DNA from: a virus
Lineage: Duplodnaviria; Caudoviricetes
Length of the DNA: 64,000 nt
Reading direction: 5' to 3' (one strand)
Virus record (IMG/VR): IMGVR_UViG_3300028591_000096
Shown: one piece after another, positions 1-64,000 of the stretch
Layout: each line of letters starts with the position of its first letter
How positions within the stretch are numbered: the stretch's first letter is position 1
The notes under the pieces: generated by a model
The model's input: the letters and a program-made list of their open reading frames with translations, nothing else
Databases searched by the model: none
What the model was told of the DNA's origin: nothing
Program-made: the position numbers and the translations under genes

Positions 1-180
1 GAGATGATTCAGAATTTATACATGATAAGCTTTATTTATTTTTTAAAAACAAAAACGAGATTGATGTGGAGGTTGGAAAAGTAATATTACAAAGATATAA
101 CTCCAAAATTATAGATTCCATGAACTGAGATGGAACAAAGAACTAATATCTGTTGAATTAACAATAATAGAAAATAACAA

Positions 181-627
181 ATGACAAGAATAAATTCAGC
201 AATCCACGTTAAATGTCTTACTGATGAGCATCTATTGGCTGAACAAAGGGAAATAAAAAGACTACCTTATTGCTTAAGAAAAGCTATTGTGAGCGGAAGT
301 ATATATAAGATTCCTGTAAAATTTACATTAGGTAAAGGTCATGTGTTGTTTTTCTTGGATAAGATGTCTTTTGTATTAGGAAGATATTCCGAAATATATT
401 ATGAACTTATACACAGAGGATTCGATGTTCATGATTACTCTGATAACTGGAAAGGAATCGATTCAAAATATTTCAATAAACATAATTGCAATTTAGAGGA
501 AAAGAAATTGCTTATTGATAGGATAAGTGATAGAATAATGAACAGTAAAAAGAAATACTGGCATTATTATGGTAAAACGATAAGTAAAGAAGATGCCATT
601 GTATTATTAAAACAAAAAAGCAGATAA
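181..627 (+). CDS. denV: Pyrimidine-dimer DNA glycosylase (T4 endonuclease V-like)
   Basis: MTRIN N-terminus, LTDEHLLAEQREIKR and FTLGKGHVLFF match the DenV signatures, including catalytic Thr2 and Glu. Confidence 0.93.
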   Translation: MTRINSAIHVKCLTDEHLLAEQREIKRLPYCLRKAIVSGSIYKIPVKFTLGKGHVLFFLDKMSFVLGRYSEIYYELIHRGFDVHDYSDNWKGIDSKYFNKHNCNLEEKKLLIDRISDRIMNSKKKYWHYYGKTISKEDAIVLLKQKSR

Positions 628-640
628 AGATCTGCTTTTT
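615..640. terminator. Intrinsic terminator, probably bidirectional
   Basis: AAAAAGCAGAT-AAAG-ATCTGCTTTTT hairpin between convergent genes. Confidence 0.75.
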
Positions 641-729
641 ATTACTGAACTATAAGACCATAATATTCCTTAATATGTATTATACCTGATATTCTTAATT
701 CAAGGATTCCAGTTTTAAATTAGATTTTA

Positions 730-1263
730 TTATGGCTTAGCTATTCTTATCTTTCTCTTAGGCTTTTGATCTTCATGTTGTTCAGTGTTATCATTTCCTC
801 CAAGAGCATCGAATGAAATTTCTGGTTTATCTATCGTCTCTCCTGGTGTAAGATCTTCACCGTCACCTTCTCTTGGATCCTGGAAATCCTCCTTGTCGTG
901 TACTAGATCAAGCATGTTATCTGTCTTCTTAGCATCATGCTCGTAGTAATTGTACTTAGTAGCTCCTTCTGTCTCAAGATATTTCCAAAGGTTAACCAAT
1001 GCAATATCCATAAGGCTTCTGAACTCACCATACTCTTCCTGTAAGTCTCTCCAGTCCTTTCTCTCATCGAAGTTAAAATCCTTCAACACATCGATAGCAA
1101 ACTTTCTGTCCTCGATATAGTTAAGTAATTCATACTGAACGAAACCGTGAAGACGTTCAATATCATTGTTCTGAACATCCTCTTGTGTAATAAGGTTCTT
1201 ATCGATAGCTGACTGAACCTTCTCTACAATTTCATTAAGAAATACGTCCTTATTAAATTTCAT
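730..1263 (-). CDS. Hypothetical protein with acidic C-terminal tail, possibly head-associated
   Basis: 177-aa ORF in a late-promoter unit; FLNE motif near the N-terminus. Confidence 0.7.
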   Translation of the reverse strand: MKFNKDVFLNEIVEKVQSAIDKNLITQEDVQNNDIERLHGFVQYELLNYIEDRKFAIDVLKDFNFDERKDWRDLQEEYGEFRSLMDIALVNLWKYLETEGATKYNYYEHDAKKTDNMLDLVHDKEDFQDPREGDGEDLTPGETIDKPEISFDALGGNDNTEQHEDQKPKRKIRIAKP

Positions 1264-1276
1264 ATTATATCAAGAA

Positions 1277-1762
1277 TTAGAATTTAACGGACTTTATTTT
1301 AGATCCTATATAGTCGCAGCAAACAGTGTACATCCACTGCTTTGCAACCTTGTTAGACAACTTCTTCTTGGTGTATTCCTCTACCTTTGCCTTTATTTCC
1401 TTACAGCATCCACATTCTTTACCATGTACTGCGTTACTGATGAAATCCTCAGCACAAACCTTGAATTCTTTCTTGAAAAACTTTTCAATCTGCTCATCGG
1501 TTGACTTCTCTGTAAGTACTGCCTTACTCTCATTAAGGAAAGCAACACCCTTATCTGTTATGCCAGTAGATGAATTCCACATCTCATTGAGCATTGACTT
1601 GTAAGAAGCTCTTTCAGCCTCACTCAATGAATTAAAATCCTTTACAGCATATTCATGCTTAATAGCAGCGATAAGTTTAGCCTTATCAGCAGCAAATGCT
1701 TTCTGCTGTTCATTAATCGCTACATTCTTGGATGTATTATATACGTTTTCAAATGACTTCAT
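1277..1762 (-). CDS. Hypothetical protein, probable internal head protein
   Basis: MKSFENVY start resembles T4 capsid-targeting sequences; AINE, FLNES and LTE motifs; late promoter upstream. Confidence 0.65.
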   Translation of the reverse strand: MKSFENVYNTSKNVAINEQQKAFAADKAKLIAAIKHEYAVKDFNSLSEAERASYKSMLNEMWNSSTGITDKGVAFLNESKAVLTEKSTDEQIEKFFKKEFKVCAEDFISNAVHGKECGCCKEIKAKVEEYTKKKLSNKVAKQWMYTVCCDYIGSKIKSVKF

Positions 1763-1784
1763 TTATATTAACGTTAACTTTTAC

Positions 1785-1793
1785 TATTTATCT
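1785..1793 (-). promoter_or_regulatory. Late promoter (gp55-type) AGATAAATA
   Basis: Variant of T4 TATAAATA about 22 nt upstream of the 1762 start; the motif recurs across the window. Confidence 0.7.
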
Positions 1794-1797
1794 ATTT

Positions 1798-2601
1798 TTA
1801 AGCTATTCTAATATTTTTCACAGAACGGAAAGGAACCTCATCCCTGTCATATTCAAACTGTCCTGGCTTCACTTCATTAGCAAAGTCTGATTCATCTGAT
1901 ATGAGTACAATTTCATGTCCTTTCTTGATGTTATTGATAGCATATATCTTTATATAAGATCCACTTGGATCATCCACATACTCATAATCTGCATTTGGTT
2001 CAATATTACAAGTTTTAGAATCCCTGTAAAAACTGGCATATCCAAATGGTATTGCATATATACCCTTAGACTTATCTATTGTGAACGCAAACTCCCTTAT
2101 ATTCTCAGAGTAAAGATCGCTATCATATATTAGCCTTACTGGGCACGTCTCTATACTATCCCCTTTTCCGAAGAACTGACCAGCGATCATTCTACCACCT
2201 TTATACATAATCTTGTTGTCGGTGTTATTGTTCCACAGTCTCACTTTGGATATCTTCATATCCTTGTCAGGATCAATGTCAATAATTTCCTCATATCTGG
2301 TATCAATACTATGATCATCAACTTCATCGAAAGGGTTATAAAAACCTTCCTTTACTGCGTTCTTTCTAAAGTTATATTCCTTAATGATCATCTCTGTCTG
2401 TTTTGACAGCGAAGCAGCCTCATTAATAACATCATCATCACTTGAACTGTTAGCGGTGATAGAATATGCCTCAGCAAGATTAAGAAGATTTATAACGGAT
2501 TCTTTTGATATTGTTGATTTGTAATATCGATCATGATTGATATCCTGGATTGTTTCCAGGATACCTTCACGATAATATTTCAATGTATCTTTGTTTGTCA
2601 T
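1798..2601 (-). CDS. SET-domain protein (degenerate catalytic motifs)
   Basis: GGRMIAGQFFGKGDSIETCPV...FGYASFYRDS...PNA...IKIYAINNIKKGHEI follows the viral/bacterial SET pattern; NHS is replaced by RDS. Confidence 0.75.
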   Translation of the reverse strand: MTNKDTLKYYREGILETIQDINHDRYYKSTISKESVINLLNLAEAYSITANSSSDDDVINEAASLSKQTEMIIKEYNFRKNAVKEGFYNPFDEVDDHSIDTRYEEIIDIDPDKDMKISKVRLWNNNTDNKIMYKGGRMIAGQFFGKGDSIETCPVRLIYDSDLYSENIREFAFTIDKSKGIYAIPFGYASFYRDSKTCNIEPNADYEYVDDPSGSYIKIYAINNIKKGHEIVLISDESDFANEVKPGQFEYDRDEVPFRSVKNIRIA

Positions 2602-2604
2602 TGT

Positions 2605-5600
2605 TTATCCAATCTTATGTTTACCAAGATAATTCTTTTCAGTAACACGATCCATCTTATCGAACTTAACAAGCATTACGCTTTCATATAATGGAGTTGC
2701 AACAGATGGTGTATAGTTATGTTCTGAAACAAGAGTGTATTTCTGTTTCAAATCATAAGGCATGAACTTTGCAAGTTTTGATGTCTTTGCAAATCCAGCA
2801 CAATCTGATCTCTCAAGAAGTGTTTTTCTGAATCTTTGATTATCAAGTTTTGATACCTTGTTTGATCCGTCATCATATATCGCTTCAGAAAGTACGAACC
2901 AATTTCTCATTCTCTTATCGAACTTACGTGTAATATTAACATTTGTAGAATAAGACTCAGAAACTTCATAACTATGTCTGTAAGTTACATTTACTGATTC
3001 TTTCTGAGGTGCTTTCTGAACTGCTTGAACAAGTCCCTTTGTAAGAATGTCTACACTCCAGTTATCTGTTGGGATTTCGATTGCTGGAACATCAGTTCCG
3101 CTGTACTTAACAGAAACCTTTACATTGCCATTTACAATCTCAGCAAGAAGTGTTATGTTACATCCTTTTAGATTAGCACTTACCTTCTGTGAAGGACCAG
3201 TTGCCTTAGGATCAATAATTTCAACATTACCATCCTTCTGTGCCTTTATATCAAACAAAGGGGTCTTTGTTGAAGAATCCTGGACAGGAACAGCAAGCTT
3301 GAACAAAGATTCGACATCAGCTTTTATCTTTCCTTCAATCTCAGCATTATTATGTACATCACCTTGTGCTACCGCAAACCTTGAAGATTCAATATGATTT
3401 CCGTTTACAAGAGCATCATTTATATTCTTTATTGCTGTTTCAATATCATCCTTTGAATCTGCTGGAACAACCTGGAAAATATTCTCATTGTAATAGATAA
3501 TAATACCATGCTTCATATTGGTCTTAATCTTTGGATCATTTCCTTCCTTTATCAAAGTAGGATAGATGTAGAATATCACATTATCTTCTTTACCGTCTCT
3601 CTTGATTCCAGTATCGAATGTGATATAAGGTTTCTGCATCTTTTCTTTCTTTACAAGGTAAGGTTTACCTAAACCTTTTATGAAACCTGATCCAGATGGC
3701 TTATTGAATGGTGTAACTTCAAACCAGTCATCACTGACACCAAGTTTGTTATATTCATCAATAATCTTCTGTGCTAATTCACCAGCATCATTTGAAAGCT
3801 TGTCAGATGCACCTTCGCGATTCTCTATTTCCTCTACAGCGTTATTAAGTTGATCAAGTGAAATCTTTCCATATGATGCTTTCTGTATACTTCCAGTCTG
3901 CTTTAGTATATTACCTAAGATTATCTGTTTTATCTTTGCTGCATTCTTATTGACTTTCTTGAACTCGAGACTTGTAGACTTCTCATCAAATTCATCAATG
4001 CTACATGCTGGATCAATTTCAATACTTGATCCATCGAACTTGTTCTCAGTTACTGGGTCAGCTATAGTTTTTCCAGAACTTACATCAATATTACAGATAA
4101 ACACAGTCTTTACAAGATCCTTCTTCGCATTATCTGTTCCTGGCTCAATTACTGGAGTTCCTTCTGAATTAGTAGAAGAATCAACAGCTGAAGAATCACC
4201 TTCGCCTTCCTCGTTTAATTTATCCTTCATAGGAATTCCAAGAGATTCCTCATCCGCTTCAATCATAGCAAACATATATTCGTAAATCTCTCTTCCTCTT
4301 GATGTTTGTGCAACTCTTGCATACAATGGTGATTCTGCCTTTACATTAACATCTAGATTTTGATCTGATTCTGGCTTTTCGTTAATCTTCTTAACAAGTT
4401 CATCGGTTGTATGTACATTCTCTGGTTCAACTGGTTTCTCTCCATCGTATACAGAGAAGTATTTCTTGATTCTGTCAGAATATGCATTCTCAAATCCCAT
4501 ATTCTCATCTTGATTATCAGATTTTGCTTTTACAAAATCATCAAAATCATTATATTTCAGATAATTGTCAATCTTGAACAGCTTAGCACCTATTATTTCA
4601 TAACTGTCACCCTTAGTTGTTACTAGATAAACTGTATTGTATCCTTTTTCTTTGTCTTCCTTACTAGACTTTGCATATAGGAACTGAGTAACTTTACCCT
4701 TACCTTCACCTACAGTTCTCTTATAAACTTCTGAGTTCTGTTCTGGTGTCCAGTCAAGTAGAACTGGATCGAGTGAAAGCCACTTGCTATATTCCTCATC
4801 AAATTCGTCATGATCCTTATATGCATCATAATCTATATCATCGGTTGAAAGTGTCGCTACACCATCATCTCCTATTTCATAATAATCTCCATTTTGTCCT
4901 TTAACGAGTCCAATCAATTTGAACTTCATTTTATTTGCTTCTTTATCAAAGTTAATTACTTCAGCAATCGCTACATTACCTTGTTCAACTTCCTGATCGG
5001 CAAGAACAGCCTGACCGTTTCCAGTCTGACGGAGAAGATAATATTCACCCTTCTTTGGTACGATATCAAGAACATAGTCAGCATCACTTGCAAGACCAGA
5101 CTTGAATACAGGAATAACCTTCTCTATAATAAAATCAAGATAATTTATATACGCCTCGCTTGAAACAATTTCAGTAATAACATGTGAGAAGTTGTTATCA
5201 TAGAAATCCTTCTGTGAATCCCACATATTCTCAAGCTTCTCCTTAGAAGCAACGATAAGGTTAGAGTGCTTTTCATCCTTAGCCTCAGAATATTTAACGA
5301 AATTAGAAATTATACCGTTACCTATAGCATAGTAATGTTTCAGCATCTTACGGTATGCTTTCTCTATTCTTTCATATTGTTTTGTATATGAGTTCTTCTC
5401 AGGTTTTTGATATTTTTTCAAAATCTCTGTTAGTTTGTCACATGCTGATGTATCAATGTCTGCAAGTGATTTAGAACTTATTCCTATCTCACGGAACACT
5501 TGCTGCATGTTTACATATTTGTCTGCATAGTTGTTAATGATAGCATAGCATATTTCTCTTGTAGATTCTTTTGTTACTTGAATCTGTTTTGGTTCACCTA

Positions 5601-6546
5601 CTGGCTTACCATTCTTATATCTCTGATACAGGAACTGTCCTGCACGTACAGCAAGTGATGTAAGAGCAACACCAGCAGAAATCATAGCAAGTACAGACTC
5701 ATCAACTTTGTCTTGAGAAACACCTTCGTTAAGGAATTCTTCAGAATATGCTTCATGGAAACTAGAATATACCTTACCACTATAAGCAGATGTACTTACA
5801 TTCTGCTGTGATCCACTTACACTTGCATCTGAGTTTCTGTCATCATCAACCTTTGATTCATCAGCACCCAACTTAATTTTACTGAAGGCATCCTGTGCTG
5901 TACGGAAATCCATCTCTATCTCTTCAATATATTGTGAGCAGAATGGATATAATCCTATATTTCCAGTCTTATGGTTCTTTGATTTCCAGTTTCCAGTCCA
6001 CATTCTGGAGATCCAATCATAAATTCTGCTACCGATTCCAGGCATTACTGATTTCATGTTAAGACCATCTTCTGCAAGAGTGAATTCTTTCTGTGCTCTC
6101 TGTAAAGTTTTAACAACTCTGTTATAGCGGATCTTAATACTCTTGTTAAGTCCTTTGATTAATTTTGAAATAGCAAGAATAAGTGCAGCAGAACCAGCTA
6201 CAATTGCAGCCTCTTTCCAGTGCGTTCCAAACCAAGCAAGACCATCTCCCAAACTTGAATGATGTACACTTTGATCAATATTAATGTTCGTTATGCTATG
6301 ATCATCTATATTTACCCCTCCATTAGAGTCAGATGAAGATTTACCCATAAGTATGTCCTTTGCTTTTTTAACTGATTTTTTGAATTCTGGTGTTGTTACT
6401 GGTACTGGTGCATCATTTCCTCCAGTAACTGCACGATCTGCACCAGTATACACTGTGTTTGAGTGAAATCCTGATGCGTTGTCCTCATTAACTTTATTAA
6501 TCGACCTTAAATTTCTCATTTTCTTACCAAGAAAATTATCTTTCAT
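2605..6546 (-). CDS. Large virion-associated protein with two hydrophobic segments (probable true start 6519)
   Basis: 1313-aa ORF with many (L/V/I)-x-E motifs. The late promoter abuts the first ATG, so Met10 is the likelier start. Confidence 0.65.
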   Translation of the reverse strand: MKDNFLGKKMRNLRSINKVNEDNASGFHSNTVYTGADRAVTGGNDAPVPVTTPEFKKSVKKAKDILMGKSSSDSNGGVNIDDHSITNINIDQSVHHSSLGDGLAWFGTHWKEAAIVAGSAALILAISKLIKGLNKSIKIRYNRVVKTLQRAQKEFTLAEDGLNMKSVMPGIGSRIYDWISRMWTGNWKSKNHKTGNIGLYPFCSQYIEEIEMDFRTAQDAFSKIKLGADESKVDDDRNSDASVSGSQQNVSTSAYSGKVYSSFHEAYSEEFLNEGVSQDKVDESVLAMISAGVALTSLAVRAGQFLYQRYKNGKPVGEPKQIQVTKESTREICYAIINNYADKYVNMQQVFREIGISSKSLADIDTSACDKLTEILKKYQKPEKNSYTKQYERIEKAYRKMLKHYYAIGNGIISNFVKYSEAKDEKHSNLIVASKEKLENMWDSQKDFYDNNFSHVITEIVSSEAYINYLDFIIEKVIPVFKSGLASDADYVLDIVPKKGEYYLLRQTGNGQAVLADQEVEQGNVAIAEVINFDKEANKMKFKLIGLVKGQNGDYYEIGDDGVATLSTDDIDYDAYKDHDEFDEEYSKWLSLDPVLLDWTPEQNSEVYKRTVGEGKGKVTQFLYAKSSKEDKEKGYNTVYLVTTKGDSYEIIGAKLFKIDNYLKYNDFDDFVKAKSDNQDENMGFENAYSDRIKKYFSVYDGEKPVEPENVHTTDELVKKINEKPESDQNLDVNVKAESPLYARVAQTSRGREIYEYMFAMIEADEESLGIPMKDKLNEEGEGDSSAVDSSTNSEGTPVIEPGTDNAKKDLVKTVFICNIDVSSGKTIADPVTENKFDGSSIEIDPACSIDEFDEKSTSLEFKKVNKNAAKIKQIILGNILKQTGSIQKASYGKISLDQLNNAVEEIENREGASDKLSNDAGELAQKIIDEYNKLGVSDDWFEVTPFNKPSGSGFIKGLGKPYLVKKEKMQKPYITFDTGIKRDGKEDNVIFYIYPTLIKEGNDPKIKTNMKHGIIIYYNENIFQVVPADSKDDIETAIKNINDALVNGNHIESSRFAVAQGDVHNNAEIEGKIKADVESLFKLAVPVQDSSTKTPLFDIKAQKDGNVEIIDPKATGPSQKVSANLKGCNITLLAEIVNGNVKVSVKYSGTDVPAIEIPTDNWSVDILTKGLVQAVQKAPQKESVNVTYRHSYEVSESYSTNVNITRKFDKRMRNWFVLSEAIYDDGSNKVSKLDNQRFRKTLLERSDCAGFAKTSKLAKFMPYDLKQKYTLVSEHNYTPSVATPLYESVMLVKFDKMDRVTEKNYLGKHKIG

Positions 6547-6592
6547 TATTTATCTAAAGGAAAATCGCTTACTTTAAAATTACTGATAAATA
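6547..6592. promoter_or_regulatory. Back-to-back late promoters (6547-6555 minus; 6584-6592 plus)
   Basis: AGATAAATA and TGATAAATA face divergent genes. Confidence 0.7.
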
Positions 6593-6611
6593 ACGAAAAG
6601 CAATATAGTAA

Positions 6612-7259
6612 ATGTATAAATCAATTTTTGCATTTGATTTCTCATGCAATAAGCCAGCTATGACATCATATATAAATGGTGTTATTGATTTTTATGTATG
6701 GCCATCGAATATAGACACTAAGTCATATGACAGGCTTACAAGTTGTGATGTTAATATTTTTGATAGAAAACTTGAACATATCAAGGACAAATCACTCGAT
6801 CAACATGAATTGATACTTGAACACGTTGATAGAGCAATTAATCTCAGTGAGATTATTTTACAGACTATAGATAATCTCGTCTCTGATAACAATTTATCGA
6901 AAGATGATGTTGTTATTGCTAATGAAGGATTTGCATTTTCAGCAAAAGGTGATGCAGCTTTACAACTTTCTGGATATAAGTATGTACTAATTGAAGCTCT
7001 TATAAAGCACGGGTACACCAATCTTAAAACTTATTCGCCAACCACAATAAAGAAAACAGCAGAATGTTCAAAGAAAGGTTTTGGAAAAGATGCAATGATT
7101 GAAGCAATGGCACAACAGGATATTGATCATCACCTTATAAAAATACTTCATGATGATCCAGATTATCTTAAAAAGAAATCAAATTATGTTCTTTGTATGG
7201 ATGATATTGCCGATTCTTTCTGGAACCTGAAAACATGTATGAAAGATTTGAATGGCTGA
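6612..7259 (+). CDS. RuvC-like Holliday junction resolvase
   Basis: AFDFS, ANEGFAF, SPTTIKK, KDAM and DDIADSFW give the RNase H-fold RuvC acidic set. Confidence 0.8.
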   Translation: MYKSIFAFDFSCNKPAMTSYINGVIDFYVWPSNIDTKSYDRLTSCDVNIFDRKLEHIKDKSLDQHELILEHVDRAINLSEIILQTIDNLVSDNNLSKDDVVIANEGFAFSAKGDAALQLSGYKYVLIEALIKHGYTNLKTYSPTTIKKTAECSKKGFGKDAMIEAMAQQDIDHHLIKILHDDPDYLKKKSNYVLCMDDIADSFWNLKTCMKDLNG

Positions 7260-8778
7260 AGTTAAGTATACAATATCAAGAACAGATATAGAGAATACAC
7301 CAAAAATGTTCATATATTCAAAGACTGATCTTTACCATACCGTCAGAATAGATAAAGATGGAAAAGAAACTTTCAATGGTGATGTATCTGAATATATGGT
7401 AAGAAACGGTGTAGATGGTATCCCTTCATTTGAAGTTGATAAATGGAGAGACACTGTTGAATCATTCATATACGACCACAACGATAAAGTTGATTCTGGG
7501 GAAGGATTTAATGTCAAATTCAACATAACATCTGTTGACTCAAGAGGTGCGTATGCATATGAAGAAACAGTAAACGGAGAAGTCGTTAAATCTGGTGTAG
7601 GTTGGGGACTTGATTTTGATACTCAGGTTGAAACTGATACATGGATGGATGCGGTAATAGAATACAACAAGGCTAACGGCATCAAAATGCCAAGTGACAA
7701 GATAAGGGAAAAGCTAGATAAACTGAAAGAATCAATAAAGTCACTTGATAATGAACTACCAGAAGATCAAGGATTCGAAATGCCTATGATTTCTGTTGCT
7801 TTACCAAGTCTTAATAGTGATCCTTGTGAATTTGTATCCAAGGTAAAAGAAGCATCTGAGAATGTTGTTGCAACAATAGCTGGTGTGCCTTCACCTAAGG
7901 ATATAATAAACCATAATATTAAAATTGCAAAGGAAAACATATACACAACAGCAACCAGGACTTATGATGCACAGACTAAAATTGTAGAAACACCTGTAAA
8001 TAACATTGACAGAGAAATTATAGATAATACAAATTATTGGAGAGAAGTAAATGCATATTATGATCAGCTTGCAAAAGAAGAAGGGGAAAGCGTAGCTCTG
8101 TTTGATGTTGTTATTGAACCACCAATAAAATATGAACCTATCAATTTAATATATGATGGAGCAGAACCAGCATATAATGATGGTGAAACGTATCTACCAA
8201 CAGGAAATATCCAAACAGTTGAAATATCAGAAAGTGACAAAGCCCTTGAGTATAAAGAAGTTACATATCTCAATATATACAATCCACGTGCGAGTTATGG
8301 AACAGCACAAGAAAATTATATTGCTAAAGATCATGTTGGTGAGGCTATGAAAAATTTATGGGTTCCTTTAAGAAAAGGATGGCAAGAATATGCAACAAAT
8401 ACACTACATATTGATCCTACATGGTGTATAACTTCTGGGTATAGACCAAAAAAATATAATAAAGGATCATCAACATCAGCACATATGTATGGATACGCAA
8501 TAGATGTACAATTGCTTCGATTCCTTAAAAATGGAGAACAAAAGAGAACAGCAGCAAGATATCTTTCTGGCTTTATAAAAGCTTTTCTAAAACAAAATAA
8601 ACATATACAATTCGATCAAGTTCTAATAGAATTTAAGGGAAATTCACTATCAACATCATATACAAGCTGGGTTCATATTGGATATAAAAACCGAAATGGA
8701 TCAACAAGACGACAATTTTATGCGGAATTCAACGCAGGAGCAGAAAAAGGACATCATGGATCGTCAGAAACATTATAA
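7252..8778 (+). CDS. Protein with C-terminal peptidase M15 (Zn peptidoglycan peptidase) domain, probable virion-associated lysin
   Basis: ITSGYR, SAHMYGYAID, FDQVLIE and WVHIGY motifs after a long N-terminal region of unknown fold. Confidence 0.8.
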   Translation: MAEVKYTISRTDIENTPKMFIYSKTDLYHTVRIDKDGKETFNGDVSEYMVRNGVDGIPSFEVDKWRDTVESFIYDHNDKVDSGEGFNVKFNITSVDSRGAYAYEETVNGEVVKSGVGWGLDFDTQVETDTWMDAVIEYNKANGIKMPSDKIREKLDKLKESIKSLDNELPEDQGFEMPMISVALPSLNSDPCEFVSKVKEASENVVATIAGVPSPKDIINHNIKIAKENIYTTATRTYDAQTKIVETPVNNIDREIIDNTNYWREVNAYYDQLAKEEGESVALFDVVIEPPIKYEPINLIYDGAEPAYNDGETYLPTGNIQTVEISESDKALEYKEVTYLNIYNPRASYGTAQENYIAKDHVGEAMKNLWVPLRKGWQEYATNTLHIDPTWCITSGYRPKKYNKGSSTSAHMYGYAIDVQLLRFLKNGEQKRTAARYLSGFIKAFLKQNKHIQFDQVLIEFKGNSLSTSYTSWVHIGYKNRNGSTRRQFYAEFNAGAEKGHHGSSETL

Positions 8779-8885
8779 TAGTTATAACAAATGAAGAATC
8801 CAACTATGGATGAACGTTCAGTAATGAACCTAAAAGTAGTGATTCATTGAAACAAGAAATGAAAACTAATTTTTATTAGATTTTT

Positions 8886-9419
8886 ATGTACGGTACAATT
8901 GATCCAAGAACACAGACACAATTATTAAACGGTATAAAACAACCACCACCTAATGAAAATATACCGAATGATCAGATTCATGACGGTCAAGAGCTTGACG
9001 CAAAAACTAAACTGTATCAGAAACTTGATAATATGAAACCGTTTAAGAGAATGGTTTTTCTTAAAATGATGCAGTTCAACATTCTTTCTGAAACATTGGA
9101 TGCAGTAAACAATGGTAAAAACACACCAGAAAGAGTTTGGAAAAGTGTCATAGGTAAAATGCATGCTATAAAGGATTTGAAAGCTGGTAAAGACAAATCT
9201 GGAATAGACTTCAGTAAAATAATATCAACGCTTCTTCCGCTTATAGGTATGCTTGCGGGTTTATTTCTTGCGTTAAGGCAGGCAGAAAAAGAAGAACAGA
9301 ATGCAGCAGAGCCAGATTTGGATCCAAATTTCCCAGATGAAGAAAAAGCAAAGAATATACAAAGAAGCGTAGTAATGCAACTATGCGAACTAAAAGAAAA
9401 AGGTTTTTCACTTAATTAA
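8886..9419 (+). CDS. Hypothetical protein with one hydrophobic helix
   Basis: 177-aa ORF; IISTLLPLIGMLAGLFLAL; stop overlaps the next start. Confidence 0.65.
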   Translation: MYGTIDPRTQTQLLNGIKQPPPNENIPNDQIHDGQELDAKTKLYQKLDNMKPFKRMVFLKMMQFNILSETLDAVNNGKNTPERVWKSVIGKMHAIKDLKAGKDKSGIDFSKIISTLLPLIGMLAGLFLALRQAEKEEQNAAEPDLDPNFPDEEKAKNIQRSVVMQLCELKEKGFSLN

Positions 9420-11734
9420 TGTCAGATACATCTACATTATTCCCTTGTTGCATATCAATATGTGAATCTGATTCATCAACGGATCTTGAATATGTAATCA
9501 ATTCTGGTCTTGGTAATAATATATCATGTCCAGAAAAATTCATTGTCGAATTCGGTACAGAGAAACCTACAATATTATTAACACTAGGACAAAGAATATA
9601 TGTAGATCAAATTATAGGATACATGAGAGGTGTTAAGGTTAGATCTAAGATAAATGGAATAATAACAGATGTAACAGACAGATATTTCATAGGAATATAT
9701 GAACATGATTCTGATTACATTTTACAAAAATTAGGTATTACAGATTTGTCAGAGAAATTCATTAAACAACTTTTAACAAACAACAGTGAAAGCGATTTCG
9801 ACAAAATGAACGATCTTCTTAAAGAAAGTTCATATACTAACAATTTCATAAAGGATTATATTCTAAGGTTCAGATTTGCAGATATAGCTAACAATTATGT
9901 AAACTATTCTGCCGTTGGTGTATCTCAAGCATATAATAACACATCACGTATATGTGAAATGTATGATAGGGCTGCTGATTCAATAATTGACAGATACAAC
10001 AAAGAGATGAGAAATCTATGTTGTGCGGAAAGTGTAATGACATATTGTGAGAACGAAAACCTGATGGGACTCAAAATGGCGATTGATGGAACAAAGAAAA
10101 AATATTTCGATCAGATATTATGGCAATATAATAATGTTCCATCATTTGGATATAATTCTGGAAGAATAAGCGACATGATGCTTTATGATGAGTATCTTAA
10201 CTATATAACAAGCAATGAATTTGTATATGATGATGATAATCCTTATGTTGTTGAATTATTCTATCACATTACAACGTTCCTGCAAATAAGAAGCAGACTT
10301 GAGCTTAATAACACTAATATAGCTGGACTTATATCAAAGTTTAATACATTATGTAATGACAACATAAGGAAATATTGGGATGACAGAATGTATGACTACT
10401 ATGGTAGAATCAAGCAGATATTCTCTTTTGATTTCTATGCCGATAATGAGGATGATTTGATTCAAGCCAACATATATGATAAAAAAAGAGTTACACTTTA
10501 TTCAAAAGTTTTGAAGTATCTTACAACATTATGTAATTATACACCACCTATGTCTGTTGAGGAAAAATACAAGGATATGGATGTTAACAGTATTATCAAT
10601 AATGCACAGATACAAGATACTGCTTCAGAAAAGGCGGCAAAGCAATTATATTCTAATCTTAAAAAGATAGCTATATTCTTTGTACAACTAAGAAAGATTG
10701 AATCTGAGATTGATCCAAAGTATTTCAAGCAATTTGCTTCTGAACAAGATTATAATGATATATTCACACTTAAAGAACAATTAGGTAAACAGAATATTAA
10801 GGAATATATCATATCATACAACAACATGGCTGCTCTTGGTAAAACAAACCAAGCATTTCAATCAACACAAGATGAATTTACTGAATTTGAAAGTAAGTAT
10901 CTGGAACCTTTCAAGAAAATGGTTCAATCAGAATCAAGAATCCTTAGAAATCTTGCTGATAGGGCTATAAATTTCTATATATCAAACGATAATAAAATAA
11001 ACTCTGGTGAAATATTTGATCAATTCCAGGAAGTTGATTGGGGAGGAAAGAGTACAATTTTTAAAGACAATGAACCACACGATTTCTATTATCTTGTAGA
11101 ACCAACAACAACACAAGAGAAAATAAATTCTCCGTATATGAACGGAGGTAAGAAATCAAACGAAGATAATGACGGATATAAGTTCGATGAGAATTCGCTA
11201 AGAACTCAATTCGGAATAACTGATTACGAATATTGGGTGAAATATTGTGGAATTGCAACTATAGTAAATTGTATGCTTCCTATGTACTGGCCAACAGGAT
11301 TGATTGTTACAGGCGTCCCTATACCGATGCCTATCATATACATCCCATTTGCTGTAATTAAAGGAAGAGTTACTGTTGTAATAGGATTAGGTATATGTGG
11401 AATATGTCCGTTACCAATGTTATTGTTTGTCAATTTTGGTGACATTCCTGGTTCACTAATTCCAGCAATAAACATAGCGATAGATACACTTAAAGGATTA
11501 GTATCTATGATTCCATCTCTAAGTGTTCAACCAATTAAAGAAACAATAAAGGGAATGATTACAGACCAGGATAACAAAATAAATGATCTTAGAGAAAAGA
11601 AAAATGAAATAAAAAAGAATATACAAAATCTTCAAGTTGGTGTGAAAACAGATAAGGAAACACTTAGAAATCTTAAAAAGAAAAGAAAAGACAATCATAC
11701 AACAAATACAAAGAAAAAGCAATCAAGCGAATAA
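9419..11734 (+). CDS. Hypothetical structural protein with Pro/Cys-rich hydrophobic C-terminal region and coiled coil
   Basis: 771-aa ORF coupled to the upstream gene (TAATG) and followed by a terminator. Confidence 0.65.
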   Translation: MSDTSTLFPCCISICESDSSTDLEYVINSGLGNNISCPEKFIVEFGTEKPTILLTLGQRIYVDQIIGYMRGVKVRSKINGIITDVTDRYFIGIYEHDSDYILQKLGITDLSEKFIKQLLTNNSESDFDKMNDLLKESSYTNNFIKDYILRFRFADIANNYVNYSAVGVSQAYNNTSRICEMYDRAADSIIDRYNKEMRNLCCAESVMTYCENENLMGLKMAIDGTKKKYFDQILWQYNNVPSFGYNSGRISDMMLYDEYLNYITSNEFVYDDDNPYVVELFYHITTFLQIRSRLELNNTNIAGLISKFNTLCNDNIRKYWDDRMYDYYGRIKQIFSFDFYADNEDDLIQANIYDKKRVTLYSKVLKYLTTLCNYTPPMSVEEKYKDMDVNSIINNAQIQDTASEKAAKQLYSNLKKIAIFFVQLRKIESEIDPKYFKQFASEQDYNDIFTLKEQLGKQNIKEYIISYNNMAALGKTNQAFQSTQDEFTEFESKYLEPFKKMVQSESRILRNLADRAINFYISNDNKINSGEIFDQFQEVDWGGKSTIFKDNEPHDFYYLVEPTTTQEKINSPYMNGGKKSNEDNDGYKFDENSLRTQFGITDYEYWVKYCGIATIVNCMLPMYWPTGLIVTGVPIPMPIIYIPFAVIKGRVTVVIGLGICGICPLPMLLFVNFGDIPGSLIPAINIAIDTLKGLVSMIPSLSVQPIKETIKGMITDQDNKINDLREKKNEIKKNIQNLQVGVKTDKETLRNLKKKRKDNHTTNTKKKQSSE

Positions 11735-11750
11735 CTCGATTGCTTTTTTT
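11714..11750. terminator. Bidirectional intrinsic terminator
   Basis: AAAAAGCAATC...GATTGCTTTTTTT between convergent genes. Confidence 0.75.
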
Positions 11751-11770
11751 GATATATGATAGTCTCTCTT

Positions 11771-12934
11771 TTAAAGCTGTTTAAGAATATCATCCATGTT
11801 CATTCCCTGGCCAGGCGCAGGTGCTGCTGGAGTATCAACATTTTTAGGTGTGACAACAGGAGGTGTTACTCCAGATACCGCTTGTACACGTGTTGGTGTT
11901 TGATCTACAGGTGTTACTGTGTTTGTTGGTACAGCAGCTGGTGTAGGTGCAGGATGGAATGCTGTTTGTGCAGACGTAGGAACTGCTGTTGGTGTCGCTA
12001 CTGGCATATTAGCTCCAGGGAACTGAGGTGTAGGATTATATGTAGGTGCTGTTGGTGTAGGTGCTGCTCCTGGAATATGAGGTGTATTTACTGCCTGTAA
12101 ACCAGCTTGCATAGTCTGAGTCTGTGTTCCAGCCATAGATCCTGTACTCATGAAGTTACGTGCAATCGCAAGCACCTCTTCTACATGCTTTGTCTGCTCC
12201 TCTGTCCAATCATGATAATCATACTTTGAAAGATCAGGTGAATTCTTGCTCAGATAATCCATAAGAACATCAGGATCTGTATTCTCATCAACTACAGAAT
12301 ACTGATTAGGATTAGCTGGATCAATGTACCACATACCAGAAGGTAGGATCTGATTACCATTGCGCTCATCATAGAAACTTGACTGGTCAAAATTGTTGAA
12401 ACCAGACTGGTTTGTACAAACAATAGAGAACTTTCTACCATAGATTGGATGGAAAGGATTAATACCCTGTTTTCCATCACCCTGTGGGAATTCCTCATTG
12501 TTCAACTTCTCGTAAACCTTCTTACCATAAACGAACACACGAATTTGACCTACAAGTTCAGGGTGCTGTTCATCAGAAACAATCTGAACCAAAGACGCAT
12601 ACTGCTTCTTAGAACCAAGATACTGCTTAGCCCAATCAACATAAGTTGCAATCTGAGTGTTGTAAAGGTTGAAATACATGTCGGTAACAGGAGAAGGCTG
12701 ACCAACTGAACGAGGATCGTCCACATACATTCCCTTCTGAGTAATAGGATTCTTTACCCAAGAAACCGACTTAATCATTGTACATCTACTAGGATCAGCA
12801 TAGTTAGGAATAAATCTGATCACTGAGCGATACACACCATTCTTTCCGTCTTTAAAAGATACTTTGTACTGTTCTGTGTTCTGCTTTTCTTCTTTAGTAG
12901 CTCCAACAGGGCTAAATAAATCTTTAGATGCCAT
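11771..12934 (-). CDS. Single-stranded DNA-binding protein, T4 gp32-like
   Basis: YRSVIRFIP, DEQHPELVGQIRVFVYGKKVYEK, NPFHPIYG, GFNNFDQSSF; C-terminal MDDILKQL tip after a Pro/Ala/Thr linker. Confidence 0.88.
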   Translation of the reverse strand: MASKDLFSPVGATKEEKQNTEQYKVSFKDGKNGVYRSVIRFIPNYADPSRCTMIKSVSWVKNPITQKGMYVDDPRSVGQPSPVTDMYFNLYNTQIATYVDWAKQYLGSKKQYASLVQIVSDEQHPELVGQIRVFVYGKKVYEKLNNEEFPQGDGKQGINPFHPIYGRKFSIVCTNQSGFNNFDQSSFYDERNGNQILPSGMWYIDPANPNQYSVVDENTDPDVLMDYLSKNSPDLSKYDYHDWTEEQTKHVEEVLAIARNFMSTGSMAGTQTQTMQAGLQAVNTPHIPGAAPTPTAPTYNPTPQFPGANMPVATPTAVPTSAQTAFHPAPTPAAVPTNTVTPVDQTPTRVQAVSGVTPPVVTPKNVDTPAAPAPGQGMNMDDILKQL

Positions 12935-13002
12935 AATTTTTTAATTCTTTTAATTTTGTTTAATGTTTTTAATTTAGTTAATATTCTTTTTTAATTCTTT
13001 GA

Positions 13003-14016
13003 TTACTTCTCTCTATTCATCTTTGATAAAATATAAGTTAACTTTGATCTAGTTTCTGGATTAAAGCTCTTAAATTTGTTATCAAAGACGCTTCGATTAA
13101 ATGTAATTAGAAGAATTCTAAGTATATTCTTATATGTATTATTTCCCTTACAAACTAATCTTACTGTAGGAGGTAGCGAATCATAATCTATATCACCAAT
13201 ATATCCAGAATTCGGTGGTAAAAGATCCTCATCCTCAATATACATCTTTGTAAAGATATTTGTCTTGTTTATGTACTCCAGGAAAAGATCATAAACCTTA
13301 TCAACATAATCTTTGTCTGAATTTAGAATATATTCTGTTTCCTTATCATTGTTATCAATAAAATGACAAAAATTTTCGAGTATCGTATCTCTATATAGTT
13401 TCTTTGTTGTCTTTTCGATATTTGGTGTTGTATCCGTTATTGTGATCTTGTAATTCATCTTACCACAAGATAAAATAACACCCTCAATATTCTCAATATC
13501 GTTACCTGACCACGTTTTACCATCTGTCATTCTACTTGCGATATCAAGTCCATTATTAATATCATCAAACTTACATATGCATTCCTTTACACATATTGGT
13601 TTTAACACCGACACATTTATAATCGATGCAAACTTATCAGCATCATTTAATTTTTTTGTTGATGTGTATAAATTACCTAAAATAAATTTATCTGTGCAAT
13701 TATCGTATGTTATCGTGCAAGTTTTAGGTACTGGTTTATAAAAGAATCCACAATTACAATTACCAAATCCCTTATACAATTCATTATACTTTGATTTTAT
13801 ATTAAAATTAACAAAATCTACAATATCTTTATATATGGAATTAACAATACAATCAACCTTACCTATTTGCTTATTTTTTGAATTTAAAGGATAAACATCA
13901 GAATCCGTAATGACAACCTTAAAATAAATCATATCAAGTTTTTCAGTTACAGTAACCCTATGTGTTTGCATATAAGCAAGGTCTTTTTCTGTAATATTCT
14001 TAAATTCTTTTATCAT
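13003..14016 (-). CDS. Hypothetical protein with RNA-ligase-like nucleotidyltransferase motifs
   Basis: VTVTEKLDM (motif I-like), IEGVIL (motif IV-like), YKI (motif V-like). Confidence 0.45.
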   Translation of the reverse strand: MIKEFKNITEKDLAYMQTHRVTVTEKLDMIYFKVVITDSDVYPLNSKNKQIGKVDCIVNSIYKDIVDFVNFNIKSKYNELYKGFGNCNCGFFYKPVPKTCTITYDNCTDKFILGNLYTSTKKLNDADKFASIINVSVLKPICVKECICKFDDINNGLDIASRMTDGKTWSGNDIENIEGVILSCGKMNYKITITDTTPNIEKTTKKLYRDTILENFCHFIDNNDKETEYILNSDKDYVDKVYDLFLEYINKTNIFTKMYIEDEDLLPPNSGYIGDIDYDSLPPTVRLVCKGNNTYKNILRILLITFNRSVFDNKFKSFNPETRSKLTYILSKMNREK

Positions 14017-14035
14017 CTGTTACATTCTTTACTGT

Positions 14036-14050
14036 TGCAAATATACAACT
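14036..14050 (-). promoter_or_regulatory. Bacteroidota primary-sigma -7 box AGTTGTATATTTGCA
   Basis: Contains TAnnTTTG; the identical 15-mer occurs at 19054 and 27640. Confidence 0.8.
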
Positions 14051-14069
14051 AATATTTGGTATTGAAAAA

Positions 14070-15752
14070 TTAAATCCTAGTCAAAACAGAATATTCTGCA
14101 TTTTTTTCAACCAATATATGCTCATCGAATAAATTTTCATCAAGCATAGTATGTGAAACTATGAATATATTAAGATTCATCTCCTTTGATATCTCCTTTA
14201 AATACTTTATAATCTCTGTTGAACTTTCATAATCCAGAGAACTTACAGTTTCATCAAGACAGACAAGGTTTATCTGAGGATATTTTCTTTTGATCATTTT
14301 CAACAGACTACACAATACAGTCAAATCTACTTTCTTATGTTCACCTATACTTAAACTCTTTGGTTTGATACTTCTTCCCAGGTATTGCATATGTGGATCA
14401 AAGTTGTTATCAAACTCAAGAGAATAAGGAAATCCTAAGAAATTCAAAGTCTCTGCTATTTCCTCATTAAGAGTTGGAATATAATTGTTCATAATTGTCT
14501 GTTTAATACCATCAGCAGAATACATTGTTTCGATTATTTCAAGCATCTTCATCTTTTTATTTGCATCAACTATACTCTTCTCAAGATCAGACTTAGTTTT
14601 ATTTGTCTGATTTATAATGTTTTGTATTGCAACAGATTCTTGTGAAATTGAACTTGATGCTTCTATTCTTGTATACTCTTTTGTAAGCTCGTTCTTTTTA
14701 TCATTTATTTTCTGGATATTAATCTGAACTTCTTGCATCTGAGAATTAATCGTGTTGAAATGTTCGAGTAATTCATTATGCTTTTGTGTATAAGATGTTA
14801 ATGTATCCTGTCTTTCCTTAAGTTGCCTCAAAAGATCATCTTTTATATTCTTAAATTCATCTGATGTAAAAGATGTACCACAAGTAGGACACTTATCATG
14901 GTTGAAAAGATTGATCTTCTTATTTATATTTCCTATTTCAAAATTCTCACCGTTAATTGCAGTTACAATTTGCTGATCAATCTTGTATGTATCATTGTAA
15001 GTATTATACAGCTGTGTATACAATGTATTCTGCTGCTGATAAAGAGCATCAACCTTTACAAGTTTTTGTTGTATTTCATAAAGCTTATCTTTTACATTAT
15101 CAGTACTTTCGTTATTATTCAGATTGTCAAGTTCAACCTGTGATGCTTTTATTGTTTGGTCAAGCGAATATATCTGAGAATTGCTTATATTGATAGAATT
15201 ACCAAGATCCTTCATGTCCTTTCTTACAAGTTCATAAACCTTGTTAATGATCTCAAGTGAAAATATCTTATCAATAATCAACCTCTTATCTGCTGGTGAC
15301 ATCGATATAAAGGATTTGAAGTTGTTAAGAGAAAGACTCATCACATTAGCAAAGATGTTGTAAGGCATATTATCAAGTATTTCTGTATCTATTATTCCTT
15401 GCATATTCTTCACACCAGCTTTGTCAAGAGGTTCATCATTTTTTGTTATAGTTAACGCTGAAGGAGAAAATGTTCTTTCAATTACATAAGTATCATTGTT
15501 CTTTACTATTGTTCCGCAAATCCATCCTTTCTTGTTAATCCAGTTAGAAACATCAGCCATATCTACTGGCTTACCGTCACCACCTTCAGTCTTTCCAAAA
15601 AGAAGCAACTTTGGTATAGACAAAAGACTACTTTTTCCAGATCCAGACTTACCAGACAACTGCCATAATTTTCCTTCATCGCTGAACTCTATTTCTGTGA
15701 TATCGTCACCATAACTGAATATGTTTCTCCATTGTAACTTTACTATTTTCAT
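14070..15752 (-). CDS. Recombination endonuclease ATPase subunit, gp46/SbcC/Rad50-like
   Basis: GKSGSGKSS Walker A, CPTCG zinc hook, LSIGE signature, LDE Walker B, VSH. Confidence 0.92.
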   Translation of the reverse strand: MKIVKLQWRNIFSYGDDITEIEFSDEGKLWQLSGKSGSGKSSLLSIPKLLLFGKTEGGDGKPVDMADVSNWINKKGWICGTIVKNNDTYVIERTFSPSALTITKNDEPLDKAGVKNMQGIIDTEILDNMPYNIFANVMSLSLNNFKSFISMSPADKRLIIDKIFSLEIINKVYELVRKDMKDLGNSINISNSQIYSLDQTIKASQVELDNLNNNESTDNVKDKLYEIQQKLVKVDALYQQQNTLYTQLYNTYNDTYKIDQQIVTAINGENFEIGNINKKINLFNHDKCPTCGTSFTSDEFKNIKDDLLRQLKERQDTLTSYTQKHNELLEHFNTINSQMQEVQINIQKINDKKNELTKEYTRIEASSSISQESVAIQNIINQTNKTKSDLEKSIVDANKKMKMLEIIETMYSADGIKQTIMNNYIPTLNEEIAETLNFLGFPYSLEFDNNFDPHMQYLGRSIKPKSLSIGEHKKVDLTVLCSLLKMIKRKYPQINLVCLDETVSSLDYESSTEIIKYLKEISKEMNLNIFIVSHTMLDENLFDEHILVEKNAEYSVLTRI

Positions 15753-16873
15753 CCAAGTTCCTCCGCAGCTCTTTTTAAGTATTCTATATTAATCTTATTA
15801 ATTTCTTTCTCTTCTTTCTTCTTTAGCTTGAACGCTTGTAACTTAACTTCAAATATTTCTTCAACAGTTGCGTCAGGTTTTACGTTAAGATCAATAACCT
15901 CACCATCTTCATTCATGGCAACCTGTTGTGTATTAAGATCAACTTTTGTCATTTCTTCTATTAGTTCTATATTTCTTGGCTTATATTGTCTTAACCAATT
16001 TATGAATTTCTCAGTATTAACTATTTCAAGCTCATCACTTGTGAAAACAATATACACAAAATTGTTAGACACAATATCTTTCCAATCTTCTGGATTTCTT
16101 CCTATTTCTGAAAAGCGTTTCAACACATACTCTGGAGAATATGTATTTTCATAAAAAGATCTTATAAGTTTTCCGTTATCAACAGTAAATGTATATATTC
16201 CCTTTCTGTTACCTATATCAGATCTTTCAAGATGATAAGGAGATCCAAGATATATTCCTTTCTTTGATTCCTGTCTCTTATGTATATGTCCAGAAACTAT
16301 TTTATCATCTTCAACAATATCAAGATTAAGACCATTGATAATAGGTCTGTTATTATCATACGTCATCCCAGATAATTCGGTATGAAATACAAGGATATCG
16401 TAATTGTCTTTGTTTTCCGCTATAATCTTATTTTCCTTTTTTAAATCACCAACCCACGATACAAGTAATAACTTCTTATCATCTTTCAACATAAGTTCAT
16501 ATTTATCATATATAAGCATAACACCATCAACATCATCAAAAGGTTTAAGTGATGTGATGTCGGTTTCGCACTTCTTGTATATATCATGGTTTCCTATTAT
16601 AACATAAACCTGACACTCTTTTGCCATATCTTTCATAACATCAATTGCAACATTAAGAACATTAATGTCTATATTCTGTCTGTTGTCAAAATAATCACCA
16701 GCTATGACAATACATGGATTATGTAATTTTTTCTGTTGTTTTACAAAAGGAATAAAGAAATTATCAAAATAATCCTTCATTATCTGAAGTTTCTCAATAT
16801 TACCCTTTCCAAAATGAACATCTGATATAAATATAACCTGATCTAAAGGTTCATTTGCTTTTGTTCTTGCCAT
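15749..16873 (-). CDS. Recombination endonuclease nuclease subunit, gp47/SbcD/Mre11-like
   Basis: SDVHFG, AGDYFDNR, IGNHD, SGHIH and YLGSPY metallophosphoesterase motifs; adjacent to gp46. Confidence 0.92.
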   Translation of the reverse strand: MARTKANEPLDQVIFISDVHFGKGNIEKLQIMKDYFDNFFIPFVKQQKKLHNPCIVIAGDYFDNRQNIDINVLNVAIDVMKDMAKECQVYVIIGNHDIYKKCETDITSLKPFDDVDGVMLIYDKYELMLKDDKKLLLVSWVGDLKKENKIIAENKDNYDILVFHTELSGMTYDNNRPIINGLNLDIVEDDKIVSGHIHKRQESKKGIYLGSPYHLERSDIGNRKGIYTFTVDNGKLIRSFYENTYSPEYVLKRFSEIGRNPEDWKDIVSNNFVYIVFTSDELEIVNTEKFINWLRQYKPRNIELIEEMTKVDLNTQQVAMNEDGEVIDLNVKPDATVEEIFEVKLQAFKLKKKEEKEINKINIEYLKRAAEELG

Positions 16874-17400
16874 TAGAATAATGCTTTTGATCTTGCGAAA
16901 TGTTTATCTAATCCATATTCTTTCTCAAGATGTTCAAGTATATTAACCTTATCTTCAAGAGTTAGAATATCATTATATAATGTCTTGTAATTTAAGTCAA
17001 AGAATTCTGCGATTGTACAGAATATCTGTATGATTGAGAATTTGTTATACTTCTGTAGTTCATCCTTGAAATAATAATAAATCTTGAATAAGTCACCACG
17101 CTCTATTTTCTTCACAACTGGATTATATACAAGATCCTCATATTGTAAGACGCTTGAATCTTTACTTACATCAATATGTTGCTTTTGTCCATATTTCTCA
17201 AAAAATTCAGAATTCAGGTAAAGCTCATACATAATCTGCATTAATCTTCTTCTAATATATAACTCATCAATGTTTTCAGATACACTTTCTTCATATTGTT
17301 TTTCAACAAAAGGTGATATCTGAATAGAAGCTTGAGTGGTTCTCTCTACACCATACTCTACTTTATCAAATGAATTTTCAAATATTTTATCTTCCAACAT
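16873..17400 (-). CDS. Hypothetical protein
   Basis: 175-aa ORF coupled between the helicase and gp47. Confidence 0.7.
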   Translation of the reverse strand: MLEDKIFENSFDKVEYGVERTTQASIQISPFVEKQYEESVSENIDELYIRRRLMQIMYELYLNSEFFEKYGQKQHIDVSKDSSVLQYEDLVYNPVVKKIERGDLFKIYYYFKDELQKYNKFSIIQIFCTIAEFFDLNYKTLYNDILTLEDKVNILEHLEKEYGLDKHFARSKALF

Positions 17401-17402
17401 AA

Positions 17403-18980
17403 TTATACTGTTGTTTTATTTTGATCGAACAAACCTTGTCCCTTAATTTTTATAAATGGTGAAGCTATTGTGTTTTCAGTAACCACAGGTGGAGGTGTAA
17501 CATCAACCAAGTTAGTAGATTGAACTGGTTCTTCAGATGGTTTTTCTATCTGACCTGGAGTGAATTTCTGATCAATCTTATTTCTTTTCTTTGCTACACC
17601 AGCAATAAACTTGTTACTTGATTCAACTGGATTTATAAGAGCTGTATCAATAATACCCTCTGTTGGATCCTCAGATATTCTAAGATATGTAAAATTACAG
17701 TCAAACAATTTCTTTTTATTTGCTTGAGGTGAAACACGATCATATATACACTTAAGATAGTACTTACCCTGAGCCATCATAAGTGCATCAGCAATTATAC
17801 CAAACATAGCATCAACAGTAGCACCAAGACCAGATGATTCTGAAATCTGGCTTGCATTTACGTCATTTGTATCAAACTGTGAACGGTTAGTCTGCGTTGC
17901 TGTAATAATACACCATCCGTTTTTCTTACCCATAGCACGAAGATCCTCTGCTATTTGTTTAATCTTCATGTATGTATTTTCGGAATTAGGATTCCTATAG
18001 TTTTTCATGATGTTGAGATAATCAACAAAAATATTCTTGAACTTGAATGGTTTACCTTCTGTTGATAACTCCTCTTCTTTTGACAGAAGATAACTTTCAA
18101 GCTCAATAACACTTAATGTAGAAGTTGGGAAATCCTTTACTATAAGAGCACCAGGTTTTAACAATTTTGATTTTTTATACCTGTTCATCTTCTCCTTTAA
18201 CTCTATAGTGTCTTTGGTGTATTTTTCATACTCAAGCGAAGGTATAGAAAGCATATTAGATCCTATACGTGCGATAACCATAGGGGTAGGAAGCTCAAGA
18301 GTTATATATGCATTATTTTCACCTCTATCTACAGACTTTGCACATATATTCTGGAGCCACAACGATTTACCAGTTTTAGGTGCAGCTGCAAAACATATCA
18401 ACGCACCAGGGAATCCGCCACCATTCAAACAAAAATCCAAAAAATCATAACCCAACGATGATCTTTCAAGTTTCTTCTGACTGTGTGATTCCGCATCCCA
18501 AAAATCAGATCCAGTATCAAGATCATCTGAAAACTCCAAAACACAAGATCTATTGAACATAGTCTTAATGTGTTCAACCACTTGCTTTGCATTTCCAGCT
18601 TCCATATCATCTTGGTTCAGCTTCAAATATGCAGCAGCATCAACAATTGACTTCTTTACATTTTCAAGTATAGCCCAGTTTGTCGTCTCATCATATAACC
18701 ATTCATCCGTATATGAAGATAACATTTGTTTTTGAGCATACAGAACATCAATAACATCATCTTGCAATACATCCTGCATGTTATTTTCAATAACAAGTTG
18801 CTTAATCTGTTCAGCTGTTGGAGCCTGATGATACTTCAAAACATAATCCTTTGCAAGCTTGAATGCATATTGCACTGGCTTTGCTGTGAAGAAATCTGGT
18901 TCGAACCTTAGTACAAGAGATGGTTCTGAAAGTATGTAGTGATAATAAACATTTTGTATAAACGTGTTATTACTGGCCAT
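17403..18980 (-). CDS. Replicative helicase, T4 gp41/DnaB-like
   Basis: AAPKTGKS, YITLE, FVDYLNIM, IAEDLR, TATQTNR, SESSG; ATG at 18980. Confidence 0.93.
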   Translation of the reverse strand: MASNNTFIQNVYYHYILSEPSLVLRFEPDFFTAKPVQYAFKLAKDYVLKYHQAPTAEQIKQLVIENNMQDVLQDDVIDVLYAQKQMLSSYTDEWLYDETTNWAILENVKKSIVDAAAYLKLNQDDMEAGNAKQVVEHIKTMFNRSCVLEFSDDLDTGSDFWDAESHSQKKLERSSLGYDFLDFCLNGGGFPGALICFAAAPKTGKSLWLQNICAKSVDRGENNAYITLELPTPMVIARIGSNMLSIPSLEYEKYTKDTIELKEKMNRYKKSKLLKPGALIVKDFPTSTLSVIELESYLLSKEEELSTEGKPFKFKNIFVDYLNIMKNYRNPNSENTYMKIKQIAEDLRAMGKKNGWCIITATQTNRSQFDTNDVNASQISESSGLGATVDAMFGIIADALMMAQGKYYLKCIYDRVSPQANKKKLFDCNFTYLRISEDPTEGIIDTALINPVESSNKFIAGVAKKRNKIDQKFTPGQIEKPSEEPVQSTNLVDVTPPPVVTENTIASPFIKIKGQGLFDQNKTTV

Positions 18981-19003
18981 CAATTAAATTATATCTTTAT
19001 ATT

Positions 19004-19032
19004 ATTATACGTTCAAATTGTATTAATGATTA
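19004..19032 (-). promoter_or_regulatory. Bipartite promoter TAATCATT-N13-CGTATAAT upstream of the helicase
   Basis: Four copies in the window, all with a 13-nt spacer. Confidence 0.75.
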
Positions 19033-19053
19033 TTTACAGATAACAGATTATAT

Positions 19054-19068
19054 TGCAAATATACAACT
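19054..19068 (-). promoter_or_regulatory. Bacteroidota -7 box AGTTGTATATTTGCA upstream of the helicase
   Basis: Identical 15-mer in three intergenic sites. Confidence 0.8.
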
Positions 19069-19108
19069 TATTTTCGAAACAAATAAATACATTACACTAA
19101 AATGTTCG

Positions 19109-19900
19109 ATGATGCAAAAAAGGGATGACATTCAAATATATGAACTTGCTTATAACAAGGTAAACTATGGGTTATGGGATAACTCATTGTATACACCTTT
19201 ACAATGTGGTGCAGCATGTAATAAAGTAGATGTATGCGATCTTAAAGACAATACAGGTGATAACATATCTGACAAGAATTTTTATTATAGCGAAACAACA
19301 GGGACATATTGGATATGGAAAAACGCACCTAAGACAAAATACATAGGCCAATGCCAATATCGAAGAAGGATTCAATTCGACGAGAGTTTTAACTTCGATA
19401 CGATATTTAATGAACACAAGATCATATGTAACAAACCTATGATTCTTGGTGTATCTTTAAAAAAACAGATGGAAAGGTGTCATCCTTATATAAACATAGA
19501 TATTTTTGAAAGTGTATTTTATGAAATACAACCATTATATTCAAATGTATTTAATGAAATATTTAACAAAAGCAATGCTCTTTTCTTCTCATCTTCATAT
19601 ATCCTTCCATATAGTGAATATTGTAGATATTGCAACTTCTTATTCTCTATATTAGATGCATATGCTATACGTATGAATTTCTTGAATAGAGATGTTCTAA
19701 AAGGGTATGTTTCAAGCAAATTGAATTATCCGACAATCGGATTAAGATCAAAGCCTATAGAATATCATATGCTAATAGGAGGATTCCTACAAGAAAGACT
19801 TTTCAGTGTATGGGTTCTTTCAAATTTCATACAATCTGAAATATATTATAAGGATTTTAAGTTTATGGAAAACAATATGCAGATAAAAACATACAGATAA
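19109..19900 (+). CDS. DUF4422-like putative glycosyltransferase
   Basis: DNTGDNISDKN..YSETTGTYWIWKN..YIGQCQYRR and GFLQERLFSVW are typical of DUF4422 in polysaccharide loci. Confidence 0.8.
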   Translation: MMQKRDDIQIYELAYNKVNYGLWDNSLYTPLQCGAACNKVDVCDLKDNTGDNISDKNFYYSETTGTYWIWKNAPKTKYIGQCQYRRRIQFDESFNFDTIFNEHKIICNKPMILGVSLKKQMERCHPYINIDIFESVFYEIQPLYSNVFNEIFNKSNALFFSSSYILPYSEYCRYCNFLFSILDAYAIRMNFLNRDVLKGYVSSKLNYPTIGLRSKPIEYHMLIGGFLQERLFSVWVLSNFIQSEIYYKDFKFMENNMQIKTYR

Positions 19901-19905
19901 TAGAT

Positions 19906-19931
19906 AAAAGGTGAGAATTTTCTCACCTTTT
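19906..19931. terminator. Bidirectional intrinsic terminator
   Basis: AAAAGGTGAGAA-TT-TTCTCACCTTTT inverted repeat between convergent genes. Confidence 0.8.
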
Positions 19932-21561
19932 ATTTTAATATACCAAGTGCATATACCTGTTTTCTTAATTTACTAGCAAGTTTCTTATACAACGACCTGA
20001 ATTCCTTCAATCTGTCTGGATAATATTGTTTCCATAATGGCCTTAATTGATAATACCCAGCATCCCAGCACATGATATGAAGTTCTGGATGATCATTATC
20101 AAAAGAAAGTCGTTCCTTCATCGAATCAGATAAAAGATGTCGTGCATAATCAATTACATCTTTTGCTTCTTTGCTTAGTTTTTCTCCAACTTTTTCATCA
20201 AGTAATTCGTATGCATATCTATCATCATCATCGAATGTTGTCTTAACCATATCATAGTATTCATATTTGCCAGCAAGCTCCATCATTTTCTTTCTACTCA
20301 TAAAGAAAAATTCATTTTTTATCTTATATTCATATCCTTTCCATGTTGCTGGCTGTATTGCGCTCTGACAACTTGCAGAGTTAAACATGGAATAAACTAT
20401 ACTGTCAGATATAAATTCGGCCCATAATTCATAATTATCTTCAGTTATAACTGGTGCAAGAAACTCATCCTTATTGTTTATCCAATTATTTGTTATAACC
20501 TTTCTTGATGTAAAATTAGCACACACTGGCAAGAAATTTTCCTTTGTTATAGAGAAGCCAGACAATACATTATCTGGTGCTGTGCTCAGGATGTAGCACT
20601 GCTGAAGAGACTTATAAACATTATTACTTGCGTTTACATAGAATCCTATTGCATCTGTTGTTAGCATAGATCCATCTCGTTCACCAACAGTTACAGGATT
20701 TTTAAGTGTAATTGTTGGATAAGTCTTTTTGTTTTTCAATGGTTCTTTGCAGAATTTTCTAAAACTGTTTTTATTATCAATATTATATATTATCTTTGTT
20801 CCAATTTCTTCAATCTTTCCATTCTTTACTTCAATAAGGTTATGTTTGAAATAGTTTTTATTATTACATACACCAGATTTCCATAAAGACAAACTTATAC
20901 CCCATCTGTTTGAACATTTATCAAAATATGATGCATTAAACAAATAACCATCAAGAAAATTAAAAGATTCTAGAAATTGTTTCCTGAATTTCTCATATCC
21001 CGATCCAGACATGAAAACTGAGCTTGAAAATACACATATATTACAATTTGTAAGATTGTAACAATTCTTAATCATCATTATACGATAAAGAAACTGCGAA
21101 AAAAGATTCATTCTAGCATATTTCATATCATCCATGAATGATTGTGTATATGTATTGATTGAAACATCTTTTACCCCATCCTTAAAATCATTAGGAGCTG
21201 CATAAGGTGGATTCATTAGAAATATTATTGGTTTATCGTTAACCAAAGCATCATATAATCTTTGAGGTATGTGTAAACCTAAAAGTGATTTAATAGGATC
21301 GTTGAGAAAATCAAACTGAAATTTCTCAGCTTCTTTATTAGCATCAGATGCATCTATGTCACTTTTATGTAACGTAGATGCATACAAATGCTTAAATTTT
21401 TTAGATTTAGTTAAGTTTCCTATACCCCAAGCTGGATCCCAAACGTAATATTTGTTATACCAGTTTTTTCCAAAATGCTTCTCAAGTACAGTATGTGCAA
21501 AATTAGCAAATAATTCTGGAGTATAGAATTCTCCTTCTGATTTTTTATTTTTCATTAACAT
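19930..21561 (-). CDS. Orphan DNA adenine methyltransferase (gamma-type, with target-recognition domain)
   Basis: GEFYTP, VWDPAWGIGNL (motif I) and MNPPY (motif IV); no nuclease domain seen. Confidence 0.85.
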   Translation of the reverse strand: MLMKNKKSEGEFYTPELFANFAHTVLEKHFGKNWYNKYYVWDPAWGIGNLTKSKKFKHLYASTLHKSDIDASDANKEAEKFQFDFLNDPIKSLLGLHIPQRLYDALVNDKPIIFLMNPPYAAPNDFKDGVKDVSINTYTQSFMDDMKYARMNLFSQFLYRIMMIKNCYNLTNCNICVFSSSVFMSGSGYEKFRKQFLESFNFLDGYLFNASYFDKCSNRWGISLSLWKSGVCNNKNYFKHNLIEVKNGKIEEIGTKIIYNIDNKNSFRKFCKEPLKNKKTYPTITLKNPVTVGERDGSMLTTDAIGFYVNASNNVYKSLQQCYILSTAPDNVLSGFSITKENFLPVCANFTSRKVITNNWINNKDEFLAPVITEDNYELWAEFISDSIVYSMFNSASCQSAIQPATWKGYEYKIKNEFFFMSRKKMMELAGKYEYYDMVKTTFDDDDRYAYELLDEKVGEKLSKEAKDVIDYARHLLSDSMKERLSFDNDHPELHIMCWDAGYYQLRPLWKQYYPDRLKEFRSLYKKLASKLRKQVYALGILK

Positions 21562-22018
21562 GTATTATATTTTGGTTCGATGAACCTCTAAACGCCAAAT
21601 TGATATCAGCGTTATCAAGTTCAAAAGGACCATCTACAACAGTGTCACATTTACTCGCAACATCATATTGACTTTTAGTAAGTGAATCGAACTTATATCC
21701 AGTATAAAGCCATATTGTTTTATCTTCAGATTTCAAGAATCTTTCTTTGAATTTATCAATAAGCTTATTTACCCCTTCAAGATTATTAGGGTCTAATGGT
21801 TCTCCACCTAAAATTGTAAGACCAGAACAATATGTAGGCTCGATCGAGTCCAGAATACGTTCTATAACGTCGTCTGTAAAATCCTTACCATAATTAAAAT
21901 CCCATGCCTGTTTATTAAAACAACCTTTGCAGTGAATTCTGCAACCACTAACGAACACAGATGTACGTACACCTGTGCCGTTAGTTGTAGAACAATATTT
22001 AATATTAGCGTACTTCAT
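21545..22018 (-). CDS. nrdG: Anaerobic ribonucleotide reductase activase (radical SAM)
   Basis: NGTGVRTSVFVSGCRIHCKGCFN, GLTILGGEP, WLYTGY, VDGPF, FRGSSNQ; start at MKYANIK. Confidence 0.95.
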   Translation of the reverse strand: MKYANIKYCSTTNGTGVRTSVFVSGCRIHCKGCFNKQAWDFNYGKDFTDDVIERILDSIEPTYCSGLTILGGEPLDPNNLEGVNKLIDKFKERFLKSEDKTIWLYTGYKFDSLTKSQYDVASKCDTVVDGPFELDNADINLAFRGSSNQNIIHVNEK

Positions 22019-22028
22019 AATCGGTGTG

Positions 22029-22742
22029 TTATTTATTCTCATCAATATCAGTATGTATTACACGATTGTAAATATCATCAAGTCTCCCCTTGTTTGTATT
22101 TCCAGCGTTAACCTTTCCAAGATAACCACAAATACGTGCAGTAACATCTAATGTTTCATCATCATCATTTCCACAATTAGGACAAATGAATTTAAAGTTT
22201 CCATCCTCTGTTTTTATTAAATCGATATCACCTTCATATCCACACTTCTTACATACACCGATTTTTCTGTTAACTTCCGCGTATATAATGTGGTCATTCA
22301 TCCACTGAATGATTTTTATAATAGCCTCTTGATTATTGTTGAGATCTGCTGTTTCGACATAGCTTACAGCACCACCAGAAGATAATGCAAGATACTCTCC
22401 TTCAATCTCAAGTTTCTTGAATGCATCAATTTCCTCACGAGGATCAACATGATAGCTGTTTACAACATAATCTTTATCTGTAATCTTAGGAATAAATCCG
22501 AAATTCTTTCTCAAAGCAAGAGCGAACTTGTATGTCAAAGACTCTTCTGGTGTACCATATATCGCATACTTGATAAACTTACGTTTCTGTTTATCAATTG
22601 TTTTCACGCTGTAAACTCCGTTATCGTTTTCAATATAAACTACTACTTTATTGTTTATTTTTATTTCATCACTTGGATAAAGTCTATTACCAAATAAACT
22701 ACCTTTTTCAAGTGATGAAAACCAAAGATCTTTTGCAGTCAT
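22029..22742 (-). CDS. nrdD: Class III ribonucleotide reductase, C-terminal fragment (Zn ribbon and glycyl-radical domain)
   Basis: YAIYGTPEESLTYKF, YVVNSYHV, GGAVSYVE, CKKCG/CPNCG and TARICGYLG, after about 55 non-NrdD residues. Confidence 0.92.
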   Translation of the reverse strand: MTAKDLWFSSLEKGSLFGNRLYPSDEIKINNKVVVYIENDNGVYSVKTIDKQKRKFIKYAIYGTPEESLTYKFALALRKNFGFIPKITDKDYVVNSYHVDPREEIDAFKKLEIEGEYLALSSGGAVSYVETADLNNNQEAIIKIIQWMNDHIIYAEVNRKIGVCKKCGYEGDIDLIKTEDGNFKFICPNCGNDDDETLDVTARICGYLGKVNAGNTNKGRLDDIYNRVIHTDIDENK

Positions 22743-22743
22743 A

Positions 22744-24510
22744 TTATTTTATTAAAATTACCTTTTCAAAATTTGTACCTAAGTGACTTTTATTTTCTAT
22801 TGTATCAACAATAAATTTTTTGTATTTATGTGTATCATCTACAACAAACAGATAAGCTTTACATTTGAACTTTTCAATACATATGTCAATCCATTCATCA
22901 CATGTCTTATCGACATCGGAATCTCCGTTCCAGTTTTCCTTATCAGAGTATGGTGGACATGTAAACAGACATTCATATGATGTATTCTCATATTCAAATA
23001 TATTATGAGCAATCACAGAAGAATTATGATAATTCATATAATCTATTATGTCATTCGATTCTTTGACATGTGTGTCGTTGATATCGCTACCAATGTATTT
23101 CTTTCCACATAATTCAGTTCCTATCATCCTTCCAGAAAATCCTGAAAACGGATCGAATACTATATCATATTCGTTAAGATATCTTTCTATCAAATTCTTT
23201 GCAACCACTGGACTAAAAACAGAAACCTTTGGTGCTATTTTTGAAACGTTGAATCCATATATAATATCAGAAGGTTTACACGATCCAACATATTTCAATC
23301 TGTTTATCGCCGATTTCTCTATCAATAATGGATCCTTGAAAGCATCATATGGTGATTTAAAACCTTTTCTGTTGGCGTGATAAATTGATTTATGGAAATG
23401 TTTTATGACACCATCGAGAGATTTATCCTTGAAATTTTCATTTGGATATGGAAATTCTATATCTGTCTTGAACAATTTTAGATAGTGTTTGCTATATGTT
23501 TTATTTATATAGTCAAGAATCGGTTTAATTTGCTCGTATCTAAGTATCTCAACTCCGTTATGAAGCATACATTGGTGTTTTGCCTCATATATTTCGTCTT
23601 GTTCTTTCGATCTATCATACGGGTTAATCATTATATCACCGTCAAAAAACTGTTCACCTTTTATTTCTTGAAATTTTCCATTTACTTTAAAATCTGGATA
23701 ATAACGTTTACCTAGAAATTCAAAGAAATAATCAGGTTGATATTGGAAATCAATATCATGATCCGTTAAGTAGATATAATAAGCAAGCTCCCACGAACTA
23801 TCAAAAAAAATGTTTCTATAATTATATGATTGTTGACATTTAACTCTTACATCATGATTTGAAAACGGATGTTCGACTCCATATCTTCTGATACATGTTT
23901 CTTTAATCTTATCTTCTATATCCTTTGATTTTCTTGGATTATCTACACCATATCTTTCAATGTTTGTTTCCTTGATTTTATTTTTTATATCCTCATTTGC
24001 AAATACATTTTTGACTCCGTATCTTTTAATATTTGTCCGTTCTATTTTGTTTTTTACATCTTGTGAAAGGATTGATGCTACAACTCCATACTTTTCAAGA
24101 CATGTTTTCTTTGTTCTATCTTTTTGTTCCTGTCTTGCTGCTGGATGGCAACCATATCTTTCAATGTTTGTAGAACGAACTTTATTAAATATTTCAGATT
24201 TCTCTTCCTTTGTTTTATTTTTCCAGGTTTCTCTAATTTTCTGTTTGTTTGTATAGTGTGGATCGCCGTATCTTTCTAATTTAGTGATCTCTGCTTTTTT
24301 ATTTCTCGCTTCAAAATCAAATCTGTCAATGAAATCCTTCCTTTTACATTTCTTACAAAGTAATGGATCAGAAAGATAAACTGCATATTTGATATCGGTT
24401 TCTCCACATCTTGTACAAACAAACCTTACCTTTTGTTTCTGCTTATATTTCTTAAGATCTTCAAAAGATGTAAAATCTATAGGATTGTCTTGATATAACT
24501 TCTTATGCAT
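22744..24510 (-). CDS. Homing-endonuclease-like PD-(D/E)xK nuclease fused to an amino-methyltransferase, inserted within nrdD
   Basis: CTRCG/CKKC, six T(N/C/K)(I/L)x(R/K)YG repeats, DSSWE..YYPDF..EIKG nuclease, then FDPFSGFSGR and FTCPPY MTase motifs. Confidence 0.8.
   Translation of the reverse strand: MHKKLYQDNPIDFTSFEDLKKYKQKQKVRFVCTRCGETDIKYAVYLSDPLLCKKCKRKDFIDRFDFEARNKKAEITKLERYGDPHYTNKQKIRETWKNKTKEEKSEIFNKVRSTNIERYGCHPAARQEQKDRTKKTCLEKYGVVASILSQDVKNKIERTNIKRYGVKNVFANEDIKNKIKETNIERYGVDNPRKSKDIEDKIKETCIRRYGVEHPFSNHDVRVKCQQSYNYRNIFFDSSWELAYYIYLTDHDIDFQYQPDYFFEFLGKRYYPDFKVNGKFQEIKGEQFFDGDIMINPYDRSKEQDEIYEAKHQCMLHNGVEILRYEQIKPILDYINKTYSKHYLKLFKTDIEFPYPNENFKDKSLDGVIKHFHKSIYHANRKGFKSPYDAFKDPLLIEKSAINRLKYVGSCKPSDIIYGFNVSKIAPKVSVFSPVVAKNLIERYLNEYDIVFDPFSGFSGRMIGTELCGKKYIGSDINDTHVKESNDIIDYMNYHNSSVIAHNIFEYENTSYECLFTCPPYSDKENWNGDSDVDKTCDEWIDICIEKFKCKAYLFVVDDTHKYKKFIVDTIENKSHLGTNFEKVILIK
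23875..24290 (-). repeat. Six degenerate KETNIERYGV-type peptide repeats (phage endonuclease DNA-binding repeats)
   Basis: TKLERYG, TNIERYG, TCLEKYG, TNIKRYG, TNIERYG, TCIRRYG. Confidence 0.75.
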
Positions 24511-27500
24511 CTATCGTAAATTCCTCCTCTCCTGATATTGTGGTTAAATCTTTTTCATCAAACTCTCCTTCTGTAAACCATTGATTTATTCTGTTATTAA
24601 TGTAGGTCATGATTTCTTTACACAGTTTGCGACCATTTTCAGTGGTATTTGATTCACCTATCAAAGCCTGAACCGTTTCGTATAAACCCACATATCCAAG
24701 ACTTACTGTTGGACGAGTTGGATGAGCATCCATAAGATCACCAACTGTTTGATCTGGTTCCATTCTAGCTAAAGCACCATACATCCAAAGTATAGGTGAA
24801 TTCTTAGCTTTGATTTTTCTACATGATTTCACACGCTCTTGCATACCATGTCTACAAACCTCAAGCCACTTATCAAGATTTTCATAAAAATCTATTCCGT
24901 TTTTTCTTGCTTCAAGAGCGACATAAGGAAGGTTTATGGTTATTACACCATTATTCCATCTTCCATAAACAATAGGCTCCTTTATAGTAACCTCAGTGTC
25001 TGTCTTTTTGATAAGCCAACCAGTGTTACCTCTGAAATTAATACAATACTGACCTTCATCATATCCATACTTATATTCTCCATTTGGTACACTATCAAAT
25101 GTTTTAGCTTCTCTAAACTGATCATAAGGATAAGTTCCACCTTCGGTCCAGAAGAATTCTTTATCTATAGGATATGTTTTATCTTCCCAGATAGGACCTA
25201 GCAATGAACGACAATTATGTGATTGAATTCCTGAAACATCGAATCTATCACTTGATGTTGTAACATCATATGAATATTCATCAATATATCCAAGATCTAT
25301 AATATCAGTGACAACATATGGTTTTTCTTTATGCTTTCTATTTAAAACAGAGTAGTTATTCTTTTTCTTTTGACAAACAATATTTTCAACAATTTCATCA
25401 TTTGTTTCAAAATATATGCGATATCGTATTTTGGATAAATCGTTTGATGTATAATGATTCAGTAAAGATTTTGCATTATAGCCAATAGTATTAGCAAGAT
25501 ACATCGTCTGTAATGCAAGTTCTTTGTTTGTAGATCCAACTTCAACTGTATTAAAATGATGTTCAGATTTATGAATATACCCATCAGCATCTATTATTCC
25601 ACCCATAAATGCAACACGAGCTTCTCTTTTGGCATTAATAATAAATGATGGAATATGTCTATCTGCCTTTTTTGTCCCTCCGAAGATTTCGATTAATTTT
25701 TTAGATATATCTTTAATTGAAACATCACCAGAAACAGCTCTAACTTCTTTATAATTACCTTTAACACATCTATACCATTCTTTCACATATGTATCGAGAT
25801 TAAAATATATTTTCACACATTTTTGATATTTTTCTATAATGTCGTCCTCACCTGTCATGGCAAATGTAGATGAAAGCTGTCTATCATAACAGCCATCACA
25901 CATTATTATACCAAGAAGCCAAGCATAATCTGGATCAACATCTATAGAATCAGATGAATATGCAAAGTTAGTTGCTTCAATCTCATCACCAACTTGAAGA
26001 TCACTAACTTCTGTTCTTCCTAACCCTACAACATGTAAAGGGTGATCTGATGTACATTTAAGAGAACGTCCGTTGCTGAGTTTAATAATTTTCCAATCAC
26101 CCTGATCTGAATTTTTGTTCATTCTTTTACATTCAACAAATGAACCAGATGTACTATCATAGATTTCAACTCCGACCAAATTTATATAATAACAATCAGA
26201 AGCTTCCTGCAAGAGTACATCGAAATTATCAGACATTCTTGACCACATTCTTCCGATAGATTCAACATAAACTTCATCGTTGAACTTATATGTAACAACC
26301 TCATTCTTATCAACACATCCCATACACGGTATAATTTGTCCTTGTTTATATTTACGTGTCTGTGACTCAGAAACAATATCAGGTTGCATACGTTTTGATA
26401 TACACTTAGCTGCAAGTTCTGTCAGATAATAATAAGGATCTCCTTTCTTTACGTTTAAACCATCACAAGTCCAATATAACAGTTTTGGGAACAGTGGGCT
26501 GATATAGTTACCAGAAGGATCCTTTACACCCTTTATGCGACGTTTTAGAATCTCTTCAATTATAAGTGCAAAATCATCAAGTTCTTGTTTTGTTCTCGCT
26601 TCACGTAAGCAAAGATTGTTTGATACAAAAGGTGTCTGTCCGTTTGCCGACGAATGACACAATATCTGATATTGATATATCTTAACTCCTTCAGATATTT
26701 CATCACGAACTTTCTTTTCTGTAATAGAATTTAATTTATCTTCTGATAACTGAACACCAATATCATTAAAGTCCTGTAATATTTTTTTGCGAATAATCTT
26801 TCTTGTTTGATCTACATAATGAACAAGATGAATCCATGACATCGTTTGACCACCATATTGTCTTCCAGAAATAAGAAGGGCTATTTGTGCTGCAAGATTA
26901 ACCATTGTTCTAAATGGTGTTTCATCATTAGGTTCAATCTTCGTATCTCCCATAACAAAGCCATTCTTAAACATATCTTCCAGATTATAAAGATCGCAAT
27001 TTATTAATGGCTGAGTAGGACTATAATCAGCATCATGCCAGTGTATTATACCTTCATTATGAGCCTTTATAATCTCTTTTGGAAGAGTTTTATTTGCAAG
27101 AGATTTACACATTATACCAGCAATATAATCTCTTATTGAAGCGTTGTCATCAATATGCTTGTTCGCATTATCACCTCTGAGAGAAGATGTTCCATCTATT
27201 AAAGACAAAATCTTTTCCTCATTTTCGGTATACTTCTTGTTTCTTTTCTTGTTATCTCTGTAAAGTATATATGATTTTGCAACAGCATATTTATTATGTC
27301 TTACAAGTGCCTGTTCAACAAAATCCTGAATATCTTCAACTTTTACTGAGTTAAATCCTGTAAGCTTCTTCTGTACGGTTGATAAAACCTTTTGAATTGC
27401 ATCATCATTCATTTTATCCTCATCACCGACAGTACTGTTAGCTTTCATTATTGCTTTCTCAATTTTATCTAGGCAAAAATCCTGCTCTGATTCGTTTCTT

Positions 27501-27514
27501 TTGATTACTCGCAT
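24503..27514 (-). CDS. nrdD: Class III ribonucleotide reductase, N-terminal fragment (ATP cone and catalytic barrel) containing an intein
   Basis: MRVIKRN ATP cone, IHWHDAD, QYGGQT, NGQTPF, FPKL, MG/CRS, YGRWNNGVITINLP, SLGYVGLYE; ends before YGTP. Confidence 0.92.
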   Translation of the reverse strand: MRVIKRNESEQDFCLDKIEKAIMKANSTVGDEDKMNDDAIQKVLSTVQKKLTGFNSVKVEDIQDFVEQALVRHNKYAVAKSYILYRDNKKRNKKYTENEEKILSLIDGTSSLRGDNANKHIDDNASIRDYIAGIMCKSLANKTLPKEIIKAHNEGIIHWHDADYSPTQPLINCDLYNLEDMFKNGFVMGDTKIEPNDETPFRTMVNLAAQIALLISGRQYGGQTMSWIHLVHYVDQTRKIIRKKILQDFNDIGVQLSEDKLNSITEKKVRDEISEGVKIYQYQILCHSSANGQTPFVSNNLCLREARTKQELDDFALIIEEILKRRIKGVKDPSGNYISPLFPKLLYWTCDGLNVKKGDPYYYLTELAAKCISKRMQPDIVSESQTRKYKQGQIIPCMGCVDKNEVVTYKFNDEVYVESIGRMWSRMSDNFDVLLQEASDCYYINLVGVEIYDSTSGSFVECKRMNKNSDQGDWKIIKLSNGRSLKCTSDHPLHVVGLGRTEVSDLQVGDEIEATNFAYSSDSIDVDPDYAWLLGIIMCDGCYDRQLSSTFAMTGEDDIIEKYQKCVKIYFNLDTYVKEWYRCVKGNYKEVRAVSGDVSIKDISKKLIEIFGGTKKADRHIPSFIINAKREARVAFMGGIIDADGYIHKSEHHFNTVEVGSTNKELALQTMYLANTIGYNAKSLLNHYTSNDLSKIRYRIYFETNDEIVENIVCQKKKNNYSVLNRKHKEKPYVVTDIIDLGYIDEYSYDVTTSSDRFDVSGIQSHNCRSLLGPIWEDKTYPIDKEFFWTEGGTYPYDQFREAKTFDSVPNGEYKYGYDEGQYCINFRGNTGWLIKKTDTEVTIKEPIVYGRWNNGVITINLPYVALEARKNGIDFYENLDKWLEVCRHGMQERVKSCRKIKAKNSPILWMYGALARMEPDQTVGDLMDAHPTRPTVSLGYVGLYETVQALIGESNTTENGRKLCKEIMTYINNRINQWFTEGEFDEKDLTTISGEEEFTIDA
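25214..26317 (-). mobile_element. 368-aa intein with LAGLIDADG homing endonuclease, inserted immediately before the thiyl-radical Cys
   Basis: PCMG|CVDKNE...CTSDHP...LLGIIMCDG...FMGGIIDADG...YSYDVTT...QSHN|CRSLL. Confidence 0.93.
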
Positions 27515-27639
27515 TATGTTTATTAATTGGTTTTTTAGAATTAATTGTGAAATAAATCTCACCATTTTCAAGTTTACTGTGAGATATTTATTCATGCTTT
27601 TGTAACTTATGTTCTGATAGGGACTTCCATACAATGCTA

Positions 27640-27654
27640 TGCAAATATACAACT
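27640..27654 (-). promoter_or_regulatory. Bacteroidota -7 box AGTTGTATATTTGCA upstream of the nrdD operon
   Basis: Identical 15-mer, about 125 nt upstream of the nrdD ATG. Confidence 0.8.
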
Positions 27655-27697
27655 TTTAATCTAATTTGAAAACCGTTACTCGAATAAATATGTTTTC

Positions 27698-27706
27698 AGA
27701 TAAATA
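27698..27706 (+). promoter_or_regulatory. Late promoter AGATAAATA
   Basis: 25 nt upstream of the ATG at 27732. Confidence 0.7.
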
Positions 27707-27731
27707 GTAAAAATAAGAACACTCTTATCTG

Positions 27732-28184
27732 ATGGCAGATAATATAACATTTCTGGAAGAAAACTGGGAGGAAAACAAAGAATATCTAAACTGGCCAGGA
27801 TTACAATATCTTTGGTACACAAAGGTTAAACCAGCCATTTATCAAAATATTAGCACAATAAAAGGTAGAATAGATGACGAAAATTGGTATATAACATATG
27901 ATGCTAGTACTGGAGAAGTATACATTACCGTAAACGAAGATTCATCCACATTCTACTTTGATCAAGATGGAAGCTGTGGATGTATACAAGAATTTAACGG
28001 TATGCTTCAAGTTATAACAAACAGGGATTTCTCTCTGATGGTTGATGGTTTTATAGACGATCACATAGGTGCAATAGGAAAGAATTCTGATCAAATAGGA
28101 GATGCAACTGGCAAATTATATGTCAATTTTGAAAGAAACTATGAATATGCTGATCCGCACGGTGATGAAACATATGGAGAATAA
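27732..28184 (+). CDS. Hypothetical acidic protein (late)
   Basis: 150-aa ORF with its own late promoter and terminator. Confidence 0.7.
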   Translation: MADNITFLEENWEENKEYLNWPGLQYLWYTKVKPAIYQNISTIKGRIDDENWYITYDASTGEVYITVNEDSSTFYFDQDGSCGCIQEFNGMLQVITNRDFSLMVDGFIDDHIGAIGKNSDQIGDATGKLYVNFERNYEYADPHGDETYGE

Positions 28185-28212
28185 AAAAGAGGAACAAATA
28201 AGTTCCTCTTTT
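28185..28212. terminator. Bidirectional intrinsic terminator
   Basis: AAAAGAGGAAC-AAATAA-GTTCCTCTTTT. Confidence 0.8.
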
Positions 28213-28216
28213 ATTT

Positions 28217-29734
28217 TTATAGTTTAAAGTCCTGATATCTTTTATTTTTCTCTTCCTTATCTGTTATTTTAACAAGTGAAGCCTCATCACCTTTCTTTAT
28301 AGTATAATCTTTACCTTCTGCTGGATCAATCAATTTAACATCTTGAACAGAATTTATTCTATCTCCAAAATCTTTAAGGAAATCTTCGTATTCTTCAAGT
28401 GCAGCATCCTGTAATATTGTTTTAATTGATTCTACTTTAGCATAGTAAAGTTCAAGAGCAATTTTACTAACTTCATTTACCCCTTTACCTGGAATAGTAT
28501 AAATATCACCATCTTTCATCTTTACTTTATAAAGATCGTAATGTTTATCCATTTTGTAGTATATATCCCTTATCTGATCTCTTGCTGTTCTTGAGTTGAA
28601 GTCCTTAGCTATTTCAGCAGGTTCTCCAGAATTATATCCAGGAATATTAAGAATGAAATTAGCATATCCTACTTTATATGGGGAAAAACTTCCATATTTA
28701 TATGTAGGTTTAGGCAATGGTTTTAAAGATGGTTCCTTTGGTCTATTTGGTTGTACAGTTGTCACATTAAGGAATTTATTCTGTTGTGGAACTTCTATCT
28801 TTTCCCCTCTTATTACTTCAACCTTTCCGTCAACTTTTGGTTCCTCCAATGTATCAAGAACAACAGAAGATGCCATTACCTCGTTCATGGTATCACAAAG
28901 TTCTTTTCTTGTGTTCAGTGCTTCGTTATATGCTTGTTTTTGTGTTGGTGCTGACCAATAACACATTTCACCATCATCAAAATAGAACTTATATTTAGGA
29001 CAACCTTGATTTATCTTCTCATTCAATTTATTATAGCATGGCTTTGTAGTGTATGCTATAATCATATTTGCCATTGTTTTTGCATTTTCCTCAGAATCAG
29101 ATCTTACTCTAAGTATTTCATCATTAGATAAAGTAACCCAATAAGGAACGAATATAGCGTTCATTGCTATATTCTTGGCTTCATTTGGATCTATACTTGA
29201 GTCAGCTGTACTGGAATCTTTCGTCAGCGCAGCAACTCCAGCTATAGCCCCAGCTCCAGCAGCACCACCTAAAACAGATTTAGATAATCTCTTAAACCAT
29301 CCTTCCTTGTTTTTATCCGAATAAGATGAAGATTTTCCTTTATGTGGGGTAGCAAGATAATCAACCCAAAATCTTGGATTCAATCTGTTAAGCCATGAAT
29401 TCTTATCCTCATATTTTTCCCTAATTCTATGAGACAATGCCCCTAGCCCAGCAAGAAGTACAGCAGGCCAACATATAATTGTAGTGATAGCTAAACTTGG
29501 AATGGATTGAAGCATTCCACTTATACCTCCTACTCTTGAACCTCCTGTTCTATCAAATCTTCCACCAGATCCATAATAAGAATGAGATTCATTTATAGAC
29601 TGAAACATAATATCAGATCCGTATCTTGACACAAGACTTTCAAGAATCATCATATCATATTCTTCTATATTATTTTTCTCTATAGATTCTGTTGTATATG
29701 TAGGTTTTATAATCATATATTTCTGATAAATCAT
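28217..29734 (-). CDS. Probable internal virion protein with two hydrophobic segments and four beta-beta-alpha repeats (probable start 29716)
   Basis: ILES and INES motifs; late promoter at 29740-29748 lies too close to the first ATG. Confidence 0.6.
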   Translation of the reverse strand: MIYQKYMIIKPTYTTESIEKNNIEEYDMMILESLVSRYGSDIMFQSINESHSYYGSGGRFDRTGGSRVGGISGMLQSIPSLAITTIICWPAVLLAGLGALSHRIREKYEDKNSWLNRLNPRFWVDYLATPHKGKSSSYSDKNKEGWFKRLSKSVLGGAAGAGAIAGVAALTKDSSTADSSIDPNEAKNIAMNAIFVPYWVTLSNDEILRVRSDSEENAKTMANMIIAYTTKPCYNKLNEKINQGCPKYKFYFDDGEMCYWSAPTQKQAYNEALNTRKELCDTMNEVMASSVVLDTLEEPKVDGKVEVIRGEKIEVPQQNKFLNVTTVQPNRPKEPSLKPLPKPTYKYGSFSPYKVGYANFILNIPGYNSGEPAEIAKDFNSRTARDQIRDIYYKMDKHYDLYKVKMKDGDIYTIPGKGVNEVSKIALELYYAKVESIKTILQDAALEEYEDFLKDFGDRINSVQDVKLIDPAEGKDYTIKKGDEASLVKITDKEEKNKRYQDFKL

Positions 29735-29739
29735 TTAAC

Positions 29740-29748
29740 TATTTATCT
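29740..29748 (-). promoter_or_regulatory. Late promoter AGATAAATA
   Basis: Lies just downstream of the terminator of the VWA operon. Confidence 0.7.
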
Positions 29749-29767
29749 AGATTTATACAGTAATAAT

Positions 29768-29800
29768 AAAAGAGAGAATCTTGTCGATCCTCTCTTTTTT
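29768..29800 (-). terminator. Intrinsic terminator of the AAA/peptidase/VWA operon
   Basis: AAAAGAGAGAATC...GATCCTCTCTTTTTT hairpin. Confidence 0.7.
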
Positions 29801-29818
29801 AAATATCTTATTTTACAA

Positions 29819-32800
29819 TTAAGCTACTGTAGCACCAGTCTGTTTGTAAGTCTGTTGTGAAGCAAATCTTCTAGCAGCCTTTGCAACAGCACGACAAGCA
29901 CCATCAAGATCAACAAGGAAGTCTGTCATATTTTCCTCGTTATTTGCATTGATAACAGAACTACATGTGTAGAATACATCATTCAACAGAGGAAGTGTTA
30001 TATTCATCCAATCTATAGCACCGTTTGTCTTGATTGTATTAGCAATCTCAATAACCTTATTAAGCTGGTTTCTGATACGTCTAATCATATCTTCCTTAGT
30101 TGCGAAATGATCGACTGCATCTTCAGATGCACCAGCAAAATCAAGATTCTTCATTGCGTCATTAACCTTAACAATGTCACCAGACAAATCGTCAATAACT
30201 TGAGCAAATTTTGTCTTTGTTTGCTCAGTCTTAGCATCTTCACCGTTATCCTGCTGTGCAGATACATTAGAAGCTTTCTTACTACGGTTTCTTTCACCAA
30301 GTTTCTTCATTTTCTTGGCCGTAATATTAGCAGCTTCGTCTGATTCACCAGCAAGAATCTTGTACTCCTCACCAAATCTCATTGCTGACTTTACAAGCTT
30401 TTCGCCTTCATCCACTATAGCTTTATAATCATTTTCTGGATTAACGATAAACTCAATATGATCAATAACATCATTAAGAGTTTCTACCATTTTTTCAATG
30501 ACATCCTGTTTCTTTGTAATAAGATCCTCATTATTAATCAATTTAGACTTAATAAGATTAGAATAATTATAAAGTATATCTACACTATCATCTATTTTAC
30601 TTAAAAGTGTTTTATTACTATACCAACTATGTGCGTTTGTATATTCATCTATAGCGTTCTTTAATGCATTTTTAACATCATTAAATATTAATTTATTTGC
30701 TAAAATATAATCAATACATCCGCTAAAACTTGCAAATATGTCATTCTGATCTGCGATTTTTTTAGATGAGCTTGCACCTTTAATATCATTACGTGTTCTT
30801 TCTCCAGTTGCACGATCATAATCGTAATTCTTTATATCATTATACATACCAGATTTATAGATATCACGAAGAACTTTCTTTCCCACAAGTTTAAGAGCTT
30901 CATCGTTAACATCAACACGGATATCATATTCCTTTTCACATTTGTCAGGGAACATCATAAGAACATCAAATGGATTAGAATGATCATAATTATCATCTGT
31001 ATCTTTATCTTTACCCTTAAACGAAAGTGATTTTAATGCTGTTTTAACATTATCAACGTCTTTGATAGAATCTATCATATTAAGAAGTTCTGATCTATCA
31101 GCATCAATAATTTCATCAATTGTATATCTTGGTTTATCATCAACACCTCTTAATGAAGATCCAATAAGCAAAGCTTTTATAAAGTTATCAGAGAAGAATG
31201 TAAACACATTTTGTCCATTATTTGATGAAAAATATGCACCGTTGAACTCAGTTTTTGCATTATAATTTGGACTCTTTCCATTCTGTTTAAATGGAATTGT
31301 ATATTTTCTATTTCTTGTATAAACTATAACAGAATCTCCTTTTTCTCTGTAACTACCAAACATATCATTTAGTAATTTTGCAAAAATTTCATCATTATCA
31401 GAACAATTTCTAATAAGATTTGGTTCAAGAATATTTTCAACCTTAAAATGATACTTATCTTCAACTGTTAATCCTCTTAATGTTGCCATCACAAAATAAA
31501 GAATATGTAAAGCTGTGTCTTCAATAGATGCTGGTCCATTTTTATCATCTTCATGATATTTTGCATCTGGAATATTACCTGGATCAATTCCAAGACTATC
31601 AAGATAAGTATAAGTCTGCTTCAATACATTATATCTAAAATCAATTTCTTGCTTAATCTTTTCTTGATCCGTAATAGGATTACCATCGCTATCAGTAAGA
31701 AAAACAATTTTTGCATCCTTACCTTTTTTATCTTGAGCATACACTGCGCTTATAACATCATCGGATGTTGTAAACAATCTAATGCCAGCATATCCTAACT
31801 GGTTTATATTATCTTTATGCTTCTCAAAATACTTAGTTTCTCTTGCTGCTAATCTAACTTGACTAATATCTGTTATAACAGTAACATCATCATCTTTTAT
31901 ATCACCCCATCCAACATTAAGTATAGGATCAATCACATCGAAGAATACATTTCTATTCTTCTTGTATAGTTCAGTTGATGCTATATAATCATCTTCAGAA
32001 ACCTTGCTTCCAGCTTGAGGTTTTGAACGTCTTGGAAATATAGTGCTAAGTTTCTTAGGCATAGCCATTTCATTAATAAATGACTCACTTAGAGCTATTC
32101 TGTTCTTAATGATATCAGCTACACTTTCGTTATTTCTCTTAGTCATTGTAAATACATGTTTTGGTTTATTTTCGAGTTCACTTATTGGTGTAAGAGTCTT
32201 CATCAATGATGTAACATATTTATTCTGAGCATCCTTTGATATATGTTTATTCATTGGATAACATACATTGATTGATACACGCCCAGTAACTGCCTGTGGA
32301 GCATTGTCAAATCCACCCAAATTGGCAAGATTAAACATTACTAAATCACCACCTATTTCCTTAGGGAACCCAACAGGGAATCCTCTGAATGTTCTGGTAT
32401 TCTTCAGTTTTACATTACCGATAAGCTGATCGATAGTCATTACGGAACAAGCTTCGCAGAGATTATTGATGTTAGATCCATCAACATCCATATGAAGAAT
32501 AACATGAGCTTCCTCTGTAACATAATATGTATTAGGAGTAGCCATTACAGCCGTATATTCCTTTACCATATTACAGTTAGGGAAGAACTTTTCCAGATTA
32601 GCAACAAGTTCAGGAAGAACCTTCTCAAGCTGACCCACAGCACGAGCACCCTGAATTTCGGCTTTTCTCAGACGCTCATTCTTTTCATCTTCTGTTCTTT
32701 CAGATGGATCGATCTGAGCTTGTTGTTGCTTTTGCTGAATCTTCTTCAAGCCTCCAAGAGCCTCGTTCATATTCATTCTCTTTTGGTTAATATTCATTGA

Positions 32801-35230
32801 TTCACTTTTCAAGTCGATAATACCACGACTCTTTCTGATACGATCTTCAATTTTCTTCATTGTTTCAGCGGCTTGAGACGCAAACTCCTTTTTCCATTCT
32901 TCAGATGGATCGATCTGACCTTGTTGTTGCTGTGTCTGACCTTGACTCTTTCTGATACGATCTTCAATTTTCTTCATTGTTTCAGCGGCTTGAGACGCAA
33001 ACTCCTTTTTCCATTCTTCAGATGGATCGATCTGACCTTGTTGTTGCTGTGTCTGACCTTGTTGTTGCTGTGGCGGAATCTTCTTCAAGCTTCCAAGAGC
33101 CTCGTTCATATTCATTCTCTTTTGGTTAATATTCATTGATTCACTTAATATTTGTTTTCTAAATGCTTCTACTGAAATTTCATAGTGTTGTGAATACTTT
33201 GATACAAGTTGATCCATTTCTTCTGTAACTTCCTTGAGATACATATTAGCATAATCGTTATATATTACGTAAAGCATTCTCTCAAGTGTATGCTGACCTA
33301 ATTTAGCCGCGAATGGTTTAATGTTTCCAGAATACTGCATGCCAGAAACGTCTGTAATGATAATGATCGCATTAATATCATAATTAAGCTCACCATCATT
33401 CATATAGTTCTTGATAATATGCTTGTAAACTTCGTGAATGTTCGTACCACCACCGTCATCAGCACCTTCAATACCCCAGTTTTCATCCTGTACTGTATAT
33501 GAATCCACATCAAAGTGTTCATTATATACAACATCATCAAACAGATGAATATCAACAGTATTGAAATGACAATCCTGCATAATCTTTCCAACTTCACCAG
33601 CCATGATAGGAATAAGCTGTGTCATGCCGTTATTTACAGAACCAGATGTATCTATATATACAACACACTTATTAAAATCATTGAAAGCCTTTACTCTATG
33701 TTTAAGACCTATACCAGTTCTCTGATATACGTTCTTACGTAGTGGGCCTTTTTCATATGTATGAGATCTCTCGGAAATAAAATCCTGTAAGGCTTTTTTC
33801 CAGTCGATAATACCTTCACGACTCTTTCTGATACGACCTTCAATTTTATTCTTCATTGTTTCAGCGGCAGACACAAGCTCCTTATCGTCTTGTGGGGCAT
33901 GTTTGAATATATCGCCAATGATAGGGAATGCTTCTTTAATCATAGCGTCTTCATCATCACTCATACCCCAATCTGGATCCTTAGGTGTAACACCCATTTC
34001 CTTGCGTATTTCATCACCTATCTTTTCATCTATTACGTGAGCACCAATCATAAGTTCACCTGGATCTACTGTTCCGTTCCTCATAACAATAACATCATCT
34101 GGAACATAGATTTCTTTCTCTTCTGGATCCTGTTGTTTGTTTCCACTACCTTTTATTGTATTTCTGAACAGATCATGAATCTTGCTTGTTCTCTCATCAT
34201 CATTTATACTTGTATCATCGAGCAAAGCTGCAATGTCATCATCGATAGATTCATTCAATGATTCGAGAATCTTCATAGGATCAAGATTATCTGGAAGCTC
34301 AACCTGGTCTCTCATAACAGGTGCAAGACCTCTATGTTTGTACATTTCCTCAGCATATTTCTTACCAAGAATATATCCTATAGAATATTCGTCAATCTGT
34401 GAAGCATTTTCTTGTGAACCTTGTTGCTGTTGGTTTCCTTGTCCATGCTGACCGTTTTGATTCTGGCTTTGTGAATTACCTTGTCCTTGACCTTGCTGTT
34501 GGTTTCCTTGTCCCTGCTGTCCTTGTGAACCACCACCTTGACCATTCTGATTACCAGATTGTCCCTGCTGTCCACCTTGCTGACCTTGAGACTGTGAACC
34601 ACCTTGTCCGTTTTGCTGATTACCTTGAGATCCTTGAGATCCTCCACCGTTCTGTTGATTACCAGACTGGTTTCCTTGCTGTCCGCTTTGAGAACCACCA
34701 TTTGATCCTTGATTACCAGATTGATTACCTTGCTGACCATTTTGTCCACCATTTGAACCATTCTGACCTTGATTACCAGACTGATTACCCTGATTTCCTT
34801 GTGATCCGTTTCCGTTTTGCTGATTACCATTCTGTTGACCATTCTGACCAACACCCTGATTCTTCAACTGATTATGGCTTACATTATGGACACCATTGTT
34901 ATTGTTCTGTCCATTCTGTCCCTGACCCTGTCCTTGACCTTGACCGTTTTGTCCCTGTCCCTGACCGTTCTGACCTTGTTGACCGTTACCTTGATTCTGA
35001 CCCTGGCCTTGTCCCTGACCATTCTGATTCTGATCATCATTTTGTCCGTTGCCACTATTTCCACCAGAGGCAGAATTACCAGCACCACCAGCATCTTTTG
35101 TATCAGCACCAGTCACACCACCAGAATTTGCGGAATTGTAAATATCCTTAATCTTCTGGATTTTCTCTTGCTTGGATAATGTCTTATCCTGTACAACTTG
35201 GTTGATTTCTTTTTTTACATCGTAACGCAT
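29819..35230 (-). CDS. Giant VWA (DUF2201-type) protein with Q/N/G low-complexity tract and long C-terminal extension
   Basis: IDWKKAL, VYIDTSGSV (MIDAS), GGGTN, IIITD; adjacent to an HExxH peptidase and a MoxR ATPase. Confidence 0.85.
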   Translation of the reverse strand: MRYDVKKEINQVVQDKTLSKQEKIQKIKDIYNSANSGGVTGADTKDAGGAGNSASGGNSGNGQNDDQNQNGQGQGQGQNQGNGQQGQNGQGQGQNGQGQGQGQGQNGQNNNNGVHNVSHNQLKNQGVGQNGQQNGNQQNGNGSQGNQGNQSGNQGQNGSNGGQNGQQGNQSGNQGSNGGSQSGQQGNQSGNQQNGGGSQGSQGNQQNGQGGSQSQGQQGGQQGQSGNQNGQGGGSQGQQGQGNQQQGQGQGNSQSQNQNGQHGQGNQQQQGSQENASQIDEYSIGYILGKKYAEEMYKHRGLAPVMRDQVELPDNLDPMKILESLNESIDDDIAALLDDTSINDDERTSKIHDLFRNTIKGSGNKQQDPEEKEIYVPDDVIVMRNGTVDPGELMIGAHVIDEKIGDEIRKEMGVTPKDPDWGMSDDEDAMIKEAFPIIGDIFKHAPQDDKELVSAAETMKNKIEGRIRKSREGIIDWKKALQDFISERSHTYEKGPLRKNVYQRTGIGLKHRVKAFNDFNKCVVYIDTSGSVNNGMTQLIPIMAGEVGKIMQDCHFNTVDIHLFDDVVYNEHFDVDSYTVQDENWGIEGADDGGGTNIHEVYKHIIKNYMNDGELNYDINAIIIITDVSGMQYSGNIKPFAAKLGQHTLERMLYVIYNDYANMYLKEVTEEMDQLVSKYSQHYEISVEAFRKQILSESMNINQKRMNMNEALGSLKKIPPQQQQGQTQQQQGQIDPSEEWKKEFASQAAETMKKIEDRIRKSQGQTQQQQGQIDPSEEWKKEFASQAAETMKKIEDRIRKSRGIIDLKSESMNINQKRMNMNEALGGLKKIQQKQQQAQIDPSERTEDEKNERLRKAEIQGARAVGQLEKVLPELVANLEKFFPNCNMVKEYTAVMATPNTYYVTEEAHVILHMDVDGSNINNLCEACSVMTIDQLIGNVKLKNTRTFRGFPVGFPKEIGGDLVMFNLANLGGFDNAPQAVTGRVSINVCYPMNKHISKDAQNKYVTSLMKTLTPISELENKPKHVFTMTKRNNESVADIIKNRIALSESFINEMAMPKKLSTIFPRRSKPQAGSKVSEDDYIASTELYKKNRNVFFDVIDPILNVGWGDIKDDDVTVITDISQVRLAARETKYFEKHKDNINQLGYAGIRLFTTSDDVISAVYAQDKKGKDAKIVFLTDSDGNPITDQEKIKQEIDFRYNVLKQTYTYLDSLGIDPGNIPDAKYHEDDKNGPASIEDTALHILYFVMATLRGLTVEDKYHFKVENILEPNLIRNCSDNDEIFAKLLNDMFGSYREKGDSVIVYTRNRKYTIPFKQNGKSPNYNAKTEFNGAYFSSNNGQNVFTFFSDNFIKALLIGSSLRGVDDKPRYTIDEIIDADRSELLNMIDSIKDVDNVKTALKSLSFKGKDKDTDDNYDHSNPFDVLMMFPDKCEKEYDIRVDVNDEALKLVGKKVLRDIYKSGMYNDIKNYDYDRATGERTRNDIKGASSSKKIADQNDIFASFSGCIDYILANKLIFNDVKNALKNAIDEYTNAHSWYSNKTLLSKIDDSVDILYNYSNLIKSKLINNEDLITKKQDVIEKMVETLNDVIDHIEFIVNPENDYKAIVDEGEKLVKSAMRFGEEYKILAGESDEAANITAKKMKKLGERNRSKKASNVSAQQDNGEDAKTEQTKTKFAQVIDDLSGDIVKVNDAMKNLDFAGASEDAVDHFATKEDMIRRIRNQLNKVIEIANTIKTNGAIDWMNITLPLLNDVFYTCSSVINANNEENMTDFLVDLDGACRAVAKAARRFASQQTYKQTGATVA
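32737..33146 (-). repeat. In-frame composite duplication: 117-bp tandem repeat x2 (32827-33060) flanked by 71-bp direct repeats (32737-32807 and 33076-33146)
   Basis: Directly visible. The 39-aa unit is QGQTQQQQGQIDPSEEWKKEFASQAAETMKKIEDRIRKS. Confidence 0.92.
34400..35135 (-). repeat. Roughly 245-codon Gln/Gly/Asn/Ser low-complexity coding tract
   Basis: QGQGQ, NGQQG and GNQSGNQ units in translation. Confidence 0.9.
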
Positions 35231-35922
35231 TTTTCAACAAGACTTTCTTTTCTTAATTTATCCATAACTTCTGCATATCCATCTGCAAAACCTTTCTTCC
35301 ATTCATCGGATGTCTTTTCAAGAACCTTTGTTCTCTTCTGTCTTGGTACTTTGTCATATATCTCTTCCCAAGTAAGACCTTTCTTTCCGAATTCATCACT
35401 ATAACATCCACCTAAAGCATTAGTAATACCTTTGAAAGGTGCTGTTCCTGGCCCCTGTCTCATGAAATTCTCAATAGTATAATTGATTTCATAGTCCTGT
35501 GCCATGTTTACTATTTCAGCATCCGAATATTTATCAAGCGTAGCCATGTGCTTGTTACAGTGATCAAACAGAATATGAAGTGCTTCGTGAATAAGAACAA
35601 ATTCAACATATAATGGACCTTTGTCTTCATCCATATTGATAAGCTGTTCAGCAAAAGCTGGGTTAATAAAGATAGAAACACCGTCAGTAGCCATAGTAGG
35701 AACATAAGGATTATCAGTATATATAATATCCTTATGTTTCATGATACGTTCAACGCTTGGAAAATACTGTGCTAAGTCTTGCATTACAGCTTCAACGACC
35801 ATAACAACAGTATCCATGTCAACGGCTGTACCATCTTTCTTTATCCAAATAGGATTTCCAGACTGCGATTCAAACAATCTGGAAGTCTCTATTGGAGCAT
35901 CTGTATATTTTATCACATACAT
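35215..35922 (-). CDS. DUF2201-N-like HExxH metallopeptidase
   Basis: PTMATDG..INP, FVLIHEALHILFDH, NMAQDYEIN, GLTWEEIYD. Confidence 0.85.
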   Translation of the reverse strand: MYVIKYTDAPIETSRLFESQSGNPIWIKKDGTAVDMDTVVMVVEAVMQDLAQYFPSVERIMKHKDIIYTDNPYVPTMATDGVSIFINPAFAEQLINMDEDKGPLYVEFVLIHEALHILFDHCNKHMATLDKYSDAEIVNMAQDYEINYTIENFMRQGPGTAPFKGITNALGGCYSDEFGKKGLTWEEIYDKVPRQKRTKVLEKTSDEWKKGFADGYAEVMDKLRKESLVEKCVTM

Positions 35923-35927
35923 AGTGA

Positions 35928-37946
35928 TTAAACTAATTCGTTTTTAGCAATAACTTCTTCTTTATAATTTGCCGCATCAGCATATGGGCCTTGCAGTGAC
36001 TTAAGATCAACATTGAATTCAAATCCGAACATTGTACTTATAGTCTTGAATCTGTTCAAGTTAAACTTACCACTGTCATAGCAGCAAGCCTCAAGGAATT
36101 GCATAAAGTGAAGCGCAGCATCAGGAGCAACACCATTCTCAAGTCCACCAGGATAACAATCCTTCAGAAGTGGGAAGATATGATTAGTGAAGTATTCCTC
36201 AATGTTAGAAGAATTAAGCTTCTGCTGCTTGATAATTTCATATTTAGCATTATCACCCTTTGTCCATACATTCTCTGCATCAGCTGGAGTGAACAAAGAG
36301 AACTGAGCAACGAATGTTGCGAATCTCTTGGCAACGTCACCACCGACGATACCAGAAGCGATGTGTGCAAGAGCAGCCTTTGGCATAGACGAAATTGCAG
36401 GATACTTCTTACCAAATCTATTATCAAGGCACTGATCAATCAACGTTTCGCTAAGTGCCTCCCAAGTACGAGGGTTAGCTGTACCCTTTTCACCATTAAG
36501 TACTCCTGTTGGATGAGTCCACATTTCATAGAAATCACCAAAATTCTTTGGATCTCTTTTAAGTTCACTTTCAATATAACTTACAATATCAGTAAGAACG
36601 TTCTTTCTTCCTGGACGACGTGAAGAATCTCTTTTTGCCCAATCAAGCCAGTCTTTAGGATCTGGAACAAAATTACAGTGGTTGAAACGAGTCTTAGATG
36701 CACCTTCAAATAAAAGAGCTTCAGAACCTCCTCTGCGACTCATATCATCTTTACGGTTAGCAGCACACACAATAATCCATCTATCACCAAATCTTAATGT
36801 AGAGTTAGAACCAATTTCACGAGTTGTTGGGGTTTGCATGAGAGAATCCATACCAGCTTGTGTCATACGTGAATATTCATCGATGAAGAATATTCCGCCA
36901 GGACCATTTTCAATTACATCATTTCCGTTCTCATCCTTAACAAGACCACCTCCATTTGCAATAGCATTGAGAAGTTCTGGATCTGCCTCATCACTTTGTG
37001 GATTATAAACTGGTAACCATGTCTTTGGAAGATCCTTAATCACAGTTTGTGTTGCCCCCTTGAAGTCATCGTTGTCAGCATCTTCAATATCATTTGATGT
37101 GATAGTCTTTACGATTGAAGCTGGCATAGTGAAGTCATCTGGACCTACGTTACCACCATTTATAGAAATAATGTTAATTTCCTTTCCAGTTTCATTCTTT
37201 ACAACCTCTTTAAGTGAACGAATAATAGAAGTCTTACCAATACCAGGCGCACCCCAGATTAAAAGAGGAAGTGAGTTAGGCTTTCTTCCTTCATAGCGAC
37301 TCATATATTCGTTTGCAATATAATTTACAATTTGTTCTTGTGACCAGTCACAAAATGTACCCTTAAGATCAATTTTTTCTTCTTTTTTAAGATATGTATC
37401 CTCAGCCTCGAACAAAGTCTTGAGAAGACTAGTTGATCCTTTAACAGATTCATTTGTTGCACCACTGAAATCAATAGCACCTTCGTATTCACCACCAAAC
37501 TCGTAATTCTCTACAGCTTCTGGTGTAATGCCGAGTTCGTTACAAAGTTCAACTGTATCAGATCCAGGAACATAGTTTACACAATTTGTAGTCTTAGCAC
37601 CTTCCATAGCATTAACTGGATGGCTTGCCTCAAGATACTTGTTTTCTGTTCCCTTGAAGATAACGAATCCGTCAGTAACGAAAGCCTTAACCAAGAATTC
37701 TTTTACATTCTTTGCAATATCCTTAACTTTTGATGCAAACTTGCGACCATACTTGTTGACTGTCTCAGCAGCACCTCGAACAGTATCAAGAACACCTTCA
37801 TCAATTTTGTCAAGATTTGTTACTCTGCCCTTAGGGACATTCTGAATAACCCCGTTCTTAAAACGAACAATGTAATTGTTTGCTGATTCATTCAGAATCT
37901 CACAATTTACAACGTTATTGCTATTCTTTAATTTATATTTTGCCAT
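35928..37946 (-). CDS. MoxR-like AAA+ ATPase with N-terminal extension
   Basis: IWGAPGIGKTS, IFFIDEYSR, CAANR, KTRFNH, NPRTWE. Confidence 0.88.
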   Translation of the reverse strand: MAKYKLKNSNNVVNCEILNESANNYIVRFKNGVIQNVPKGRVTNLDKIDEGVLDTVRGAAETVNKYGRKFASKVKDIAKNVKEFLVKAFVTDGFVIFKGTENKYLEASHPVNAMEGAKTTNCVNYVPGSDTVELCNELGITPEAVENYEFGGEYEGAIDFSGATNESVKGSTSLLKTLFEAEDTYLKKEEKIDLKGTFCDWSQEQIVNYIANEYMSRYEGRKPNSLPLLIWGAPGIGKTSIIRSLKEVVKNETGKEINIISINGGNVGPDDFTMPASIVKTITSNDIEDADNDDFKGATQTVIKDLPKTWLPVYNPQSDEADPELLNAIANGGGLVKDENGNDVIENGPGGIFFIDEYSRMTQAGMDSLMQTPTTREIGSNSTLRFGDRWIIVCAANRKDDMSRRGGSEALLFEGASKTRFNHCNFVPDPKDWLDWAKRDSSRRPGRKNVLTDIVSYIESELKRDPKNFGDFYEMWTHPTGVLNGEKGTANPRTWEALSETLIDQCLDNRFGKKYPAISSMPKAALAHIASGIVGGDVAKRFATFVAQFSLFTPADAENVWTKGDNAKYEIIKQQKLNSSNIEEYFTNHIFPLLKDCYPGGLENGVAPDAALHFMQFLEACCYDSGKFNLNRFKTISTMFGFEFNVDLKSLQGPYADAANYKEEVIAKNELV

Positions 37947-37975
37947 TTTAATATATTAAAAATTTTAATTATCAA

Positions 37976-38791
37976 TTATAAGAAAAGCCACATGAAAAGA
38001 GTATTCTCTTTCATTAAGCCTATAAGGTTGTTTACAAATTTTTCCTTTTCTGATTGAGCTAGTGAAATATGACTTGCATTTATCAAATTAAATAAAAAAG
38101 TCTTAAATTCATTTTCATGTCCTCCAGATTCCCAACCAAGTTTATTAAGGTAAGCTATAATATTCTTTGCAAATGTTCTACATTTAGTATTTTCTGGACG
38201 ATATGAAAGATTATCAATATTATCAAATGCTAAACATATTTCAGCGTACATCTCATCAGTTCTGTTTAATACAGATTCATATAATTTCTTGCTAAATCTG
38301 ATCTTGGATTTATAAGATTCATCAACACATTTGACATCAACATCACCACCATTTTCAGCGATTGTCTTGTTAATAAGAATCATCTGCTGTTCAATGTTCT
38401 TTACATTCTGCTGATAAGTTGTTTTCTTTACAAGCTTTTTGTTAGCAAGATCATTAAGAGCTATATTTGTTTGTATTAACTTTGCTTTGTTTGCTTGTGC
38501 CTGTTCATCTGTCTGAATGTCAGCAGCCTGCAAATCTCCTCTTTGTTTTTGTAAAAGAGTAATTTGATCATTCAACACCTTGATATCAGCATCGTATTGA
38601 GTTTTTAATTGAGTCTTTTTATTGACAAGTGCAACAAGTTGCTGTGAAAGTTCAGTCGTATCTGTATTTTTATCTTGTGTTTGATCTACAGTATTAGTGT
38701 TGGTTTCCTGACTTGCGTTAGATTCACCATCGCCATTCTGAATTTCATCAGCTTCTTGAAGTTTTTTGTTTGTGTAAATATTAATCTTCAT
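37976..38791 (-). CDS. Coiled-coil protein, first gene of the late AAA/VWA operon
   Basis: Gln-rich heptads; LQEA, VDES and LYES motifs. Confidence 0.7.
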   Translation of the reverse strand: MKINIYTNKKLQEADEIQNGDGESNASQETNTNTVDQTQDKNTDTTELSQQLVALVNKKTQLKTQYDADIKVLNDQITLLQKQRGDLQAADIQTDEQAQANKAKLIQTNIALNDLANKKLVKKTTYQQNVKNIEQQMILINKTIAENGGDVDVKCVDESYKSKIRFSKKLYESVLNRTDEMYAEICLAFDNIDNLSYRPENTKCRTFAKNIIAYLNKLGWESGGHENEFKTFLFNLINASHISLAQSEKEKFVNNLIGLMKENTLFMWLFL

Positions 38792-38815
38792 TGCTATAAA
38801 GCAAAATCATTTTAT

Positions 38816-38852
38816 TATTTATCTAAAAAGAAAATGCTTGAACAAATAAATA
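38816..38852. promoter_or_regulatory. Back-to-back late promoters (38816-38824 minus; 38844-38852 plus)
   Basis: AGATAAATA and AAATAAATA, each 24 nt from an ATG. Confidence 0.65.
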
Positions 38853-38876
38853 ATTAAACAAAAATACAGATTACAG

Positions 38877-39017
38877 ATGAAAACTTGTCCAACATGTCCA
38901 AAGAAAAGAACATCATCAACAAAACAAGAAAACAAAAGTTCTGATATTAGAAGCACAAAATTTACATCTATTAGGACATCACCTATTATAAAATCAAGCA
39001 GAAAAACAACGATTTAA
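38877..39017 (+). CDS. 46-aa basic Ser/Thr-rich peptide with CxxC (below the ORF-track cutoff)
   Basis: MKTCPTCPKKRTSSTKQENKSSDIRSTKFTSIRTSPIIKSSRKTTI; promoter motif upstream, terminator downstream. Confidence 0.6.
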   Translation: MKTCPTCPKKRTSSTKQENKSSDIRSTKFTSIRTSPIIKSSRKTTI

Positions 39018-39022
39018 ATAAG

Positions 39023-39050
39023 AAAACGCCGCATAATTTGCGACGTTTTA
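39023..39050. terminator. Bidirectional intrinsic terminator
   Basis: AAAACGCCGCA-TAATT-TGCGACGTTTT. Confidence 0.65.
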
Positions 39051-39053
39051 TTT

Positions 39054-39416
39054 TTAAGATGTAACGTATATATCTGACAATAAAAAAGATTTTAGTTTTC
39101 CTTCTGGTTCAAGCTTAAATACAAACTTGTTAGGATTTATTTCAAGCATAGGGACACCTTCATAATCTACACCATCCTTTGAAAATGCTAATGCACCTCT
39201 GTCTGGTTCATGTAATTTAAGTTCATCCCTGAGTGCAGATAATAAAGTTTTTGGTTGAACTGGGATATGTACGTCATCTAAATCTTCATCATATTCTAAT
39301 GTGTCTGGATCGTCAAGTATTATTCCATGATTTTCTGGATCCAAATCATGCATCATTTCCTCGTCTGAAATTTCATCCTCATTGTCAATATATTCATCGT
39401 AATAGATCTTTTTCAT
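39054..39416 (-). CDS. Hypothetical acidic protein
   Basis: 120-aa ORF downstream of the sigma gene. Confidence 0.65.
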   Translation of the reverse strand: MKKIYYDEYIDNEDEISDEEMMHDLDPENHGIILDDPDTLEYDEDLDDVHIPVQPKTLLSALRDELKLHEPDRGALAFSKDGVDYEGVPMLEINPNKFVFKLEPEGKLKSFLLSDIYVTS

Positions 39417-39450
39417 TGAATCATCATTTATTTGAGTATTTATTCCAGCA

Positions 39451-39876
39451 TTATCCGTTTAATTTTGAAAATTTTTTCTGAGAATCTTCTTTTGACATTC
39501 CATTTATATACTCAGAGAAAATTCTCTTATATCTACCTTTCTTAGCATTACGTAAGAATTCAGCATAAATCTTACGTCTTTGGCTATGATTAACAAGAAT
39601 TATCTGATTCTTAATATAATTATCAAGAAGAATTTTTGCCTGATTCTTTGGATCTGAGAAAAATTTTCTTCTGAGTTCAATCTCATGTTCAGACATAACA
39701 TCATTATTCAATTCAACAAATGACATTGCGTCATCCGATGAAAGTAAAGATCCTTCCTGTGTTTCTGATGATGTACCAATAGAATTTTCATGATCATCTA
39801 AAAGAGATTCAAATCCTCCATTTTCAAGATCATTACTAACTTGATCTATGTTTAATAAACTGTCAATATTTTGCAT
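39451..39876 (-). CDS. Hypothetical protein
   Basis: 141-aa ORF downstream of the sigma gene. Confidence 0.65.
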   Translation of the reverse strand: MQNIDSLLNIDQVSNDLENGGFESLLDDHENSIGTSSETQEGSLLSSDDAMSFVELNNDVMSEHEIELRRKFFSDPKNQAKILLDNYIKNQIILVNHSQRRKIYAEFLRNAKKGRYKRIFSEYINGMSKEDSQKKFSKLNG

Positions 39877-39896
39877 AATTGTTTCTGTTATATTTG

Positions 39897-40343
39897 CTAA
39901 ATTGAATAAACATTATCTGATAATGAAACCTGCATACTTTGAGTTAGTTTCATATATCCAAGATTTCTCCATCCCTTTGCAAATCCGTTTCTACATATAG
40001 ACGTTATATAAGCAAACGCGTTCTGTGTCACATTCTCATCAAAATCATTGAAATATCTAATACAATCACCAACGGCTGTATATATACAATCTATTCTATC
40101 TTCTTCATTTGTATATTTAAGTTTATTTGATAATTTTGTTGCAATCTGTATAAACATCTTTGCAAGTTCATCACTAGCTTGTCCGTTGTTTTCTCGTTTA
40201 CATTTTAATATTTCAGCAAGTAGAACAGAGTTTTTTACATAGTGTTGTGATTCTGGAGTTCTTCCTATACTATTGAGTGTTTCATCAATAAATTCCTCAC
40301 CTCGTTTCTGACATCTCAGTTTTTCCTGTAATTTTGTAGACAT
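39897..40343 (-). CDS. Late-transcription sigma factor, T4 gp55-like
   Basis: HYVKNSVLLAEI, MFIQIATKLS, DRIDCI, YFNDFD..NAFAYITSIC parallel gp55. Confidence 0.85.
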   Translation of the reverse strand: MSTKLQEKLRCQKRGEEFIDETLNSIGRTPESQHYVKNSVLLAEILKCKRENNGQASDELAKMFIQIATKLSNKLKYTNEEDRIDCIYTAVGDCIRYFNDFDENVTQNAFAYITSICRNGFAKGWRNLGYMKLTQSMQVSLSDNVYSI

Positions 40344-40372
40344 CTATTTTATAAAAGTTACTCTTTTATATT

Positions 40373-40401
40373 ATTATACGTTATTTTTATTAAAATGATT
40401 A
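40373..40401 (-). promoter_or_regulatory. Bipartite promoter TAATCATT-N13-CGTATAAT upstream of the gp55-like sigma
   Basis: Same motif and spacing as at 19004, 52437 and 55331. Confidence 0.75.
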
Positions 40402-40405
40402 AAAA

Positions 40406-40437
40406 ATAAAGACGGAAGATTAACCTTCCGTCTTTAT
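40406..40437 (-). terminator. Intrinsic terminator
   Basis: ATAAAGACGGAAG-ATTAAC-CTTCCGTCTTTAT. Confidence 0.8.
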
Positions 40438-40455
40438 ATTACTTTATTTTGATAA

Positions 40456-40890
40456 TTACTCATTATCGTTATCATCCTGACATATTCCTATAGATTTAAG
40501 TTCTGGGTGTTCAGCTTTGTATTGTCTATAACCACCATTCAGGTATTGAACAATACTTGAAACTTCACCCTTAACATCAGCTACAACATCATGAATTTCC
40601 TCCATCTTGTTACTAACAGCGTCCCATGATTCTTTCCTCTCATAACTATTAACTTTACTCATAGCGAGATTTTGTTCCTGTGCTGTTTGTAATTTTTCAA
40701 GCATAACAAGCATTTGGTTAACATACTTATCACCTAAGTCTATTCTTTCTGCTTGCTCTTGATTTGCTGCGGAATCAGCCTCTGTTCTTGCTTTTCTTTT
40801 TGAATATTTTAAAGCTATCAGTGATCCTATTCCACCACTACCAATCAATCCTAAAAATGTAACTACAATAGTTGTCCAATCTATAGCCAT
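40456..40890 (-). CDS. Single-TM membrane protein with coiled coil, holin/antiholin-like
   Basis: MAIDWTTIVVTFLGLIGSGGIGSLIALKYSKRK N-terminal TM followed by basic residues. Confidence 0.5.
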   Translation of the reverse strand: MAIDWTTIVVTFLGLIGSGGIGSLIALKYSKRKARTEADSAANQEQAERIDLGDKYVNQMLVMLEKLQTAQEQNLAMSKVNSYERKESWDAVSNKMEEIHDVVADVKGEVSSIVQYLNGGYRQYKAEHPELKSIGICQDDNDNE

Positions 40891-40909
40891 TTCAATTCCA
40901 GTTTGTTTT

Positions 40910-43900
40910 TTAGGAAAGTGTTGTAATAGCACTCTCCATCAACTTTTCAACCTCTGGCTTGAAATAATCTTCAGATCCACAAATCATAAGATTTCCACCA
41001 GGAATATTACTCATATGAGTTTCTCCATTTTCGTCAAATATAAGTGTTCTGACAGGAACGGTTTCCTCATTCATAACCATATAATTTTGGTAGTCTCTTA
41101 TATTAATCAAAACATCGGTATTTTGTTCAACACCTTCAACGATGTATGTCATAGTACCTTTTGAATAATTAGCAAGATCTAAAATCTCATCAAGACTTTC
41201 TGTAATTCTGATATACTTTTTCTGAGCTGTTGTTTTCTCACCTTCTATAATCAAATTAATTTCAGCATCGTCTTTTGCAGTCATGAATTCAAGTAACTGA
41301 ACTTTACAATCATTTGGTGTAACCTGAGTGTTGTTTACAAATAGTCCACAATTTACGTAGCTTTCGTAAACACCTTTTAGTGTAGCAACATCATATTTGA
41401 AAGGAGTATCAACAAGATCAAATCTTGTATGTACCAATTCAACATCAGATTTTGGATAAATCTTTGTATGACCATTAACATTCACAATAAAGTTACCGTC
41501 AGCTTGCTTGCAAATAATCTGCCCTTTGTTACCATCCTTGCATTTTACATAGTCAATTACATTAGGTTCTGCAACATTGAGTTCTGATTCATTCAAATGA
41601 TTATTGCCGTTTGACTTCATCGATTCGTCAGTCTTTGACTTCTTAACCTTAAACTTAAACTTCTTCTTTGGTTTATCGTCTTCTGAATCTTTATTCTCTA
41701 ATCCATCATCCTTTTTAGATTCTTCCTTGTTATTTTCTTTCTCGGGATTTTCTTCATTGGATTCGACATCATCAGCTTTATCGGATTTTTTGTCCTCAGT
41801 TCCTTTATTGGAACCATTTACATTTTCATCACCCTTATCGTTATTGTCTTTATCTTCATCGTTTTCGTCCGCTGATTCTTCATCATCTTTAAATGCAAGA
41901 CTTTCTTGTGGATTAAATGTAACATCCTTAAATGAATCATCAAAATCTGCTGTTACCTCATCAGCTGTTCCTTTATCATCATCACCATTAAGTTCGCTGG
42001 TGTTGATCGTCACCGTCTTACCAGTGGTATCATCCTTTACAGTGATGGTGACGTTCTCACTTAGGAATTGAAAAAAATCCCTGGCCTCTACAGGAGCAGT
42101 ATCACCATAGAATGATTCAAGAATCTTCTTTGCTTTCTTGTAATTTTCTTTCAAGATTTCTGTTGACATATTTTCGTTTACATGTGTAACTTCGAATCCA
42201 TTAGATGTCAATTTTTGTGCAAGAAAATTATTGTAAGGAACATTGAGTTTGTAGCTGTAATTGCTTTCACAAATCTTACCATATTCATCACCGTACTTTT
42301 CAAGAATATCAACAACGTCCTGCTCTACATTACCATTATTCTTTCTTGCGTAGTTATAGAGTGATTCATAAATTTTGAATTCTTCGTCTTTATTCTCAGG
42401 AACAACCTGGAATTGAGTTATGTTTCCTTTCTTCTCAATACCGAATAATTCACAAAGACCTTCATTGCATGGAAGCATTACACGAAAAGAATCCTTCTTT
42501 GATTCGCTAATTGCCTTAACACCCTTAATATGAACACTTTCATTTGCTGGCATTACATCAATGTTAGCTGGCTTGTTGTCAAAGCATTTCTTTAATTCTG
42601 GGAAGAATGAACAGAATTGATCGTCATCATAAGCCTTCCACTCATGGAAATACTTCTTTAATGCATGAGCTTGTGCTTTATTTGCAATCTTCAGACAAAT
42701 TTCTCCGTCATTTGCTTCGCTTTCCGTATGTTCAATCTTCATCTTATCATCAAGATCCTTCTCAAAATCAGCAACATCGATTGGTGCAATCTCTTCTGGA
42801 TAAAGACCTACTGTGATAGGATATGCTGCTTCCTCTGCGTCAGCCTGTTGAATTTCAGCAGGAGTTTCTTGAAGATCGGATTTATCTTCGGTTTTTGTGC
42901 TAGCATCTATTGTACCCTCTATATTTATATCATCTGTGTCTTCTGCTGGTATATCTATAACAGTAGATTCAATCGTATCTTCTTTTTCTGGAACTTTTAC
43001 TTCACCTACCGATACAGCATCAGTTTGTGGATCATTAATAATAGCATCAACAATCTGAGTATACATATCAAGTGGCATGTATTCATTATTGATGATAGGT
43101 GTCTTATCCTGATCAAGATAGAAAGTTACCTTTCTCATATCATCATGAACATCACCATTAGCATCAACAGAAGGAATAACAAGTATTACTTCACCATGTC
43201 CGTTTTCAGCACCAGTTTTAACATTTCTATTATAAGAAACCTTTACAATTTGAAACTTACCGTAACCTATATCTGTTGACTTCCCTTGTTCTGTTTCTGA
43301 ATTAACAACTTCAGTTGGAACATCGAAATCTGGATCATATTCAACAACATCAGCAAATTCAGCATCACCAGCAAACTCATCTTCACCAGAAGTTTCACCA
43401 GTCTCATCCTCAATAGGTTTTTCCATATCCTCAGCTGATTCCTTATCTGGATCTAAATCATCACCAACTTTATCGTTGTTTTCTTCACTATCGTCAGATT
43501 TATCATCATTTTTATCATTACTATCATCGTCATCAGGAACTTCATCATCAAGACTATCATGAGCGTCATCATCATCACCATTCAGATACTTTTCAGAATC
43601 CTTTTGATATTTCAAGAAATCAGACTTTGTATCATCAAGCTCCTTATCGATCATATCAATAGCATTATCGATATCTTCTGTATCTGCACCCTCATCCTTC
43701 ATTGCTTTTAGAGTTTCCTTCTTCTCCTCAAGAGAATCGATATAATCCTGATATTCCTTCTTCTTATCTTCGATGTTCTTTATAACCTTTTCCTGTTCTG
43801 GAAGTTCATCCTCAAACAATGGGCCACAGTTAATTTCCATATGTTCGTTAATATACTTACGACATTGGATAGGATTAACATTACGATAGAATGTAGATCT

Positions 43901-45508
43901 ACCAAGATTACTATTTGTTGTATTTACGAAAATACTTTCCTTAAGCTTGAATACATCACAAGATTTTCCGCTATTATCTCTTGATTCAATTCTCTTAACG
44001 AAATCAATATAAGCAATATCATTATAATGTTCATTAAGTGCAACAGACATCGCATAGAACTCAGCATCGTCACTTCTCATAGCGATTGCTGTTTCCATAA
44101 GTTTCTTCAATTCATCAGAAGTAACTTCTTTATCATTAACGGTAATCTCTGATTCTGTAATAACACACTTATTAGCACCACCATAAACAGTGATGGAATT
44201 AAGTTCATGAGAGAATCTCACCTTATCAGAATTAACAAGATTACAAAGCGATTTGAAAGACTCGTTAAGTTCTGAAACTTCATTTTTTGTAAGTTTTGCT
44301 ATATTGTTACCCTTTCTTGCAAAATAAGCACCCTTGACGTTGAATACACATTCATTTTCCTTAATAAACTTAACAGGAGAGAAAATAAGTTCCGTCTTAA
44401 CCTGATTGTTAAGATATTCAACAGATTCTCCAAGATATACAGTGTTTTCAATAGAAAGATCTCTTGTAATCAAACACTCCATATCTCTAACAAATGGATC
44501 ATATTCAAAAGCCTCTAATCTCTGTAGAAGAATAGCACGAGTTGCCATGTTCTTATTCTCAACATAATCAACAACTACATCTTCGATAAGCGGAACGATG
44601 TAATAAGAACCAGTCTGAGCCATAGTCTCAAGAATCTTCTTAAGATCAATATCCTGCTTATACTGTGAAACTCTGTCTTTCAGTGCTGATAATTCAGTGT
44701 CAACCGCACTCAGATAGTTCCAGTTAGATATACCAGAAATGAAAGATTCATATAAAAGTTCCTCTGGTTTTCCAGCATTAAGAGCATTTATATACTGCTC
44801 ACAGAAAACCTTAAGTTTTTCATTTTTATTACCTTTCAGAATTGCTGTAATAGCTTCGCTAAGACCAATATGATTCTTAATCATACTCTTTGTCTTTTTC
44901 TGAACATTCTTTTCAGCCTCGGCCATCTCGTTAACCTTATCGTTGAGAATCTTATCAACTTCCTCTTGAGTATATGTCTTAACATCTGGAGCCTTGAAAG
45001 CTTCTTTCAATTCCGCATTAACAAGTTTCTTACCGTTCTTCTCTTCATACTGCTCATACTGAAGAGTCTCAAGAATGTTCTGAATTGTACTATCACTTTC
45101 AAACAGTGAAAGATTGATCTTAACATTATCTCTTGTTGTTGAATTCTTGTCAATAATGTAATCAACAACAGCAGACTCAATCATTGGAGCAACAAACATA
45201 CATGAACCGTTGCTTAAGTTATAAACACTGTTTGCTAACTTAATATTAGCTTCATTAGCTTTCACGGCCTCATTCATGTCATTCAGAACAGTCTTAGCTG
45301 TTTCGGATTCTGCAATCTTAGAAAGATCCACAACAAACTGCTCACAGATCTGTTCCTCATGCATTCCGCTGTCAAGCTTCTCCTTATATTCTTTACAGAA
45401 ATTCTGAATGGATATAGAATTTGACTCGGAAAGCGAAAGCTTCTCAATTGCGGCACGGATCGGTACGATCGTGACCATAGAGAGGGTTTTGTTTTCCATT
45501 TTTTCCAT
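40910..45508 (-). CDS. Large acidic protein, putative prohead core/scaffold or internal head protein
   Basis: 1532 aa with many (I/L/V)-x-E motifs (LSES, LFES, LYES, LNES, ITES, LKES), coiled coil and D/E tracts; late promoter at 45550-45558. Confidence 0.55.
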   Translation of the reverse strand: MEKMENKTLSMVTIVPIRAAIEKLSLSESNSISIQNFCKEYKEKLDSGMHEEQICEQFVVDLSKIAESETAKTVLNDMNEAVKANEANIKLANSVYNLSNGSCMFVAPMIESAVVDYIIDKNSTTRDNVKINLSLFESDSTIQNILETLQYEQYEEKNGKKLVNAELKEAFKAPDVKTYTQEEVDKILNDKVNEMAEAEKNVQKKTKSMIKNHIGLSEAITAILKGNKNEKLKVFCEQYINALNAGKPEELLYESFISGISNWNYLSAVDTELSALKDRVSQYKQDIDLKKILETMAQTGSYYIVPLIEDVVVDYVENKNMATRAILLQRLEAFEYDPFVRDMECLITRDLSIENTVYLGESVEYLNNQVKTELIFSPVKFIKENECVFNVKGAYFARKGNNIAKLTKNEVSELNESFKSLCNLVNSDKVRFSHELNSITVYGGANKCVITESEITVNDKEVTSDELKKLMETAIAMRSDDAEFYAMSVALNEHYNDIAYIDFVKRIESRDNSGKSCDVFKLKESIFVNTTNSNLGRSTFYRNVNPIQCRKYINEHMEINCGPLFEDELPEQEKVIKNIEDKKKEYQDYIDSLEEKKETLKAMKDEGADTEDIDNAIDMIDKELDDTKSDFLKYQKDSEKYLNGDDDDAHDSLDDEVPDDDDSNDKNDDKSDDSEENNDKVGDDLDPDKESAEDMEKPIEDETGETSGEDEFAGDAEFADVVEYDPDFDVPTEVVNSETEQGKSTDIGYGKFQIVKVSYNRNVKTGAENGHGEVILVIPSVDANGDVHDDMRKVTFYLDQDKTPIINNEYMPLDMYTQIVDAIINDPQTDAVSVGEVKVPEKEDTIESTVIDIPAEDTDDINIEGTIDASTKTEDKSDLQETPAEIQQADAEEAAYPITVGLYPEEIAPIDVADFEKDLDDKMKIEHTESEANDGEICLKIANKAQAHALKKYFHEWKAYDDDQFCSFFPELKKCFDNKPANIDVMPANESVHIKGVKAISESKKDSFRVMLPCNEGLCELFGIEKKGNITQFQVVPENKDEEFKIYESLYNYARKNNGNVEQDVVDILEKYGDEYGKICESNYSYKLNVPYNNFLAQKLTSNGFEVTHVNENMSTEILKENYKKAKKILESFYGDTAPVEARDFFQFLSENVTITVKDDTTGKTVTINTSELNGDDDKGTADEVTADFDDSFKDVTFNPQESLAFKDDEESADENDEDKDNNDKGDENVNGSNKGTEDKKSDKADDVESNEENPEKENNKEESKKDDGLENKDSEDDKPKKKFKFKVKKSKTDESMKSNGNNHLNESELNVAEPNVIDYVKCKDGNKGQIICKQADGNFIVNVNGHTKIYPKSDVELVHTRFDLVDTPFKYDVATLKGVYESYVNCGLFVNNTQVTPNDCKVQLLEFMTAKDDAEINLIIEGEKTTAQKKYIRITESLDEILDLANYSKGTMTYIVEGVEQNTDVLINIRDYQNYMVMNEETVPVRTLIFDENGETHMSNIPGGNLMICGSEDYFKPEVEKLMESAITTLS

Positions 45509-45549
45509 TTAAATTTATATGTTAAATATGTTTAAAATTGTCCTTTTAC

Positions 45550-45558
45550 TATTTATTT
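45550..45558 (-). promoter_or_regulatory. Late promoter AAATAAATA(GTAAAA)
   Basis: Same downstream GTAAAA context as the 1785 and 27698 copies. Confidence 0.6.
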
Positions 45559-45601
45559 TCAAAATGTAAAAAAATTTTATAAAAATGTAAAAATACAACT
45601 A

Positions 45602-46975
45602 TCAGATAATCAATAAGTTATGTATTTCATCTTTAATTTCTGTATTTTGTGGGTATGCTATTCCTATTGTAATTTTTGTTACAAAGTCACCTTTTTTGTA
45701 TTTTAAACGCTTCGGATTTGTAATTACAAACATATCATCACTGAGATCTTTATAGTAATATATCTGTTTTAATCCTTTGTTTTTTGACACTTCACCGATA
45801 TAACAATCATGTATTTTTATATTTGATGAAGTGTCCATATATTCACATGAAACTTGAACATACCCATAATTTGTGAATTCTCCTGGATCTAAAATATCAA
45901 AGCACCCAGAATTAACATAACCAGTAGATTCTGGTACAACTACAACCTTTGGTTCTTTTTTTATAGATATTGCTTCATTATCATAGAATAATATATTAGG
46001 TTGCTTAAATTTTGAAATAGTTTCTGGTATGGTCCAATCATAAAAATTATGTTGTCTTAATGAGCAATCTATAATATGCTTATCACCATCAGGTGTTATG
46101 TAATAAATCAAAATAGTATAAACATCAGATGATGTTGAAATTGCATCCCATGATATTTCTAGAGTTTGACCAACAGCATAATATTTTGATGTGTCAATCT
46201 GATGAAGATGAAGTTCAATCTTTTTGTTTTCTGGTGTAATGTGATTATTATATACCGTAGGATCAAATCCAAAATATTCAATCTTTTTATCGGATTTAAT
46301 TGATTGTGATTCATCAAAGCAAGGCTGATATGCTTCAACAGCGAGAGAAAAACTCATTTTTATAAGTTGAGATTCACTCTCAAAAGAATAACTTACTGTT
46401 TTATCTGCTACAGTGTATGACTCTGGGAACCCAGCACGACATCCTATTTTCATTCCCTTATAAAGAACATTAAATGTCTGATTCTTATAGAATGTGTTTC
46501 TTATCTCCTGTTCAATTTTGAATGCGGTTTCAAGTGTATCAATCCACCCTTCAAACTCAAAATTAAGTGTGAGAGGAATAGAGTACATAAAAGCTGTGTA
46601 TGATGTTAATACACCGTTTTCATCTTTCATATATGTCCCCTTAACAAACCTATTTGTAATATTTGACGCCTCAATCTGTGATCCTGTATATGTCATAGCA
46701 AAACGAGGACACATATCAAATTTTCCGTCTATAAGTTTATCAGAAAAACATTCTCGTCCGAAAAAAGTGTAATTGTCTTGAGCAAACCTTTGATCCTTAG
46801 CATGGGCAAAATTATAAGCAAACGGTATAGTTACATTTTCAACCGTATTATCATCCCATACCTGTTCATAAGTAAGTTTATGATTAAGAAGATATAAAAG
46901 CCCCGCAATAACGCTTCTGTTAAAAACGTTATCGTAATTGTATCTCTGATATAGTGGTGTCTTCTGTTCGTCCAT
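45602..46975 (-). CDS. Tail sheath stabiliser/terminator, T4 gp15-like, with C-terminal extension
   Basis: FNRSVIAGLLYLLN, VTIPFAY, PRFAMTY, IPLTLNFE pattern. Confidence 0.65.
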   Translation of the reverse strand: MDEQKTPLYQRYNYDNVFNRSVIAGLLYLLNHKLTYEQVWDDNTVENVTIPFAYNFAHAKDQRFAQDNYTFFGRECFSDKLIDGKFDMCPRFAMTYTGSQIEASNITNRFVKGTYMKDENGVLTSYTAFMYSIPLTLNFEFEGWIDTLETAFKIEQEIRNTFYKNQTFNVLYKGMKIGCRAGFPESYTVADKTVSYSFESESQLIKMSFSLAVEAYQPCFDESQSIKSDKKIEYFGFDPTVYNNHITPENKKIELHLHQIDTSKYYAVGQTLEISWDAISTSSDVYTILIYYITPDGDKHIIDCSLRQHNFYDWTIPETISKFKQPNILFYDNEAISIKKEPKVVVVPESTGYVNSGCFDILDPGEFTNYGYVQVSCEYMDTSSNIKIHDCYIGEVSKNKGLKQIYYYKDLSDDMFVITNPKRLKYKKGDFVTKITIGIAYPQNTEIKDEIHNLLII

Positions 46976-47196
46976 TATTTTTTAGTCTTACGTTTACGAA
47001 CTTTATATTTTTTTGGCTTGATTTGCATAGTTTTAACAAATCCAGCACCAAGTATATTGTCAAATCGGTCACCAGAATGACCAGGAATAACTGTACCCAT
47101 CCCATCAGGTATGTCTGTCATTGGTGCTGCACATCCACTATCCATTCCACCATCACACTCATCTACAACCTTTTTCTTTCTGATATAATAAGCCAT
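46975..47196 (-). CDS. Small hypothetical late protein
   Basis: 73 aa; VVDE motif, Gly-rich core and basic ends; late promoter at 47223-47231; coupled to the gp15-like gene. Confidence 0.6.
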   Translation of the reverse strand: MAYYIRKKKVVDECDGGMDSGCAAPMTDIPDGMGTVIPGHSGDRFDNILGAGFVKTMQIKPKKYKVRKRKTKK

Positions 47197-47222
47197 TATT
47201 GAGCTTTGATTCCCTTTTTGAT

Positions 47223-47270
47223 TATTTATCTAATATAAATATTAATATGCTTACTAAGAACAGATAAATA
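47223..47270. promoter_or_regulatory. Back-to-back late promoters (47223-47231 minus; 47262-47270 plus)
   Basis: AGATAAATA on each strand, 21-26 nt from the ATGs. Confidence 0.7.
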
Positions 47271-47291
47271 GTGAAAAGAAAGTCTCAATAA

Positions 47292-47840
47292 ATGGTATTA
47301 AATAATTTACCACAAATGTTTTCGTTCTATTTCCCGTCGAACTTTTGGTACGATGAGGTTGTTGAAACGTGGACACCATTTGTACAAAGAATGAGGCTAC
47401 CATACGAAACTGTATCTGATTTTATGAATGATCAGGTACAAAGTGTTGTGTTTCCTGCAATGAATCTTGATTTATCAACACAACAGAGAGGTCAATATGA
47501 AGTTGCATATTATGGAGGTAAGGAACTTGAACCACTGATAGATAAAAATCTCAAAATAACAATGAAGTTAACTGAAAGTTATATCTCATATTGGATATTT
47601 TGGCATCAAATGGACGTTTTTCTTCATTATGTTGATAATTTTAAAGATAAAAAACCATGTTGGATGGAACCAGTTAAATTAGCATTCCTATCAGATGCTG
47701 GTTTTCAATTACTTGAATTTACATTCTGGGAGATAACACCTACAAGTACAAGCGAACTTAATTTAAGTTATGCTGCTACGGTAGCTTCATATAACACATT
47801 TAATATAAACCTTAGATATAACAAGTTTGACATCAATTAA
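47292..47840 (+). CDS. Tail-tube-fold protein, T4 gp3/gp19-like
   Basis: VQSVVFPAMNL, ITMKLTESYISYW, FTFWEITPTSTSELNLSY, TFNINLRY. Confidence 0.6.
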   Translation: MVLNNLPQMFSFYFPSNFWYDEVVETWTPFVQRMRLPYETVSDFMNDQVQSVVFPAMNLDLSTQQRGQYEVAYYGGKELEPLIDKNLKITMKLTESYISYWIFWHQMDVFLHYVDNFKDKKPCWMEPVKLAFLSDAGFQLLEFTFWEITPTSTSELNLSYAATVASYNTFNINLRYNKFDIN

Positions 47841-47862
47841 AAAAGAAATATAAACAAAAAGA

Positions 47863-49299
47863 ATGGCAACAGATCTTTTTTCTAAATATTATAACAACCC
47901 GACAAAATCATACATTTATACAGATATACTATGTAATGGTGACTCTGCGGATGAAATGTCATTTGATATAAACAGATCGAGTGGTGAAATAACAGATAAT
48001 AACAATGTTCTTTCATCAATAGATTTATCTGATATACACGTTGGACTTTCACAATATATGTCAAATTCAAGAATAATAGGTCCGAATGAATTCTGTTATA
48101 TCAGAGGTTGGTTGTTTGGTGATTCTTATTGCTCTAAAGCATACGGAAGAATCATAGGTCATATCACCGAAGATGATGATTGGATGTATAATGGTATGAT
48201 TTTCTTTGTTATAAAGTATCTTAACTTGAAGACTGGAAATAAAGTAGTTGAAATATTAAAATGCACTGGAAACATTGATGAGGAAATTACTTTCATTGAT
48301 GCTATAAACAATTACTTTAAATTAAAAGAAATTCCAATTGAAGCTAAATTTGAAGACGGATATGTTATATTCACTGCAACTAAGCTTGATTATGAGTTCT
48401 GGATATCACATGTTATGTTCTGGAATTCTGAAGACGGTACTGATATTCTATATTACATAGATCGATGGATGAAAGAAAACGGACATTCATATGATTACGG
48501 ATGGTCTGATGGGTATGTTACTGGGAATAATATAGACAATAACTCACCTGGAGCAATAAACGCTTATACATCTATACTAAAGAAAGGTGATTATACGCGT
48601 CTTTATAATCTTTTGAATTGTTTAGATACAGATTTCAATGATATTCTTGAGGAGAATGACGTTAGAAAGATTTATTTGTTTGAGGACTTCAGAAAATATG
48701 TACCATCAAAGAGATATAGAAATGGCGCAATGTTAGGTATAGTAATGTCAGTTATATATCCACAATATAACACAGAGGATATTGAACCTATACACAAAGC
48801 TGTAAAAGTTGCACATATAGCTGATCGTGTTCAAGAATTCTATGCAATACCAGAATGTCTTTTAGATGGTACATTTGTAGCAGTGAGAAAACTTATTGAT
48901 GTAAATGATCTTTTCCATTGTGAATTTGATATGGATCTTTATAATAAGTGGATGGGGTTCTATAGCCATAATTCTGTTTATGATGATTGGATTGATTCTG
49001 ATGAAATACCACAGGTTATCCCAGAAATGATTAATGACTGGGAAAATTCAAGTATATCTTATACTGAAGCTGGACGTTCAATAGAAAAAAACCTTGAACA
49101 TAGAGATCAAATGGGAGTTGAAGGATATTGTGCTTATCTTTCAAAAACAAACGGATGGATGACAGTAGGACAGTTTTATGCTAGAACAACAATACCAGAT
49201 GATCCAAATTATCCAGAAGTTAAAAATCTTATCCCAAGCGTAATAGTATATAATCCTAATCCATTCCCTGTACAAATTAAATATTTAGCATTTGCATAA
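47863..49299 (+). CDS. Hypothetical structural protein
   Basis: 478-aa ORF in a late unit. Confidence 0.65.
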   Translation: MATDLFSKYYNNPTKSYIYTDILCNGDSADEMSFDINRSSGEITDNNNVLSSIDLSDIHVGLSQYMSNSRIIGPNEFCYIRGWLFGDSYCSKAYGRIIGHITEDDDWMYNGMIFFVIKYLNLKTGNKVVEILKCTGNIDEEITFIDAINNYFKLKEIPIEAKFEDGYVIFTATKLDYEFWISHVMFWNSEDGTDILYYIDRWMKENGHSYDYGWSDGYVTGNNIDNNSPGAINAYTSILKKGDYTRLYNLLNCLDTDFNDILEENDVRKIYLFEDFRKYVPSKRYRNGAMLGIVMSVIYPQYNTEDIEPIHKAVKVAHIADRVQEFYAIPECLLDGTFVAVRKLIDVNDLFHCEFDMDLYNKWMGFYSHNSVYDDWIDSDEIPQVIPEMINDWENSSISYTEAGRSIEKNLEHRDQMGVEGYCAYLSKTNGWMTVGQFYARTTIPDDPNYPEVKNLIPSVIVYNPNPFPVQIKYLAFA

Positions 49300-49301
49300 A
49301 G

Positions 49302-49763
49302 ATGAAAAAAAGAAGAAGTATAAACGAAAGTACTCTGATAAGCGGAGGATACGGATTTGTAGGAGGTGGTGGATATGATAATACACTTTCTCCTGCATCT
49401 TATAATGTTCAGGGTAAACAACCTGGATATGTATATTCTATTTTACCAATGACTGACACTCTTCAGCAGAAACCTAACAAAATAGAACATGAATATTATA
49501 TTCATCCTGGATGTACAGTAAGGGGTGTAGGATATAATAATAAAGACAAACATTATACTGGTATTGTAAACAGAATTGTAAAGAATGAAAATGGTGAGGT
49601 TGTTTGTCTTTATGTTCAATCATTCAAAACAGCAAAACTTGTAGCTGTCAGAGCCGACGAAAACCTTGAACTAATTCTCCCGAAAGGTCTTGATCAATAT
49701 GGAGGACACAGATTGGCCACAAGTGATAACTTAGATATACAAAGAAAAAGCCTGAATGTTTAA
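49302..49763 (+). CDS. Hypothetical protein
   Basis: 153 aa; MKKRRSINES start. Confidence 0.65.
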   Translation: MKKRRSINESTLISGGYGFVGGGGYDNTLSPASYNVQGKQPGYVYSILPMTDTLQQKPNKIEHEYYIHPGCTVRGVGYNNKDKHYTGIVNRIVKNENGEVVCLYVQSFKTAKLVAVRADENLELILPKGLDQYGGHRLATSDNLDIQRKSLNV

Positions 49764-50707
49764 TTCAGGATTTCTTTTTTCAATTCATCGAACATTTGTT
49801 TTGGTTCTTTATTGTCTATCGCAACAAATTTCTTATGATTTTCGTTTGATAAACCATATTCTTTATTAGACGTACCCTCGTTTTCATTTACTTCTGGTTT
49901 GCTATTTTGTTCGATAAATTCATCATTATTTTGAGTTTCCTTATTATTAACCGTAGTTTCTTCAGATTCAATCACATTTTCATTTTCAAAAGGAGTGATT
50001 TCTTCTTTGTTTTCATGTTCTTCTTCAGGTGTGATATCGATATCATCTTTAATTAAATCTTCATCATTTGAATTATTATTTAAAGTTTCATCTTTATCAT
50101 TATCTAAATTTATCTGTTCTTCTTTTTCGTCAGAAACATCTGGAATAATAAATGGAACTTCAGGTGTTTTCTTTTCATCTTCAGTCAATTTATGATTTTC
50201 AATATGCTTAGTTGTTGGTTCAGTTATTATCTCATTTTTATGATCATCTATCATTTGCGTTTCATTGATTCCATTTGAAACCATTTCTGTCATCAGCAAT
50301 GCAACAATAGGAAGAATAGCACCCATAATCCATGATATAATCACCTGAACAGTTTCCTGACTCACTTCCTCTATCATAAACAACATAGGTTTAGCAAGAT
50401 AGTTATAGTAATCATATCCAGATTCGGATATAAACTTAAAAACCGAATATGTATTACCTATTACCTGAACTAAAACCAATATTGTTAGCAATAACCATGC
50501 TATATTGTTTCTCTTGTTTATTCCTATAATAATAGAAGCAAGACATACAGCCAATCCTAATTCAAATGCAAATGCAAGCATTATAGACATCCAGTGAGTG
50601 TTACCTATATCAAAGAATTCTATAGCATGACAAAATGATATAAACGCTACAAGAGCATAAAGAAAAAGAAAAGCATATATAAATATTTTATTTATTAACT
50701 TCTTCAT
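49760..50707 (-). CDS. Four-TM membrane protein with long acidic tail
   Basis: Four hydrophobic helices in residues 1-140, then an E/N/D-rich region. Confidence 0.7.
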   Translation of the reverse strand: MKKLINKIFIYAFLFLYALVAFISFCHAIEFFDIGNTHWMSIMLAFAFELGLAVCLASIIIGINKRNNIAWLLLTILVLVQVIGNTYSVFKFISESGYDYYNYLAKPMLFMIEEVSQETVQVIISWIMGAILPIVALLMTEMVSNGINETQMIDDHKNEIITEPTTKHIENHKLTEDEKKTPEVPFIIPDVSDEKEEQINLDNDKDETLNNNSNDEDLIKDDIDITPEEEHENKEEITPFENENVIESEETTVNNKETQNNDEFIEQNSKPEVNENEGTSNKEYGLSNENHKKFVAIDNKEPKQMFDELKKEILN

Positions 50708-51030
50708 TATTTCTTACCGTTGTTTGTATTGTTTACACGAACAATAACTGGTTTATTTGCAAGCTTATTGTTCTGTTCCTTATATATGGAAATTTCGTTG
50801 TTAAGTGATGCAATTTCCTTATTTAGAATCTTCATTTCATTATTCAGACTATCTATATGATTAGATGCATTACTGAATACATTTGTAAGCGAATCCTTTA
50901 CATACTCTGTCTGTTGGACTTGCTTTTCGTATTTTCTTTTATAATTTCCTTTACTTGTACAATTTGAAACAAAAAGTATCGCAAGTAAAACTATAAGTAT
51001 CTCTTTCCAATATTTTTTAATCTTGTCCAT
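50707..51030 (-). CDS. Membrane-anchored coiled-coil protein (spanin-like)
   Basis: MDKIKKYWKEILIVLLAILFVSNC then heptads; late motif at 51054-51062 supports the 51030 start. Confidence 0.55.
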   Translation of the reverse strand: MDKIKKYWKEILIVLLAILFVSNCTSKGNYKRKYEKQVQQTEYVKDSLTNVFSNASNHIDSLNNEMKILNKEIASLNNEISIYKEQNNKLANKPVIVRVNNTNNGKK

Positions 51031-51064
51031 AACATGAAAATATTTGTTCCTTCTATTTATTAAC

Positions 51065-51101
51065 AAAAGGATCGATCCTGTTTTATAAGATCGATCCTTT
51101 T
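51065..51101 (-). terminator. Intrinsic terminator
   Basis: AAAAGGATCGATC...GATCGATCCTTTT. Confidence 0.8.
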
Positions 51102-51102
51102 A

Positions 51103-51357
51103 TCATTTTGGAAAATTAAATCCGCTTGTTATAGAACTTGGTGTTAAAGAACCCATCTTTGTTGTAACCTGTGAAATCTGGCTTTGTATGTTTGAATATT
51201 GATCCTGCGGATTTCCATATTGTTCATCGTATTCGGCTTGTTGTTTTTCTTGTGCTTCCCTTTCGTCCTTTACAAATGCTTCATATCTGTTATAAAGCAT
51301 CATTATATCGTAAAAATACATCTTGCCCATTTCCATAGGGTTGATGTGAAGCTTCAT
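51103..51357 (-). CDS. Baseplate hub assembly protein, T4 gp51-like (frame open to 51438; probably made as a frameshift fusion)
   Basis: LHINPMEMGKMYFYDIMML..FVKDEREAQ pattern; directly follows the gp26-like gene. Confidence 0.65.
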   Translation of the reverse strand: MKLHINPMEMGKMYFYDIMMLYNRYEAFVKDEREAQEKQQAEYDEQYGNPQDQYSNIQSQISQVTTKMGSLTPSSITSGFNFPK

Positions 51358-51376
51358 TGCGAATACTAGTTCCAGT

Positions 51377-52405
51377 TCAACATATTGAGAGTAACGGATT
51401 TGAAAGCACGAAAAGAGAGCGGATACCTCCTCGAAAGGTTAAGGGGATTTCCACTTCCCCACCATCCTCGTTGATATATTTTATTTTTGGTTCGGTTGCG
51501 CCACTAAGTTTTTCTGTAACATATGCGAGTACAGACCATTCTTTAACGTTCCATAGACGTGAAGCTCCTACCATTTCCTCGTATGCTCTCTGACTTAACC
51601 CTCGATAATCCTTGATTAACATAGGGGCATATGTGATGAAATCTTCATCGTAACCCTCCTTTGCATTTATCTTCTGTGCTACATATTTCTTCAACCAATC
51701 GTTTACACCAAGCGAAGGAACATGAATTTTCATAGTATTTCCAGCAACATTGAAAATGAAACATTTATCATCTGGATTATAGAACTTCATGATTTCATCA
51801 GGAATCTTAATGAAATCAATCATTTCCTTAACAACAGGAATCTGCTTATCTTCTGAAATTGGAACCATAAGCTCATTCTCACCATCAATAAATGTAAATT
51901 CCTTGATTGCAAGAAGAATGTAGAATCTGTCGACATTCTTAAGATCCTTCCAACAGTTTCCTGGATAATTAGGATTCTTTACGTTACAACATTTCTCAAT
52001 CATATAGTTAAGAATATCATCAACTCTTGAAAGTTGGTTAATATCCTGATCATTCATTGTTGACCAGTGTTTGATTTCCTCACCTCTTGCAGCACGTATA
52101 CTTATTTCAAATCCATCTGGATAGAATAATCCCTGTGTAGGAAGAGTCTTAACATCAACCTTAAGCCATCCAATGTTATCCTTGTATTTTAATCCAGAAC
52201 CGTTTCCAGTTACAGGAGTACCTTCTCTACCATGTGTTCTGTTTTCTCTTGCTATTTCAGCCATAGATTTATATTCTGGTGCTTGTGGTTCAGCTGGTTG
52301 CTGTATAACCTCTACAGTAGCATCATTAAAAGGACTCTCTGTTATAGGAGTTTCCTCTGATGCAACATATGCACTCATTAAATCCTCTTCAGTTTTCTTC
52401 TTCAT
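51377..52405 (-). CDS. Baseplate hub subunit/chaperone, T4 gp26-like
   Basis: LPTQGLFYP, ISIRAARGEEIK, DRFYILLAIKEFTF, TFRGGIRSLF. Confidence 0.7.
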   Translation of the reverse strand: MKKKTEEDLMSAYVASEETPITESPFNDATVEVIQQPAEPQAPEYKSMAEIARENRTHGREGTPVTGNGSGLKYKDNIGWLKVDVKTLPTQGLFYPDGFEISIRAARGEEIKHWSTMNDQDINQLSRVDDILNYMIEKCCNVKNPNYPGNCWKDLKNVDRFYILLAIKEFTFIDGENELMVPISEDKQIPVVKEMIDFIKIPDEIMKFYNPDDKCFIFNVAGNTMKIHVPSLGVNDWLKKYVAQKINAKEGYDEDFITYAPMLIKDYRGLSQRAYEEMVGASRLWNVKEWSVLAYVTEKLSGATEPKIKYINEDGGEVEIPLTFRGGIRSLFVLSNPLLSIC

Positions 52406-52436
52406 TTGTGTATCAAATATAATTTGTCTTTATAAT

Positions 52437-52465
52437 ATTATACGTTATTTTATCTAAAATGATTA
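52437..52465 (-). promoter_or_regulatory. Bipartite promoter TAATCATT-N13-CGTATAAT upstream of the gp26-like gene
   Basis: Third copy of the motif. Confidence 0.75.
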
Positions 52466-54409
52466 AATAGAATAAATAAAATCAAACATTGAACTTACAG
52501 TTCCATCCTCATTATATGCAACAATAGACATCTTTCTTTCTTCTTCTGATACAGCAAGCATCTTGTTAATCATGGATGCGTTGAAATTGAATTCAAGTTC
52601 ACCAACATACAGATTCATATTTGTAGAGAATGTAGGATCAATAAGATTATTATTACCACCTTCATCCCTGAACAATAGTTTATAATACCCGTTAGACATA
52701 TCCATATACGAATATGTACCGTTGTTACCAAGAGTCTTAAATACAAATTTGTAAGACTTTGGAGCCTGGCTTACATTAAGCGTGTAGTTATATTCACCAT
52801 CCACAACATTACCTTGATCATCAAGTACAACCTCTGTCGAATTATAGAAAACTTTTATGTATTTTGTCTTCTGTACACCGTTCTGATTCTGTATATTCTC
52901 GTGTTTATGTTCAATAATTTTATTGTATATCTTATAAGGGGTAAGATCGGCAATCTTCAAACTTGTCCCCTTTACATAGTATCTTGACATGTTTCCATAC
53001 AATGACAAAGTTGAAATTTTAACAAACTGAATCTTATCATGTGCGTTTACAAGTCTCATCGTATATACAATTTGAACGTTATCTATATACATACCTACAG
53101 ACTCATCGAATATAATAGGTCTATAATAGAACTTATTAGGATCAGTATCATTAACAAATATCTGAGTCATTGAGTAAGTTTCTTCCTTGACAACATGATC
53201 TGCCATACAGAATGAACATTTTATCTCATGTATGACAAGCCATTTCTTCATATCATATTCAGGTTCATAATCATCACCAACCTCTTCATCATAATCATCT
53301 CTGATTAATGATCGATCATAAAGTCTTATACCTTTATTGAACGACCATACTGTATTAGCTGTTAATGGTTTATCTCTCCATGTTGCGTAGAATATAAGAT
53401 ACGGCATATCATTACATTCAGAAATATATGCTCCAAGATTATCAGAATTAAGATCAACTCTAGGAATAATTCCGTTAAGAATAGAAGATCTTGTAAAATC
53501 AAGAACAATATTATCCGTATCTATATCTGGAAACTCAGTCTTATCTGCATTAGTATACTCGTTTCTATCAAGAATCCTAGTAGACATGTCATCTTCTGTG
53601 ATATACGCAAAACTTAACTTTATCTGAGTATCATCATTTATGTTCAGTGCATTGAATAGCTCAGTATCATAATGTTTATGATTATATCTGTTCTGTATAA
53701 GATCCCATACACAAGCAACATTCACCTCAATGTATCTGTCATATATGTTATTACCGAACATCGTTGGATTTATTGAGAATTTACAAAGCTTGTAGAATGT
53801 TGACTTGTTGATGAATATGTCACATAAGTCAATAAGTCTGTCAGTCTCTATGACTTTTCCAGTACTGTCCTTTATATCGTTTCCGCTTACAGATATTCTC
53901 ATATATATGCCATAGATATTACTGAAATCATAACCGTTTACAAAATATAATCTAGCAGAATCCCATCTTACATCAGTGATATTTGAATAATAATGCTCAA
54001 GTGGTGCTGAATTATTGTTGAACGGATTAAGCATGTGCTTTTCATACATCCTTGCTTTGATCTGATTGTAGTATATATCGTTCATTATGCTTTCATCTAT
54101 ATACTTATAATCTGGATCAAGGAAATAGAAAAACATTGAATCTTGAGCATCAGACGGTACCACTGTATGGTTAAGTGTATTTATAGATAAAGGATTCTTC
54201 ATGATCTTATACTTGTCATTACTTTCCTCGTCTATAGTCTTAACACACTCATATGAAATAGGTGAAAACAAAAGCGTGTGATTATCCTTCAGCTTTGTAT
54301 ATATAAAAGACGTTGGGTTTGACTCGTCAGCATTGTTTGGACCTTCATGCATGACATATTCAAACATCATAATATCGCTAATCTGTAAAAATCTACTCTT
54401 CAGTGCCAT
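52463..54409 (-). CDS. Hypothetical structural protein
   Basis: 648-aa beta-rich ORF in the tail/baseplate region. Confidence 0.65.
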   Translation of the reverse strand: MALKSRFLQISDIMMFEYVMHEGPNNADESNPTSFIYTKLKDNHTLLFSPISYECVKTIDEESNDKYKIMKNPLSINTLNHTVVPSDAQDSMFFYFLDPDYKYIDESIMNDIYYNQIKARMYEKHMLNPFNNNSAPLEHYYSNITDVRWDSARLYFVNGYDFSNIYGIYMRISVSGNDIKDSTGKVIETDRLIDLCDIFINKSTFYKLCKFSINPTMFGNNIYDRYIEVNVACVWDLIQNRYNHKHYDTELFNALNINDDTQIKLSFAYITEDDMSTRILDRNEYTNADKTEFPDIDTDNIVLDFTRSSILNGIIPRVDLNSDNLGAYISECNDMPYLIFYATWRDKPLTANTVWSFNKGIRLYDRSLIRDDYDEEVGDDYEPEYDMKKWLVIHEIKCSFCMADHVVKEETYSMTQIFVNDTDPNKFYYRPIIFDESVGMYIDNVQIVYTMRLVNAHDKIQFVKISTLSLYGNMSRYYVKGTSLKIADLTPYKIYNKIIEHKHENIQNQNGVQKTKYIKVFYNSTEVVLDDQGNVVDGEYNYTLNVSQAPKSYKFVFKTLGNNGTYSYMDMSNGYYKLLFRDEGGNNNLIDPTFSTNMNLYVGELEFNFNASMINKMLAVSEEERKMSIVAYNEDGTVSSMFDFIYSI

Positions 54410-55155
54410 TAGAATGAAAATAGTTTACGACCTATCGTCACCTGTAATCCTGGTAATATCACAATCTTGCTGTCATATACAGAGATTGTCGGACCTACTC
54501 CGACAACAACACCCCATTTTTTATCGAATCTCTTTTTTATGACGGAAGATTCCTCTGGTGAGATGATCGATCCGTTTAAACTATTTATCTGACAATATGG
54601 ATTGTCTGACTTTGCAATAAATGATAATTGATTATTCTTCTCTATAAGATCTATCGTTATGGTGTTAGGAAACGAAATTGAATCAAATTTAGTTATACCA
54701 ATCATAGTACTTATATCAAACGTGGATCTTCCAGAAATATTAACCCATTGATCTTTATAGTTCATATTGAAAGTATAGTTACCTGAAGGATCTACAGTAA
54801 CAGTATCTTTAATAACCTTATCTTTAAATTCAGTAACAGTTTTAACTTTCGTCACAACTACAGGATTATCCTTAAGATTCTTCACTTCAGCATACAATTC
54901 AGAATTACTCTTCTTCAGATCCTTGATTTCAGTTATATATGTTTTTTGTTGTGAATATAATTCACCAACTTTATTCTTATATACCGTTAAAGTATCTTGA
55001 GAAGTATTTTGTATATCATTAAAATCATTTTTCAGATTTTTATATTTAAAAAATAAAATTACCAAAGCAATCAATGAAGAAACAATAACAACATGTTTCC
55101 AATCTTTAAATATCCATACAAAAATATTTTTGAGGAATTTAAAAAAAGTATTCAT
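54409..55155 (-). CDS. N-terminally anchored membrane protein with C-terminal amphipathic beta-strands ending in Phe (spanin-like)
   Basis: TM VVIVSSLIALVILFF, coiled coil, then KKWGVVVGVG...GLQVTIGRKLFSF. Confidence 0.6.
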   Translation of the reverse strand: MNTFFKFLKNIFVWIFKDWKHVVIVSSLIALVILFFKYKNLKNDFNDIQNTSQDTLTVYKNKVGELYSQQKTYITEIKDLKKSNSELYAEVKNLKDNPVVVTKVKTVTEFKDKVIKDTVTVDPSGNYTFNMNYKDQWVNISGRSTFDISTMIGITKFDSISFPNTITIDLIEKNNQLSFIAKSDNPYCQINSLNGSIISPEESSVIKKRFDKKWGVVVGVGPTISVYDSKIVILPGLQVTIGRKLFSF

Positions 55156-55330
55156 TTTCTGTTTTAATATATTTTTAAAAAAAGATTTCCTTTCTTACAA
55201 TATTTATAATTTTATAAAATTTCAGAGGAATCTCTAATAAAAGTTTAACTTTTGACGGGTGTTTTGCGTTCTAAGAATATTTATAATATTAATATAAAAT
55301 ATATATAATTTTTCAAATTGTCCTCAATTT

Positions 55331-55359
55331 ATTATACGCAACTTTTTGAAAAACGATTA
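55331..55359 (-). promoter_or_regulatory. Bipartite promoter TAATCGTT-N13-CGTATAAT in the AT-rich gap
   Basis: Fourth copy, 175 nt upstream of the 55155 start. Confidence 0.65.
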
Positions 55360-55402
55360 AACTTTTGAGAACTTTTTTTCAAAATTTTTTTCATTTTTAT
55401 TG

Positions 55403-55504
55403 TAAGTTATTGAAAATCAATAAAATAAAAATTAATTTAGATTAATTCTAAATAACAATTTTATTATTATTAATATAAAAACAAAATAAGTTATTGAAAA
55501 TCAA
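55403..55504. repeat. 18-bp direct repeat TAAGTTATTGAAAATCAA x2 (55403-55420 and 55487-55504)
   Basis: Exact copies 84 bp apart in the longest non-coding stretch. Confidence 0.8.
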
Positions 55505-55512
55505 CAATTTAT

Positions 55513-56268
55513 TTAATTTAACTTAACTGTGTCTGAAAGTATTTCCTTAAAATCTCTCCCAGCTAATGTTGAAACACCAGTAGGATATTTAGTATTAAGC
55601 TCAGTTACTATTTGTTGCAGCACACTTATAAGTTTCTCTCCTTTTACTGCTGTTGCTGCTGCATTTTCTCCTAACATGATGCTGCTTGCATTTACATTTG
55701 CTGTTGGTGCATTGATGTTAACTGTTGCACCAGCTGCTATGTTTATCTCTCCATTAGCATTACTTCCTCCCTCACCAGTAGTTGCTATATTGATATTATA
55801 GTCGTTAACTTCTATTACGTTGCTATTATTTTTATGTTTGAGTTGTATTGATCCGTTAGCATCAATAAGAATCATTGATCCTCCGAGCCACATCTTATAC
55901 CCAGTCATTGGCTGATATATAACTATAAGATCCTTTTCTGAATCATATAGCATCACATGTGTGTTCTGATAATCGTCTTTTATCTCATCTATCAGTGCTG
56001 GATCAATATTTTGTATGTTGCTGTATTCACCAGAATATATATTACCAAATGGGAATCTTACTCTAACTATTGTTCCAACTTTTGGTATTGATATATTGCC
56101 AAAACCGTTTCCGCTACTGAATATTGTAGATGATTGTGGTGTAAACCATGGTATGTTTTCTATTTCAAATGTATCAAATAATCCAAAAACCTGCACTTTA
56201 CATCTTCCAGAGAATGTGGGATCCTCATTGTATACAACTCTACCTAAAAAGTCCTTGCTTAAATCCAT
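55513..56268 (-). CDS. Baseplate central spike, gp5/gpV-like (OB fold plus beta-helix, no lysozyme)
   Basis: FLGRVVYNEDPTFSGRCKVQVFG, IPW, SIPKVGTIVRVRF. Confidence 0.85.
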   Translation of the reverse strand: MDLSKDFLGRVVYNEDPTFSGRCKVQVFGLFDTFEIENIPWFTPQSSTIFSSGNGFGNISIPKVGTIVRVRFPFGNIYSGEYSNIQNIDPALIDEIKDDYQNTHVMLYDSEKDLIVIYQPMTGYKMWLGGSMILIDANGSIQLKHKNNSNVIEVNDYNINIATTGEGGSNANGEINIAAGATVNINAPTANVNASSIMLGENAAATAVKGEKLISVLQQIVTELNTKYPTGVSTLAGRDFKEILSDTVKLN

Positions 56269-56273
56269 TATAT

Positions 56274-58235
56274 TTATTCTTGATTTTTTATTACACGATA
56301 ATTCTTAAGAAATTCTCTCATGCTATAATCTTCAGATGTTGCTGTTGATTCTTCAAGTTGTCTCACAAATTCTTCAAATGAATTGTTTGCTATCATTGCA
56401 CGTTTTTCATCTGATACACCTTGTGCTGCCATAGACTTCATTTCTGGACCATTATATATTCTATCAACAGCTGCGTTCATCATTTCACCTATAGATTGCA
56501 TAGCCGAAACCTGTTCTTTCTGAGGATTTGTTGCCAAACTTTTGGTTCCAATTATACTATCACTTACACCAGCATGTGTTGCAATAGAAACAGCTTCATT
56601 CATAGCTGTTGCGAATAACCCAGATCTGGCTGCATTTTGTGATGAACTTCCAGGTATATAGTTCATTCTGTTATTGTTATTTATAATTTCGTTTGGTAAT
56701 CTCTTTACACTTATTGTGTTTGCTTTAGATTGACCGACATTATCGTTAAGATTATGAAGATAATTAACTTGTCTATCACCAATTGAGGTATCAACGTATT
56801 TTTTATTAAGTGCATCATCATTGAGGAAATTACCAAGAAATGCAGCATTACTGTCTCTTGCTTGGAACAAAGTTCCAAACCTATTGATAGATTTTAGGTT
56901 GCCTTCTAATTGACCATCGACATTTATTCTATCGATAATCGTTTTCATATATCCGTCTTTACAAGCCTGTAATGTAGCATTCAAAGGATATGACTGCTTT
57001 TCTCTTACTTGTCCTACCTTTATTTTAATTTTTGGTCTTGGTGATGATGTATCTTTGTTTGATGAATTTAGTTCAGATATGTGCGATAATGTATTTTTAA
57101 TGTCAAATTCGCACATATGACATTCAAAACAAAGTGTAGGCATAACTTCATTTATAGCATTGTTACAATATTCAAGCTGATTCAATGCTCCAGTAATGGA
57201 GTCATAGACACCAAGTGCTGTATTTACTGTTCCTGATGTATAATTTAAAGCTTTTGTTATTATACTTTTTGTACCTAAGAATGATTGAGATACAGCAGTT
57301 GATTGTGTTAAATTATTGGAATCGTTTTTAACTAATCCCAAGAAACTACCACCAGATTCATCAACCTGTCCGTTGTATGTCATATTTCGATATGCTGCAT
57401 CTCCGAAATTCCAAATACCTACTGTTCCGTCCTCGTTCTTTACATCACTGAATAATCTTATCTCTGAAACGTATATTCTCATTCCGAAATATCTCATCAT
57501 ATCTGGTAATATCCATCTCTGATATACATCATCCCATACAATCTTTCTATAAAGCTGAAGAAGTTGTGTTATTTTAAGATCAAGTCCTTCCATGCATTCT
57601 AGTGTGATCTCACCTTCTTTTACACGTATACCTTCTTCTGGATTTATTGATGTTAGTGTATCGATTCCGCTTAGTGATGTGAAATAATACGGAAAGTTTT
57701 CCTGTATATCTTTTAATGCGCGTTTGAATGTATGTAGAAGCATAGCTCTTCCGTGATCACCGATGTTAAAATCAAGGTAATTCTCAGTTGAATACAATAT
57801 ACCAACAGAAGTATCTGTAGGTTTCATAGCGCTTTTTTCATCTCTTGTAAAGAAATCATTTAGAAAAGGTTCTGGCATATAGTCATACATCTGGCTGTAG
57901 AACGCAGTTCTTATAGCACTATCGTTGATTCCTTGGTTGTTATATACTGTGTTTCTCATTGTCATTTCTGGATCGTTGAACATAAATTCAACCCTAAATG
58001 AAAGATACGTTGGCTCATCAAAAGCTCTAGCAAAGAAATTTGGTACAAACTGACTATTTTGTGCAAGAAAACCATTTGTATTAAAGTCTCGTATAGCACC
58101 AACGGACATCTCTTTACCGTTAAGGCTTTTTATTTTCTTTATAATACTCCCAGTACTCCCAGCAATGTTTCCGAATGAGCTAAGGGCGTTTCCGTACCCT
58201 CCACCAATATTTAATATTTGATCTGTTATAGCCAT
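56274..58235 (-). CDS. Baseplate/tail-tube-associated structural protein
   Basis: 653 aa between the gp5-like and gp27-like genes. Confidence 0.55.
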   Translation of the reverse strand: MAITDQILNIGGGYGNALSSFGNIAGSTGSIIKKIKSLNGKEMSVGAIRDFNTNGFLAQNSQFVPNFFARAFDEPTYLSFRVEFMFNDPEMTMRNTVYNNQGINDSAIRTAFYSQMYDYMPEPFLNDFFTRDEKSAMKPTDTSVGILYSTENYLDFNIGDHGRAMLLHTFKRALKDIQENFPYYFTSLSGIDTLTSINPEEGIRVKEGEITLECMEGLDLKITQLLQLYRKIVWDDVYQRWILPDMMRYFGMRIYVSEIRLFSDVKNEDGTVGIWNFGDAAYRNMTYNGQVDESGGSFLGLVKNDSNNLTQSTAVSQSFLGTKSIITKALNYTSGTVNTALGVYDSITGALNQLEYCNNAINEVMPTLCFECHMCEFDIKNTLSHISELNSSNKDTSSPRPKIKIKVGQVREKQSYPLNATLQACKDGYMKTIIDRINVDGQLEGNLKSINRFGTLFQARDSNAAFLGNFLNDDALNKKYVDTSIGDRQVNYLHNLNDNVGQSKANTISVKRLPNEIINNNNRMNYIPGSSSQNAARSGLFATAMNEAVSIATHAGVSDSIIGTKSLATNPQKEQVSAMQSIGEMMNAAVDRIYNGPEMKSMAAQGVSDEKRAMIANNSFEEFVRQLEESTATSEDYSMREFLKNYRVIKNQE

Positions 58236-58238
58236 TTA

Positions 58239-59870
58239 TTATTCAGTTTTTTTATCTTTTGCTATAGCCTCTGGTGCTGGCCATTCTCTTCTTTTTAAAA
58301 CGTATTTTGTTGTATACGGTGAAACTCCTTCGTTGAATATAGGGTTGTATACATATTCAACACTGTCTACAATATAATATCCAGAATAAAATTTATTAAT
58401 CTGTCTGTGCTCATCGTTACCTGTTGCATTATTGTACATATCATTTTCAAATGAGTTTGTGAAACCTATTATAACAGGTATTCTTTCACCTTTCATTATC
58501 TGTAGATTTAGACCTTCACATACAACTTCTAGATACATTTTATTTAATTCATTGATATTCTGTGTATTATGATATGGTGCTCTATTGTAGTTTTTATGTA
58601 CGTTTCCAGACCACTCGTTTGGATTTTTTGTTTTATCATCATCGCTCATTACATATTCAACACCAGTCCATTCTGCTCTGTTATATGTTCCTATGTATTC
58701 ATGATTTACACGTGCCTGTTCGTTATCTGGATTTTTACCAGCTTCATATTTTGCTCTACCTCGAAGAAGTATGAACGAATCGGTTTTATTTTGATCATAT
58801 GCTGGAATGTTAGTAAGTTCTTCAAAACAATCATAATCCCCGCTATTAATTATATTCTGGTTATGCTTGAATGTAAAACTGGATGTACTGTATCCAGTTG
58901 ACATTGATATAGCTGATGATTGATTTATAGGATTCCATCTTCTTATTAAGAATGGTGTGTTTTTAAATTCTGACATTGTTGTAAGAACTTTAACTGACAT
59001 TCTTGCACTACCCACAGATGTATCAGTGGCTAATTGATTATACATATTCATGATATTCGTTGCAAAAGTAATATCTACATCTTCTTCATTTTCCGTAGAT
59101 AGAAGAAATTTGTTAACGTTTACAAAGCAGATGTTATAGTATAAATCAATCCATGCTTTAAAGAAAGATGTTTCGTTTTTCCACGAATGACTAATAACGT
59201 TTTCTATAAAAGTTTGAGTTGTTTCCCTACATTGTATCCAGTTCATGAAATCATCCGTATCATCAAAATCATTATATGCAAATCCTAAACCGAATTTTTT
59301 TGCAATCTCTTTCATTACAAACTTACTTGAGCCAGCAAATGCATCAATTGAAGTTCTTGAATCAAAAGCCTCTATAAAAAGCCTACCACTAAGTGATATA
59401 CTTGAACTCATTTCACCCCTTGTTGCATTAAATCCATTACAGTTTGTTATTACAAAATCATCTCTTAAATATGTAAGAGCAGCAGTATCAACACGTATGA
59501 ATATAGAAATTATATCTCCATCCTTTGGCATGTTTTTACTGATGAAATTAACATTTTCAAACATAAGATTTAATGATATTGTAGGCATAAATCCATCCAT
59601 TGATAGTGTCATTGATCTTATATTAGATCTTGATAGTATCATATCATTGATTCGTATCATAGGATAAACGAGACCAAGTTCGTCCATCTTTTTGTTTCCA
59701 CCTTGTTCTGTGGTTGGATCTGGTCCGTTATCTATAGACATTTCATCAAAACGTATAGTCTTATGAATTTCTGAGTCTTCAACAAGCCTCACGATATTGG
59801 AAGATTGTATATCTTGTGATTGATTATAAGATGAAGGTCTATCTGTTATGTTATTTAATATTAATTTCAT
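58239..59870 (-). CDS. Baseplate hub protein, gp27-like
   Basis: Position, plus KDGDIISIFIR, FFKAWIDLYYNICFVNV and FYSGYYIVDSVEY patterns. Confidence 0.6.
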   Translation of the reverse strand: MKLILNNITDRPSSYNQSQDIQSSNIVRLVEDSEIHKTIRFDEMSIDNGPDPTTEQGGNKKMDELGLVYPMIRINDMILSRSNIRSMTLSMDGFMPTISLNLMFENVNFISKNMPKDGDIISIFIRVDTAALTYLRDDFVITNCNGFNATRGEMSSSISLSGRLFIEAFDSRTSIDAFAGSSKFVMKEIAKKFGLGFAYNDFDDTDDFMNWIQCRETTQTFIENVISHSWKNETSFFKAWIDLYYNICFVNVNKFLLSTENEEDVDITFATNIMNMYNQLATDTSVGSARMSVKVLTTMSEFKNTPFLIRRWNPINQSSAISMSTGYSTSSFTFKHNQNIINSGDYDCFEELTNIPAYDQNKTDSFILLRGRAKYEAGKNPDNEQARVNHEYIGTYNRAEWTGVEYVMSDDDKTKNPNEWSGNVHKNYNRAPYHNTQNINELNKMYLEVVCEGLNLQIMKGERIPVIIGFTNSFENDMYNNATGNDEHRQINKFYSGYYIVDSVEYVYNPIFNEGVSPYTTKYVLKRREWPAPEAIAKDKKTE

Positions 59871-60475
59871 TATTTACTGTTTTTTAATGCTGAATTTAAG
59901 AATTCACCTAATGATGTTCCGTTTGTTGCACAGTTTACAATAGATGAATCTACTTTTGTTATCTGATCGTCAATGTCACCAAAATAAATCTTTCCATCTT
60001 TTATTGTTAATCCAGTATCTCCTGTCTTTGATATATTTGCTTCAGAATCTTTATTAGAACTAGGAATACTGATATTAACTTTATCTGATCCTGGTTTTTC
60101 TGGAACTTTGCTTTTATCTATGTATTTGTGATAATTTTTCACAGCGTCAAATACACCAGTATTATCAATTTCTGCATCTTTTACTGGATTATATATGTCT
60201 GACATCGATGCACAGTATATAAGATCATCTTTTTCTATTGCAAATGGGTTGTTTATTAATGAATATTTTAGTATCATTTCTGTATAGTCCGTAGTGCCAT
60301 AAAGTACATATGAGACAAGATCTGGTCTCATTTCATACTCTTTTCTTACTTTGTATACGCTGCAAATTTGAGTCATTGCTTTGTTTGGATCGAATATTCC
60401 ATCAGCAAGATCTATAACGTCGATACCTTGATCTATTTTGTATGTTCCTTTTGAGTCTAAAGTTCTTGTAAACAT
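59870..60475 (-). CDS. Baseplate wedge protein, gp53-like (LysM-related)
   Basis: YEMRPDLVSYVLYG...ILKYSLINNPF. Confidence 0.8.
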   Translation of the reverse strand: MFTRTLDSKGTYKIDQGIDVIDLADGIFDPNKAMTQICSVYKVRKEYEMRPDLVSYVLYGTTDYTEMILKYSLINNPFAIEKDDLIYCASMSDIYNPVKDAEIDNTGVFDAVKNYHKYIDKSKVPEKPGSDKVNISIPSSNKDSEANISKTGDTGLTIKDGKIYFGDIDDQITKVDSSIVNCATNGTSLGEFLNSALKNSK

Positions 60476-60493
60476 TTTTATTAATATTATTTT

Positions 60494-62686
60494 TTACATA
60501 TTCAGGCCCATTTGCCATGTATTTACATAATATGATGACACGGTTTGATGTGACATTAAAGTGTCTGTTGGTATCAATGATTTCATATTTTGTGTTGATC
60601 CATTATATATTACACCTTTATTTCTGAGTGGTGAATGTTCTGTTTTTGCTATAAATCTTGTTCCTCCTCCGAAATATGTATTTCTAACTTCATCATAAAC
60701 TTTACGTCCTTCTTCCGTATTTACATATCCAGTATTTTCATCAACTTTTGTCTCTCCATCCGCAGATGATCTAAAATTCTTTGGTAGTGTATATATTCTA
60801 CCAAAACCTCTGTTGAACATAGATTCGATAGCATCCCTGTCTCTACCTAATCCATGATCAAGTGTTATATCCGCTGTAAATCCTATAGGAAAATCGTCTG
60901 GTCCAAGTTCATTACTCCAGTTGAACTTAACATCTTTAACAATAAGATTTCCTATCATCGCTATAGGGTTGAGAGGGTTTCCAATTGTTAGATGCCAATC
61001 GCCAACAGGTTCACCAGTTAGAAGTGCTCTTTGACCCTCTATATATGGAACAGTCATACCTTTCATTGCTTTAGCGGCTATAACTTTTTGTATAGCCTTT
61101 GCTGTACCAGTACCAAGAACGTTTTGAAATTCTACTGCCGCTTTTTCTGTTTTTTCGTCTCTACCAGTTATTAAACCATATACTGCATCAATAGCACCTT
61201 TAAAAAGATTTGATATGAACTTAGCTGCATCTGGTAGGAAAGATGCAAGATAATCTTTACCATCAGAAAATACATGCTTTGTCAGTGTCATTACTGCTCC
61301 TTTTTTACCAAAAATCTCACCACGATAAAGTTTATTCATCGCATCTCCATATTTCCACGGATATACAGCTGGTCCAGAACATCTATATTTCCACATTCCT
61401 CCAAACCACGACCCAGACGAATATGTCAGTATAAGAATATTTGACATAAGATCGAGCAATACGGCTTTATTGTTTATACCAGCAATAGGTCTTGCAATAT
61501 AATCGAATTTAATTTTCAATCCGTCCTGTTTAAATTCAAGCCCTCTTTCTCTTCTCCATGTATTTGTTATGACATTAATTGGTCCAAGAATTCTGTTTGC
61601 ATATGGTCCATCTTTATAAGGATCTGGTGGAAGACTATTTGGCGCCCCGTCAAGATTTATAGTTTTTCCTCCAGAGACTTCACCTAAGAATCCCATGAAT
61701 TTAGCTATGACTCCGAGACCACTTGATATTCCATTAAAAGTATCATTTACAAGTTCATTTCCAGAATCATTTTGTTTCGAAGTTATTTCAGTTGGGTGTT
61801 GTTCATTATTTTTTAATTCTGTCCATCTATAATTAGCACTGAATGACATTATATCTGATAAATTATTTCCAGTTCCATCTCCAAAATATGTCACTGCTGT
61901 CGCAAGAGGTGTCCAGGGATTAATACTGTTTCTACCAGAATATTTTTTAACAACATTTCTACCATTTTCTTCTACAGTTACCTGATACATTCCGCTATTA
62001 TCTCCGCTAGAGGCAGCTTCACTTACAACATAGTCTGCAAATTCTATATTGTCTGTAACAGGTGCAGCATAACGTCTAAGTGTTATCATTCTGTTATTTT
62101 CTATCTTGTTCCACCATTTACAGAAAATGAAATCTTGGAAAGAATATGGCGTTTTTCCTCTCTCTGATTCATTGCCCCATTTTATAAGAGTTGTAGTTGT
62201 TGGGTTTTTTGAATAATTTCCAGCATATGTTGAATTACCATCAATTTCATAGAATCTTCTTTTATTGTAATGGTCATATGTTAAGAATTGATTAACAACA
62301 TTTGGAGCACCATGTGCACCAGCAAGCTTAACAAGAGCATAAGGATGAATAAATGAACGAGCTGCAAGATATTTGTTTTCGTTTACTTTGATAAACTTTT
62401 CAATAAATTCTTTTCTTTGCCGAAGACCTTGTTTAACCTTTGGTTGTTCGGTTTCATTAGTTTCTTCGATCATTCTTTCGACAGATGTCGGCGTTTCATG
62501 GAAGTCCATGACATATGATCCATAGTCGAAATGAGGGTAGAATAATTGACTGAAATCATGATTATCTTTCATATGTTCATTATACAGGACAAGATTTCGA
62601 TACAATCGCGCATCGAATAGATTCATTCTTCCATCGTTGATGAATTTTTCTTGTTCTCTTGAAATATCTATATTTGAATCTGCCAT
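60494..62686 (-). CDS. Baseplate tail-tube initiator, gp48/gp54-like
   Basis: WHLTIGNPLNPIAMIGNLIVKDVKF..GPDDFPIGFTADITL tube-like C-terminus next to gp53. Confidence 0.5.
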   Translation of the reverse strand: MADSNIDISREQEKFINDGRMNLFDARLYRNLVLYNEHMKDNHDFSQLFYPHFDYGSYVMDFHETPTSVERMIEETNETEQPKVKQGLRQRKEFIEKFIKVNENKYLAARSFIHPYALVKLAGAHGAPNVVNQFLTYDHYNKRRFYEIDGNSTYAGNYSKNPTTTTLIKWGNESERGKTPYSFQDFIFCKWWNKIENNRMITLRRYAAPVTDNIEFADYVVSEAASSGDNSGMYQVTVEENGRNVVKKYSGRNSINPWTPLATAVTYFGDGTGNNLSDIMSFSANYRWTELKNNEQHPTEITSKQNDSGNELVNDTFNGISSGLGVIAKFMGFLGEVSGGKTINLDGAPNSLPPDPYKDGPYANRILGPINVITNTWRRERGLEFKQDGLKIKFDYIARPIAGINNKAVLLDLMSNILILTYSSGSWFGGMWKYRCSGPAVYPWKYGDAMNKLYRGEIFGKKGAVMTLTKHVFSDGKDYLASFLPDAAKFISNLFKGAIDAVYGLITGRDEKTEKAAVEFQNVLGTGTAKAIQKVIAAKAMKGMTVPYIEGQRALLTGEPVGDWHLTIGNPLNPIAMIGNLIVKDVKFNWSNELGPDDFPIGFTADITLDHGLGRDRDAIESMFNRGFGRIYTLPKNFRSSADGETKVDENTGYVNTEEGRKVYDEVRNTYFGGGTRFIAKTEHSPLRNKGVIYNGSTQNMKSLIPTDTLMSHQTVSSYYVNTWQMGLNM

Positions 62687-63999
62687 TATCTTTGTCTACC
62701 CTTATATTCTTTATTCAGATAAGTATCAGCACTATCGTTAATTATAGCATTATGATCATTTCTGATATTATATGATACTAAATCCGTCAATTGTTTATCT
62801 ATTTCTTTATTAAACGAATTATACAGTCTGATATTTGTAATATTACCATTAGATGAATTAATATAGTAATTTTCTATTTCGACAGATTCGTATATTTCGT
62901 TTGCAATATTATCAACAGATGATATTCTTGTAAGTTTACCATCAACAGTTGTATATAAATCAACACTAAAGTTATCACCGAAATTAATAATAACACCATA
63001 CCATTTATCTGTTTTGATCTCTTCGGATGAAGGTATAAGTACTTCCTCTTCAGATGTTGATATTGAAATCATATTCAATCCCTTAACAGATATATTGAAC
63101 ACGTCACTATTTAACAATCCTATAACACTATCTGATGTTATAGCATATCCTGGCATGTTTTTCCATTGTGGTACTGTTTTATTAAGTTTTGTTATAAGAT
63201 CTCCATTAACTTTTATTCTGGATTTGCTTATAACGACACCAGGAATAACTATTGATCCTCTCTTTATAACAATATTTTCATTTTCATCAAATTTATTTCC
63301 TACTGATGTGTCTATGAAATATTCTCCACTTTCTTTAGATACAACTATAGATTCCTTGATATTCTTTATTGCTGTGTTCTTAATATCGTTAATTTTGAAC
63401 CAGCATGAAAGACATCTTTCATTTTCTGTTGATATAATGTCTGATCTCTTATATTCAACAATGTGTCTTACTGGTGAATCGAGGTTGTAATGATTCCTAG
63501 CAACAGTATGTCCGTCTATAACAAGATCCTCAGATATAATTGTTCTAGCATCAAGCGTTATAGAATCACTTGTGTTTGTTGGTGTAACCTTCTTATGTTT
63601 ATCCTTTGATGTTGAATCAAACAATGATAACTGATTATCGTCAACAATATCCTCAACATTCTTATGTATATCATCTCCGAATTTTTCCATAAGATTTGTT
63701 GTGTTATTCTCAATGCTTTCTCTGAGTTGTTCTCCAACAATTCTGTTTCTTGTCGGTGTGTATATTGAAAGATTAACTTTATATGATGTTAGTTGTCCTA
63801 CAAATTGCTTAAATGGTTGCATACTTACAACCTCCATTAACTTTCTTGTCATTGGTATGAAAACGATGTCACCCTTTTGAGGGATTGTTCCGTCGTTACC
63901 AGTAGCTTCATTCCAAATGCGTATTGGTATATCAAGAGTCATAGGTACATTAAAATTAATACCCATGATGTTATAAGTTATAGCAGCATCATCATAGCT
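62686..63999 (-). CDS. Neck protein, T4 gp14-like, with C-terminal beta-sandwich; 5'-truncated by the window edge
   Basis: IPQKGDIVFIPMTRKLMEV resembles gp14. The frame stays open upstream of 63966 to the window end. Confidence 0.6.
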   Translation of the reverse strand, partial: SYDDAAITYNIMGINFNVPMTLDIPIRIWNEATGNDGTIPQKGDIVFIPMTRKLMEVVSMQPFKQFVGQLTSYKVNLSIYTPTRNRIVGEQLRESIENNTTNLMEKFGDDIHKNVEDIVDDNQLSLFDSTSKDKHKKVTPTNTSDSITLDARTIISEDLVIDGHTVARNHYNLDSPVRHIVEYKRSDIISTENERCLSCWFKINDIKNTAIKNIKESIVVSKESGEYFIDTSVGNKFDENENIVIKRGSIVIPGVVISKSRIKVNGDLITKLNKTVPQWKNMPGYAITSDSVIGLLNSDVFNISVKGLNMISISTSEEEVLIPSSEEIKTDKWYGVIINFGDNFSVDLYTTVDGKLTRISSVDNIANEIYESVEIENYYINSSNGNITNIRLYNSFNKEIDKQLTDLVSYNIRNDHNAIINDSADTYLNKEYKGRQR

Positions 64000-64000
64000 A

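Follow-up and report, generated by a model that had tools for sequence, protein, structure and literature searches.

The window analysed here is a stretch of 64,000 nucleotides of DNA from a large phage. All genes of its nrdD locus, named after the gene of an oxygen-sensitive enzyme that makes DNA precursors, and all features described below, lie on the minus strand. The gene order is nrdD-N, a free-standing ORF of 588 aa, nrdD-C and nrdG, with junctions that overlap or are 1 nt apart, and the nrdD operon has no internal terminator. nrdD-N (24503..27514) encodes 1003 aa, comprising an ATP-cone (aa 1-90), part 1 of the NrdD barrel, an intein, NrdD sequence as far as Trp979, and a 24-aa tail; its start, MRVIKRNESEQ, is also found in the unsplit relative L016. 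The nrdD-N stop and the start of the inserted ORF (22744..24510) overlap within ATGCATAA (24510-24503), while at the other end a single T separates the ORF stop from the ATG of nrdD-C (22746-22740). nrdD-C (22029..22742) consists of a head (22569..22742) and the NrdD-C core (22029..22568), which holds the last barrel elements, the zinc ribbon (22173-22253) and the glycyl-radical motif RICGYLG (22116-22136). The gene for the radical SAM activase, nrdG (21545..22045), follows; its translation may in fact begin at the ATG at 22018.

These ORF coordinates and overlaps confirm the original prediction that nrdD is present as two genes around an inserted ORF, and a Pfam match to Fer4_12 bears out the placing of nrdG after nrdD-C, a position kept in L001, L006 and L008. 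The GGAGG reported upstream of the inserted ORF is there in the window but is not conserved in relatives, and the acidic tail was therefore rejected as a Shine-Dalgarno by-product. Direct repeats, which would have pointed to transposition or site-specific excision, are absent from the flanks of the insert. A megablast search of INPHARED with the locus gave no match.

Break point and conserved features of NrdD

When aligned to the S. thermophilus NrdD structure 9d3x, the N piece matches as far as residue 552 and the C piece from 553 onwards. The break thus falls between two adjacent residues of a solved NrdD, as had been proposed, and it is also exact against unsplit alleles. The insertion point is a variable surface linker of nrdD, natively W-KKEDxIN-Y. 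Pfam NRDD positions 1-267 and a second stretch were matched in the N piece, and positions 400-562 together with Gly_radical in the C piece, with E values for NRDD of 1.3e-81 and 1.2e-45; ATP-cone was matched as well. Alignments to 9d3x and to T4 NrdD (1h78) verified that the catalytic Cys, the zinc ribbon and RICGYLG have all been retained. Cys173 (NCD) and the finger-loop Cys (MGC/CRSLL) are kept, and the C piece contains the zinc ribbon (C164/C167/C187/C190) and RICGYLG, with G206 aligning with T4 position 580. The class III NrdD/NrdG feature set is complete (ATP-cone, barrel, Cys, ribbon, Gly motif, activase), with the NrdD features spread over two ORFs. Comparison with the uninterrupted nrdD of relatives agreed with this picture, in that 801-aa unsplit alleles lack tail, head and ORF.

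The N half contains a LAGLIDADG intein of 368 aa (25214..26317), which Pfam matches (LAGLIDADG_3, Hom_end, Intein_splicing) and the translation place immediately ahead of the finger-loop (thiyl radical) Cys. Its first residue is Cys1 (CVDK), TSDH supplies the TxxH of block B, there are two LAGLIDADG motifs, and the terminal His-Asn (SHN) is followed by Cys+1 (CRSLL). The intein is absent in frame from related alleles; P0079, P0082 and P0084 are natural intein-free alleles, and the P0079 type reads PCMGCRSLL. It had been overlooked by the earlier reader.

The inserted ORF and the peptides at the break

The 588-aa ORF combines a Cys4 zinc ribbon, DUF7487 helical repeats, a PD-(D/E)XK/Vsr-like nuclease motif (SWEL...YPDF...EIKG) and a class I SAM methyltransferase domain (DPFSGFSGR...CPPY). 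The match to Pfam DUF7487 (PF24308) scored 87.8 bits against a gathering cut-off of 27, and the matching families PHROG 3339 and 12131 are annotated as 'homing endonuclease'. An AF2 model of the ORF (pLDDT 78) led Foldseek to methyltransferase folds (E 1e-6); the nuclease domain is a putative assignment, made from the motif and weak leads. The DUF7487 ORF family has more than 1300 members. Orthologues with 51-62% identity occupy the same site, and a DUF7487-family ORF lies between nrdD and nrdG in L003 and L017.

Just upstream of the break, a recoded flank (24584..24607) reads TYINNRIN, against QHLNDKLQ in unsplit alleles. It accounts for 7 mismatches at positions 602-609, compared with 0-3 per 50 aa in neighbouring bins, between alleles differing at only 27-41 of 611 positions, and is likely to be a co-converted or cleavage-immune target region. 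From this flank, the presence/absence polymorphism among near-identical alleles and the family copies at other sites, all of them indirect signs, we infer a putative endonuclease activity and homing of the DUF7487 ORF.

On either side of the ORF, the insert includes sequence without counterpart in unsplit alleles, ~72 nt before and ~170 nt after. The acidic tail of NrdD-N (24506..24577) has 24 aa and a net charge of -8, ends in EFTIDA, and is absent from unsplit NrdD. The head of NrdD-C has a net charge of +4 and a predicted helix and four strands; it measures 58 aa by the cut used, with ~50-55 aa beyond native NrdD sequence. Both peptides are open and in frame in all alleles, where the net charge ranges from -3 to -8 for the tail and from -1 to +5 for the head (one head at -1). 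A related acidic motif ends the tail in six of seven loci (EFEID, FELDE, EFELDIE, AEFN), with INGDH in L008. Tail and head both show codon periodicity, with values of 0.53/0.62/0.42 for the head, and the head is conserved in 18 clusters, keeping its length, start codon and hydrophobic pattern although alleles are only 25-60% identical within it. Tail and head evolve much faster than the core; head dN/dS is 0.18-1.45, a rough estimate as synonymous sites are saturated.

Residues 1-50 of the head were modelled by AF2 with pLDDT ~88, while the remainder of the lone C piece folds poorly. Five VIA structural matches cover the head, all of them inteins (1dq3, with Z 4.6 and rmsd 1.9 over 50 aa, 5bkh, 4o1s, 7qsu and 2jnq), at Z scores of only 3.4-4.6. 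When 17 heads were compared by hhalign with nine inteins from this gene family, the probability was 4%, and Foldseek with the C-piece model returned NrdD chains only, with nothing on the head. A head profile searched against 1.84 billion representatives retrieved 13 proteins. The seven inspected were four NrdD-C heads, two short head-like ORFs (one of which adjoins an nrdD piece) and one spurious repeat protein; none of these seven placed a head on another gene family.

Joined forms of the two peptides also occur. In the HEG-less relatives P0158 and P0162, tail and head are fused in frame as inserts of 71 and 52 aa, respectively, and P0162 shares synteny with the split L006. Other relatives hold just 6-10 extra residues at the site. 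In L010, nrdD is in three pieces, and at the second break an acidic tail closes the N piece and a similar head opens the next one.

The layout of N piece, DUF7487 ORF, C piece and nrdG was found in at least six further diverged phage contigs (L001, L003, L006, L007, L008, L010-13), and the split loci of relatives sit in different genomic neighbourhoods. It recurs in assemblies made independently of one another (ENA, Logan, IMG/VR), which answers the concern over misassembly raised in the original prediction. About 20 protein clusters of 229-255 aa span the whole C piece including the head, with 53-97% identity. In split alleles the C-piece ATG lies 0-14 nt after the ORF stop; a fusion of the three ORFs by read-through or frameshift was rejected, as the spacing varies from -26 to +78 nt among relatives. 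No frameshifts or stops were found in the nrdD pieces of the relatives examined, and the core among split alleles shows strong purifying selection (pN 0.06-0.31, pS saturated). This saturation of synonymous sites makes it impossible to date the insertion by dN/dS.

The unsplit 801-aa alleles have a C core 99% identical to that of the window, and split alleles are scattered on the core tree (17 changes, compared with 18.5 with shuffled labels). Because near-identical unsplit alleles coexist with split ones, the cassette is a mobile presence/absence polymorphism. By the same token some insertions are recent, and individual split alleles could be tolerated rather than functional. As many related phages have both pieces intact, the split form very probably works.

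Proposed assembly of the reductase and alternative readings

Our preferred reading, which we consider probable, is that the locus encodes a class III reductase made of two chains, on the pattern of Aeh1 NrdA/mobE, and that this form was created by a mobile DUF7487 cassette with docking peptides. The cassette, a DUF7487-type HEG with ~70 nt and ~170 nt of its own coding flanks, would have entered the nrdD linker. All four genes, from nrdD-N through the endonuclease gene and nrdD-C to nrdG, would be read from a single transcript, each as its own ORF in tight coupling with the next. Protein splicing would first remove the NrdD-N intein, restoring the finger-loop Cys, and NrdD-N would then pair non-covalently with NrdD-C, which brings in the glycyl radical site along with the zinc ribbon and the final barrel elements. 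The resulting enzyme of two chains would be activated by NrdG. The acidic tail and the folded head, mostly basic, may be two halves of one small cassette-borne domain, which would hold or orient the fragments and so render the insertion nearly neutral. We infer the unspliced state in vivo, the association of the fragments, the enzyme activity and the docking role from sequence comparisons. The original proposal of a class III analogue, in which one chain bears the thiyl Cys and the other the glycyl radical, gains support from the conserved intact split alleles (down to 53% identity), the purifying selection and the coding junction peptides.

The ~2-kb insert might instead be an unrecognised self-splicing intron with an internal ORF, its mRNA being spliced to one nrdD frame. 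The ~240 nt of non-ORF insert sequence around the ORF roughly match a group I core in size, RNA of the head-coding part has a somewhat more stable predicted fold than shuffled sequences (z -2.5), and related gut jumbo phages are described, in the cited sections of PMC12880540, as rich in small group I introns. However, an Rfam search of 21000-28500 returned no match to Intron_gpI or any other family even at E 10, and intron families gave no match in six related loci, while the T4 nrdD intron, as a positive control, was found at 105 bits. The flanks keep an open frame, their start and stop positions are conserved, third positions show decay, and the fused forms translate the same sequence as protein, which makes an intron very improbable. 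It had been argued earlier that no room is left for an intron core. That argument does not strictly hold, given the ~72 and ~170 nt of extra sequence flanking the ORF; what speaks against a ribozyme is the evidence that the flanks code for protein, not a lack of space. We attach still slightly less weight to the idea that tail and head form an atypically split intein, ligating the halves by protein trans-splicing. The junction lacks intein splice residues: the first tail residue is F, N, K, R or V, neither a conserved Cys/Ser nor TxxH is present, and at N-Y, where the head passes into native sequence, position +1 lacks a nucleophile. Tail and head together make ~75 aa, far short of a Hint domain, and the low hhalign probability against local inteins also speaks against this reading. 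Split inteins have an acidic N part and a basic C part, a charge pattern resembled here. Inteins are also the only structural neighbours covering the head, and the layout is like that of fractured genes with Vsr-like endonucleases (PMC2677866).

There are two further explanations. The split enzyme may work with tail and head as neutral leftovers of insertion, assembly proceeding via the NrdD barrel alone. We regard this as unlikely, though as the foremost of the four alternatives: the fast evolution of head and tail relative to the core, and the existence of relatives in which the site holds no more than 6-10 additional residues, are as expected for leftovers, but the predicted fold, like the length, start codon and hydrophobic pattern of the head, is kept across the diverged heads, the tail is acidic in all seven loci, with its terminal motif in six, and the HEG-less relatives keep the fused module in frame. 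Inactivation of nrdD, in which the pieces of a dispensable reductase would be decaying, appears quite improbable. Every catalytic motif is kept, the low pN extends over many split lineages, the nrdD pieces of relatives examined are free of frameshifts and stops, and nrdG is retained alongside; points in favour of decay are that unsplit alleles circulate beside split ones and that T4 nrdD is non-essential in aerobic culture.

Beyond the two-chain reductase itself, a more tentative and on balance doubtful extension is that the DUF7487 cassette carries a portable two-piece docking domain, with an acidic strand ahead of the cassette's stop codon and a basic folded head behind it, possibly a catalytically dead intein remnant, that re-assembles whatever protein gets cut. 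On this reading, the fused P0158 and P0162 would show that tail and head are a single domain, and the tail and head at the second break of L010 would show the module to move together with the endonuclease. The second-break head resembles the window head over the first 13 residues only (hhalign E 0.07), which does not establish homology of the two modules. If true, a portable docking domain would be a third general route, beside introns and inteins, to neutralise a selfish insertion. The folded head and acidic tail might serve as a small natural split-protein complementation tag.

If the two-chain reading is correct, a glycyl radical and a thiyl cysteine on separate polypeptides would provide a natural test of how far long-range radical chemistry tolerates a broken backbone. 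An arrangement that experiments have established in a single other phage reductase would thereby reach a further enzyme class, and the lone Aeh1 case of 'tails as antidote to fragmentation' would become a family with dozens of natural alleles. The matched unsplit, split and fused forms make the tails idea testable by simple co-expression. In annotation, such nrdD fragments of large gut phages are best not labelled as pseudogenes, nor taken by default to be split by an intron.

Relation to known split genes

A close parallel is Aeh1 nrdA-a / mobE / nrdA-b, in which the NrdA tails are essential for activity (PMC3045599). In both systems a free-standing endonuclease gene splits the catalytic subunit within the ten-stranded barrel (Friedrich 2007; Crona 2011, PMC3045599), active-site residues are placed on two chains, and oppositely charged unique tails come with the insertion. 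The features of genes in pieces are found here as well: the gene is contiguous in relatives, cut by a free-standing endonuclease gene, and provided with unique tails. Aeh1 uses neither RNA nor protein splicing, and here the in-silico evidence predicts none at the break. Aeh1 NrdA is class Ia, whereas the predicted window enzyme is class III, with the stable radical Gly and the thiyl Cys on different chains. MobE is an HNH endonuclease, while that of the window is DUF7487/PD-(D/E)XK-like with a methyltransferase domain; the charge polarity is reversed, and the C-side extension is a predicted folded domain of ~55 aa. Aeh1 is a single case, in contrast to the dozens of diverged split alleles and fused HEG-less forms here.

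The fractured genes of Dassa 2009 consist of split inteins around a free-standing GIY-YIG or Vsr-like endonuclease gene (PMC2677866). Their order of Gene-N with extension, endonuclease gene, and extension with gene-C resembles the present one, and ribonucleotide reductases (RNRs) are frequent hosts; NrdA and NrdJ are listed among them, NrdD is not (PMC2677866). The nuclease motif of the window is likewise Vsr/PD-(D/E)XK-like, and the structural neighbours of the head are inteins, but the window extensions have none of the splice residues and fall short of the length of a Hint domain.

Fragmented nrdD in gut jumbo phages has already been published (PMC12880540). In the cited sections of that report (Sci Adv 2026, PMC12880540), nrdD of the 'Jug' phages is fragmented in 95 of 104 genomes by inserts encoding endonucleases or intein domains, and no mRNA splicing was observed at one junction. 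The breaks are treated there as intron or endonuclease interruptions, and conserved docking peptides and fused forms are not described in those sections. Like the Jug phages, relatives of the window are found on large contigs, of 320-390 kb.

In T4, nrdD (sunY) has a group I intron with I-TevII, and mobC lies between nrdD and nrdG; the same gene pair is a HEG hotspot. The T4 intron sits at the equivalent of residues 237-289 and is a recognisable ribozyme restoring one frame, whereas the window break is at 611-618 and its insert has no intron match. GrcA/YfiD and T4 Y06I are autonomous glycyl-radical 'spare part' proteins, in which this segment is separate from the catalytic barrel, and they replace the damaged domain of pyruvate formate-lyase. 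Compared with GrcA/YfiD, the split in the window is constitutive, and the separate piece includes barrel elements and the zinc ribbon.

Organization of the interrupted nrdD locus

The class III reductase gene nrdD is encoded on the minus strand in two separate halves, nrdD-N (27514-24503, 1003 aa; Pfam ATP-cone and NRDD) and nrdD-C (22742-22029, 237 aa; Pfam NRDD positions 400-562 and Gly_radical), with a 588-aa ORF between them (24510-22744, minus strand) and the activase gene nrdG downstream (22045-21545, minus strand; Pfam Fer4_12). Alignment with the solved NrdD from S. thermophilus (9d3x) stops at residue 552 in the N piece and restarts at residue 553 in the C piece, so the break falls between adjacent residues, as the original prediction had claimed. 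Its description of the junctions was also borne out: the ORF start overlaps the stop of nrdD-N (ATGCATAA), and the ORF ends 1 nt before the second ATG (TAA-T-ATG). The motifs said to be kept were located: the C piece has the zinc ribbon (C164, C167, C187, C190) and RICGYLG (G206, T4 position 580 by alignment), the N piece has Cys173 and the finger-loop Cys, and nrdG follows as stated.

Overlooked in that account was a 368-aa LAGLIDADG intein inside the N piece (26317-25214, minus strand). The intein begins with Cys and ends in SHN, right before the catalytic Cys of CRSLL, and between these ends it has TSDH and a pair of LAGLIDADG motifs; natural alleles lacking it read PCMGCRSLL. Other alleles carry an intein at a second site, before Cys173. 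Three sites in nrdD have thus taken in mobile elements, which are of at least three kinds.

Directly after nrdG, a 543-aa ORF (19930-21561, minus strand) carries FYTP, DPAWGIG and NPPY motifs resembling those of an N6-adenine DNA methyltransferase, and had no match in Pfam or PHROG. A 542-aa ORF occupies the matching place in L001, a related 323-kb phage contig; the contig of the window's own phage measures 166 kb.

Split and unsplit alleles and the inserted ORF

With hits limited by length, a search using the C piece gave about 20 clusters (229-255 aa) that matched the whole piece at 53-97% identity, its first 57 residues included. The order nrdD-N, DUF7487 ORF, nrdD-C, nrdG is repeated in L001 and four further related loci (L003, L006, L007, L008) with differing neighborhoods. 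Misassembly, named in the original prediction as a possible refutation, is ruled out because the split order comes from independent assemblies in several archives. Split nrdD is a family and not an accident. In a phage reading TAG as Gln (L010-L013), nrdD consists of three fragments (265, 438 and 240 aa; 3006-8723), with a DUF7487 ORF or a frameshifted remnant in each gap. The first gap holds the remnant, and the adjoining pieces still carry a tail, which is acidic, and a head about 50 aa long; here the split seems to have outlived the endonuclease. Two other loci differ in arrangement. In L014 (1701-4245), a 441-aa ORF without a Pfam match precedes a 339-aa nrdD C-terminal ORF (P0010) beginning within the LPYVALEA region, which may mark a different place at which genes of this family are broken. 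In L038 (another phage; 2765-6317), a lone head-like 65-aa ORF follows a 272-aa ORF and is separated by about 500 nt of uncalled DNA from a 206-aa NrdD-C piece; Rfam gave no match here.

Across alleles, the gap at the split site holds a tail (an extra C-terminal peptide of nrdD-N), an ORF of 460-590 aa and a head (an extra N-terminal peptide of nrdD-C). The ORFs of the window, L001, L006, L007 and L008 are intact orthologs that share 51-62% identity. The window ORF comprises a Cys4 ribbon, DUF7487 repeats (87.8 bits; PHROG label 'homing endonuclease'), a nuclease-type motif and a C-terminal class I SAM methyltransferase fold. Its conserved SWEL...YPDF...EIKG is typical of PD-(D/E)XK/Vsr-like nucleases, and the nuclease assignment comes from this motif together with a weak atlas lead. 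More than 1300 homologs match the part that combines nuclease and methyltransferase; the best 120 are ≥50% identical along almost all of it, and some of the homologs lie together on one jumbo-sized contig. The methyltransferase domain might shield the phage's own DNA or help to recognize the target. Within this domain (aa 434-588), motif I is DPFSGFSGR and motif IV an unusual CPPY, and the DUF7487 array corresponds to four direct repeats of 69 nt (23 aa each, RYG-type) at 23867-24131.

The alignment with uninterrupted nrdD that the original prediction had called for showed many 801-aa NrdD running through the break site as W-KKEDxIM-YAIYGTPEES; the native linker, W-KKEDxIN-Y, is opened in split alleles. 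In L016, whose C part is 92% identical to that of the window, the junction is likewise uninterrupted. The core of the window matches unsplit alleles at 99% identity, and in one pair, a split and an unsplit allele, the cores do not differ at all. In a tree of the NrdD C-terminal core (99 rows), split alleles were scattered, with 17 state changes versus 18.5 for shuffled labels. Such a polymorphism, with the insert present in some alleles and absent from others, is what a homing element would be expected to leave. Just upstream of the break (positions 602-609), seven residues differ between split and unsplit alleles that differ at just 27-41 of 611 positions overall, as would fit a target region that is co-converted or immune to cleavage.

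Nature of the tail and head

The tail of split N pieces has 17-26 aa, a net charge of -3 to -8 and usually an EFEID-like end. The head of split C pieces has about 55 aa, starts M-K-x-x-D-L-W, contains a hairpin pattern (IKIKGKxVxYIEKxxxxYxVxL) and has a net charge of -1 to +5. Together they span about 240 nt, which could hold a group I core, so space alone is no bar to an intron, contrary to the original prediction. Nevertheless, Rfam searches found no intron in 21000-28500 (E up to 10), in the whole window (gathering score) or in six related loci; the positive control, the T4 nrdD intron, scored 105 bits, and its place in the gene is a different one, equivalent to residues 237-289. The head is open in frame in every allele, with its ATG 0-14 nt past the ORF stop. 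Pairwise identity by codon position was 0.53/0.62/0.42 for the head, 0.58/0.56/0.40 for the tail and 0.71/0.83/0.45 for the core; synonymous sites are saturated, yet amino acid patterns are kept. Judged from these sequences, the evidence points to protein rather than intron RNA. The head-coding region also contains a hairpin of about 12 bp (22664-22720, minus strand), about 20 nt past the nrdD-C start, and the 192-nt stretch around it has a folding z of -2.5 against shuffles. A possible translational role can be considered for it; a 97%-identical allele has PND for PSD there, which may break a stem pair.

Tail and head are fused in frame, with the ORF absent, in two related proteins: P0158 (71-aa insert, ...GFIEVD running straight into KNTWDE) and P0162 (52-aa insert, synteny as in split L006). 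Smaller remnants, 10 and 6 residues long, occur at the site as well. The series can be read as stepwise loss of the endonuclease gene, or as an older fused module later invaded by the ORF; under both readings tail and head belong together, and they look like one domain. AlphaFold2 predicted residues 1-50 of the C piece alone as a helix then four strands (pLDDT ~88); the reductase part, lacking its partner, had pLDDT <50 over much of its length. In a Foldseek-independent structure search, only five matches covered the head, all inteins: PI-PfuI (Z 4.6, with an rmsd of 1.9 across 50 residues), KlbA, two VMA inteins and a PolII mini-intein. Because structure scores were low, profile comparison of heads with inteins was negative and every splice residue is absent from the split junction, a dead-intein origin of the head is a lead, not a result.

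Comparison with known systems

In T4, mobC lies between nrdD and nrdG; in parallel, L003 (6598-11652) has two extra DUF7487-family ORFs between nrdD-C and nrdG, and L017 (7570-9318) has one of 582 aa. The nuclease and methyltransferase in one chain recall type IIG restriction enzymes. The closest architecture to the cassette is that of fractured genes in which split inteins accompany Vsr-like endonucleases (PMC2677866); split nrdD was rejected as a gene of this type, since the splice residues are absent. The closest characterized system is nrdA-a/mobE/nrdA-b of phage Aeh1, in which oppositely charged tails came with the insertion and activity depends on them; a dead-intein origin was raised there also, by Crona et al. 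(PMC3045599). Fragmentation of nrdD itself was listed in 2013 for six genes among cultured phages, and a study of gut jumbo phages already describes it, one junction being without detectable splicing (PMC12880540). New here are the class III context of the gene split, a conserved, putative docking head predicted to be folded, natural alleles in matched unsplit, split and fused forms, and a family of putative endonucleases bearing a methyltransferase.

Follow-up and report, generated by a model that had tools for sequence, protein, structure and literature searches.

The classic selfish nuclease elements are of two kinds, homing endonucleases and restriction-modification systems, which avoid cutting their own DNA in different ways, the former by disruption or mutation of the target and the latter by methylation of the target. 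An open reading frame in a 64,000-nucleotide stretch of ruminant-gut phage DNA (the window, to which all positions refer) raises the question of whether one gene may combine the two, and of what a methyltransferase would do in a homing endonuclease that already interrupts its presumed target. The original prediction was a homing-type endonuclease fused to a DNA methyltransferase, possibly protecting itself by methylating its own DNA while cutting unmethylated competitors.

The reading frame is located on the minus strand at 22744..24510, begins with ATG and encodes 588 amino acids plus a stop according to the ORF list. The G+C content around it is 31%, and a stop-free run of this length is not expected by chance at that composition. 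The ORF and its DUF7487 and PHROG matches identify the whole gene as a free-standing Hef-type homing endonuclease with a methyltransferase module.

Insertion in nrdD

The gene is flanked by two pieces of nrdD on the same strand. Piece 1 (24503..27514) comprises, by Pfam, PHROG and alignment, the ATP-cone and the NrdD core as far as the equivalent of T4 residue 432, followed by an 18-aa tail, and contains a 368-aa LAGLIDADG intein (25214-26317, minus strand; Pfam/PHROG). Piece 2 (22029..22742) has a 57-aa head and then corresponds to NrdD from T4 residue 433 onwards, including the glycyl-radical C-terminus (Pfam NRDD and Gly_radical). The downstream partner of the split gene is nrdG, encoding the activating enzyme, at 21545..22045, also on the minus strand (Pfam Fer4_12, E 9.5e-47, and Radical_SAM). 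Piece 1 aligns to solved NrdDs until T4 432 (residue 552 of 9d3x) and piece 2 from T4 433 (9d3x 553); as aligned, the endonuclease gene splits the phage nrdD exactly at T4 NrdD 432|433. The stop of piece 1 overlaps the ATG of the endonuclease (ATGCATAA) and the ATG of piece 2 is found 1 nt past the endonuclease stop, an arrangement of abutting and overlapping stops and starts that suits translational coupling.

One related phage contig (L092) has the same gene at this nrdD site, where the tail and head peptides are also the same, while nrdD is contiguous at that site in two others (L072 and L073). The uninterrupted allele of the L072 type has the sequence ...INNILSEWKKNDNIMYAIYGTPEE... in this region. 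The alleles differ in presence and absence at the nrdD site as is typical when a homing endonuclease gene (HEG) is mobile. The HEG-minus relatives, of which L072 is the best, have about 80% DNA identity near the break, a distance at which recent homing is not demonstrated and neither the target nor a co-conversion tract can be read.

DNA-binding half and nuclease

The layout given in the original prediction, with a zinc ribbon, six repeats, a nuclease and a methyltransferase in one 588-aa chain, agrees with the translation and with an alignment of 33 sequences, and the AlphaFold2 model of the protein is confident (mean pLDDT 89.7). The N-terminal zinc ribbon (aa 27-58, 24337..24432, minus strand; sequence, alignment and model) has two Cys pairs, C32-x2-C35 and C52-x2-C55, with at least 90% conservation of the Cys residues and C55 invariant, and is modelled as two strands (E27-31 and E38-42). 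It is followed by six helical KYG repeats (aa 66-225, 23836..24315, minus strand), supported by motifs, Pfam and the model and presumed to form a DNA-binding array. Each repeat (KxxxTxxxKYG) is modelled as one long helix. The (K/R)YG ends are found at aa 80-82, 118-120, 140-142, 163-165, 186-188 and 209-211, and the number of repeats differs between homologues in the alignment.

The DUF7487 (PF24308) profile matches aa 109-237 with 87.8 bits (cut-off 27; E 1.3e-24), and the PHROG 3339/12131 "homing endonuclease" families match at E 8e-20 and 3e-15. The tblastn matches of the N-terminal half are annotated Hef or homing endonucleases of Campylobacter, Dickeya, Escherichia and Klebsiella phages. 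With these matches and an nrdD site that has both HEG-plus and HEG-minus alleles, the predicted fusion of a homing-type endonuclease to a methyltransferase is borne out, the endonuclease being of the Hef/DUF7487 type.

The PD-(D/E)xK nuclease core (aa 226-348, 23467..23835, minus strand; alignment and fold matches) includes the motifs FDSSWE (aa 236-241), YYPDF (270-274) and EIKG (282-285). S238, E241, P272, D273, E282 and K284 are invariant in the 33-sequence alignment, and E241, D273, E282, K284 and K311 are invariant or nearly so among 41 nuclease domain sequences. The domain is modelled with a pLDDT of 90.9. The best matches among solved structures are Vsr (Z 5.6), Bax1 (5.3), I-Bth0305I (5.3), TnsA (5.1) and VRR-NUC (5.1), all of which are restriction-endonuclease-fold proteins; these scores are modest and support that fold class but no specific subfamily. 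Weak matches include the nuclease domains of BpuSI and BsaXI (Z 2.8-2.9). Hef-type enzymes have been linked to the Vsr-like I-Bth0305I family (PMC3239194).

Methyltransferase module

The C-terminal module (C-module) begins with a linker (FPYPN) and a conserved helical subdomain (aa 349-445, 23176..23466, minus strand; alignment and model) with the motif HFHKSIY...SP..AW...NRLKY, helical in the AlphaFold2 model. H373, S375, A379, A401 and N403 are invariant in the 33 sequences, and the subdomain is always included where the C-module stands alone. The remainder of the chain is a Rossmann-fold SAM-methyltransferase core (aa 446-588, 22747..23175, minus strand), recognised by Foldseek against PDB, BFVD and PADLOC, and ends with the last Rossmann strands of the model, 67 residues past motif IV.

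The core contains FDPFSGFSG (aa 452-460), YIGSDIN (472-478) and TCPPY (517-521). Motif I, the SAM-binding loop DPFSGFSG (aa 453-460, 23131..23154, minus strand), and motif IV (aa 517-521, 22948..22962, minus strand) stand out by their invariance: D453-R461, D476 (in the acidic motif II), T517, C518, P520 and Y521 do not vary in the alignment, and DPFSGFSG is found in 194 of 202 family proteins. Motif IV, TCPPY, departs from the (D/N/S)PP(Y/F/W) rule for DNA amino-methyltransferases. The family tally (CPPY 181, CSPY 19, SPPY 1) marks the Cys as a constant feature of the family, not as a defect. C518 is near the Ser of SPPY enzymes in size and shape, and it possibly has a comparable role. We know of no characterised precedent for Cys at the D/N/S position, and the reaction may therefore be of a different kind. 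Invariance in the 33 sequences suggested a four-Cys metal cluster (C518, C537, C544 and C550), which was rejected because more distant C-modules (L057, L066, L070 and L071) lose C537 and its neighbours and keep the motif IV Cys.

PF01555 scores 24.5 bits on the 588-aa protein, below the curated threshold of 26.7, and matches 36 of 77 representatives at E<1e-3 (best 1.5e-9); the RNA-cap profile PF09445 matches five. The PADLOC Type II methyltransferase models match down to 1.7e-8, and the BFVD matches of the core are Pithovirus N4-cytosine DNA methyltransferases. In a search of PDB sequences, where all matches are weak, both halves align with M.MboIIA in permuted order, and archaeal Trm11 matches at E 0.005. 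The Foldseek PDB matches of the core are Trm11 (E 1.2e-6), METTL5, PH1948, RsmD/YhhF and TGS1, and those at E 1e-6 include SAM- or sinefungin-bound methyltransferases; the nearest folds with solved structures belong to amino-methyltransferases that act on RNA or protein (Trm11, METTL5, RsmD). The matches at sequence level favour DNA methyltransferases, and the C-module is probably an active DNA methyltransferase. Of the "complete" amino-methyltransferase first proposed, the Rossmann core and the SAM-binding and catalytic motifs stand, while a separate target-recognition domain is not recognisable and PF01555 stays below its cut-off.

In comparison with the 78%-identical L092 copy, dN/dS was approximately 0.06 overall, 0.10 in the repeats and 0.12 in the Rossmann core, values that are rough because dS is saturated. 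The ratios indicate purifying selection on all domains. With invariant catalytic motifs in both halves as well, neither domain has the appearance of being inactive, as far as the sequence tells. A second methyltransferase-like ORF, with an NPPY motif, is located 1.2 kb from the gene.

Family and distribution

The search gave 1,550 homologues, of which the best 120 cover 74-100% of the query. A one-off read-through fusion is rejected, since more than 1,500 homologues share the architecture. The C-module alone forms 257 clusters at 50% identity, with representatives taken at E<=1e-30. It is C-terminal in approximately 138 of the 150 best representatives (~90%), in proteins of at least 400 aa (440-880 aa), and DUF7487 is present in 40 of 77 representatives. 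The fusion is kept across at least two nuclease types. Stand-alone C-module ORFs of 275-363 aa occur at five loci (L027, L039, L061, L069 and L070), endonuclease-only relatives of 300-370 aa stop 1-19 residues past the nuclease domain, and relatives in Lak phages have zinc ribbons and the C-module without a recognisable nuclease. Conservation in the family is highest in the C-module, including the helical subdomain, and the DNA-binding half varies, which argues against methyltransferase target sequences specific to each member.

The ESM Atlas clusters, nearly all of them viral, are called "DUF7487/DNA methylase". Only eight loci were found among 185,579 species genomes, all of them on metagenome-bin contigs. 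No match to the locus was obtained with megablast in 50,697 GenBank phage records, and tblastn in the same records gave no match to 80% or more of the protein, the annotated Hef proteins aligning with the N-terminal half only. Together the searches describe a large, almost exclusively viral-sequence family in which fusion is the normal state. The neighbours of family members are the major capsid protein Gp23 (MCP; 6-7 cases), NRDD (4), portal, terminase (TerL), sheath and nrdG. The survey of architecture and insertion context that the original prediction had proposed found a widespread fusion at loci flanking core genes (MCP, nrdD, terminase, portal). Three copies are present on one contig and two on several, and the copies are diverged; no second copy was found within the window with tblastn. 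The literature searched (DUF7487, and fusions of Hef-like or homing endonucleases with methyltransferases) does not describe the fusion. The Jug-phage paper reports endonucleases that split nrdD, with no mention of any methyltransferase (PMC12880540).

Role of the fused methyltransferase

The best explanation is a free-standing Hef/DUF7487 homing endonuclease gene with a fused SAM-dependent amino-methyltransferase module. As a whole this explanation is probable, and the part that concerns identity, architecture and mobility is very likely correct. Co-infecting phages with an uninterrupted nrdD would offer a long site to which the zinc ribbon and the repeat array bind; the nuclease would cut this site, and recombinational repair would then insert a copy of the gene (homing). 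The methyltransferase, being tethered, would be active on DNA, at N4-cytosine or N6-adenine, and would be brought to the same neighbourhood by the same array, where it would most likely mark DNA against cutting by the partner nuclease or related ones. Protective coupling of the methyltransferase to the nuclease is possible, with the balance somewhat against it. Since the presumed target is already interrupted by the insertion here, there is no obvious need for methylation to protect this allele; the methyltransferase half is conserved even so. Immunity by methylation would be useful chiefly for members beside, not inside, an intact target gene. The self-protection model of the original prediction is plausible.

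A tentative and somewhat unlikely proposal is that homing and restriction-modification are naturally combined in this family, with the array directing both the nuclease and the Cys-PPY methyltransferase to the same long site. Methylation in one infection would then make virion DNA immune in the next, while unmethylated co-infecting alleles would be cut and converted.

Two other accounts accept a methyltransferase fold but place its function elsewhere than in protection against the partner nuclease. The module could be an orphan DNA methyltransferase of broad specificity directed against host restriction enzymes and unlinked to the nuclease target, the fusion letting it travel with a selfish gene or making that gene worth keeping. 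Orphan methyltransferases are common in phages, the module also stands alone at the five loci given above, and its helical subdomain, the candidate for recognition, is conserved despite differing DNA-binding halves, as would be expected with one common specificity. This account is nevertheless unlikely: about nine in ten of the best 150 C-module representatives are fused, across more than one nuclease type, the two or three diverged copies per contig would be redundant for general anti-restriction, and the NPPY ORF nearby already offers another methyltransferase-like product. Alternatively, the methyltransferase fold could mainly serve the nuclease through target recognition or allosteric control, in either case dependent on SAM, as when enzymes of the MmeI or BpuSI type flip a base at the target; any methylation would then be incidental and not protective. 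One chain with an N-terminal PD-(D/E)xK nuclease and a C-terminal amino-methyltransferase of gamma order is consistent with such control, as are the weak fold matches to BpuSI and BsaXI and the near-obligate tie of the module to endonuclease halves. The close endonuclease-only proteins, however, end right after the nuclease domain, which indicates that cleavage can do without the C-module, and the Lak-phage proteins combine zinc ribbon and C-module with no recognisable nuclease to control. As the whole catalytic motif set is also invariant, a mainly regulatory module is distinctly unlikely.

Methylation of RNA or protein, for example of tRNA or rRNA by an enzyme like Trm11, RsmD or METTL5, would make the fusion mechanistically meaningless. 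The best structural matches are indeed methyltransferases of tRNA and rRNA (m2G and m6A) and one of lysine, archaeal Trm11 is recovered by the profile search of PDB sequences, and some homologues have a precomputed PF09445 (cap guanine-N2) match. The fold cannot separate substrates, whereas the sequence matches favour DNA methyltransferases; furthermore, the module is nearly always tethered to DNA-binding arrays of the homing-endonuclease type, and no THUMP, PUA or other RNA-binding domain was found in the 588-aa protein with Pfam, making this substrate improbable. A highly improbable alternative concerns the insertion itself, namely that the gene is borne by an intron or intein and that the nrdD pieces are rejoined through RNA or protein splicing. 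Piece 1 of nrdD already contains an intein, and related jumbo gut phages have many small group I introns missed by standard searches (PMC12880540). Rfam gave no match over the whole window at the gathering score and, over 21500-28000 at E<=1, only a chance CRISPR-repeat match. Both junctions are spanned by DNA contigs of three other studies and, unspliced, by contigs from RNA libraries; among the contigs of four public runs, none showed a joint that was spliced or lacked the gene. On these two grounds a group I intron was set aside as highly improbable. With all three ORFs overlapping or abutting, there is no space outside coding sequence for flanking ribozyme arms, and the endonuclease is framed by a start and a stop of its own, with no flanking intein blocks.

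Implications

The routine fusion of a homing-type endonuclease to a conserved, apparently active methyltransferase makes the long-discussed evolutionary link between the two kinds of element testable, and is a candidate explanation for the persistence of free-standing endonuclease genes beside intact conserved phage targets. If the hybrid reading is true, immunity by methylation would allow free-standing HEGs to enter genes that are fully conserved, with no need for a resistant polymorphism in the target, and nuclease-less relatives of the Lak-phage type could be pure immunity factors against such endonucleases. A repeat array steering both a nuclease and a methyltransferase could serve as a scaffold for site-directed DNA methylation, and the Cys-PPY motif, if catalytic, would broaden the known chemistry of amino-methyltransferases. 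For annotation, the family is a warning that "DNA methylase" ORFs breaking core genes of gut jumbo phages are mobile elements.

Comparison with known systems

A close parallel to the split gene is nrdA of Aeromonas phage Aeh1, which is split by the homing endonuclease gene mobE (PMC3045599). In both, a free-standing HEG inside a phage ribonucleotide reductase gene gives two separately translated pieces with extra peptides. They differ in the gene (nrdA versus nrdD), in the nuclease (HNH versus Hef-type PD-(D/E)xK) and in the lack of a methyltransferase in mobE.

Hef-type free-standing endonucleases occur in T4-related, Campylobacter and Dickeya phages (Sandegren et al. 2005, as cited in PMC3296691). 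They have in common with the 588-aa protein the N-terminal half of zinc ribbon and KYG repeats, the multi-copy habit and a free-standing gene placed within or next to conserved phage genes, including ribonucleotide reductase genes; the present protein differs by the added C-terminal methyltransferase module of 240 aa. Relatives of I-Bth0305I are reported to have a Vsr-like EDxHD nuclease motif (PMC3239194), in contrast to the classical E...PD...ExK found here.

The methyltransferase core has the Rossmann fold, the DPFxGxG motif I, the acidic motif II and the xPPY motif IV in common with PF01555 and M.MboIIA as well as with Trm11, RsmD and METTL5. The segment of motifs X, I and II can be aligned with PF01555 and M.MboIIA. 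Compared with the PF01555 class, the protein has no separate recognition domain, is permuted, with motif I ahead of motif IV, and has Cys in place of Asp, Asn or Ser.

Type IIG/IIL enzymes (MmeI, BpuSI, Eco57I) work on the principle of self-protection through their own methylation, and share with the 588-aa protein a single chain in which an N-proximal PD-(D/E)xK nuclease is followed by an amino-methyltransferase of gamma order. They are larger (approximately 900-1,000 aa versus 590 aa), and Type IIG enzymes have NPPY instead of CPPY as motif IV and a C-terminal target-recognition domain, whereas the present protein ends at the Rossmann fold. Unlike in Type IIG, the presumed DNA binding resides in a zinc ribbon and a repeat array of the kind typical of homing endonucleases, and the gene is phage-borne, at an insertion site of the homing type.

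The HEG-MTase protein

The gene for the homing endonuclease fused to a methyltransferase (HEG-MTase) is a 588-aa ORF with an ATG start at 22744..24510 (-). The frame had been predicted at exactly these positions, and every motif quoted for it was recovered. These are a CxxC...CxxC zinc ribbon (C32/C35 and C52/C55), six repeats ending in (K/R)YG, the nuclease motifs FDSSWE, YYPDF and EIKG and the methyltransferase motifs FDPFSGFSG, YIGSDIN and TCPPY. The G+C content around the ORF is about 31%, a composition at which stop codons are frequent. An AlphaFold2 model with 33 homologues as input is confident (pLDDT 89.7) and shows a small ribbon, one long helix in each repeat, a nuclease core of the alpha/beta type, and both a helical subdomain and a Rossmann fold.

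The protein has the testable features of a Hef/DUF7487 homing endonuclease, in agreement with the original prediction of a homing-type enzyme. Amino acids 109-237 are DUF7487 in Pfam (87.8 bits, cut-off 27) and the N-terminal half matches two homing endonuclease families in PHROGs. In a tblastn search of GenBank phages the same half matched proteins annotated as Hef or homing endonucleases in Campylobacter, Dickeya, Escherichia and Klebsiella phages, and no match spanned 80% or more of the protein. The nuclease domain, modelled separately (pLDDT 90.9), matched restriction-endonuclease-fold proteins only (Vsr, I-Bth0305I, Bax1, TnsA, VRR-NUC and RecU), with scores (Z 5-6, Foldseek E >=0.017) that support this fold class and do not resolve the subfamily. 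The matches fit the link made earlier between Hef-type enzymes and the Vsr-like I-Bth0305I family (PMC3239194). Unlike that family, HEG-MTase has the classical catalytic motif E...PD...ExK, and across 41 nuclease-domain sequences E241, D273, E282, K284 and K311 show almost no variation or none.

The C-module (aa 349-588) comprises the helical subdomain and the Rossmann methyltransferase core. The structures nearest to the Rossmann part are the small gamma-order amino-methyltransferases Trm11, METTL5, PH1948, RsmD and TGS1 (Foldseek E ~1e-6), and the nearest viral models are Pithovirus N4-cytosine DNA methyltransferases. By sequence, models of DNA methyltransferases are matched in the motif X-I-II stretch, including the PADLOC Type II MTases (E down to 1.7e-8). 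M.MboIIA is matched too, both halves aligning weakly in permuted order. The score for PF01555 is slightly under the cut-off; with its permuted motif order and the Cys in motif IV, HEG-MTase is not a member of that family. Motif I (DPFSGFSGR), D476 of motif II and motif IV (TCPPY) are invariant in the HEG-MTase alignment. Across the family motif IV reads CPPY in 181 cases, CSPY in 19 and SPPY in one, by which count the Cys is a signature of the whole family. It would take the part of Ser in SPPY enzymes, and the lone natural Ser variant fits this.

The fusion in the family

A word-indexed search gave 1,550 homologues, the best 120 of which span 74-100% of the query. With only the C-module as query, exhaustive HMMER searching (50% clusters, E<=1e-30) gave 257 representatives, and in about 138 of the best 150 the module is C-terminal in proteins of 400-880 aa. 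The predicted fusion is therefore not a one-off but the rule in the family. DUF7487 is found in 40 of 77 sampled representatives; others contain treble-clef zinc fingers, NUMOD3, Vsr or a different restriction-endonuclease domain. Three recombining modules emerged from profile mapping of 64 viral-contig ORFs: the zinc ribbon with its repeats, the C-module, and a nuclease core that comes in more than one type. Endonuclease-only proteins (~300-370 aa) stop 1-19 residues past the nuclease domain, and stand-alone C-modules of 275-363 aa are also known. Lak megaphages have 7-14 tblastn matches per genome. One, a 634-aa protein of Prevotella phage Lak-A2 (MK250019.1; 1427-3331 (+) of locus L172), has two zinc-ribbon-like motifs, a Lys/Glu-rich linker and the same C-module (TCSPY), and no recognisable nuclease.

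The family is overwhelmingly viral. Nearly all its ESM Atlas clusters carry a viral label, and 185,579 species genomes held only eight loci, all on metagenome-bin contigs with several per bin. Relatives bear the automatic database label 'DUF7487/DNA methylase domain-containing protein', and a literature search found no description of a homing endonuclease-methyltransferase fusion.

The nrdD locus and signs of mobility

The anaerobic ribonucleotide reductase gene nrdD flanks HEG-MTase on both sides, in two pieces. Piece 1 (24503..27514 (-)), upstream, encodes the ATP-cone, the NrdD core and a 368-aa LAGLIDADG intein (CVDKNE...QSHN|C, 25214-26317 (-)); piece 2 (22029..22742 (-)), downstream, encodes the glycyl-radical end and is followed by nrdG. 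Aligned to solved NrdDs, piece 1 ends at T4 residue 432 (9d3x 552) and piece 2 restarts at 433 (553), so that NrdD is complete with nothing missing. The break adds an acidic 18-aa tail to piece 1 (24506-24559 (-)) and a 57-aa head to piece 2 (22572-22742 (-)); these peptides, absent from intact NrdDs, may serve to dock the two pieces of the enzyme. The ATG of HEG-MTase overlaps the stop of piece 1 (ATGCATAA) and one base separates its stop from the ATG of piece 2, an arrangement that would suit translational coupling. Rfam gave no intron at the locus.

Both junctions are bridged by contigs of three other gut-metagenome studies and a sheep-gut RNA library, and no joined nrdD form was seen among them. 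Since libraries of this kind can contain DNA, the RNA contigs hint only weakly at co-transcription. The best match is a sheep gut metagenome, and a ruminant-gut phage is the probable source.

The search for the same architecture and its insertion contexts, proposed with the original prediction, found the same site occupied in one relative, intact nrdD in two and core-gene neighbours elsewhere. The 185-kb contig L092 has a 78%-identical HEG-MTase with the same tail and head peptides, while nrdD is uninterrupted at this site in L072 (syntenic, 220 kb) and L073 (387-kb viral contig); presence of the gene is thus polymorphic. L073 has, between intact nrdD and nrdG, a 582-aa Hef-like gene (8570-10318 (+)) with a zinc ribbon, KYG repeats and a Vsr/DUF559-like nuclease and no methyltransferase, so the same region is targeted by a methyltransferase-less cousin. 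L072 has an nrdD intein at a different site (after HNC), L092 has inteins at both sites and L073 has none; three or more independent mobile elements thus make nrdD a hotspot in this phage group. According to the Jug-phage study (PMC12880540), in which no methyltransferase is mentioned, nrdD of gut jumbo phages is commonly split by endonuclease genes. Elsewhere on viral contigs the family adjoins conserved core genes, namely those for the Gp23 major capsid protein (6-7 cases), NrdD (4), portal, large terminase, sheath and RNA polymerase, and nrdG; one contig has three copies and five have two. Against the L092 copy dN/dS is about 0.06 overall, 0.10 in the repeats and 0.12 in the Rossmann core, rough values since synonymous sites are saturated; no domain looks to be under relaxed selection.

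Adjoining nrdG is a 543-aa ORF (19930-21561 (-)) whose motifs EFYTP, VWDPAWGIGN and LMNPPYA resemble a gamma-class N6-adenine methyltransferase; it has no match in Pfam, PHROGs, NCBIfam, PADLOC or PDB sequences. As it is found in L092 (8256-9881) and missing from L072, this ORF could represent a further insertion or else a second, divergent methyltransferase of the phage. A 1,803-aa protein (29819-35230 (-)), conserved in L072, has a low-complexity Gly/Gln/Asn-rich N-terminus of ~250 aa and a duplicated internal segment (GQTQQQQGQIDPSEEWKKEFASQAAETMKKIEDRIRKS twice). Two further ORFs match an SbcC-like nuclease subunit (14070-15752 (-); PHROG 77, E 3e-73) and an endolysin-domain protein (7252-8778 (+); PHROG 894). 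Of the remaining large ORFs in the window, most lack a PHROGs match, which fits a little-known gut phage of the jumbo type.

Proposed mechanism

In uninterrupted nrdD the ribbon and repeats would bind a long site across the conserved region that codes for ...YAIYGTPEE...; the nuclease would cut, and repair would then copy the gene in. That HEG-MTase is instead an intron- or intein-borne gene is highly improbable. The methyltransferase is presumably active, with DNA as its substrate. Its role is tentatively read as protective methylation local to the site, because the C-module nearly always comes joined to a DNA-binding array of the homing type, because a single genome can contain several diverged copies, and because most members adjoin an intact target gene, a position that calls for immunity. 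Against this reading, no part of the family is as conserved as the C-module, which therefore probably reads no member-specific sequence, the nrdD target in the window is interrupted in any case, and the nearest solved folds act on RNA. A methyltransferase acting on RNA or protein is improbable; anti-restriction cargo is a better candidate, if still an unlikely one.

A Type IIG-like, SAM-dependent control module is somewhat less probable than such cargo. HEG-MTase may work in a Type IIG-like fashion, but it is not a Type IIG enzyme, having neither the C-terminal recognition domain nor NPPY. For the split NrdD, which would function as two chains, the model case is Aeh1 nrdA/mobE (PMC3045599).

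Follow-up and report, generated by a model that had tools for sequence, protein, structure and literature searches.

What would a phage do with an AAA+ ATPase, a zinc metallopeptidase and a giant VWA protein made from one operon, and where would it use them? We address this question for the window, a 64,000-nucleotide stretch of virus record IMGVR_UViG_3300028591_000096 (Caudoviricetes), which had no megablast match among 50,697 phage records. Its source is a huge uncultured T4-related phage from the gut or rumen, with a genome of ≈370 kb as extrapolated from the 220-kb contig of a relative, L001, at 60% estimated completeness.

An autonomous late-type transcription unit

The operon consists of four co-oriented genes on the minus strand, where all features described below also lie, and extends from a promoter motif at 38816–38824 to a hairpin terminator called at 29768–29798. 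The genes encode, in order, a putative coiled-coil protein (P0001), an AAA+ ATPase (P0002), an HExxH peptidase (P0003) and a VWA protein (P0004); the first two intervals are 29 nt and 5 nt, and the peptidase and VWA genes overlap by 16 nt. The promoter motif, AGATAAATA, resembles T4 late promoters and stands ≈25 nt upstream of the first ATG. Eight copies occur in the window versus 3.0 expected and, read against the ORF map, seven of the eight are intergenic and oriented toward a gene, among them that of the resolvase/endolysin unit. In the relatives L001–L004 the operon promoter is kept as (G/A)ATAAATA(A/G)xAAAAC, and a gp55-like late sigma gene (phrog_234) lies near the operon at 39897–40343. 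This combination of a TATAAATA-like −10 element with a gp55-type sigma gene is that of a T4-type late unit and suggests late expression of the operon. The preceding upstream gene ends in its own hairpin terminator (39023–39049; 11 pairs, 5 of them GC, with a T-rich tail), which lies upstream of the promoter and makes the operon a separate transcription unit. Equivalent hairpin-like inverted repeats are visible by eye 5′ of the promoter in L002–L004. Both boundaries named in the original prediction, a late promoter at 38816 and a terminator at 29768, were therefore recovered. The nrdD and nrdG genes for anaerobic ribonucleotide reductase lie just downstream of the operon.

The first gene, P0001 (271 aa; 37976–38791), appears by eye to comprise a short leader, an acidic/polar tract, a heptad-like stretch that we read as a putative coiled coil, and a conserved C-terminal domain. 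Two motifs of the kind discussed below fall in the leader (LQE↓A, residues 11–14; ↓ marks a predicted cut) and in the C-terminal domain (L(Y/F)E(S/A), residues 170–173). No family was found in Pfam or PHROGs and no match in the ESM Atlas; orthologs occur only in L001–L003, each time immediately 5′ of the ATPase gene.

A divergent MoxR-like ATPase with an N-terminal extension

The second protein, P0002 (672 aa; 35928–37946), matches phrog_1297 (8e-22). Its Walker A motif, GAPGIGKT (residues 232–239; 37230–37253), is invariant in 55 homologs, as are D356 and E357 of the Walker B motif, IFFIDE (residues 352–357; 36876–36893), and N397, R398, R420 and R493, such that the whole set of Walker A (G232–K238), Walker B and sensor/arginine residues of an AAA+ core is conserved. 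In Pfam, only the generic AAA model exceeds its cut-off (22.4 bits); among the MoxR-class models, AAA_5 reaches 19 bits, below its cut-off of 22, and AAA_3 does not match. Because these models are not reached, we call P0002 MoxR-like and regard it as part of a divergent phage branch.

For the AF2 model of P0002 (pLDDT 75), the best-scoring structures are CbbQ2 (6l1q; VIA-align Z 11.5, rmsd 3.8, 235 residues aligned) and NorQ (Z 10.3–11.0; 9qh4, Z 11.0). The top nine rows are all CbbQ2 and NorQ/NorQD (Z 11.5–10.3), with ClpC, Pch2 and dynein at Z ≈10, a margin of less than 1.5, and Foldseek likewise returned MCM and CbbQ/NorQ. Between strand 2 and the Walker B strand the model has ≈90 residues with two β-hairpins. 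In NorQ–NorD and CbbQ–CbbO the partner of the ATPase is also a MIDAS VWA domain, but identity is only 11–13%, and the bacterial pairs have no peptidase, phage context or N-terminal extension.

That extension (residues 1–181, ≈200 aa; 37404–37946) comprises a β domain (1–45), the motif IDE↓G (48–51), a second small domain (87–140) and then a disordered linker with TNE↓S (164–167) and LFE↓A (178–181). The original prediction described segments added to each protein and ending in x-x-E motifs; motif-bearing linkers are indeed present, but the ATPase N terminus consists of two small folded domains.

A peptidase gene that ends at a candidate cut site

P0003 (235 aa; 35215–35922) is an HExxH metallopeptidase that matches phrog_1314 and DUF2201_N (PF13203; 35.2 bits, cut-off 23.2). 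Its zinc-binding motif, HEALH (residues 112–116; 35575–35589), is kept as HE(A/V)(L/M)H in L001–L003, and its leader carries LFE↓S at residues 16–19. The protein terminates in LVEK (35230–35241), where the ATG of the VWA gene overlaps the K/C codons, so that the two genes are split directly after the PHI-x-E site LVE. Relatives have LIE-R and LIE-H at the split, and L004, in which peptidase and VWA are fused, reads GLVE↓S at the corresponding position. A programmed frameshift from peptidase to VWA was considered and rejected: although the overlap persists, the relation of the two frames varies, being −1 for the window and L001 but +1 for L002 and L003. Two separate, translationally coupled genes would fit these sequences better.

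A giant VWA protein with a clade-specific C-terminal region

P0004 (1803 aa; 29819–35230) has a 232-aa Q/G/N/S low-complexity tract (residues 48–279; 34394–35089), and the fused L004 shows a similar Q/G/N-rich stretch. A double site, ILE↓SLNE↓S (321–328; 34247–34270), follows, with its E and S positions conserved in 86–95% of 21 homologs. Homology and a MIDAS motif, DTSGS (527–531; 33638–33652), define a VWA-like domain at residues ≈520–690 (33161–33673), in which the Thr and Asp that follow in the MIDAS are probably supplied by GGGTNI (593–598) and IIITDVSG (623–630); 24 homologs show conservation of these stretches. The Walker A and B, HEALH and DTSGS motifs are intact, as the original prediction stated. 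Against the DUF2201 VWA model (PF09967; cut-off 26.4), P0004 scores a subthreshold 17.5 bits, the fused L004 24.2 bits and PALS2_187 of a Staphylococcus jumbo phage 33 bits; phmmer links the P0004 domain to the VWA halves of the fused proteins L011, L020, L063, L065 and L076. Beyond this domain are two identical 117-bp (39-aa) tandem units (32827–33061). A variant of the protein, P0113 (1764 aa), is shorter by 39 aa, exactly one unit, and is thus probably single-copy.

The remaining 924 aa (29822–32593; AF2 pLDDT 76) are predicted to form mixed α/β domains followed by a ≈300-aa helical bundle. A disordered linker with NNES (1033–1036) and LSE↓SF (1047–1051; together 32078–32134) opens this region. 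We find just 30 representatives of it among 1.84 billion proteins, no detectable relatives outside the clade, no Pfam, PHROG or NCBIfam family and, among PDB sequences, nothing beyond a shared helical-bundle composition. The ESM Atlas gave no usable match, Foldseek searches of PDB and BFVD gave none at E ≤ 1e-3, and a wide VIA-align search, mainly of the last 300 residues, returned only generic helical bundles (Z ≤ 10.8). The ≈950 aa of C-terminal sequence without known function announced by the original prediction thus stand, at ≈920 aa, and the Foldseek comparison it had proposed yields no significant fold match.

Glutamate motifs in linkers and leaders

The x-x-E motifs listed in the original prediction are all present, but whether they stand out depends on how the motif is written. 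Plain [ILV]xE is not enriched in the four operon proteins (z 1.4, 0.7, 0.1 and −0.1), whereas [IL]xE[SAG] is modestly so (14 versus ≈5 expected), and replication and tail proteins of the window have no motif excess. The signal is clearest among ATPase homologs: across 73 N-terminal extensions, [ILVM]xE[SAG] occurs 234 times versus 66 expected (3.5-fold), compared with 76 versus 98 expected in the ATPase cores, although counts among such kin are not fully independent. Of 72 homologs, 55 have a site 40–79 aa ahead of Walker A, versus 10.8 ± 3.2 after shuffling; grouped at 40% identity, 22 of 26 clusters do. Taken as a set, the peptidase(-VWA) proteins show no enrichment (105 versus 87 expected). 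An early site arises by chance in ≈10% of proteins and is a weak predictor, with 34 ORFs in a 364-kb relative versus 26.4 ± 4.4 expected.

Placement adds to these counts. The Glu sites of the ATPase and the VWA protein sit in low-pLDDT, otherwise variable linkers, and leader sites recur in P0001, P0003 and P0002 (LNE↓S, 18–21), the last inside a predicted β-strand of the folded N-terminal domain. A neighboring 1532-aa protein holds 19 sites versus 3.5 expected. Taken together, the statistics and models support the view that these Glu sites resemble functional short linear motifs in their behavior.

A possible link to the head protease

T4 and phiKZ provide precedents for leaders and multi-site propeptides that are cleaved behind a Glu, and the T4 head protease has the same L/I-x-E specificity, although T4 lacks the ATPase–peptidase–VWA module (PMC9026906). 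A gene for an S77 head protease is present in 11 of the 15 records searched beyond the fragment of the closest relative. In four relatives the S77 protease and gp23-like capsid ORFs themselves bear the motif at their N termini (ICE↓S, IVE↓S, INE↓A and INE↓S). The Pfam models for S77 and Gp23 matched nothing in the 220-kb fragment of the closest relative, but the fragment is only 60% complete, and the missing match is therefore not evidence of absence. The ATPase, the peptidase and P0001 each have a leader or propeptide that ends in a Glu motif conserved in homologs, the pattern of S77 substrates. These conserved candidate cut sites suggest capsid loading of the operon proteins, which the head protease would cleave.

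The one proteomic hint comes from the Staphylococcus jumbo phage DC4, in whose purified virions a homologous ATPase was reported by LC-MS from one peptide-spectrum match (1.75% coverage), beside GroEL and UvsX, a detection that its authors doubted (PMC10638138). As it is based on a single peptide, we give it little weight.

An old pair in new form

In 57 of 80 viral loci the gene next to that of the ATPase encodes a peptidase(-VWA) protein. The claim that MoxR-type ATPases neighbor DUF2201 peptidase-VWA genes is thus real and widespread, and the synteny comparison suggested alongside it, made on IMG/VR loci, bears this out. The pair occurs in 621 cultured phage records and many megaphage contigs. 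It was already known from group 2.2 (T4-like) jumbo phages, likewise T4-related large myophages with a proposed virion-protein link (Iyer et al. 2021, Viruses 13:63, PMC7824862), such as GAP32_210/211, where an AAA+ protein also stands beside a DUF2201_N HExxH peptidase with a DUF2201 VWA domain. New here are the split of peptidase and VWA into separate genes, the 232-aa tract, the 924-aa region and the ≈200-aa ATPase extension. Unlike GAP32, the operon also has a leading coiled-coil gene, and its 1803-aa VWA protein includes the tandem repeats; GAP32_210 has its Walker A at residue 39 and no N-extension, where P0002 has conserved PHI-x-E↓S sites.

Simpler forms are found elsewhere. N4-like phages (Schitoviridae; Vibrio phage 1.238.A genes 60/59, Delftia phage RG-2014 genes 33/36) encode a homologous phrog_1297-type AAA protein and a DUF2201_N/VWA partner, but these are compact (343 aa and 376 aa), have no leaders and lie in the replication region beside DNA polymerase. 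In DC4 and PALS_2 (UFVDC4_00011/00012; PALS2_186/187) the ATPase adjoins a 641–643-aa peptidase-VWA (DUF2201), but the two phages lack the N-extension and the kinship is very remote (tblastn E 1e-4, through an intermediate). Because N4-like phages, GAP32, PALS_2 and phage G all have the core pair without the N-extension, its basic function is not head-specific.

A candidate capsid-delivered module

Our leading reading, held tentatively at a little short of an even chance, is that the operon encodes an elaborated module of MoxR-like AAA+ ATPase, DUF2201 zinc peptidase and VWA adaptor that is targeted to the head, trimmed by S77 and retained as capsid cargo. The proteins would be made together with head proteins, and their leaders and N-extensions would direct them into the prohead core in the manner of T4 capsid-targeting sequences. 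The S77 (gp21-type) protease would then cut after Glu in the PHI-x-E↓S/A/G linkers, freeing the ATPase core from about residue 182, trimming the peptidase and coiled-coil leaders and cutting P0004 near residues 323/327 and 1035/1049. After trimming, the hexameric ATPase, MIDAS adaptor and peptidase would be retained as head cargo; once delivered along with the DNA, the module could hold a target by an acidic residue, to be remodeled or cleaved at the onset of the next infection. Because simpler phages keep the same core pair in replication-gene regions without an extension, delivery is the likeliest use of packaging; alternatively, the packaged module may act inside the maturing head. Glu-ended leaders and multi-site propeptides mark T4 internal proteins and Alt and the processed head and ejection proteins of phiKZ, 201phi2-1 and SPN3US, among which are head-carried enzymes delivered with DNA (PMC9026906), whereas here cleavage and packaging are predicted only. 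That the whole machine, with the 924 aa as a target-binding region of the adaptor, is loaded through cleavable leaders, trimmed and injected for host takeover or anti-defense is a bolder claim that we consider unlikely.

The strongest rival, which we judge somewhat unlikely, is a chaperone-protease that stays in the cytoplasm and acts late to fold, assemble or trim virion proteins such as the 1532-aa neighbor, with the PHI-x-E↓S sites cut by the module's own HExxH peptidase in autoprocessing or activation. Such a role was proposed for group 2.2 jumbo phages (PMC7824862), and it accords with the late-type promoter, the intact motif and constant adjacency of the peptidase, the 19 sites of the neighbor and the fact that cultured homologs are not established virion proteins. 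However, cutting the same motif at the N termini of the relatives' capsid and S77 proteins is what a head protease canonically does, T4 has this specificity without the module (PMC9026906), and N-terminal propeptides with several sites are typical of prohead substrates.

The Glu motifs could instead be ligands that dock to the VWA MIDAS, with ES linkers that tether or auto-inhibit the complex, which we think improbable. In VWA and integrin I-domains, the acidic side chain of a partner completes the coordination of the MIDAS metal; the MIDAS is intact here, the invariant Glu residues lie in disordered linkers beside the ATPase core, and NorQ–NorD and CbbQ–CbbO, the best fold matches, work through VWA contacts. 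Docking leaves unexplained the preference for a hydrophobic P3 and a small P1′, the same motif on capsid and protease N termini, the 19 copies in an unrelated neighbor and the gene split exactly after LVE.

MoxR-VWA pairs have a role in cofactor insertion. That the operon serves such cytoplasmic maturation of a metalloenzyme or replication complex, for example the adjacent anaerobic ribonucleotide reductase, with motifs and promoter class incidental, is the least probable account: solved pairs act on Rubisco and NO reductase (by their structure entry titles), nrdD/nrdG are close by, and the pair has polymerase, dUTPase or thymidylate synthase genes as neighbors in N4-like phages, GAP32 and RG-2014, but the operon, read from its own late-type promoter and terminators, is not co-transcribed with the nrd genes, the family-wide motif pattern is left unexplained, and cofactor insertion needs neither a peptidase nor the 924-aa region.

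Implications

The ATPase–peptidase–VWA pair is among the most widespread phage gene sets lacking a known function. We know of no AAA+/VWA/peptidase set established as virion cargo. If the megaphage versions are head cargo, they would give a testable handle on the role of the pair, acting at the first moment of infection, and the motif map predicts the exact mature N termini. The split of peptidase and VWA at a predicted cut site would be a neat example of gene fission in place of proteolysis. As head cargo they would also add a new enzyme class to the few virion-delivered proteins, such as T4 Alt and the virion RNA polymerases of N4 and phiKZ. If the bolder claim of an injected machine is true, this would be the first known AAA+ chaperone-protease system inside a virion, and a large clade of gut and rumen megaphages would share it.

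A T4-late-type transcription unit

The original prediction of a four-gene operon with intact sequence motifs was confirmed by an ORF map combined with motif and hairpin searches. The operon lies on the minus strand and encodes a coiled-coil-like protein (P0001, 37976-38791, 271 aa), an ATPase (P0002, 35928-37946, 672 aa), a peptidase (P0003, 35215-35922, 235 aa), and a VWA protein (P0004, 29819-35230, 1803 aa), with gaps of 29 nt and then 5 nt between ORFs and a 16-nt overlap between P0003 and P0004. A promoter-like AGATAAATA element (38816-38824, minus) is located ~25 nt upstream of the first ATG, and minus-strand hairpin terminators flank the unit, one belonging to the upstream gene (39049-39023) and one ending the operon (29798-29768). 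The window contains eight copies of AGATAAATA against 3.0 expected, seven of which are intergenic and face a gene when read by eye against the ORF map; one unit served by the element encodes a RuvC-like resolvase and an endolysin. The window also carries a late sigma gene of the gp55 type (39897-40343). Relatives with ATPases 30-80% identical have a (G/A)ATAAATA element upstream of the operon as well, preceded on its 5' side in three of them by a terminator-like inverted repeat. Because the operon has its own promoter and flanking terminators, a gp55-type sigma gene is present, and the element is kept in relatives, we conclude that it is a conserved, autonomous T4-late-type transcription unit, presumably expressed late.

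A second promoter-like class, ACGTATAATAWTATAAA, is present in three exact minus-strand copies (18996-19012, 40365-40381, and 52429-52445), upstream of a DnaB-like helicase gene, the gp55-like sigma gene, and a hub gene. With one further two-mismatch match, it exceeds the 0.12 matches expected in the window at ≤2 mismatches and probably represents an early/middle class, in contrast to AGATAAATA.

Architecture of the operon proteins

P0002 carries GAPGIGKT as Walker A and IFFIDE as Walker B. It matches phrog_1297 (8e-22) and the generic Pfam AAA model (22.4 bits) but falls short of the Pfam MoxR-class models, with AAA_5 at 19 bits versus a cut-off of 22. In an AlphaFold model built on 55 homologues (pLDDT 75), strand 2 and the Walker B strand are separated by a large insertion with two hairpins. 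Structural comparison with this model ranks two MoxR proteins first, CbbQ2 (Z 11.5, rmsd 3.8, 235 residues aligned) and NorQ (Z 10.3-11.0), followed by other AAA+ proteins at Z of about 10. We call P0002 MoxR-like.

P0003 matches the DUF2201_N metallopeptidase family (35.2 bits) and contains HEALH. The match of P0004 to the DUF2201 VWA model is weak (17.5 bits); phmmer ties the protein to the VWA portions of homologues that are fused, and its GGGTNI and IIITDVSG stretches are read as completing a MIDAS with DTSGS. Residues 48-279 of P0004 form a 232-aa Q/G/N/S tract, and two identical 39-aa units (117 bp each) lie in tandem at 32827-33061. A database variant, P0113 (1764 aa), shares the C-terminal 924 aa at 100% identity and is exactly 39 aa shorter, consistent with one unit fewer and an apparently variable copy number. 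A search of 1.84 billion proteins yielded just 30 representatives of the C-terminal 924 aa; in the long ones the region lies in the C-terminal half, and the remainder are short fragments. The model of this region (pLDDT 76) comprises alpha/beta domains and a helical bundle, with no significant match in the PDB or BFVD. P0001 has no family match; by eye, and without a predictor for the coiled-coil-like stretch, it reads as a leader, an acidic tract, that stretch, and a conserved C-terminal domain.

Distribution of the module

The source of the window is a large T4-related myophage encoding gp32-, gp41-, and gp46/47-like proteins, NrdDG, gp55, and baseplate and neck proteins. Megablast against 50,697 phage records found no close cultured relative, and the metagenomic contigs that carry P0002 homologues reach 320 kb. 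Sharpea azabuensis, a rumen Firmicute, is the label under which a 36-kb contig encoding an 86%-identical ATPase, P0013, was deposited; this label and the 32% GC of the window hint at the host.

An ATPase profile search returned 80 viral loci. At 57 of them the ATPase gene neighbors a DUF2201_N peptidase gene, whose product in most cases is a single 500-680-aa protein that includes the VWA domain. The four-gene order with a separate peptidase recurs in three loci (L001, L002, and L003, with ATPases 80%, 39%, and 34% identical), and two loci on 364-kb contigs, L004 and L005, encode a fused peptidase-VWA protein of 1602 aa. Searched via an intermediate homologue, the ATPase is found in 621 cultured phage records. 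In N4-like phages, the ATPase and peptidase-VWA pair lies beside the DNA polymerase; the pair is also present in GAP32 (genes 210/211), Staphylococcus phage PALS_2 (186/187), and phage G. A MoxR-vWA pair with an N-terminal metallopeptidase has already been described in T4-like jumbo phages (PMC7824862). The module is thus known in kind, and the window version differs in architecture. The N terminus of P0002 is ~200 residues longer than in cultured versions, which lack the extension and have Walker A at residue 27-39; the peptidase and VWA genes are separate, unlike the common fused form; and the Q/G/N/S tract, tandem units, and 924-aa region distinguish P0004.

Glutamate motifs and predicted cleavage sites

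The original prediction held that each protein has added segments ending in x-x-E motifs. The four proteins contain no excess of plain [ILV]xE (z 1.4 to -0.1), whereas the narrower [IL]xE[SAG] is modestly enriched (14 observed versus about 5 expected); the window's replication and tail proteins show no excess. Within P0002, IDE/G (48-51; slashes mark predicted cuts), TNE/S (164-167), and LFE/A (178-181) fall in low-pLDDT linkers, and among the 55 homologues these linker motifs are kept while their flanks vary freely; LNE/S (18-21) belongs to a small folded domain and sits inside one of its predicted beta-strands. Across 73 non-identical ATPase homologues, which are mutually related so that counts are not fully independent, the N-extensions hold 234 [ILVM]xE[SAG] motifs versus 66 expected from shuffling the same residues, and the cores 76 versus 98. 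A site occurs 40-79 residues before Walker A in 55 of 72 sequences (22 of 26 clusters at 40% identity), against a shuffled expectation of 10.8 ± 3.2 sequences.

The double site ILE/SLNE/S (321-328) of P0004 is conserved across 86-95% of 21 homologues, and an xNES (1033-1036) lies within a disordered linker. Cleavage would yield mature N termini at S21, G51, S167, or A181 in P0002, at S19 in P0003, at A14 in P0001, and at S324, S328, V1037, or S1050 in P0004. The peptidase(-VWA) proteins as a set show no enrichment of the motif, and an early site occurs by chance in about 10% of ORFs of a 364-kb relative. The split between peptidase and VWA appears to reflect fission of one gene at a cut site, because GLVE/S in the fused protein of L004 coincides exactly with the peptidase gene end of the window clade (LVE-K, LIE-R, or LIE-H); the VWA gene starts ≤2 codons from that end. 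A programmed frameshift across the overlap was considered but rejected, since the two reading frames are offset differently in different clades.

Possible further cargo proteins

A neighboring 1532-aa protein without a family match (40910-45508, minus) has 19 [IL]xE[SAG] sites versus 3.5 expected (z 8.9), mostly L-x-E/S, and is a candidate for a polyprotein, internal to the head or ejected, that is cut at many sites. The relative G004, the genome that contains locus L004, encodes a 1601-aa protein with 21 sites versus 7.3, a possible counterpart judged by its similar size. Just downstream of the operon, a 505-aa protein (28217-29734, minus) has its own AGATAAATA promoter (29740-29748), no family match, and sites at 30-33 (ILE/S) and 47-50 (INE/S); it may be part of the same cargo set.

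G004 also contains nine adjacent, apparently paralogous genes (255967-268874, 282-756 aa) whose products share an 8-residue leader, MK(I/V)(K/R)Y(I/L)xE/G(V/T/Y)FK. The leader resembles the T4 capsid-targeting sequence, and the set may be an expanded head-cargo family. In each of three small, apparently paralogous G004 proteins (80369-81800, 133-176 aa), motif sites occur at residues 16 and 32, an arrangement reminiscent of T4 internal proteins.

Head protease and possible roles of the module

T4 gp21 and its giant-phage homologues cleave after a Glu that follows a short motif. In T4, leaders of about 10 residues target proteins to the head, and phiKZ propeptides bear several redundant sites (PMC9026906). 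In the records of relatives, an S77 (T4 gp21-type) prohead protease is present in 11 of 15 records searched beyond the fragment of L001, and a gp23-like capsid protein in four of five searched for one. In those four relatives, the N termini of protease and capsid protein bear the same motif (..QICE/SWGP, ..QIVE/SWAP, ..MINE/AWSP, and ..HKINE/SENTG). The S77 domain is N-terminal in ORFs called at 562-645 aa (open frames of 570-696 aa) in G002, G004, G005, and G006, where a long scaffold-like region probably follows it in the same protein. T4 gp21, in contrast, is much shorter, at about 212 aa.

The proposal that the head protease matures the module, which then assists capsid assembly or is injected, stands in part: the motif enrichment and the conserved late-type unit favor it. 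The likeliest reading, at roughly even odds, is that the operon proteins are prohead-protease substrates and hence head cargo. The sole experimental hint is a homologous ATPase in purified DC4 virions, detected by one peptide alongside GroEL and UvsX. The main rival is the role in virion assembly and processing proposed for the pair by Iyer et al. 2021 (PMC7824862), namely a cytoplasmic assembly chaperone-protease, with the sites cut by the module's own peptidase. As minor rivals, the Glu motifs may serve as ligands of the MIDAS, or the module may have the classical MoxR task of maturing enzymes. If the proteins are head cargo, late synthesis and packaging would deliver the ATPase-peptidase-VWA machine together with the DNA, and we favor delivery because simpler phages express a leaderless core pair from replication-gene regions; less probably, the proteins would act inside the maturing head. 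The predicted mature N termini make this virion-cargo hypothesis specific.

Follow-up and report, generated by a model that had tools for sequence, protein, structure and literature searches.

A huge gut phage very probably obtains two hub-chaperone-type proteins from one gene by a +1 slip at UUU_CGA, as judged by comparing the locus with its relatives. The same arrangement recurs in about 55 related phage sequences, in which it is annotated as two genes. The host is a bacterium, presumably Prevotella or another member of the Bacteroidota. In the 64,000-nucleotide stretch of viral DNA analyzed here (hereafter, the window), two open reading frames, ORF-A and ORF-B, lie on the minus strand (Table 1), ORF-B being in the +1 frame relative to ORF-A. 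Past the TAA that shuts it, a codon also found as TAA or TGA at the equivalent place in most relatives, the +1 frame reads CCT TTC GAG where ORF-A reads ACC TTT CGA. It then stays open for 27 codons before the ATG called for ORF-B, with no ATG, GTG, or TTG among them. A slip at TTT would yield a 433-aa product made of about 323 ORF-A residues plus 110 others. An earlier note on this DNA had given the position of ACC TTT CGA, the opening behind the TAA, the 27 start-less codons, and the 433-aa fusion, all of which check.

Table 1. Features of the ORF-A/ORF-B junction (positions in the window)
Feature	Coordinates	Strand	Basis or remark
ORF-A (0-frame product, 342 aa, TGA stop)	51377..52405	-	ORF translation, coordinates checked
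ORF-B as called by the ORF finder (84 aa, ATG 51357, stop 51105-51103)	51103..51357	-	
Proposed +1 shift site, ACC_TTT_CGA	51431..51439	-	Codon bias and relatives
TAA shutting the +1 frame, one codon ahead of the slip codon	51439..51441	-	5' limit for any shift
Dual-coding overlap, 19 codons	51377..51435	-	Frame 0, ORF-A tail; +1 frame, segment with F-S-x-F-Q/K/R-I
ORF-A stop to annotated ATG, +1-coding (E-L-E-L-V-F-A), not an intergenic spacer	51358..51376	-	Codon-position entropy, synonymous changes, helix
Inverted repeat GGGGA-N8-TCCCC	51443..51460	-	Present; no part of the conserved signal

The earlier note had described the overlap as locally GC-rich and laden with codons that are rare here, as our counts bear out. 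GC reaches 0.52 at 51410-51469, versus about 0.3 to 0.4 in the surroundings, and the rarest of the 18,432 codons counted in the window include CGA (24), CGC (16), CCG (27), and CCC (4). CGA occurs at 1.3 per 1,000 codons versus 17.2 for GAG, the codon read in the +1 frame, a 13-fold difference. TTT_CGA appears in frame once in the 34 long ORFs of the window, with 0.6 instances expected. Since 16% of 26-codon +1 stretches within long ORFs are free of stops, the open +1 frame is unremarkable in the window alone, and its significance comes solely from comparison with relatives. An alternative genetic code was rejected given the very long ORFs that the window contains under table 11. The stop of ORF-A is TGA and the +1 frame is shut by TAA; therefore, TAG recoding of the Lak type cannot join the ORFs. 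With TGA read as Trp, frame 0 meets a TAG five codons on.

Coding in the +1 frame upstream of the annotated start

The comparison set comprised 55 related junctions, which form 41, 22, and 10 clusters at 90, 70, and 50% identity and take in Lak-A/B and LR756500, contigs from rumen, gut, and sea, and cultured phages of Flavobacterium (MaF61), Chryseobacterium (MA9V-2), Tenacibaculum (PTm1), and Sphingomonas (PAU). A scan of viral contigs turned up only another ordinary junction, L074. ORF-B occupies the +1 frame in 55 of 55 junctions, and no stop interrupts this frame between one in-frame TTT_C/T and the ORF-B terminus, provided that TAG is read as sense in Lak-B5 and TGA in L017. As read from these alignments, the +1 frame codes from inside ORF-A and has no conserved start codon. 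Homology begins well upstream of the ATG, which upholds the core claim of the earlier note, a +1 shift at ACC_UUU_CGA. Over codons 20 to 34 (the first 15 codons past the ORF-A stop), entropy at the three positions of the +1 frame is 11.75, 5.47, and 23.22 bits. The window and its relative L029 differ by synonymous third-position changes in the +1 frame between the ORF-A stop and the ATG, and a confidently predicted helix (residues 15 to 28) crosses the annotated Met27.

The locus might instead hold two ordinary genes, ORF-B initiating by itself at ATG 51357 or the next Met, perhaps coupled to ORF-A termination, behind a frame that is open by accident. Such an arrangement agrees with the chance frequency of open +1 stretches given above and with an ATG only 19 nt past the ORF-A stop, where some independent initiation of the 84-aa ORF-B could take place; it is also how the public annotations of the four cultured relatives checked present the pair, as two separate hypothetical proteins. 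However, the annotated Met is kept in only 8 of the 24 members of the closest group and is Leu or Lys elsewhere, and the starts called for ORF-B by gene callers differ widely across the family. Several lineages have no usable start in this region: six (L008, L030, L035, L036, L043, and L051) lack ATG, GTG, and TTG from the site to codon 35, and ATG is absent from the first 45 codons in L012 and L018 and from the whole ORF in L024/L025. Protein-level conservation in the +1 frame upstream of the Met, with variation at third positions, speaks against separate genes as well, and these would leave unexplained the codon constancy and the relocated TTT_CGA described below. We regard a pair of ordinary genes as decidedly improbable.

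Both C termini are conserved, as far as alignment can tell. The overlap encodes E-E-V-S-A-L-F-S-C-F-Q-I-R-Y-S-Q-Y-V in the +1 frame, in which F-S-x-F-Q/K/R-I is a family-wide motif, and the ORF-A tail F-R-G-G-I-R-S-L-F...L..C is conserved in frame 0, with F324, G326, G327, F332, and L338 invariant in A1. Dual-frame conservation, which the earlier note had wanted checked across relatives, is thus borne out, both frames being conserved and synonymous variation suppressed. Conservation of the tail in frame 0 as well makes it probable that both products are made. No natural in-frame fusion of ORF-A and ORF-B was found among the 120 ORF-A matches listed (226 to 376 aa), in a search with the +1 product for longer proteins that include ORF-B, or among the best 150 of the 400 matches to the ORF-B profile in 1.84 billion representatives.

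Position and nature of the frame change

Each lineage has exactly one in-frame TTT_C/T within the interval permitted for the shift. The Phe codon of this site is TTT in 46 of 46 cases versus 48% TTT elsewhere in the same genes, and the Arg codon is CGA in 27 of 31 versus 2.6 to 4.2% of Arg codons elsewhere, AGA and AGG never being used there. The Pro, Leu, and Gly codons that flank the site vary freely. Judging from these counts, selection acts on the nucleotides of TTT_C and CGA themselves. The next invariant Phe (Phe332, position +8) is TTC in 36 of 37 sequences. Phe324 is absent in L011/L017 and MA9V-2, which have TTT_CGA or TTT_CTA eight codons downstream instead; L011 carries a +1-frame TGA directly after position 324. 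MaF61 encodes one Phe as TTC and the following one as the TTT of TTT_CGA. The earlier note's call for an alignment of TTT-C across junctions thus received a clear answer: the motif is invariant across the family, or has moved instead of being lost.

Comparison alone bounds the shift merely to 51436-51380, an interval that would also accommodate a +1 shift elsewhere in the 19-codon overlap, either on CUU_U at Leu331-Phe332 (51415-51410), a prfB-like slip on Leu, or at the ORF-A stop as CUU_UAA or UUU_UAA. Leu331 (position +7) is fixed as CTT in 26 of 26 sequences, whereas upstream Leu uses six codons; ORF-A ends in CTT_TAA in L003, L018, and L013 and in TTT_TAA in Lak-A/B. Nevertheless, the clade of the window ends in TGT_TGA or TGT_TAA, which are unable to slip, and Leu331 is replaced by Ile (ATT/ATA) in 11 sequences. 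Such a shift would also lack an explanation for the selection of rare CGA right after TTT, and it is a new TTT_CGA or TTT_CTA, not a new CTT_T, that arises when Phe324 is lost. For the family at large, we consider these other sites improbable. Several lineages (Lak-A/B, LR756500, L012, L018, and PTm1) have CAA or CAG, which are common codons, in the A site. Therefore, a "hungry codon" account, which relies on the rare A-site codon seen in the clade of the window (CGA) and absent from the CAA/CAG lineages, does not cover the whole family. In those CAA/CAG lineages with CUU_UAA or UUU_UAA at the ORF-A stop, the real shift site could be there. Natural variants of the site comprise CGA, CGT, CGC, CCG, CCA, CCC, CTA, CAA, and UUU_U.

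Initiation at a non-canonical codon inside the overlap (e.g., AUC or CUG) would make ORF-B an overlapping gene with no fusion. In the +1 frame, the ATC that encodes Ile12 is indeed invariant and CTG/CTC codons occur, and the clade of the window has no Shine-Dalgarno (SD) requirement that could serve as a yardstick. However, two coding frames explain the invariant ATC, which falls in Asp/Asn-Pro in frame 0, and no candidate codon is conserved across deep lineages. A start of this kind would account neither for the selection on TTT_CGA nor for a +1 frame that often opens exactly one codon before TTT, and we hold it to be very unlikely.

RNAalifold returned 0 consensus pairs over 21 lineages, and the fold of the window was no better than those of shuffled sequences (z = -0.26). 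The upstream GGGGA-N8-TCCCC hairpin, pointed out in the earlier note, is unconserved and forms no part of a conserved signal. No correctly spaced SD-like element was found at the site in the window, and GGAGG downstream of the site encodes the conserved Gly-Gly. Slippage of RNA polymerase could in principle add a base to some transcripts, so that the fusion would come from edited mRNA, and one marine clade does have a run of seven T residues at the site (ATT TTT TTG). In the window and most lineages, however, the site has just T3 and CTTTTC just T4, whereas known transcriptional-slippage runs are far longer (reviewed in PMC5009743), and we deem this origin of the fusion exceedingly unlikely.

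A ribosomal event, located exactly at UUU_CGA and undergone by a fraction of the ribosomes, is what we infer from these patterns. Most ribosomes would read ORF-A to its TGA and release the 342-aa form. A minority would pause with tRNA-Phe on UUU (51436-51434) in the P site and the rare CGA (51433-51431) in the A site. The tRNA-Phe could then re-pair one base on with UUC (51435-51433), its better match, and reading would resume in the +1 frame at GAG. The resulting 433-aa form would consist of about 324 ORF-A residues, a short linker, the F-S-x-F-Q-I segment, and the helical ORF-B domain. No tRNA genes were found within the 64-kb window.

Two putative forms of a hub-assembly protein

ORF-A appears to be a remote member of the T4 gp26/gp51 (PF12322, T4_baseplate) family of baseplate-hub assembly proteins, and the label "gp26-like" of the earlier note holds in this remote sense. 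Three relatives pass the PF12322 gathering cut-off of 24.5 bits (LR756500 at 29.2 to 30 bits, L018 at 28.1, and PAU gp93 at 33.7). ORF-A of the window itself gave no match to PF12322 at E<=1, and T4 gp26 and gp51 gave nothing significant against our own profiles (HMM, hmmsearch, and hhalign). The structural model of ORF-A has 38 matches in BFVD at E<=0.001. With E values from 9e-7 to 1e-4, they include proteins named "baseplate hub assembly chaperone," "baseplate hub subunit," and "baseplate hub assembly protein, T4-like." Relatives of 370 to 475 aa are also present in BFVD, for example in Achromobacter phage Motura and Ralstonia phage phiRSL1. PF12322 is assigned to 22 of the 30 nearest clusters in the Atlas. 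No solved structure was found by sequence, and Foldseek against the PDB returned nothing at E<=0.001. Residues ~55-185 give low-Z matches to tail-chaperone folds (2ob9, Z 5.7 with 89 residues aligned; 3fgx, 5.0; 3klu, 4.5). The HK97, YqbN-type, and 3fgx tail-chaperone folds make up three of the top four fold matches, at Z values too low to exclude a common arrangement.

The gene lies in a baseplate module, with a gp5-like OB/Phage_base_V protein (55513..56268) and a wedge/gp25-like protein (59870..60475) encoded on the same strand, and each of five complete genomes has one family member. Downstream of the pair are genes for small proteins, either membrane or coiled-coil. No gene beside the pair was recognized as a tape measure; the 648-aa ORF upstream (52463..54409) had no family or structure match and is not identifiable as one.

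ORF-B is best modeled as the C-terminal helical module of the trans-frame product, with a conserved C-terminal end of the F-x-x-P-K-I type. The name "gp51-like" that the earlier note had given it does not survive: its likeness to the C-terminal tail of gp51 is an insignificant motif match (hhalign E 0.059), and gp51 of T4 is paralogous to gp26 over its full length. The ORF-B profile matched 400 cluster representatives at E<=0.001. The best 150 of them, apart from two spurious repeat proteins, are 70 to 180 aa long with inconsistent called starts. P0218 and P0277, long matches to this profile, are MBG-repeat surface proteins and were discarded as spurious. Longer proteins of the ORF-B family also occur (P0284 and P0227). 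An Atlas search with the +1 product found only small viral clusters without names, and a Phage_tail_T cluster scoring 0.84 fell below the meaningful level.

A G/GT-like pairing of the short and fused forms of ORF-A is plausible. On the model of lambda G/GT, the N-terminal part common to both forms would contact one partner in the growing hub or tail core. A fixed minority of molecules would carry the extra C-terminal domain and with it bind a second partner. The chaperone role of both forms is thus drawn from family resemblance and this analogy.

Relation to known recoding systems

In annotation, this family of huge/jumbo phages has the small ORF entered as a hypothetical protein of its own in all four cultured relatives checked. 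For recoding, bacterial ribosomes can be tested on a compact +1 signal that consists of UUU and a rare CGA and involves no RNA structure. For phage assembly, it suggests why T4 needs the paralogous hub chaperones gp26 and gp51 and points to a two-form chaperone in fixed ratio as a general requirement. What is new here is very probably a variant of chaperone-gene frameshifting, a +1 shift in a hub-chaperone gene.

The CUU_UGA site of prfB (RF2) is a bacterial +1 frameshift. The proposed site resembles it as a bacterial +1 slip in the P site onto a U-rich codon but lacks both an in-frame stop, CGA in the A site being a sense codon, and an SD-like element spaced 3 nt upstream. Other +1 shifts in phages include those of Listeria PSA/A118/A500 (CCC_UGA and CCC_UCC) and the haloarchaeal HSTV-2 chaperone, and about 350 forward shifts are annotated in actinobacteriophage chaperone genes (PMC5009743, PMC10885494). 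Like the site proposed here, these are +1 shifts in structural or assembly genes with a slow A-site codon beside a P-site codon that can re-pair; the slip codon, protein family, and phage group all differ.

UUU_CGN is the +1 site of influenza A PA-X (UCC_UUU_CGU) and plant amalgaviruses (PMC5052127). The shared features are an identical core, P-site UUU moving to UUC, an A site occupied by a rare CGN Arg codon, and the lack of any evident RNA structure. Those systems, however, involve eukaryotic ribosomes and RNA viruses, whereas ours is a double-stranded DNA phage of a bacterial host, part of whose family has CCN, CAA, CTA, or UUU_U instead of CGN. The frameshift sources consulted (PMC5009743, PMC10885494, PMC5052127) list no UUU_CGA site in a phage or bacterium. 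In them, the motif comes only from eukaryotic RNA viruses, to which this family adds natural variants and relocated sites.

Lambda gpG/gpGT and the conserved frameshift of tail-assembly chaperones (Levin 1993; Xu, Hendrix and Duda 2004; reviewed in PMC5009743) offer a close parallel: a morphogenesis gene with both forms conserved and never resolved into an in-frame fusion. The fold of the ORF-A N domain also weakly resembles tail chaperones (HK97, YqbN, and 3fgx). Unlike in lambda, the shift here is +1, not -1, and no XXXYYYZ heptamer is present; the protein, larger by a factor of three, falls in PF12322, not Phage_TAC; and the gene lies in a baseplate-hub module with no adjacent tape-measure gene identified.

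T4 gp26 and gp51 are described as "hub assembly chaperones" (PMC3004832), and both Pfam, through the relatives of ORF-A, and predicted structure place ORF-A in the same family. T4 gp26 is the short form (208 aa), whose tail, C-x-x-C-G...G-L-K-x-F-F-E-L-L, is similar to the one that distant relatives of ORF-A have in frame 0; gp51 (249 aa) has an extra C-terminal domain (PF12322+PF28602). In T4, these are two separate, divergently transcribed paralogous genes with no frameshift, whereas here there is one gene per genome. Tentatively, and with doubts that slightly outweigh our confidence, T4 gp26/gp51 might be an unlinked equivalent of G/GT, and the Lak phages, the Bacteroidota jumbo phages, and PAU might achieve the same in one gene through a structure-independent UUU_CGA shift. 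This would be the first use of the PA-X/amalgavirus signal by bacterial ribosomes and would extend the rule of a chaperone plus a frameshift-extended chaperone from the tail tube and tape measure to hub assembly of the T4 type.

The ORF-A/ORF-B junction and its conservation among relatives

The earlier note proposed that a programmed +1 frameshift at ACC_UUU_CGA joins ORF-A, the larger upstream ORF, to ORF-B, the small ORF downstream (see table). Comparison with related phages argues for this shift through the frame relation of the two ORFs, selection on TTT and CGA, relocation of the motif and the absence of a conserved ORF-B start.

Features of the junction in the window and compared loci
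Feature	Coordinates	Strand	Description
ORF-A	52405..51377	minus	342 aa, stop TGA
ORF-B as listed by ORF finder	51357 (ATG)..51103	minus	84 aa, +1 frame of ORF-A
TAA closing +1 frame	51441-51439	minus	
Proposed slip codon	TTT 51436-51434 to TTC 51435-51433	minus	
GGGGA-N8-TCCCC repeat	51460-51443	minus	
ORF-A internal motif	51764-51829		I-D-F-I-K-I-P-D-E-I-M-K-F-Y-N, residues about 193-214
ORF-B core	51298-51354		K-L-H-I-N-P-M-E-M-G-K-M-Y-F-Y-D-I
Genes of 119-aa and 315-aa proteins	49760-51066	minus	directly downstream of ORF-B
Lak-B5 locus	L001:1486-2590		TAG in +1-frame spacer
IMGVR_UViG_3300001598_000072	L017:2437-2800		TGA in +1 ORF
IMGVR_UViG_3300028388_001502	L075:1893-2180		246-aa ORF, then 96-codon ORF
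L012	L012:1498-2403		ORF-A homologue

After the TAA, the +1 frame reads CCT TTC GAG GAG and the same bases in the ORF-A frame read ACC TTT CGA GGA GGT. As previously described, 27 open +1-frame codons, none of them ATG, GTG or TTG, precede the ORF-B ATG, the local GC content peaks at 0.52 around the junction, and the repeat and the codons CCC, CGA, CGC and CCG, all rare in the window, are present there. A tRNA-Phe slip from TTT to TTC would yield a 433-aa protein. In this AT-rich genome, the chance that a 26-codon +1-frame stretch inside a gene lacks a stop is 16%, and in-frame TTT_CGA occurs once versus 0.6 expected in 18,432 codons; in the window alone, without relatives, the open frame and TTT_CGA have no significance.

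The closest named relatives of ORF-A are the Prevotella Lak megaphages (38-44% identity), followed by the huge-phage assemblies LR756500-3, Flavobacterium phage MaF61, Chryseobacterium phages MA9V-1/2, Tenacibaculum phages PTm1/PTm5 and Sphingomonas phage PAU. A protein search returned 221 homologues (226-376 aa among the 120 listed). The comparison used 69 loci taken from phage records, from IMG/VR and from metagenomes, and then 4 more; these hold 55 distinct junctions, which group into 41, 22 and 10 clusters when C-terminal 250-residue identity is set at 90, 70 and 50%.

At 55 of 55 junctions the ORF-B homologue is in frame +1 relative to ORF-A, and this frame is open from within ORF-A through the end of ORF-B at every one, in Lak-B5 and L017 only with recoded stops, which these two apparent exceptions fit. 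Lak-B5 has one TAG in the +1-frame spacer, at a sense codon of Lak-A1, and three in-frame TAGs in the N-terminal part of its ORF-A homologue, a pattern consistent with TAG reassignment. In L017, a TGA replaces a conserved Trp of its close relative L011 (M-F-*-Y-D versus M-Y-W-Y-D), with homology continuing beyond it; TGA may be decoded as Trp in this phage (code 4). The spacer is longer in L013 and the Lak phages, and its open frame runs on unchanged into the same ORF-B domain (HMM E 6e-20). No in-frame A-B fusion was found among the 120 listed ORF-A homologues, in a search for longer proteins, or among the best 150 of 400 matches to the ORF-B profile.

In most lineages a +1-frame stop (TAA or TGA, from Leu-Thr or Leu-Asn codons) stands one codon ahead of the slip codon; thus, the +1 frame opens exactly at the site. 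Two loci deserve separate mention. The L012 homologue of ORF-A has no ATG near the conserved N-terminal region, and a start at its first ATG would retain 215 of its 302 open codons. L075 encodes an unrelated-looking 246-aa ORF ending L-N-F-F-W-P-D-A, then a 96-codon ORF that is likewise +1 and already open ahead of the upstream stop; this may be a comparable arrangement in a different group of phages.

Codon selection and dual coding

Between the last +1-frame stop and the ORF-A stop, the region that permits a shift, every lineage has a single in-frame TTT with C after it; in the marine clade this C is a T, within a run of seven T. Codons at the site were counted in the 46 junctions of F-x-G-G architecture. 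All 46 encode the Phe by TTT, in line with the earlier note, against 48% TTT for other Phe codons of the same genes, and the next invariant Phe, eight codons downstream, is TTC in 36 of 37. Arg after TTT is encoded by CGA (27), CGT (2) or CGC (2) and never by AGA/AGG; elsewhere in these genes AGA and AGG together supply two thirds of the Arg codons and CGA supplies 2.6%. Flanking Pro, Leu, Thr and Gly residues each use three to six synonymous codons. In L056 the only TTT among 13 Phe codons is the one at the site, and in most relatives the gene's only CGA is found there.

The slip motif moves instead of vanishing. L011 and L017 have Ile-Pro in place of Phe-Arg, with a new TTT_CGA eight codons later and a 0-frame (ORF-A frame) tail one residue longer; L011 has a +1-frame TGA just downstream of the old position, and a shift there is therefore ruled out. 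In MA9V-2 the first Phe is absent and the second is part of ATT_TTT_CTA; MaF61 reads TTC_CAA at one Phe, with CAC_TTT_CGA following ten codons on. PAU and PTm1 have TTT_CCC and TTT_CAA, respectively.

Both frames are conserved across the overlap. In a 26-sequence alignment, G326, G327 and F332 are invariant and F324 nearly so, and the +1 frame keeps the motif F-S-x-F-Q/K/R-I. Synonymous codon choice is fixed within the overlap: Leu331 is CTT in 26 of 26, against six codons for the Leu upstream of the site.

Homology of the +1 product also reaches upstream of the annotated ATG, and ORF-B has no conserved start codon. The window's Met is Met in 8 of 24 members of its own clade and otherwise Leu or Lys. 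Six lineages lack ATG, GTG or TTG between the site and codon 35 of the +1 product, which falls within the conserved core. The first 45 codons contain no ATG in L012 and L018, and the entire +1 ORF contains none in L024 and L025. The +1-product profile matched 400 cluster representatives; apart from two repeat proteins judged spurious, the best 150 of these have lengths of 70-180 aa, and their called first residues scatter over profile positions 1-39, as expected of gene callers if ORF-B has no real start. The longer family members P0227 and P0284 may start independently. Over the 15 codons from the ORF-A stop to the first widely shared Met, column entropies summed at +1-frame codon positions 1, 2 and 3 are 11.8, 5.5 and 23.2 bits, and over these codons the window and L029 differ by synonymous third-position changes only. 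In the AlphaFold model of the 110-residue +1 product (pLDDT 76-90 from residue 11 on), helix 15-28 crosses annotated Met27. Sequence and model thus indicate that the stretch 5' of the ATG codes for protein in the +1 frame. The frame, codon, relocation, start, coding and overlap comparisons thus place the short product and its +1 continuation both under selection.

Candidate mechanism of the shift

A ribosomal +1 shift, at an exact site that we infer, would account for these observations most simply. tRNA-Phe reads UUU by G:U wobble, and the overlapping UUC is its perfect partner. CGA, at 1.3 per 1000 codons, is among the rarest codons in the window, and the +1 codon GAG is 13 times commoner. 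A rare-codon pause does not fit the Lak, LR756500, L012, L018 and PTm1 lineages, where CAA or CAG follows TTT. In three of these, ORF-A terminates at CTT_TAA or TTT_TAA, and the shift might take place at this stop instead of at TTT. In the window's clade, where ORF-A ends in TGT_TGA or TGT_TAA, TTT_CGA is the only candidate accounting for the codon-level selection. Transcriptional slippage, which would place the frame change in the mRNA, is unlikely because the T runs are just three or four long.

The previously noted GGGGA-N8-TCCCC hairpin found no support as a signal, and no conserved RNA structure was found: RNAalifold predicts no pair over 21 lineages, the window's junction region folds no better than shuffled sequence, and the repeat stems from Gly/Pro codons. 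GGAGG downstream of the site encodes the conserved Gly-Gly and stays behind in lineages with a relocated site.

Protein identities and known systems

Pfam and PHROGs gave nothing useful on the window's own two proteins. Clear homologues of ORF-A pass the 24.5-bit cut-off of PF12322 (T4_baseplate), namely LR756500 (29-30 bits), L018 (28) and PAU gp93 (33.7). The ORF-A AlphaFold model (pLDDT 78) matches baseplate hub subunit, assembly protein or chaperone entries in BFVD (E 1e-6 to 1e-4), PF12322 is found on 22 of the 30 nearest Atlas clusters, and the gene lies in a baseplate module, adjoining a gp5-like OB protein. On these grounds, the previous designation gp26-like is fair. Residues ~55-185 align to HK97 2ob9 (Z 5.7), 3fgx (Z 5.0) and YqbN 3klu (Z 4.5), three tail-assembly-chaperone structures among the top 4 of 48,161 chains, with Z scores unconvincing alone. 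The putative chaperone role rests on remote homology. Several BFVD relatives of the model span 370-475 aa (for example Achromobacter phage Motura, 438; Ralstonia phage phiRSL1, 384; unnamed, 430-453), and PF12322 proteins of 431 aa form one Atlas cluster; all of these may be long forms fused in frame.

The designation gp51-like did not hold for ORF-B, which is not a gp51 homologue. T4 gp51 consists of a gp26-like part and a C-terminal domain of ~48 residues (PF28602 in newer Pfam), which ORF-B resembles at motif level only (K-L-x-I/V-N-P-x-E...F-Y-x-I; hhalign E 0.059). The ORF-A internal motif resembles both the ORF-B core and the gp51 tail K-L-L-V-N-P-D-E-I-F-T-F-Y-Q-I, which may reflect internal duplication or a shared binding motif. 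Downstream of ORF-B, two genes encode products not usually found beside a baseplate module: a 119-aa protein that combines a hydrophobic N-terminal segment with a coiled coil and has weak Rz-like spanin PHROG matches (E about 0.02), and a 315-aa multi-pass membrane protein.

Tail-chaperone genes are a classic case of frameshifting. Examples in the +1 direction include Listeria PSA/A118/A500 and HSTV-2, and ~350 forward shifts are annotated in actinobacteriophages (PMC5009743, PMC10885494). For influenza PA-X and amalgaviruses, UUU_CGN is the established +1 site, as the earlier note stated (PMC5052127). The literature searched, of incomplete coverage, mentions neither a phage or bacterial site of the UUU_CGN type nor frameshifting of a gp26/gp51-family gene. 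In GenBank, MaF61, MA9V-2, PTm1 and PAU each carry the pair as two separate hypothetical proteins.

T4 gp26 and gp51, paralogues both taken in by PF12322, are listed as hub assembly chaperones in T4 reviews, with gp51 essential yet not in the particle (PMC3004832). T4 encodes them as two divergently transcribed genes, whereas each of five complete genomes of the ORF-A family has one homologue. We hypothesize that the short form is the counterpart of gp26 and the frameshift form that of gp51.
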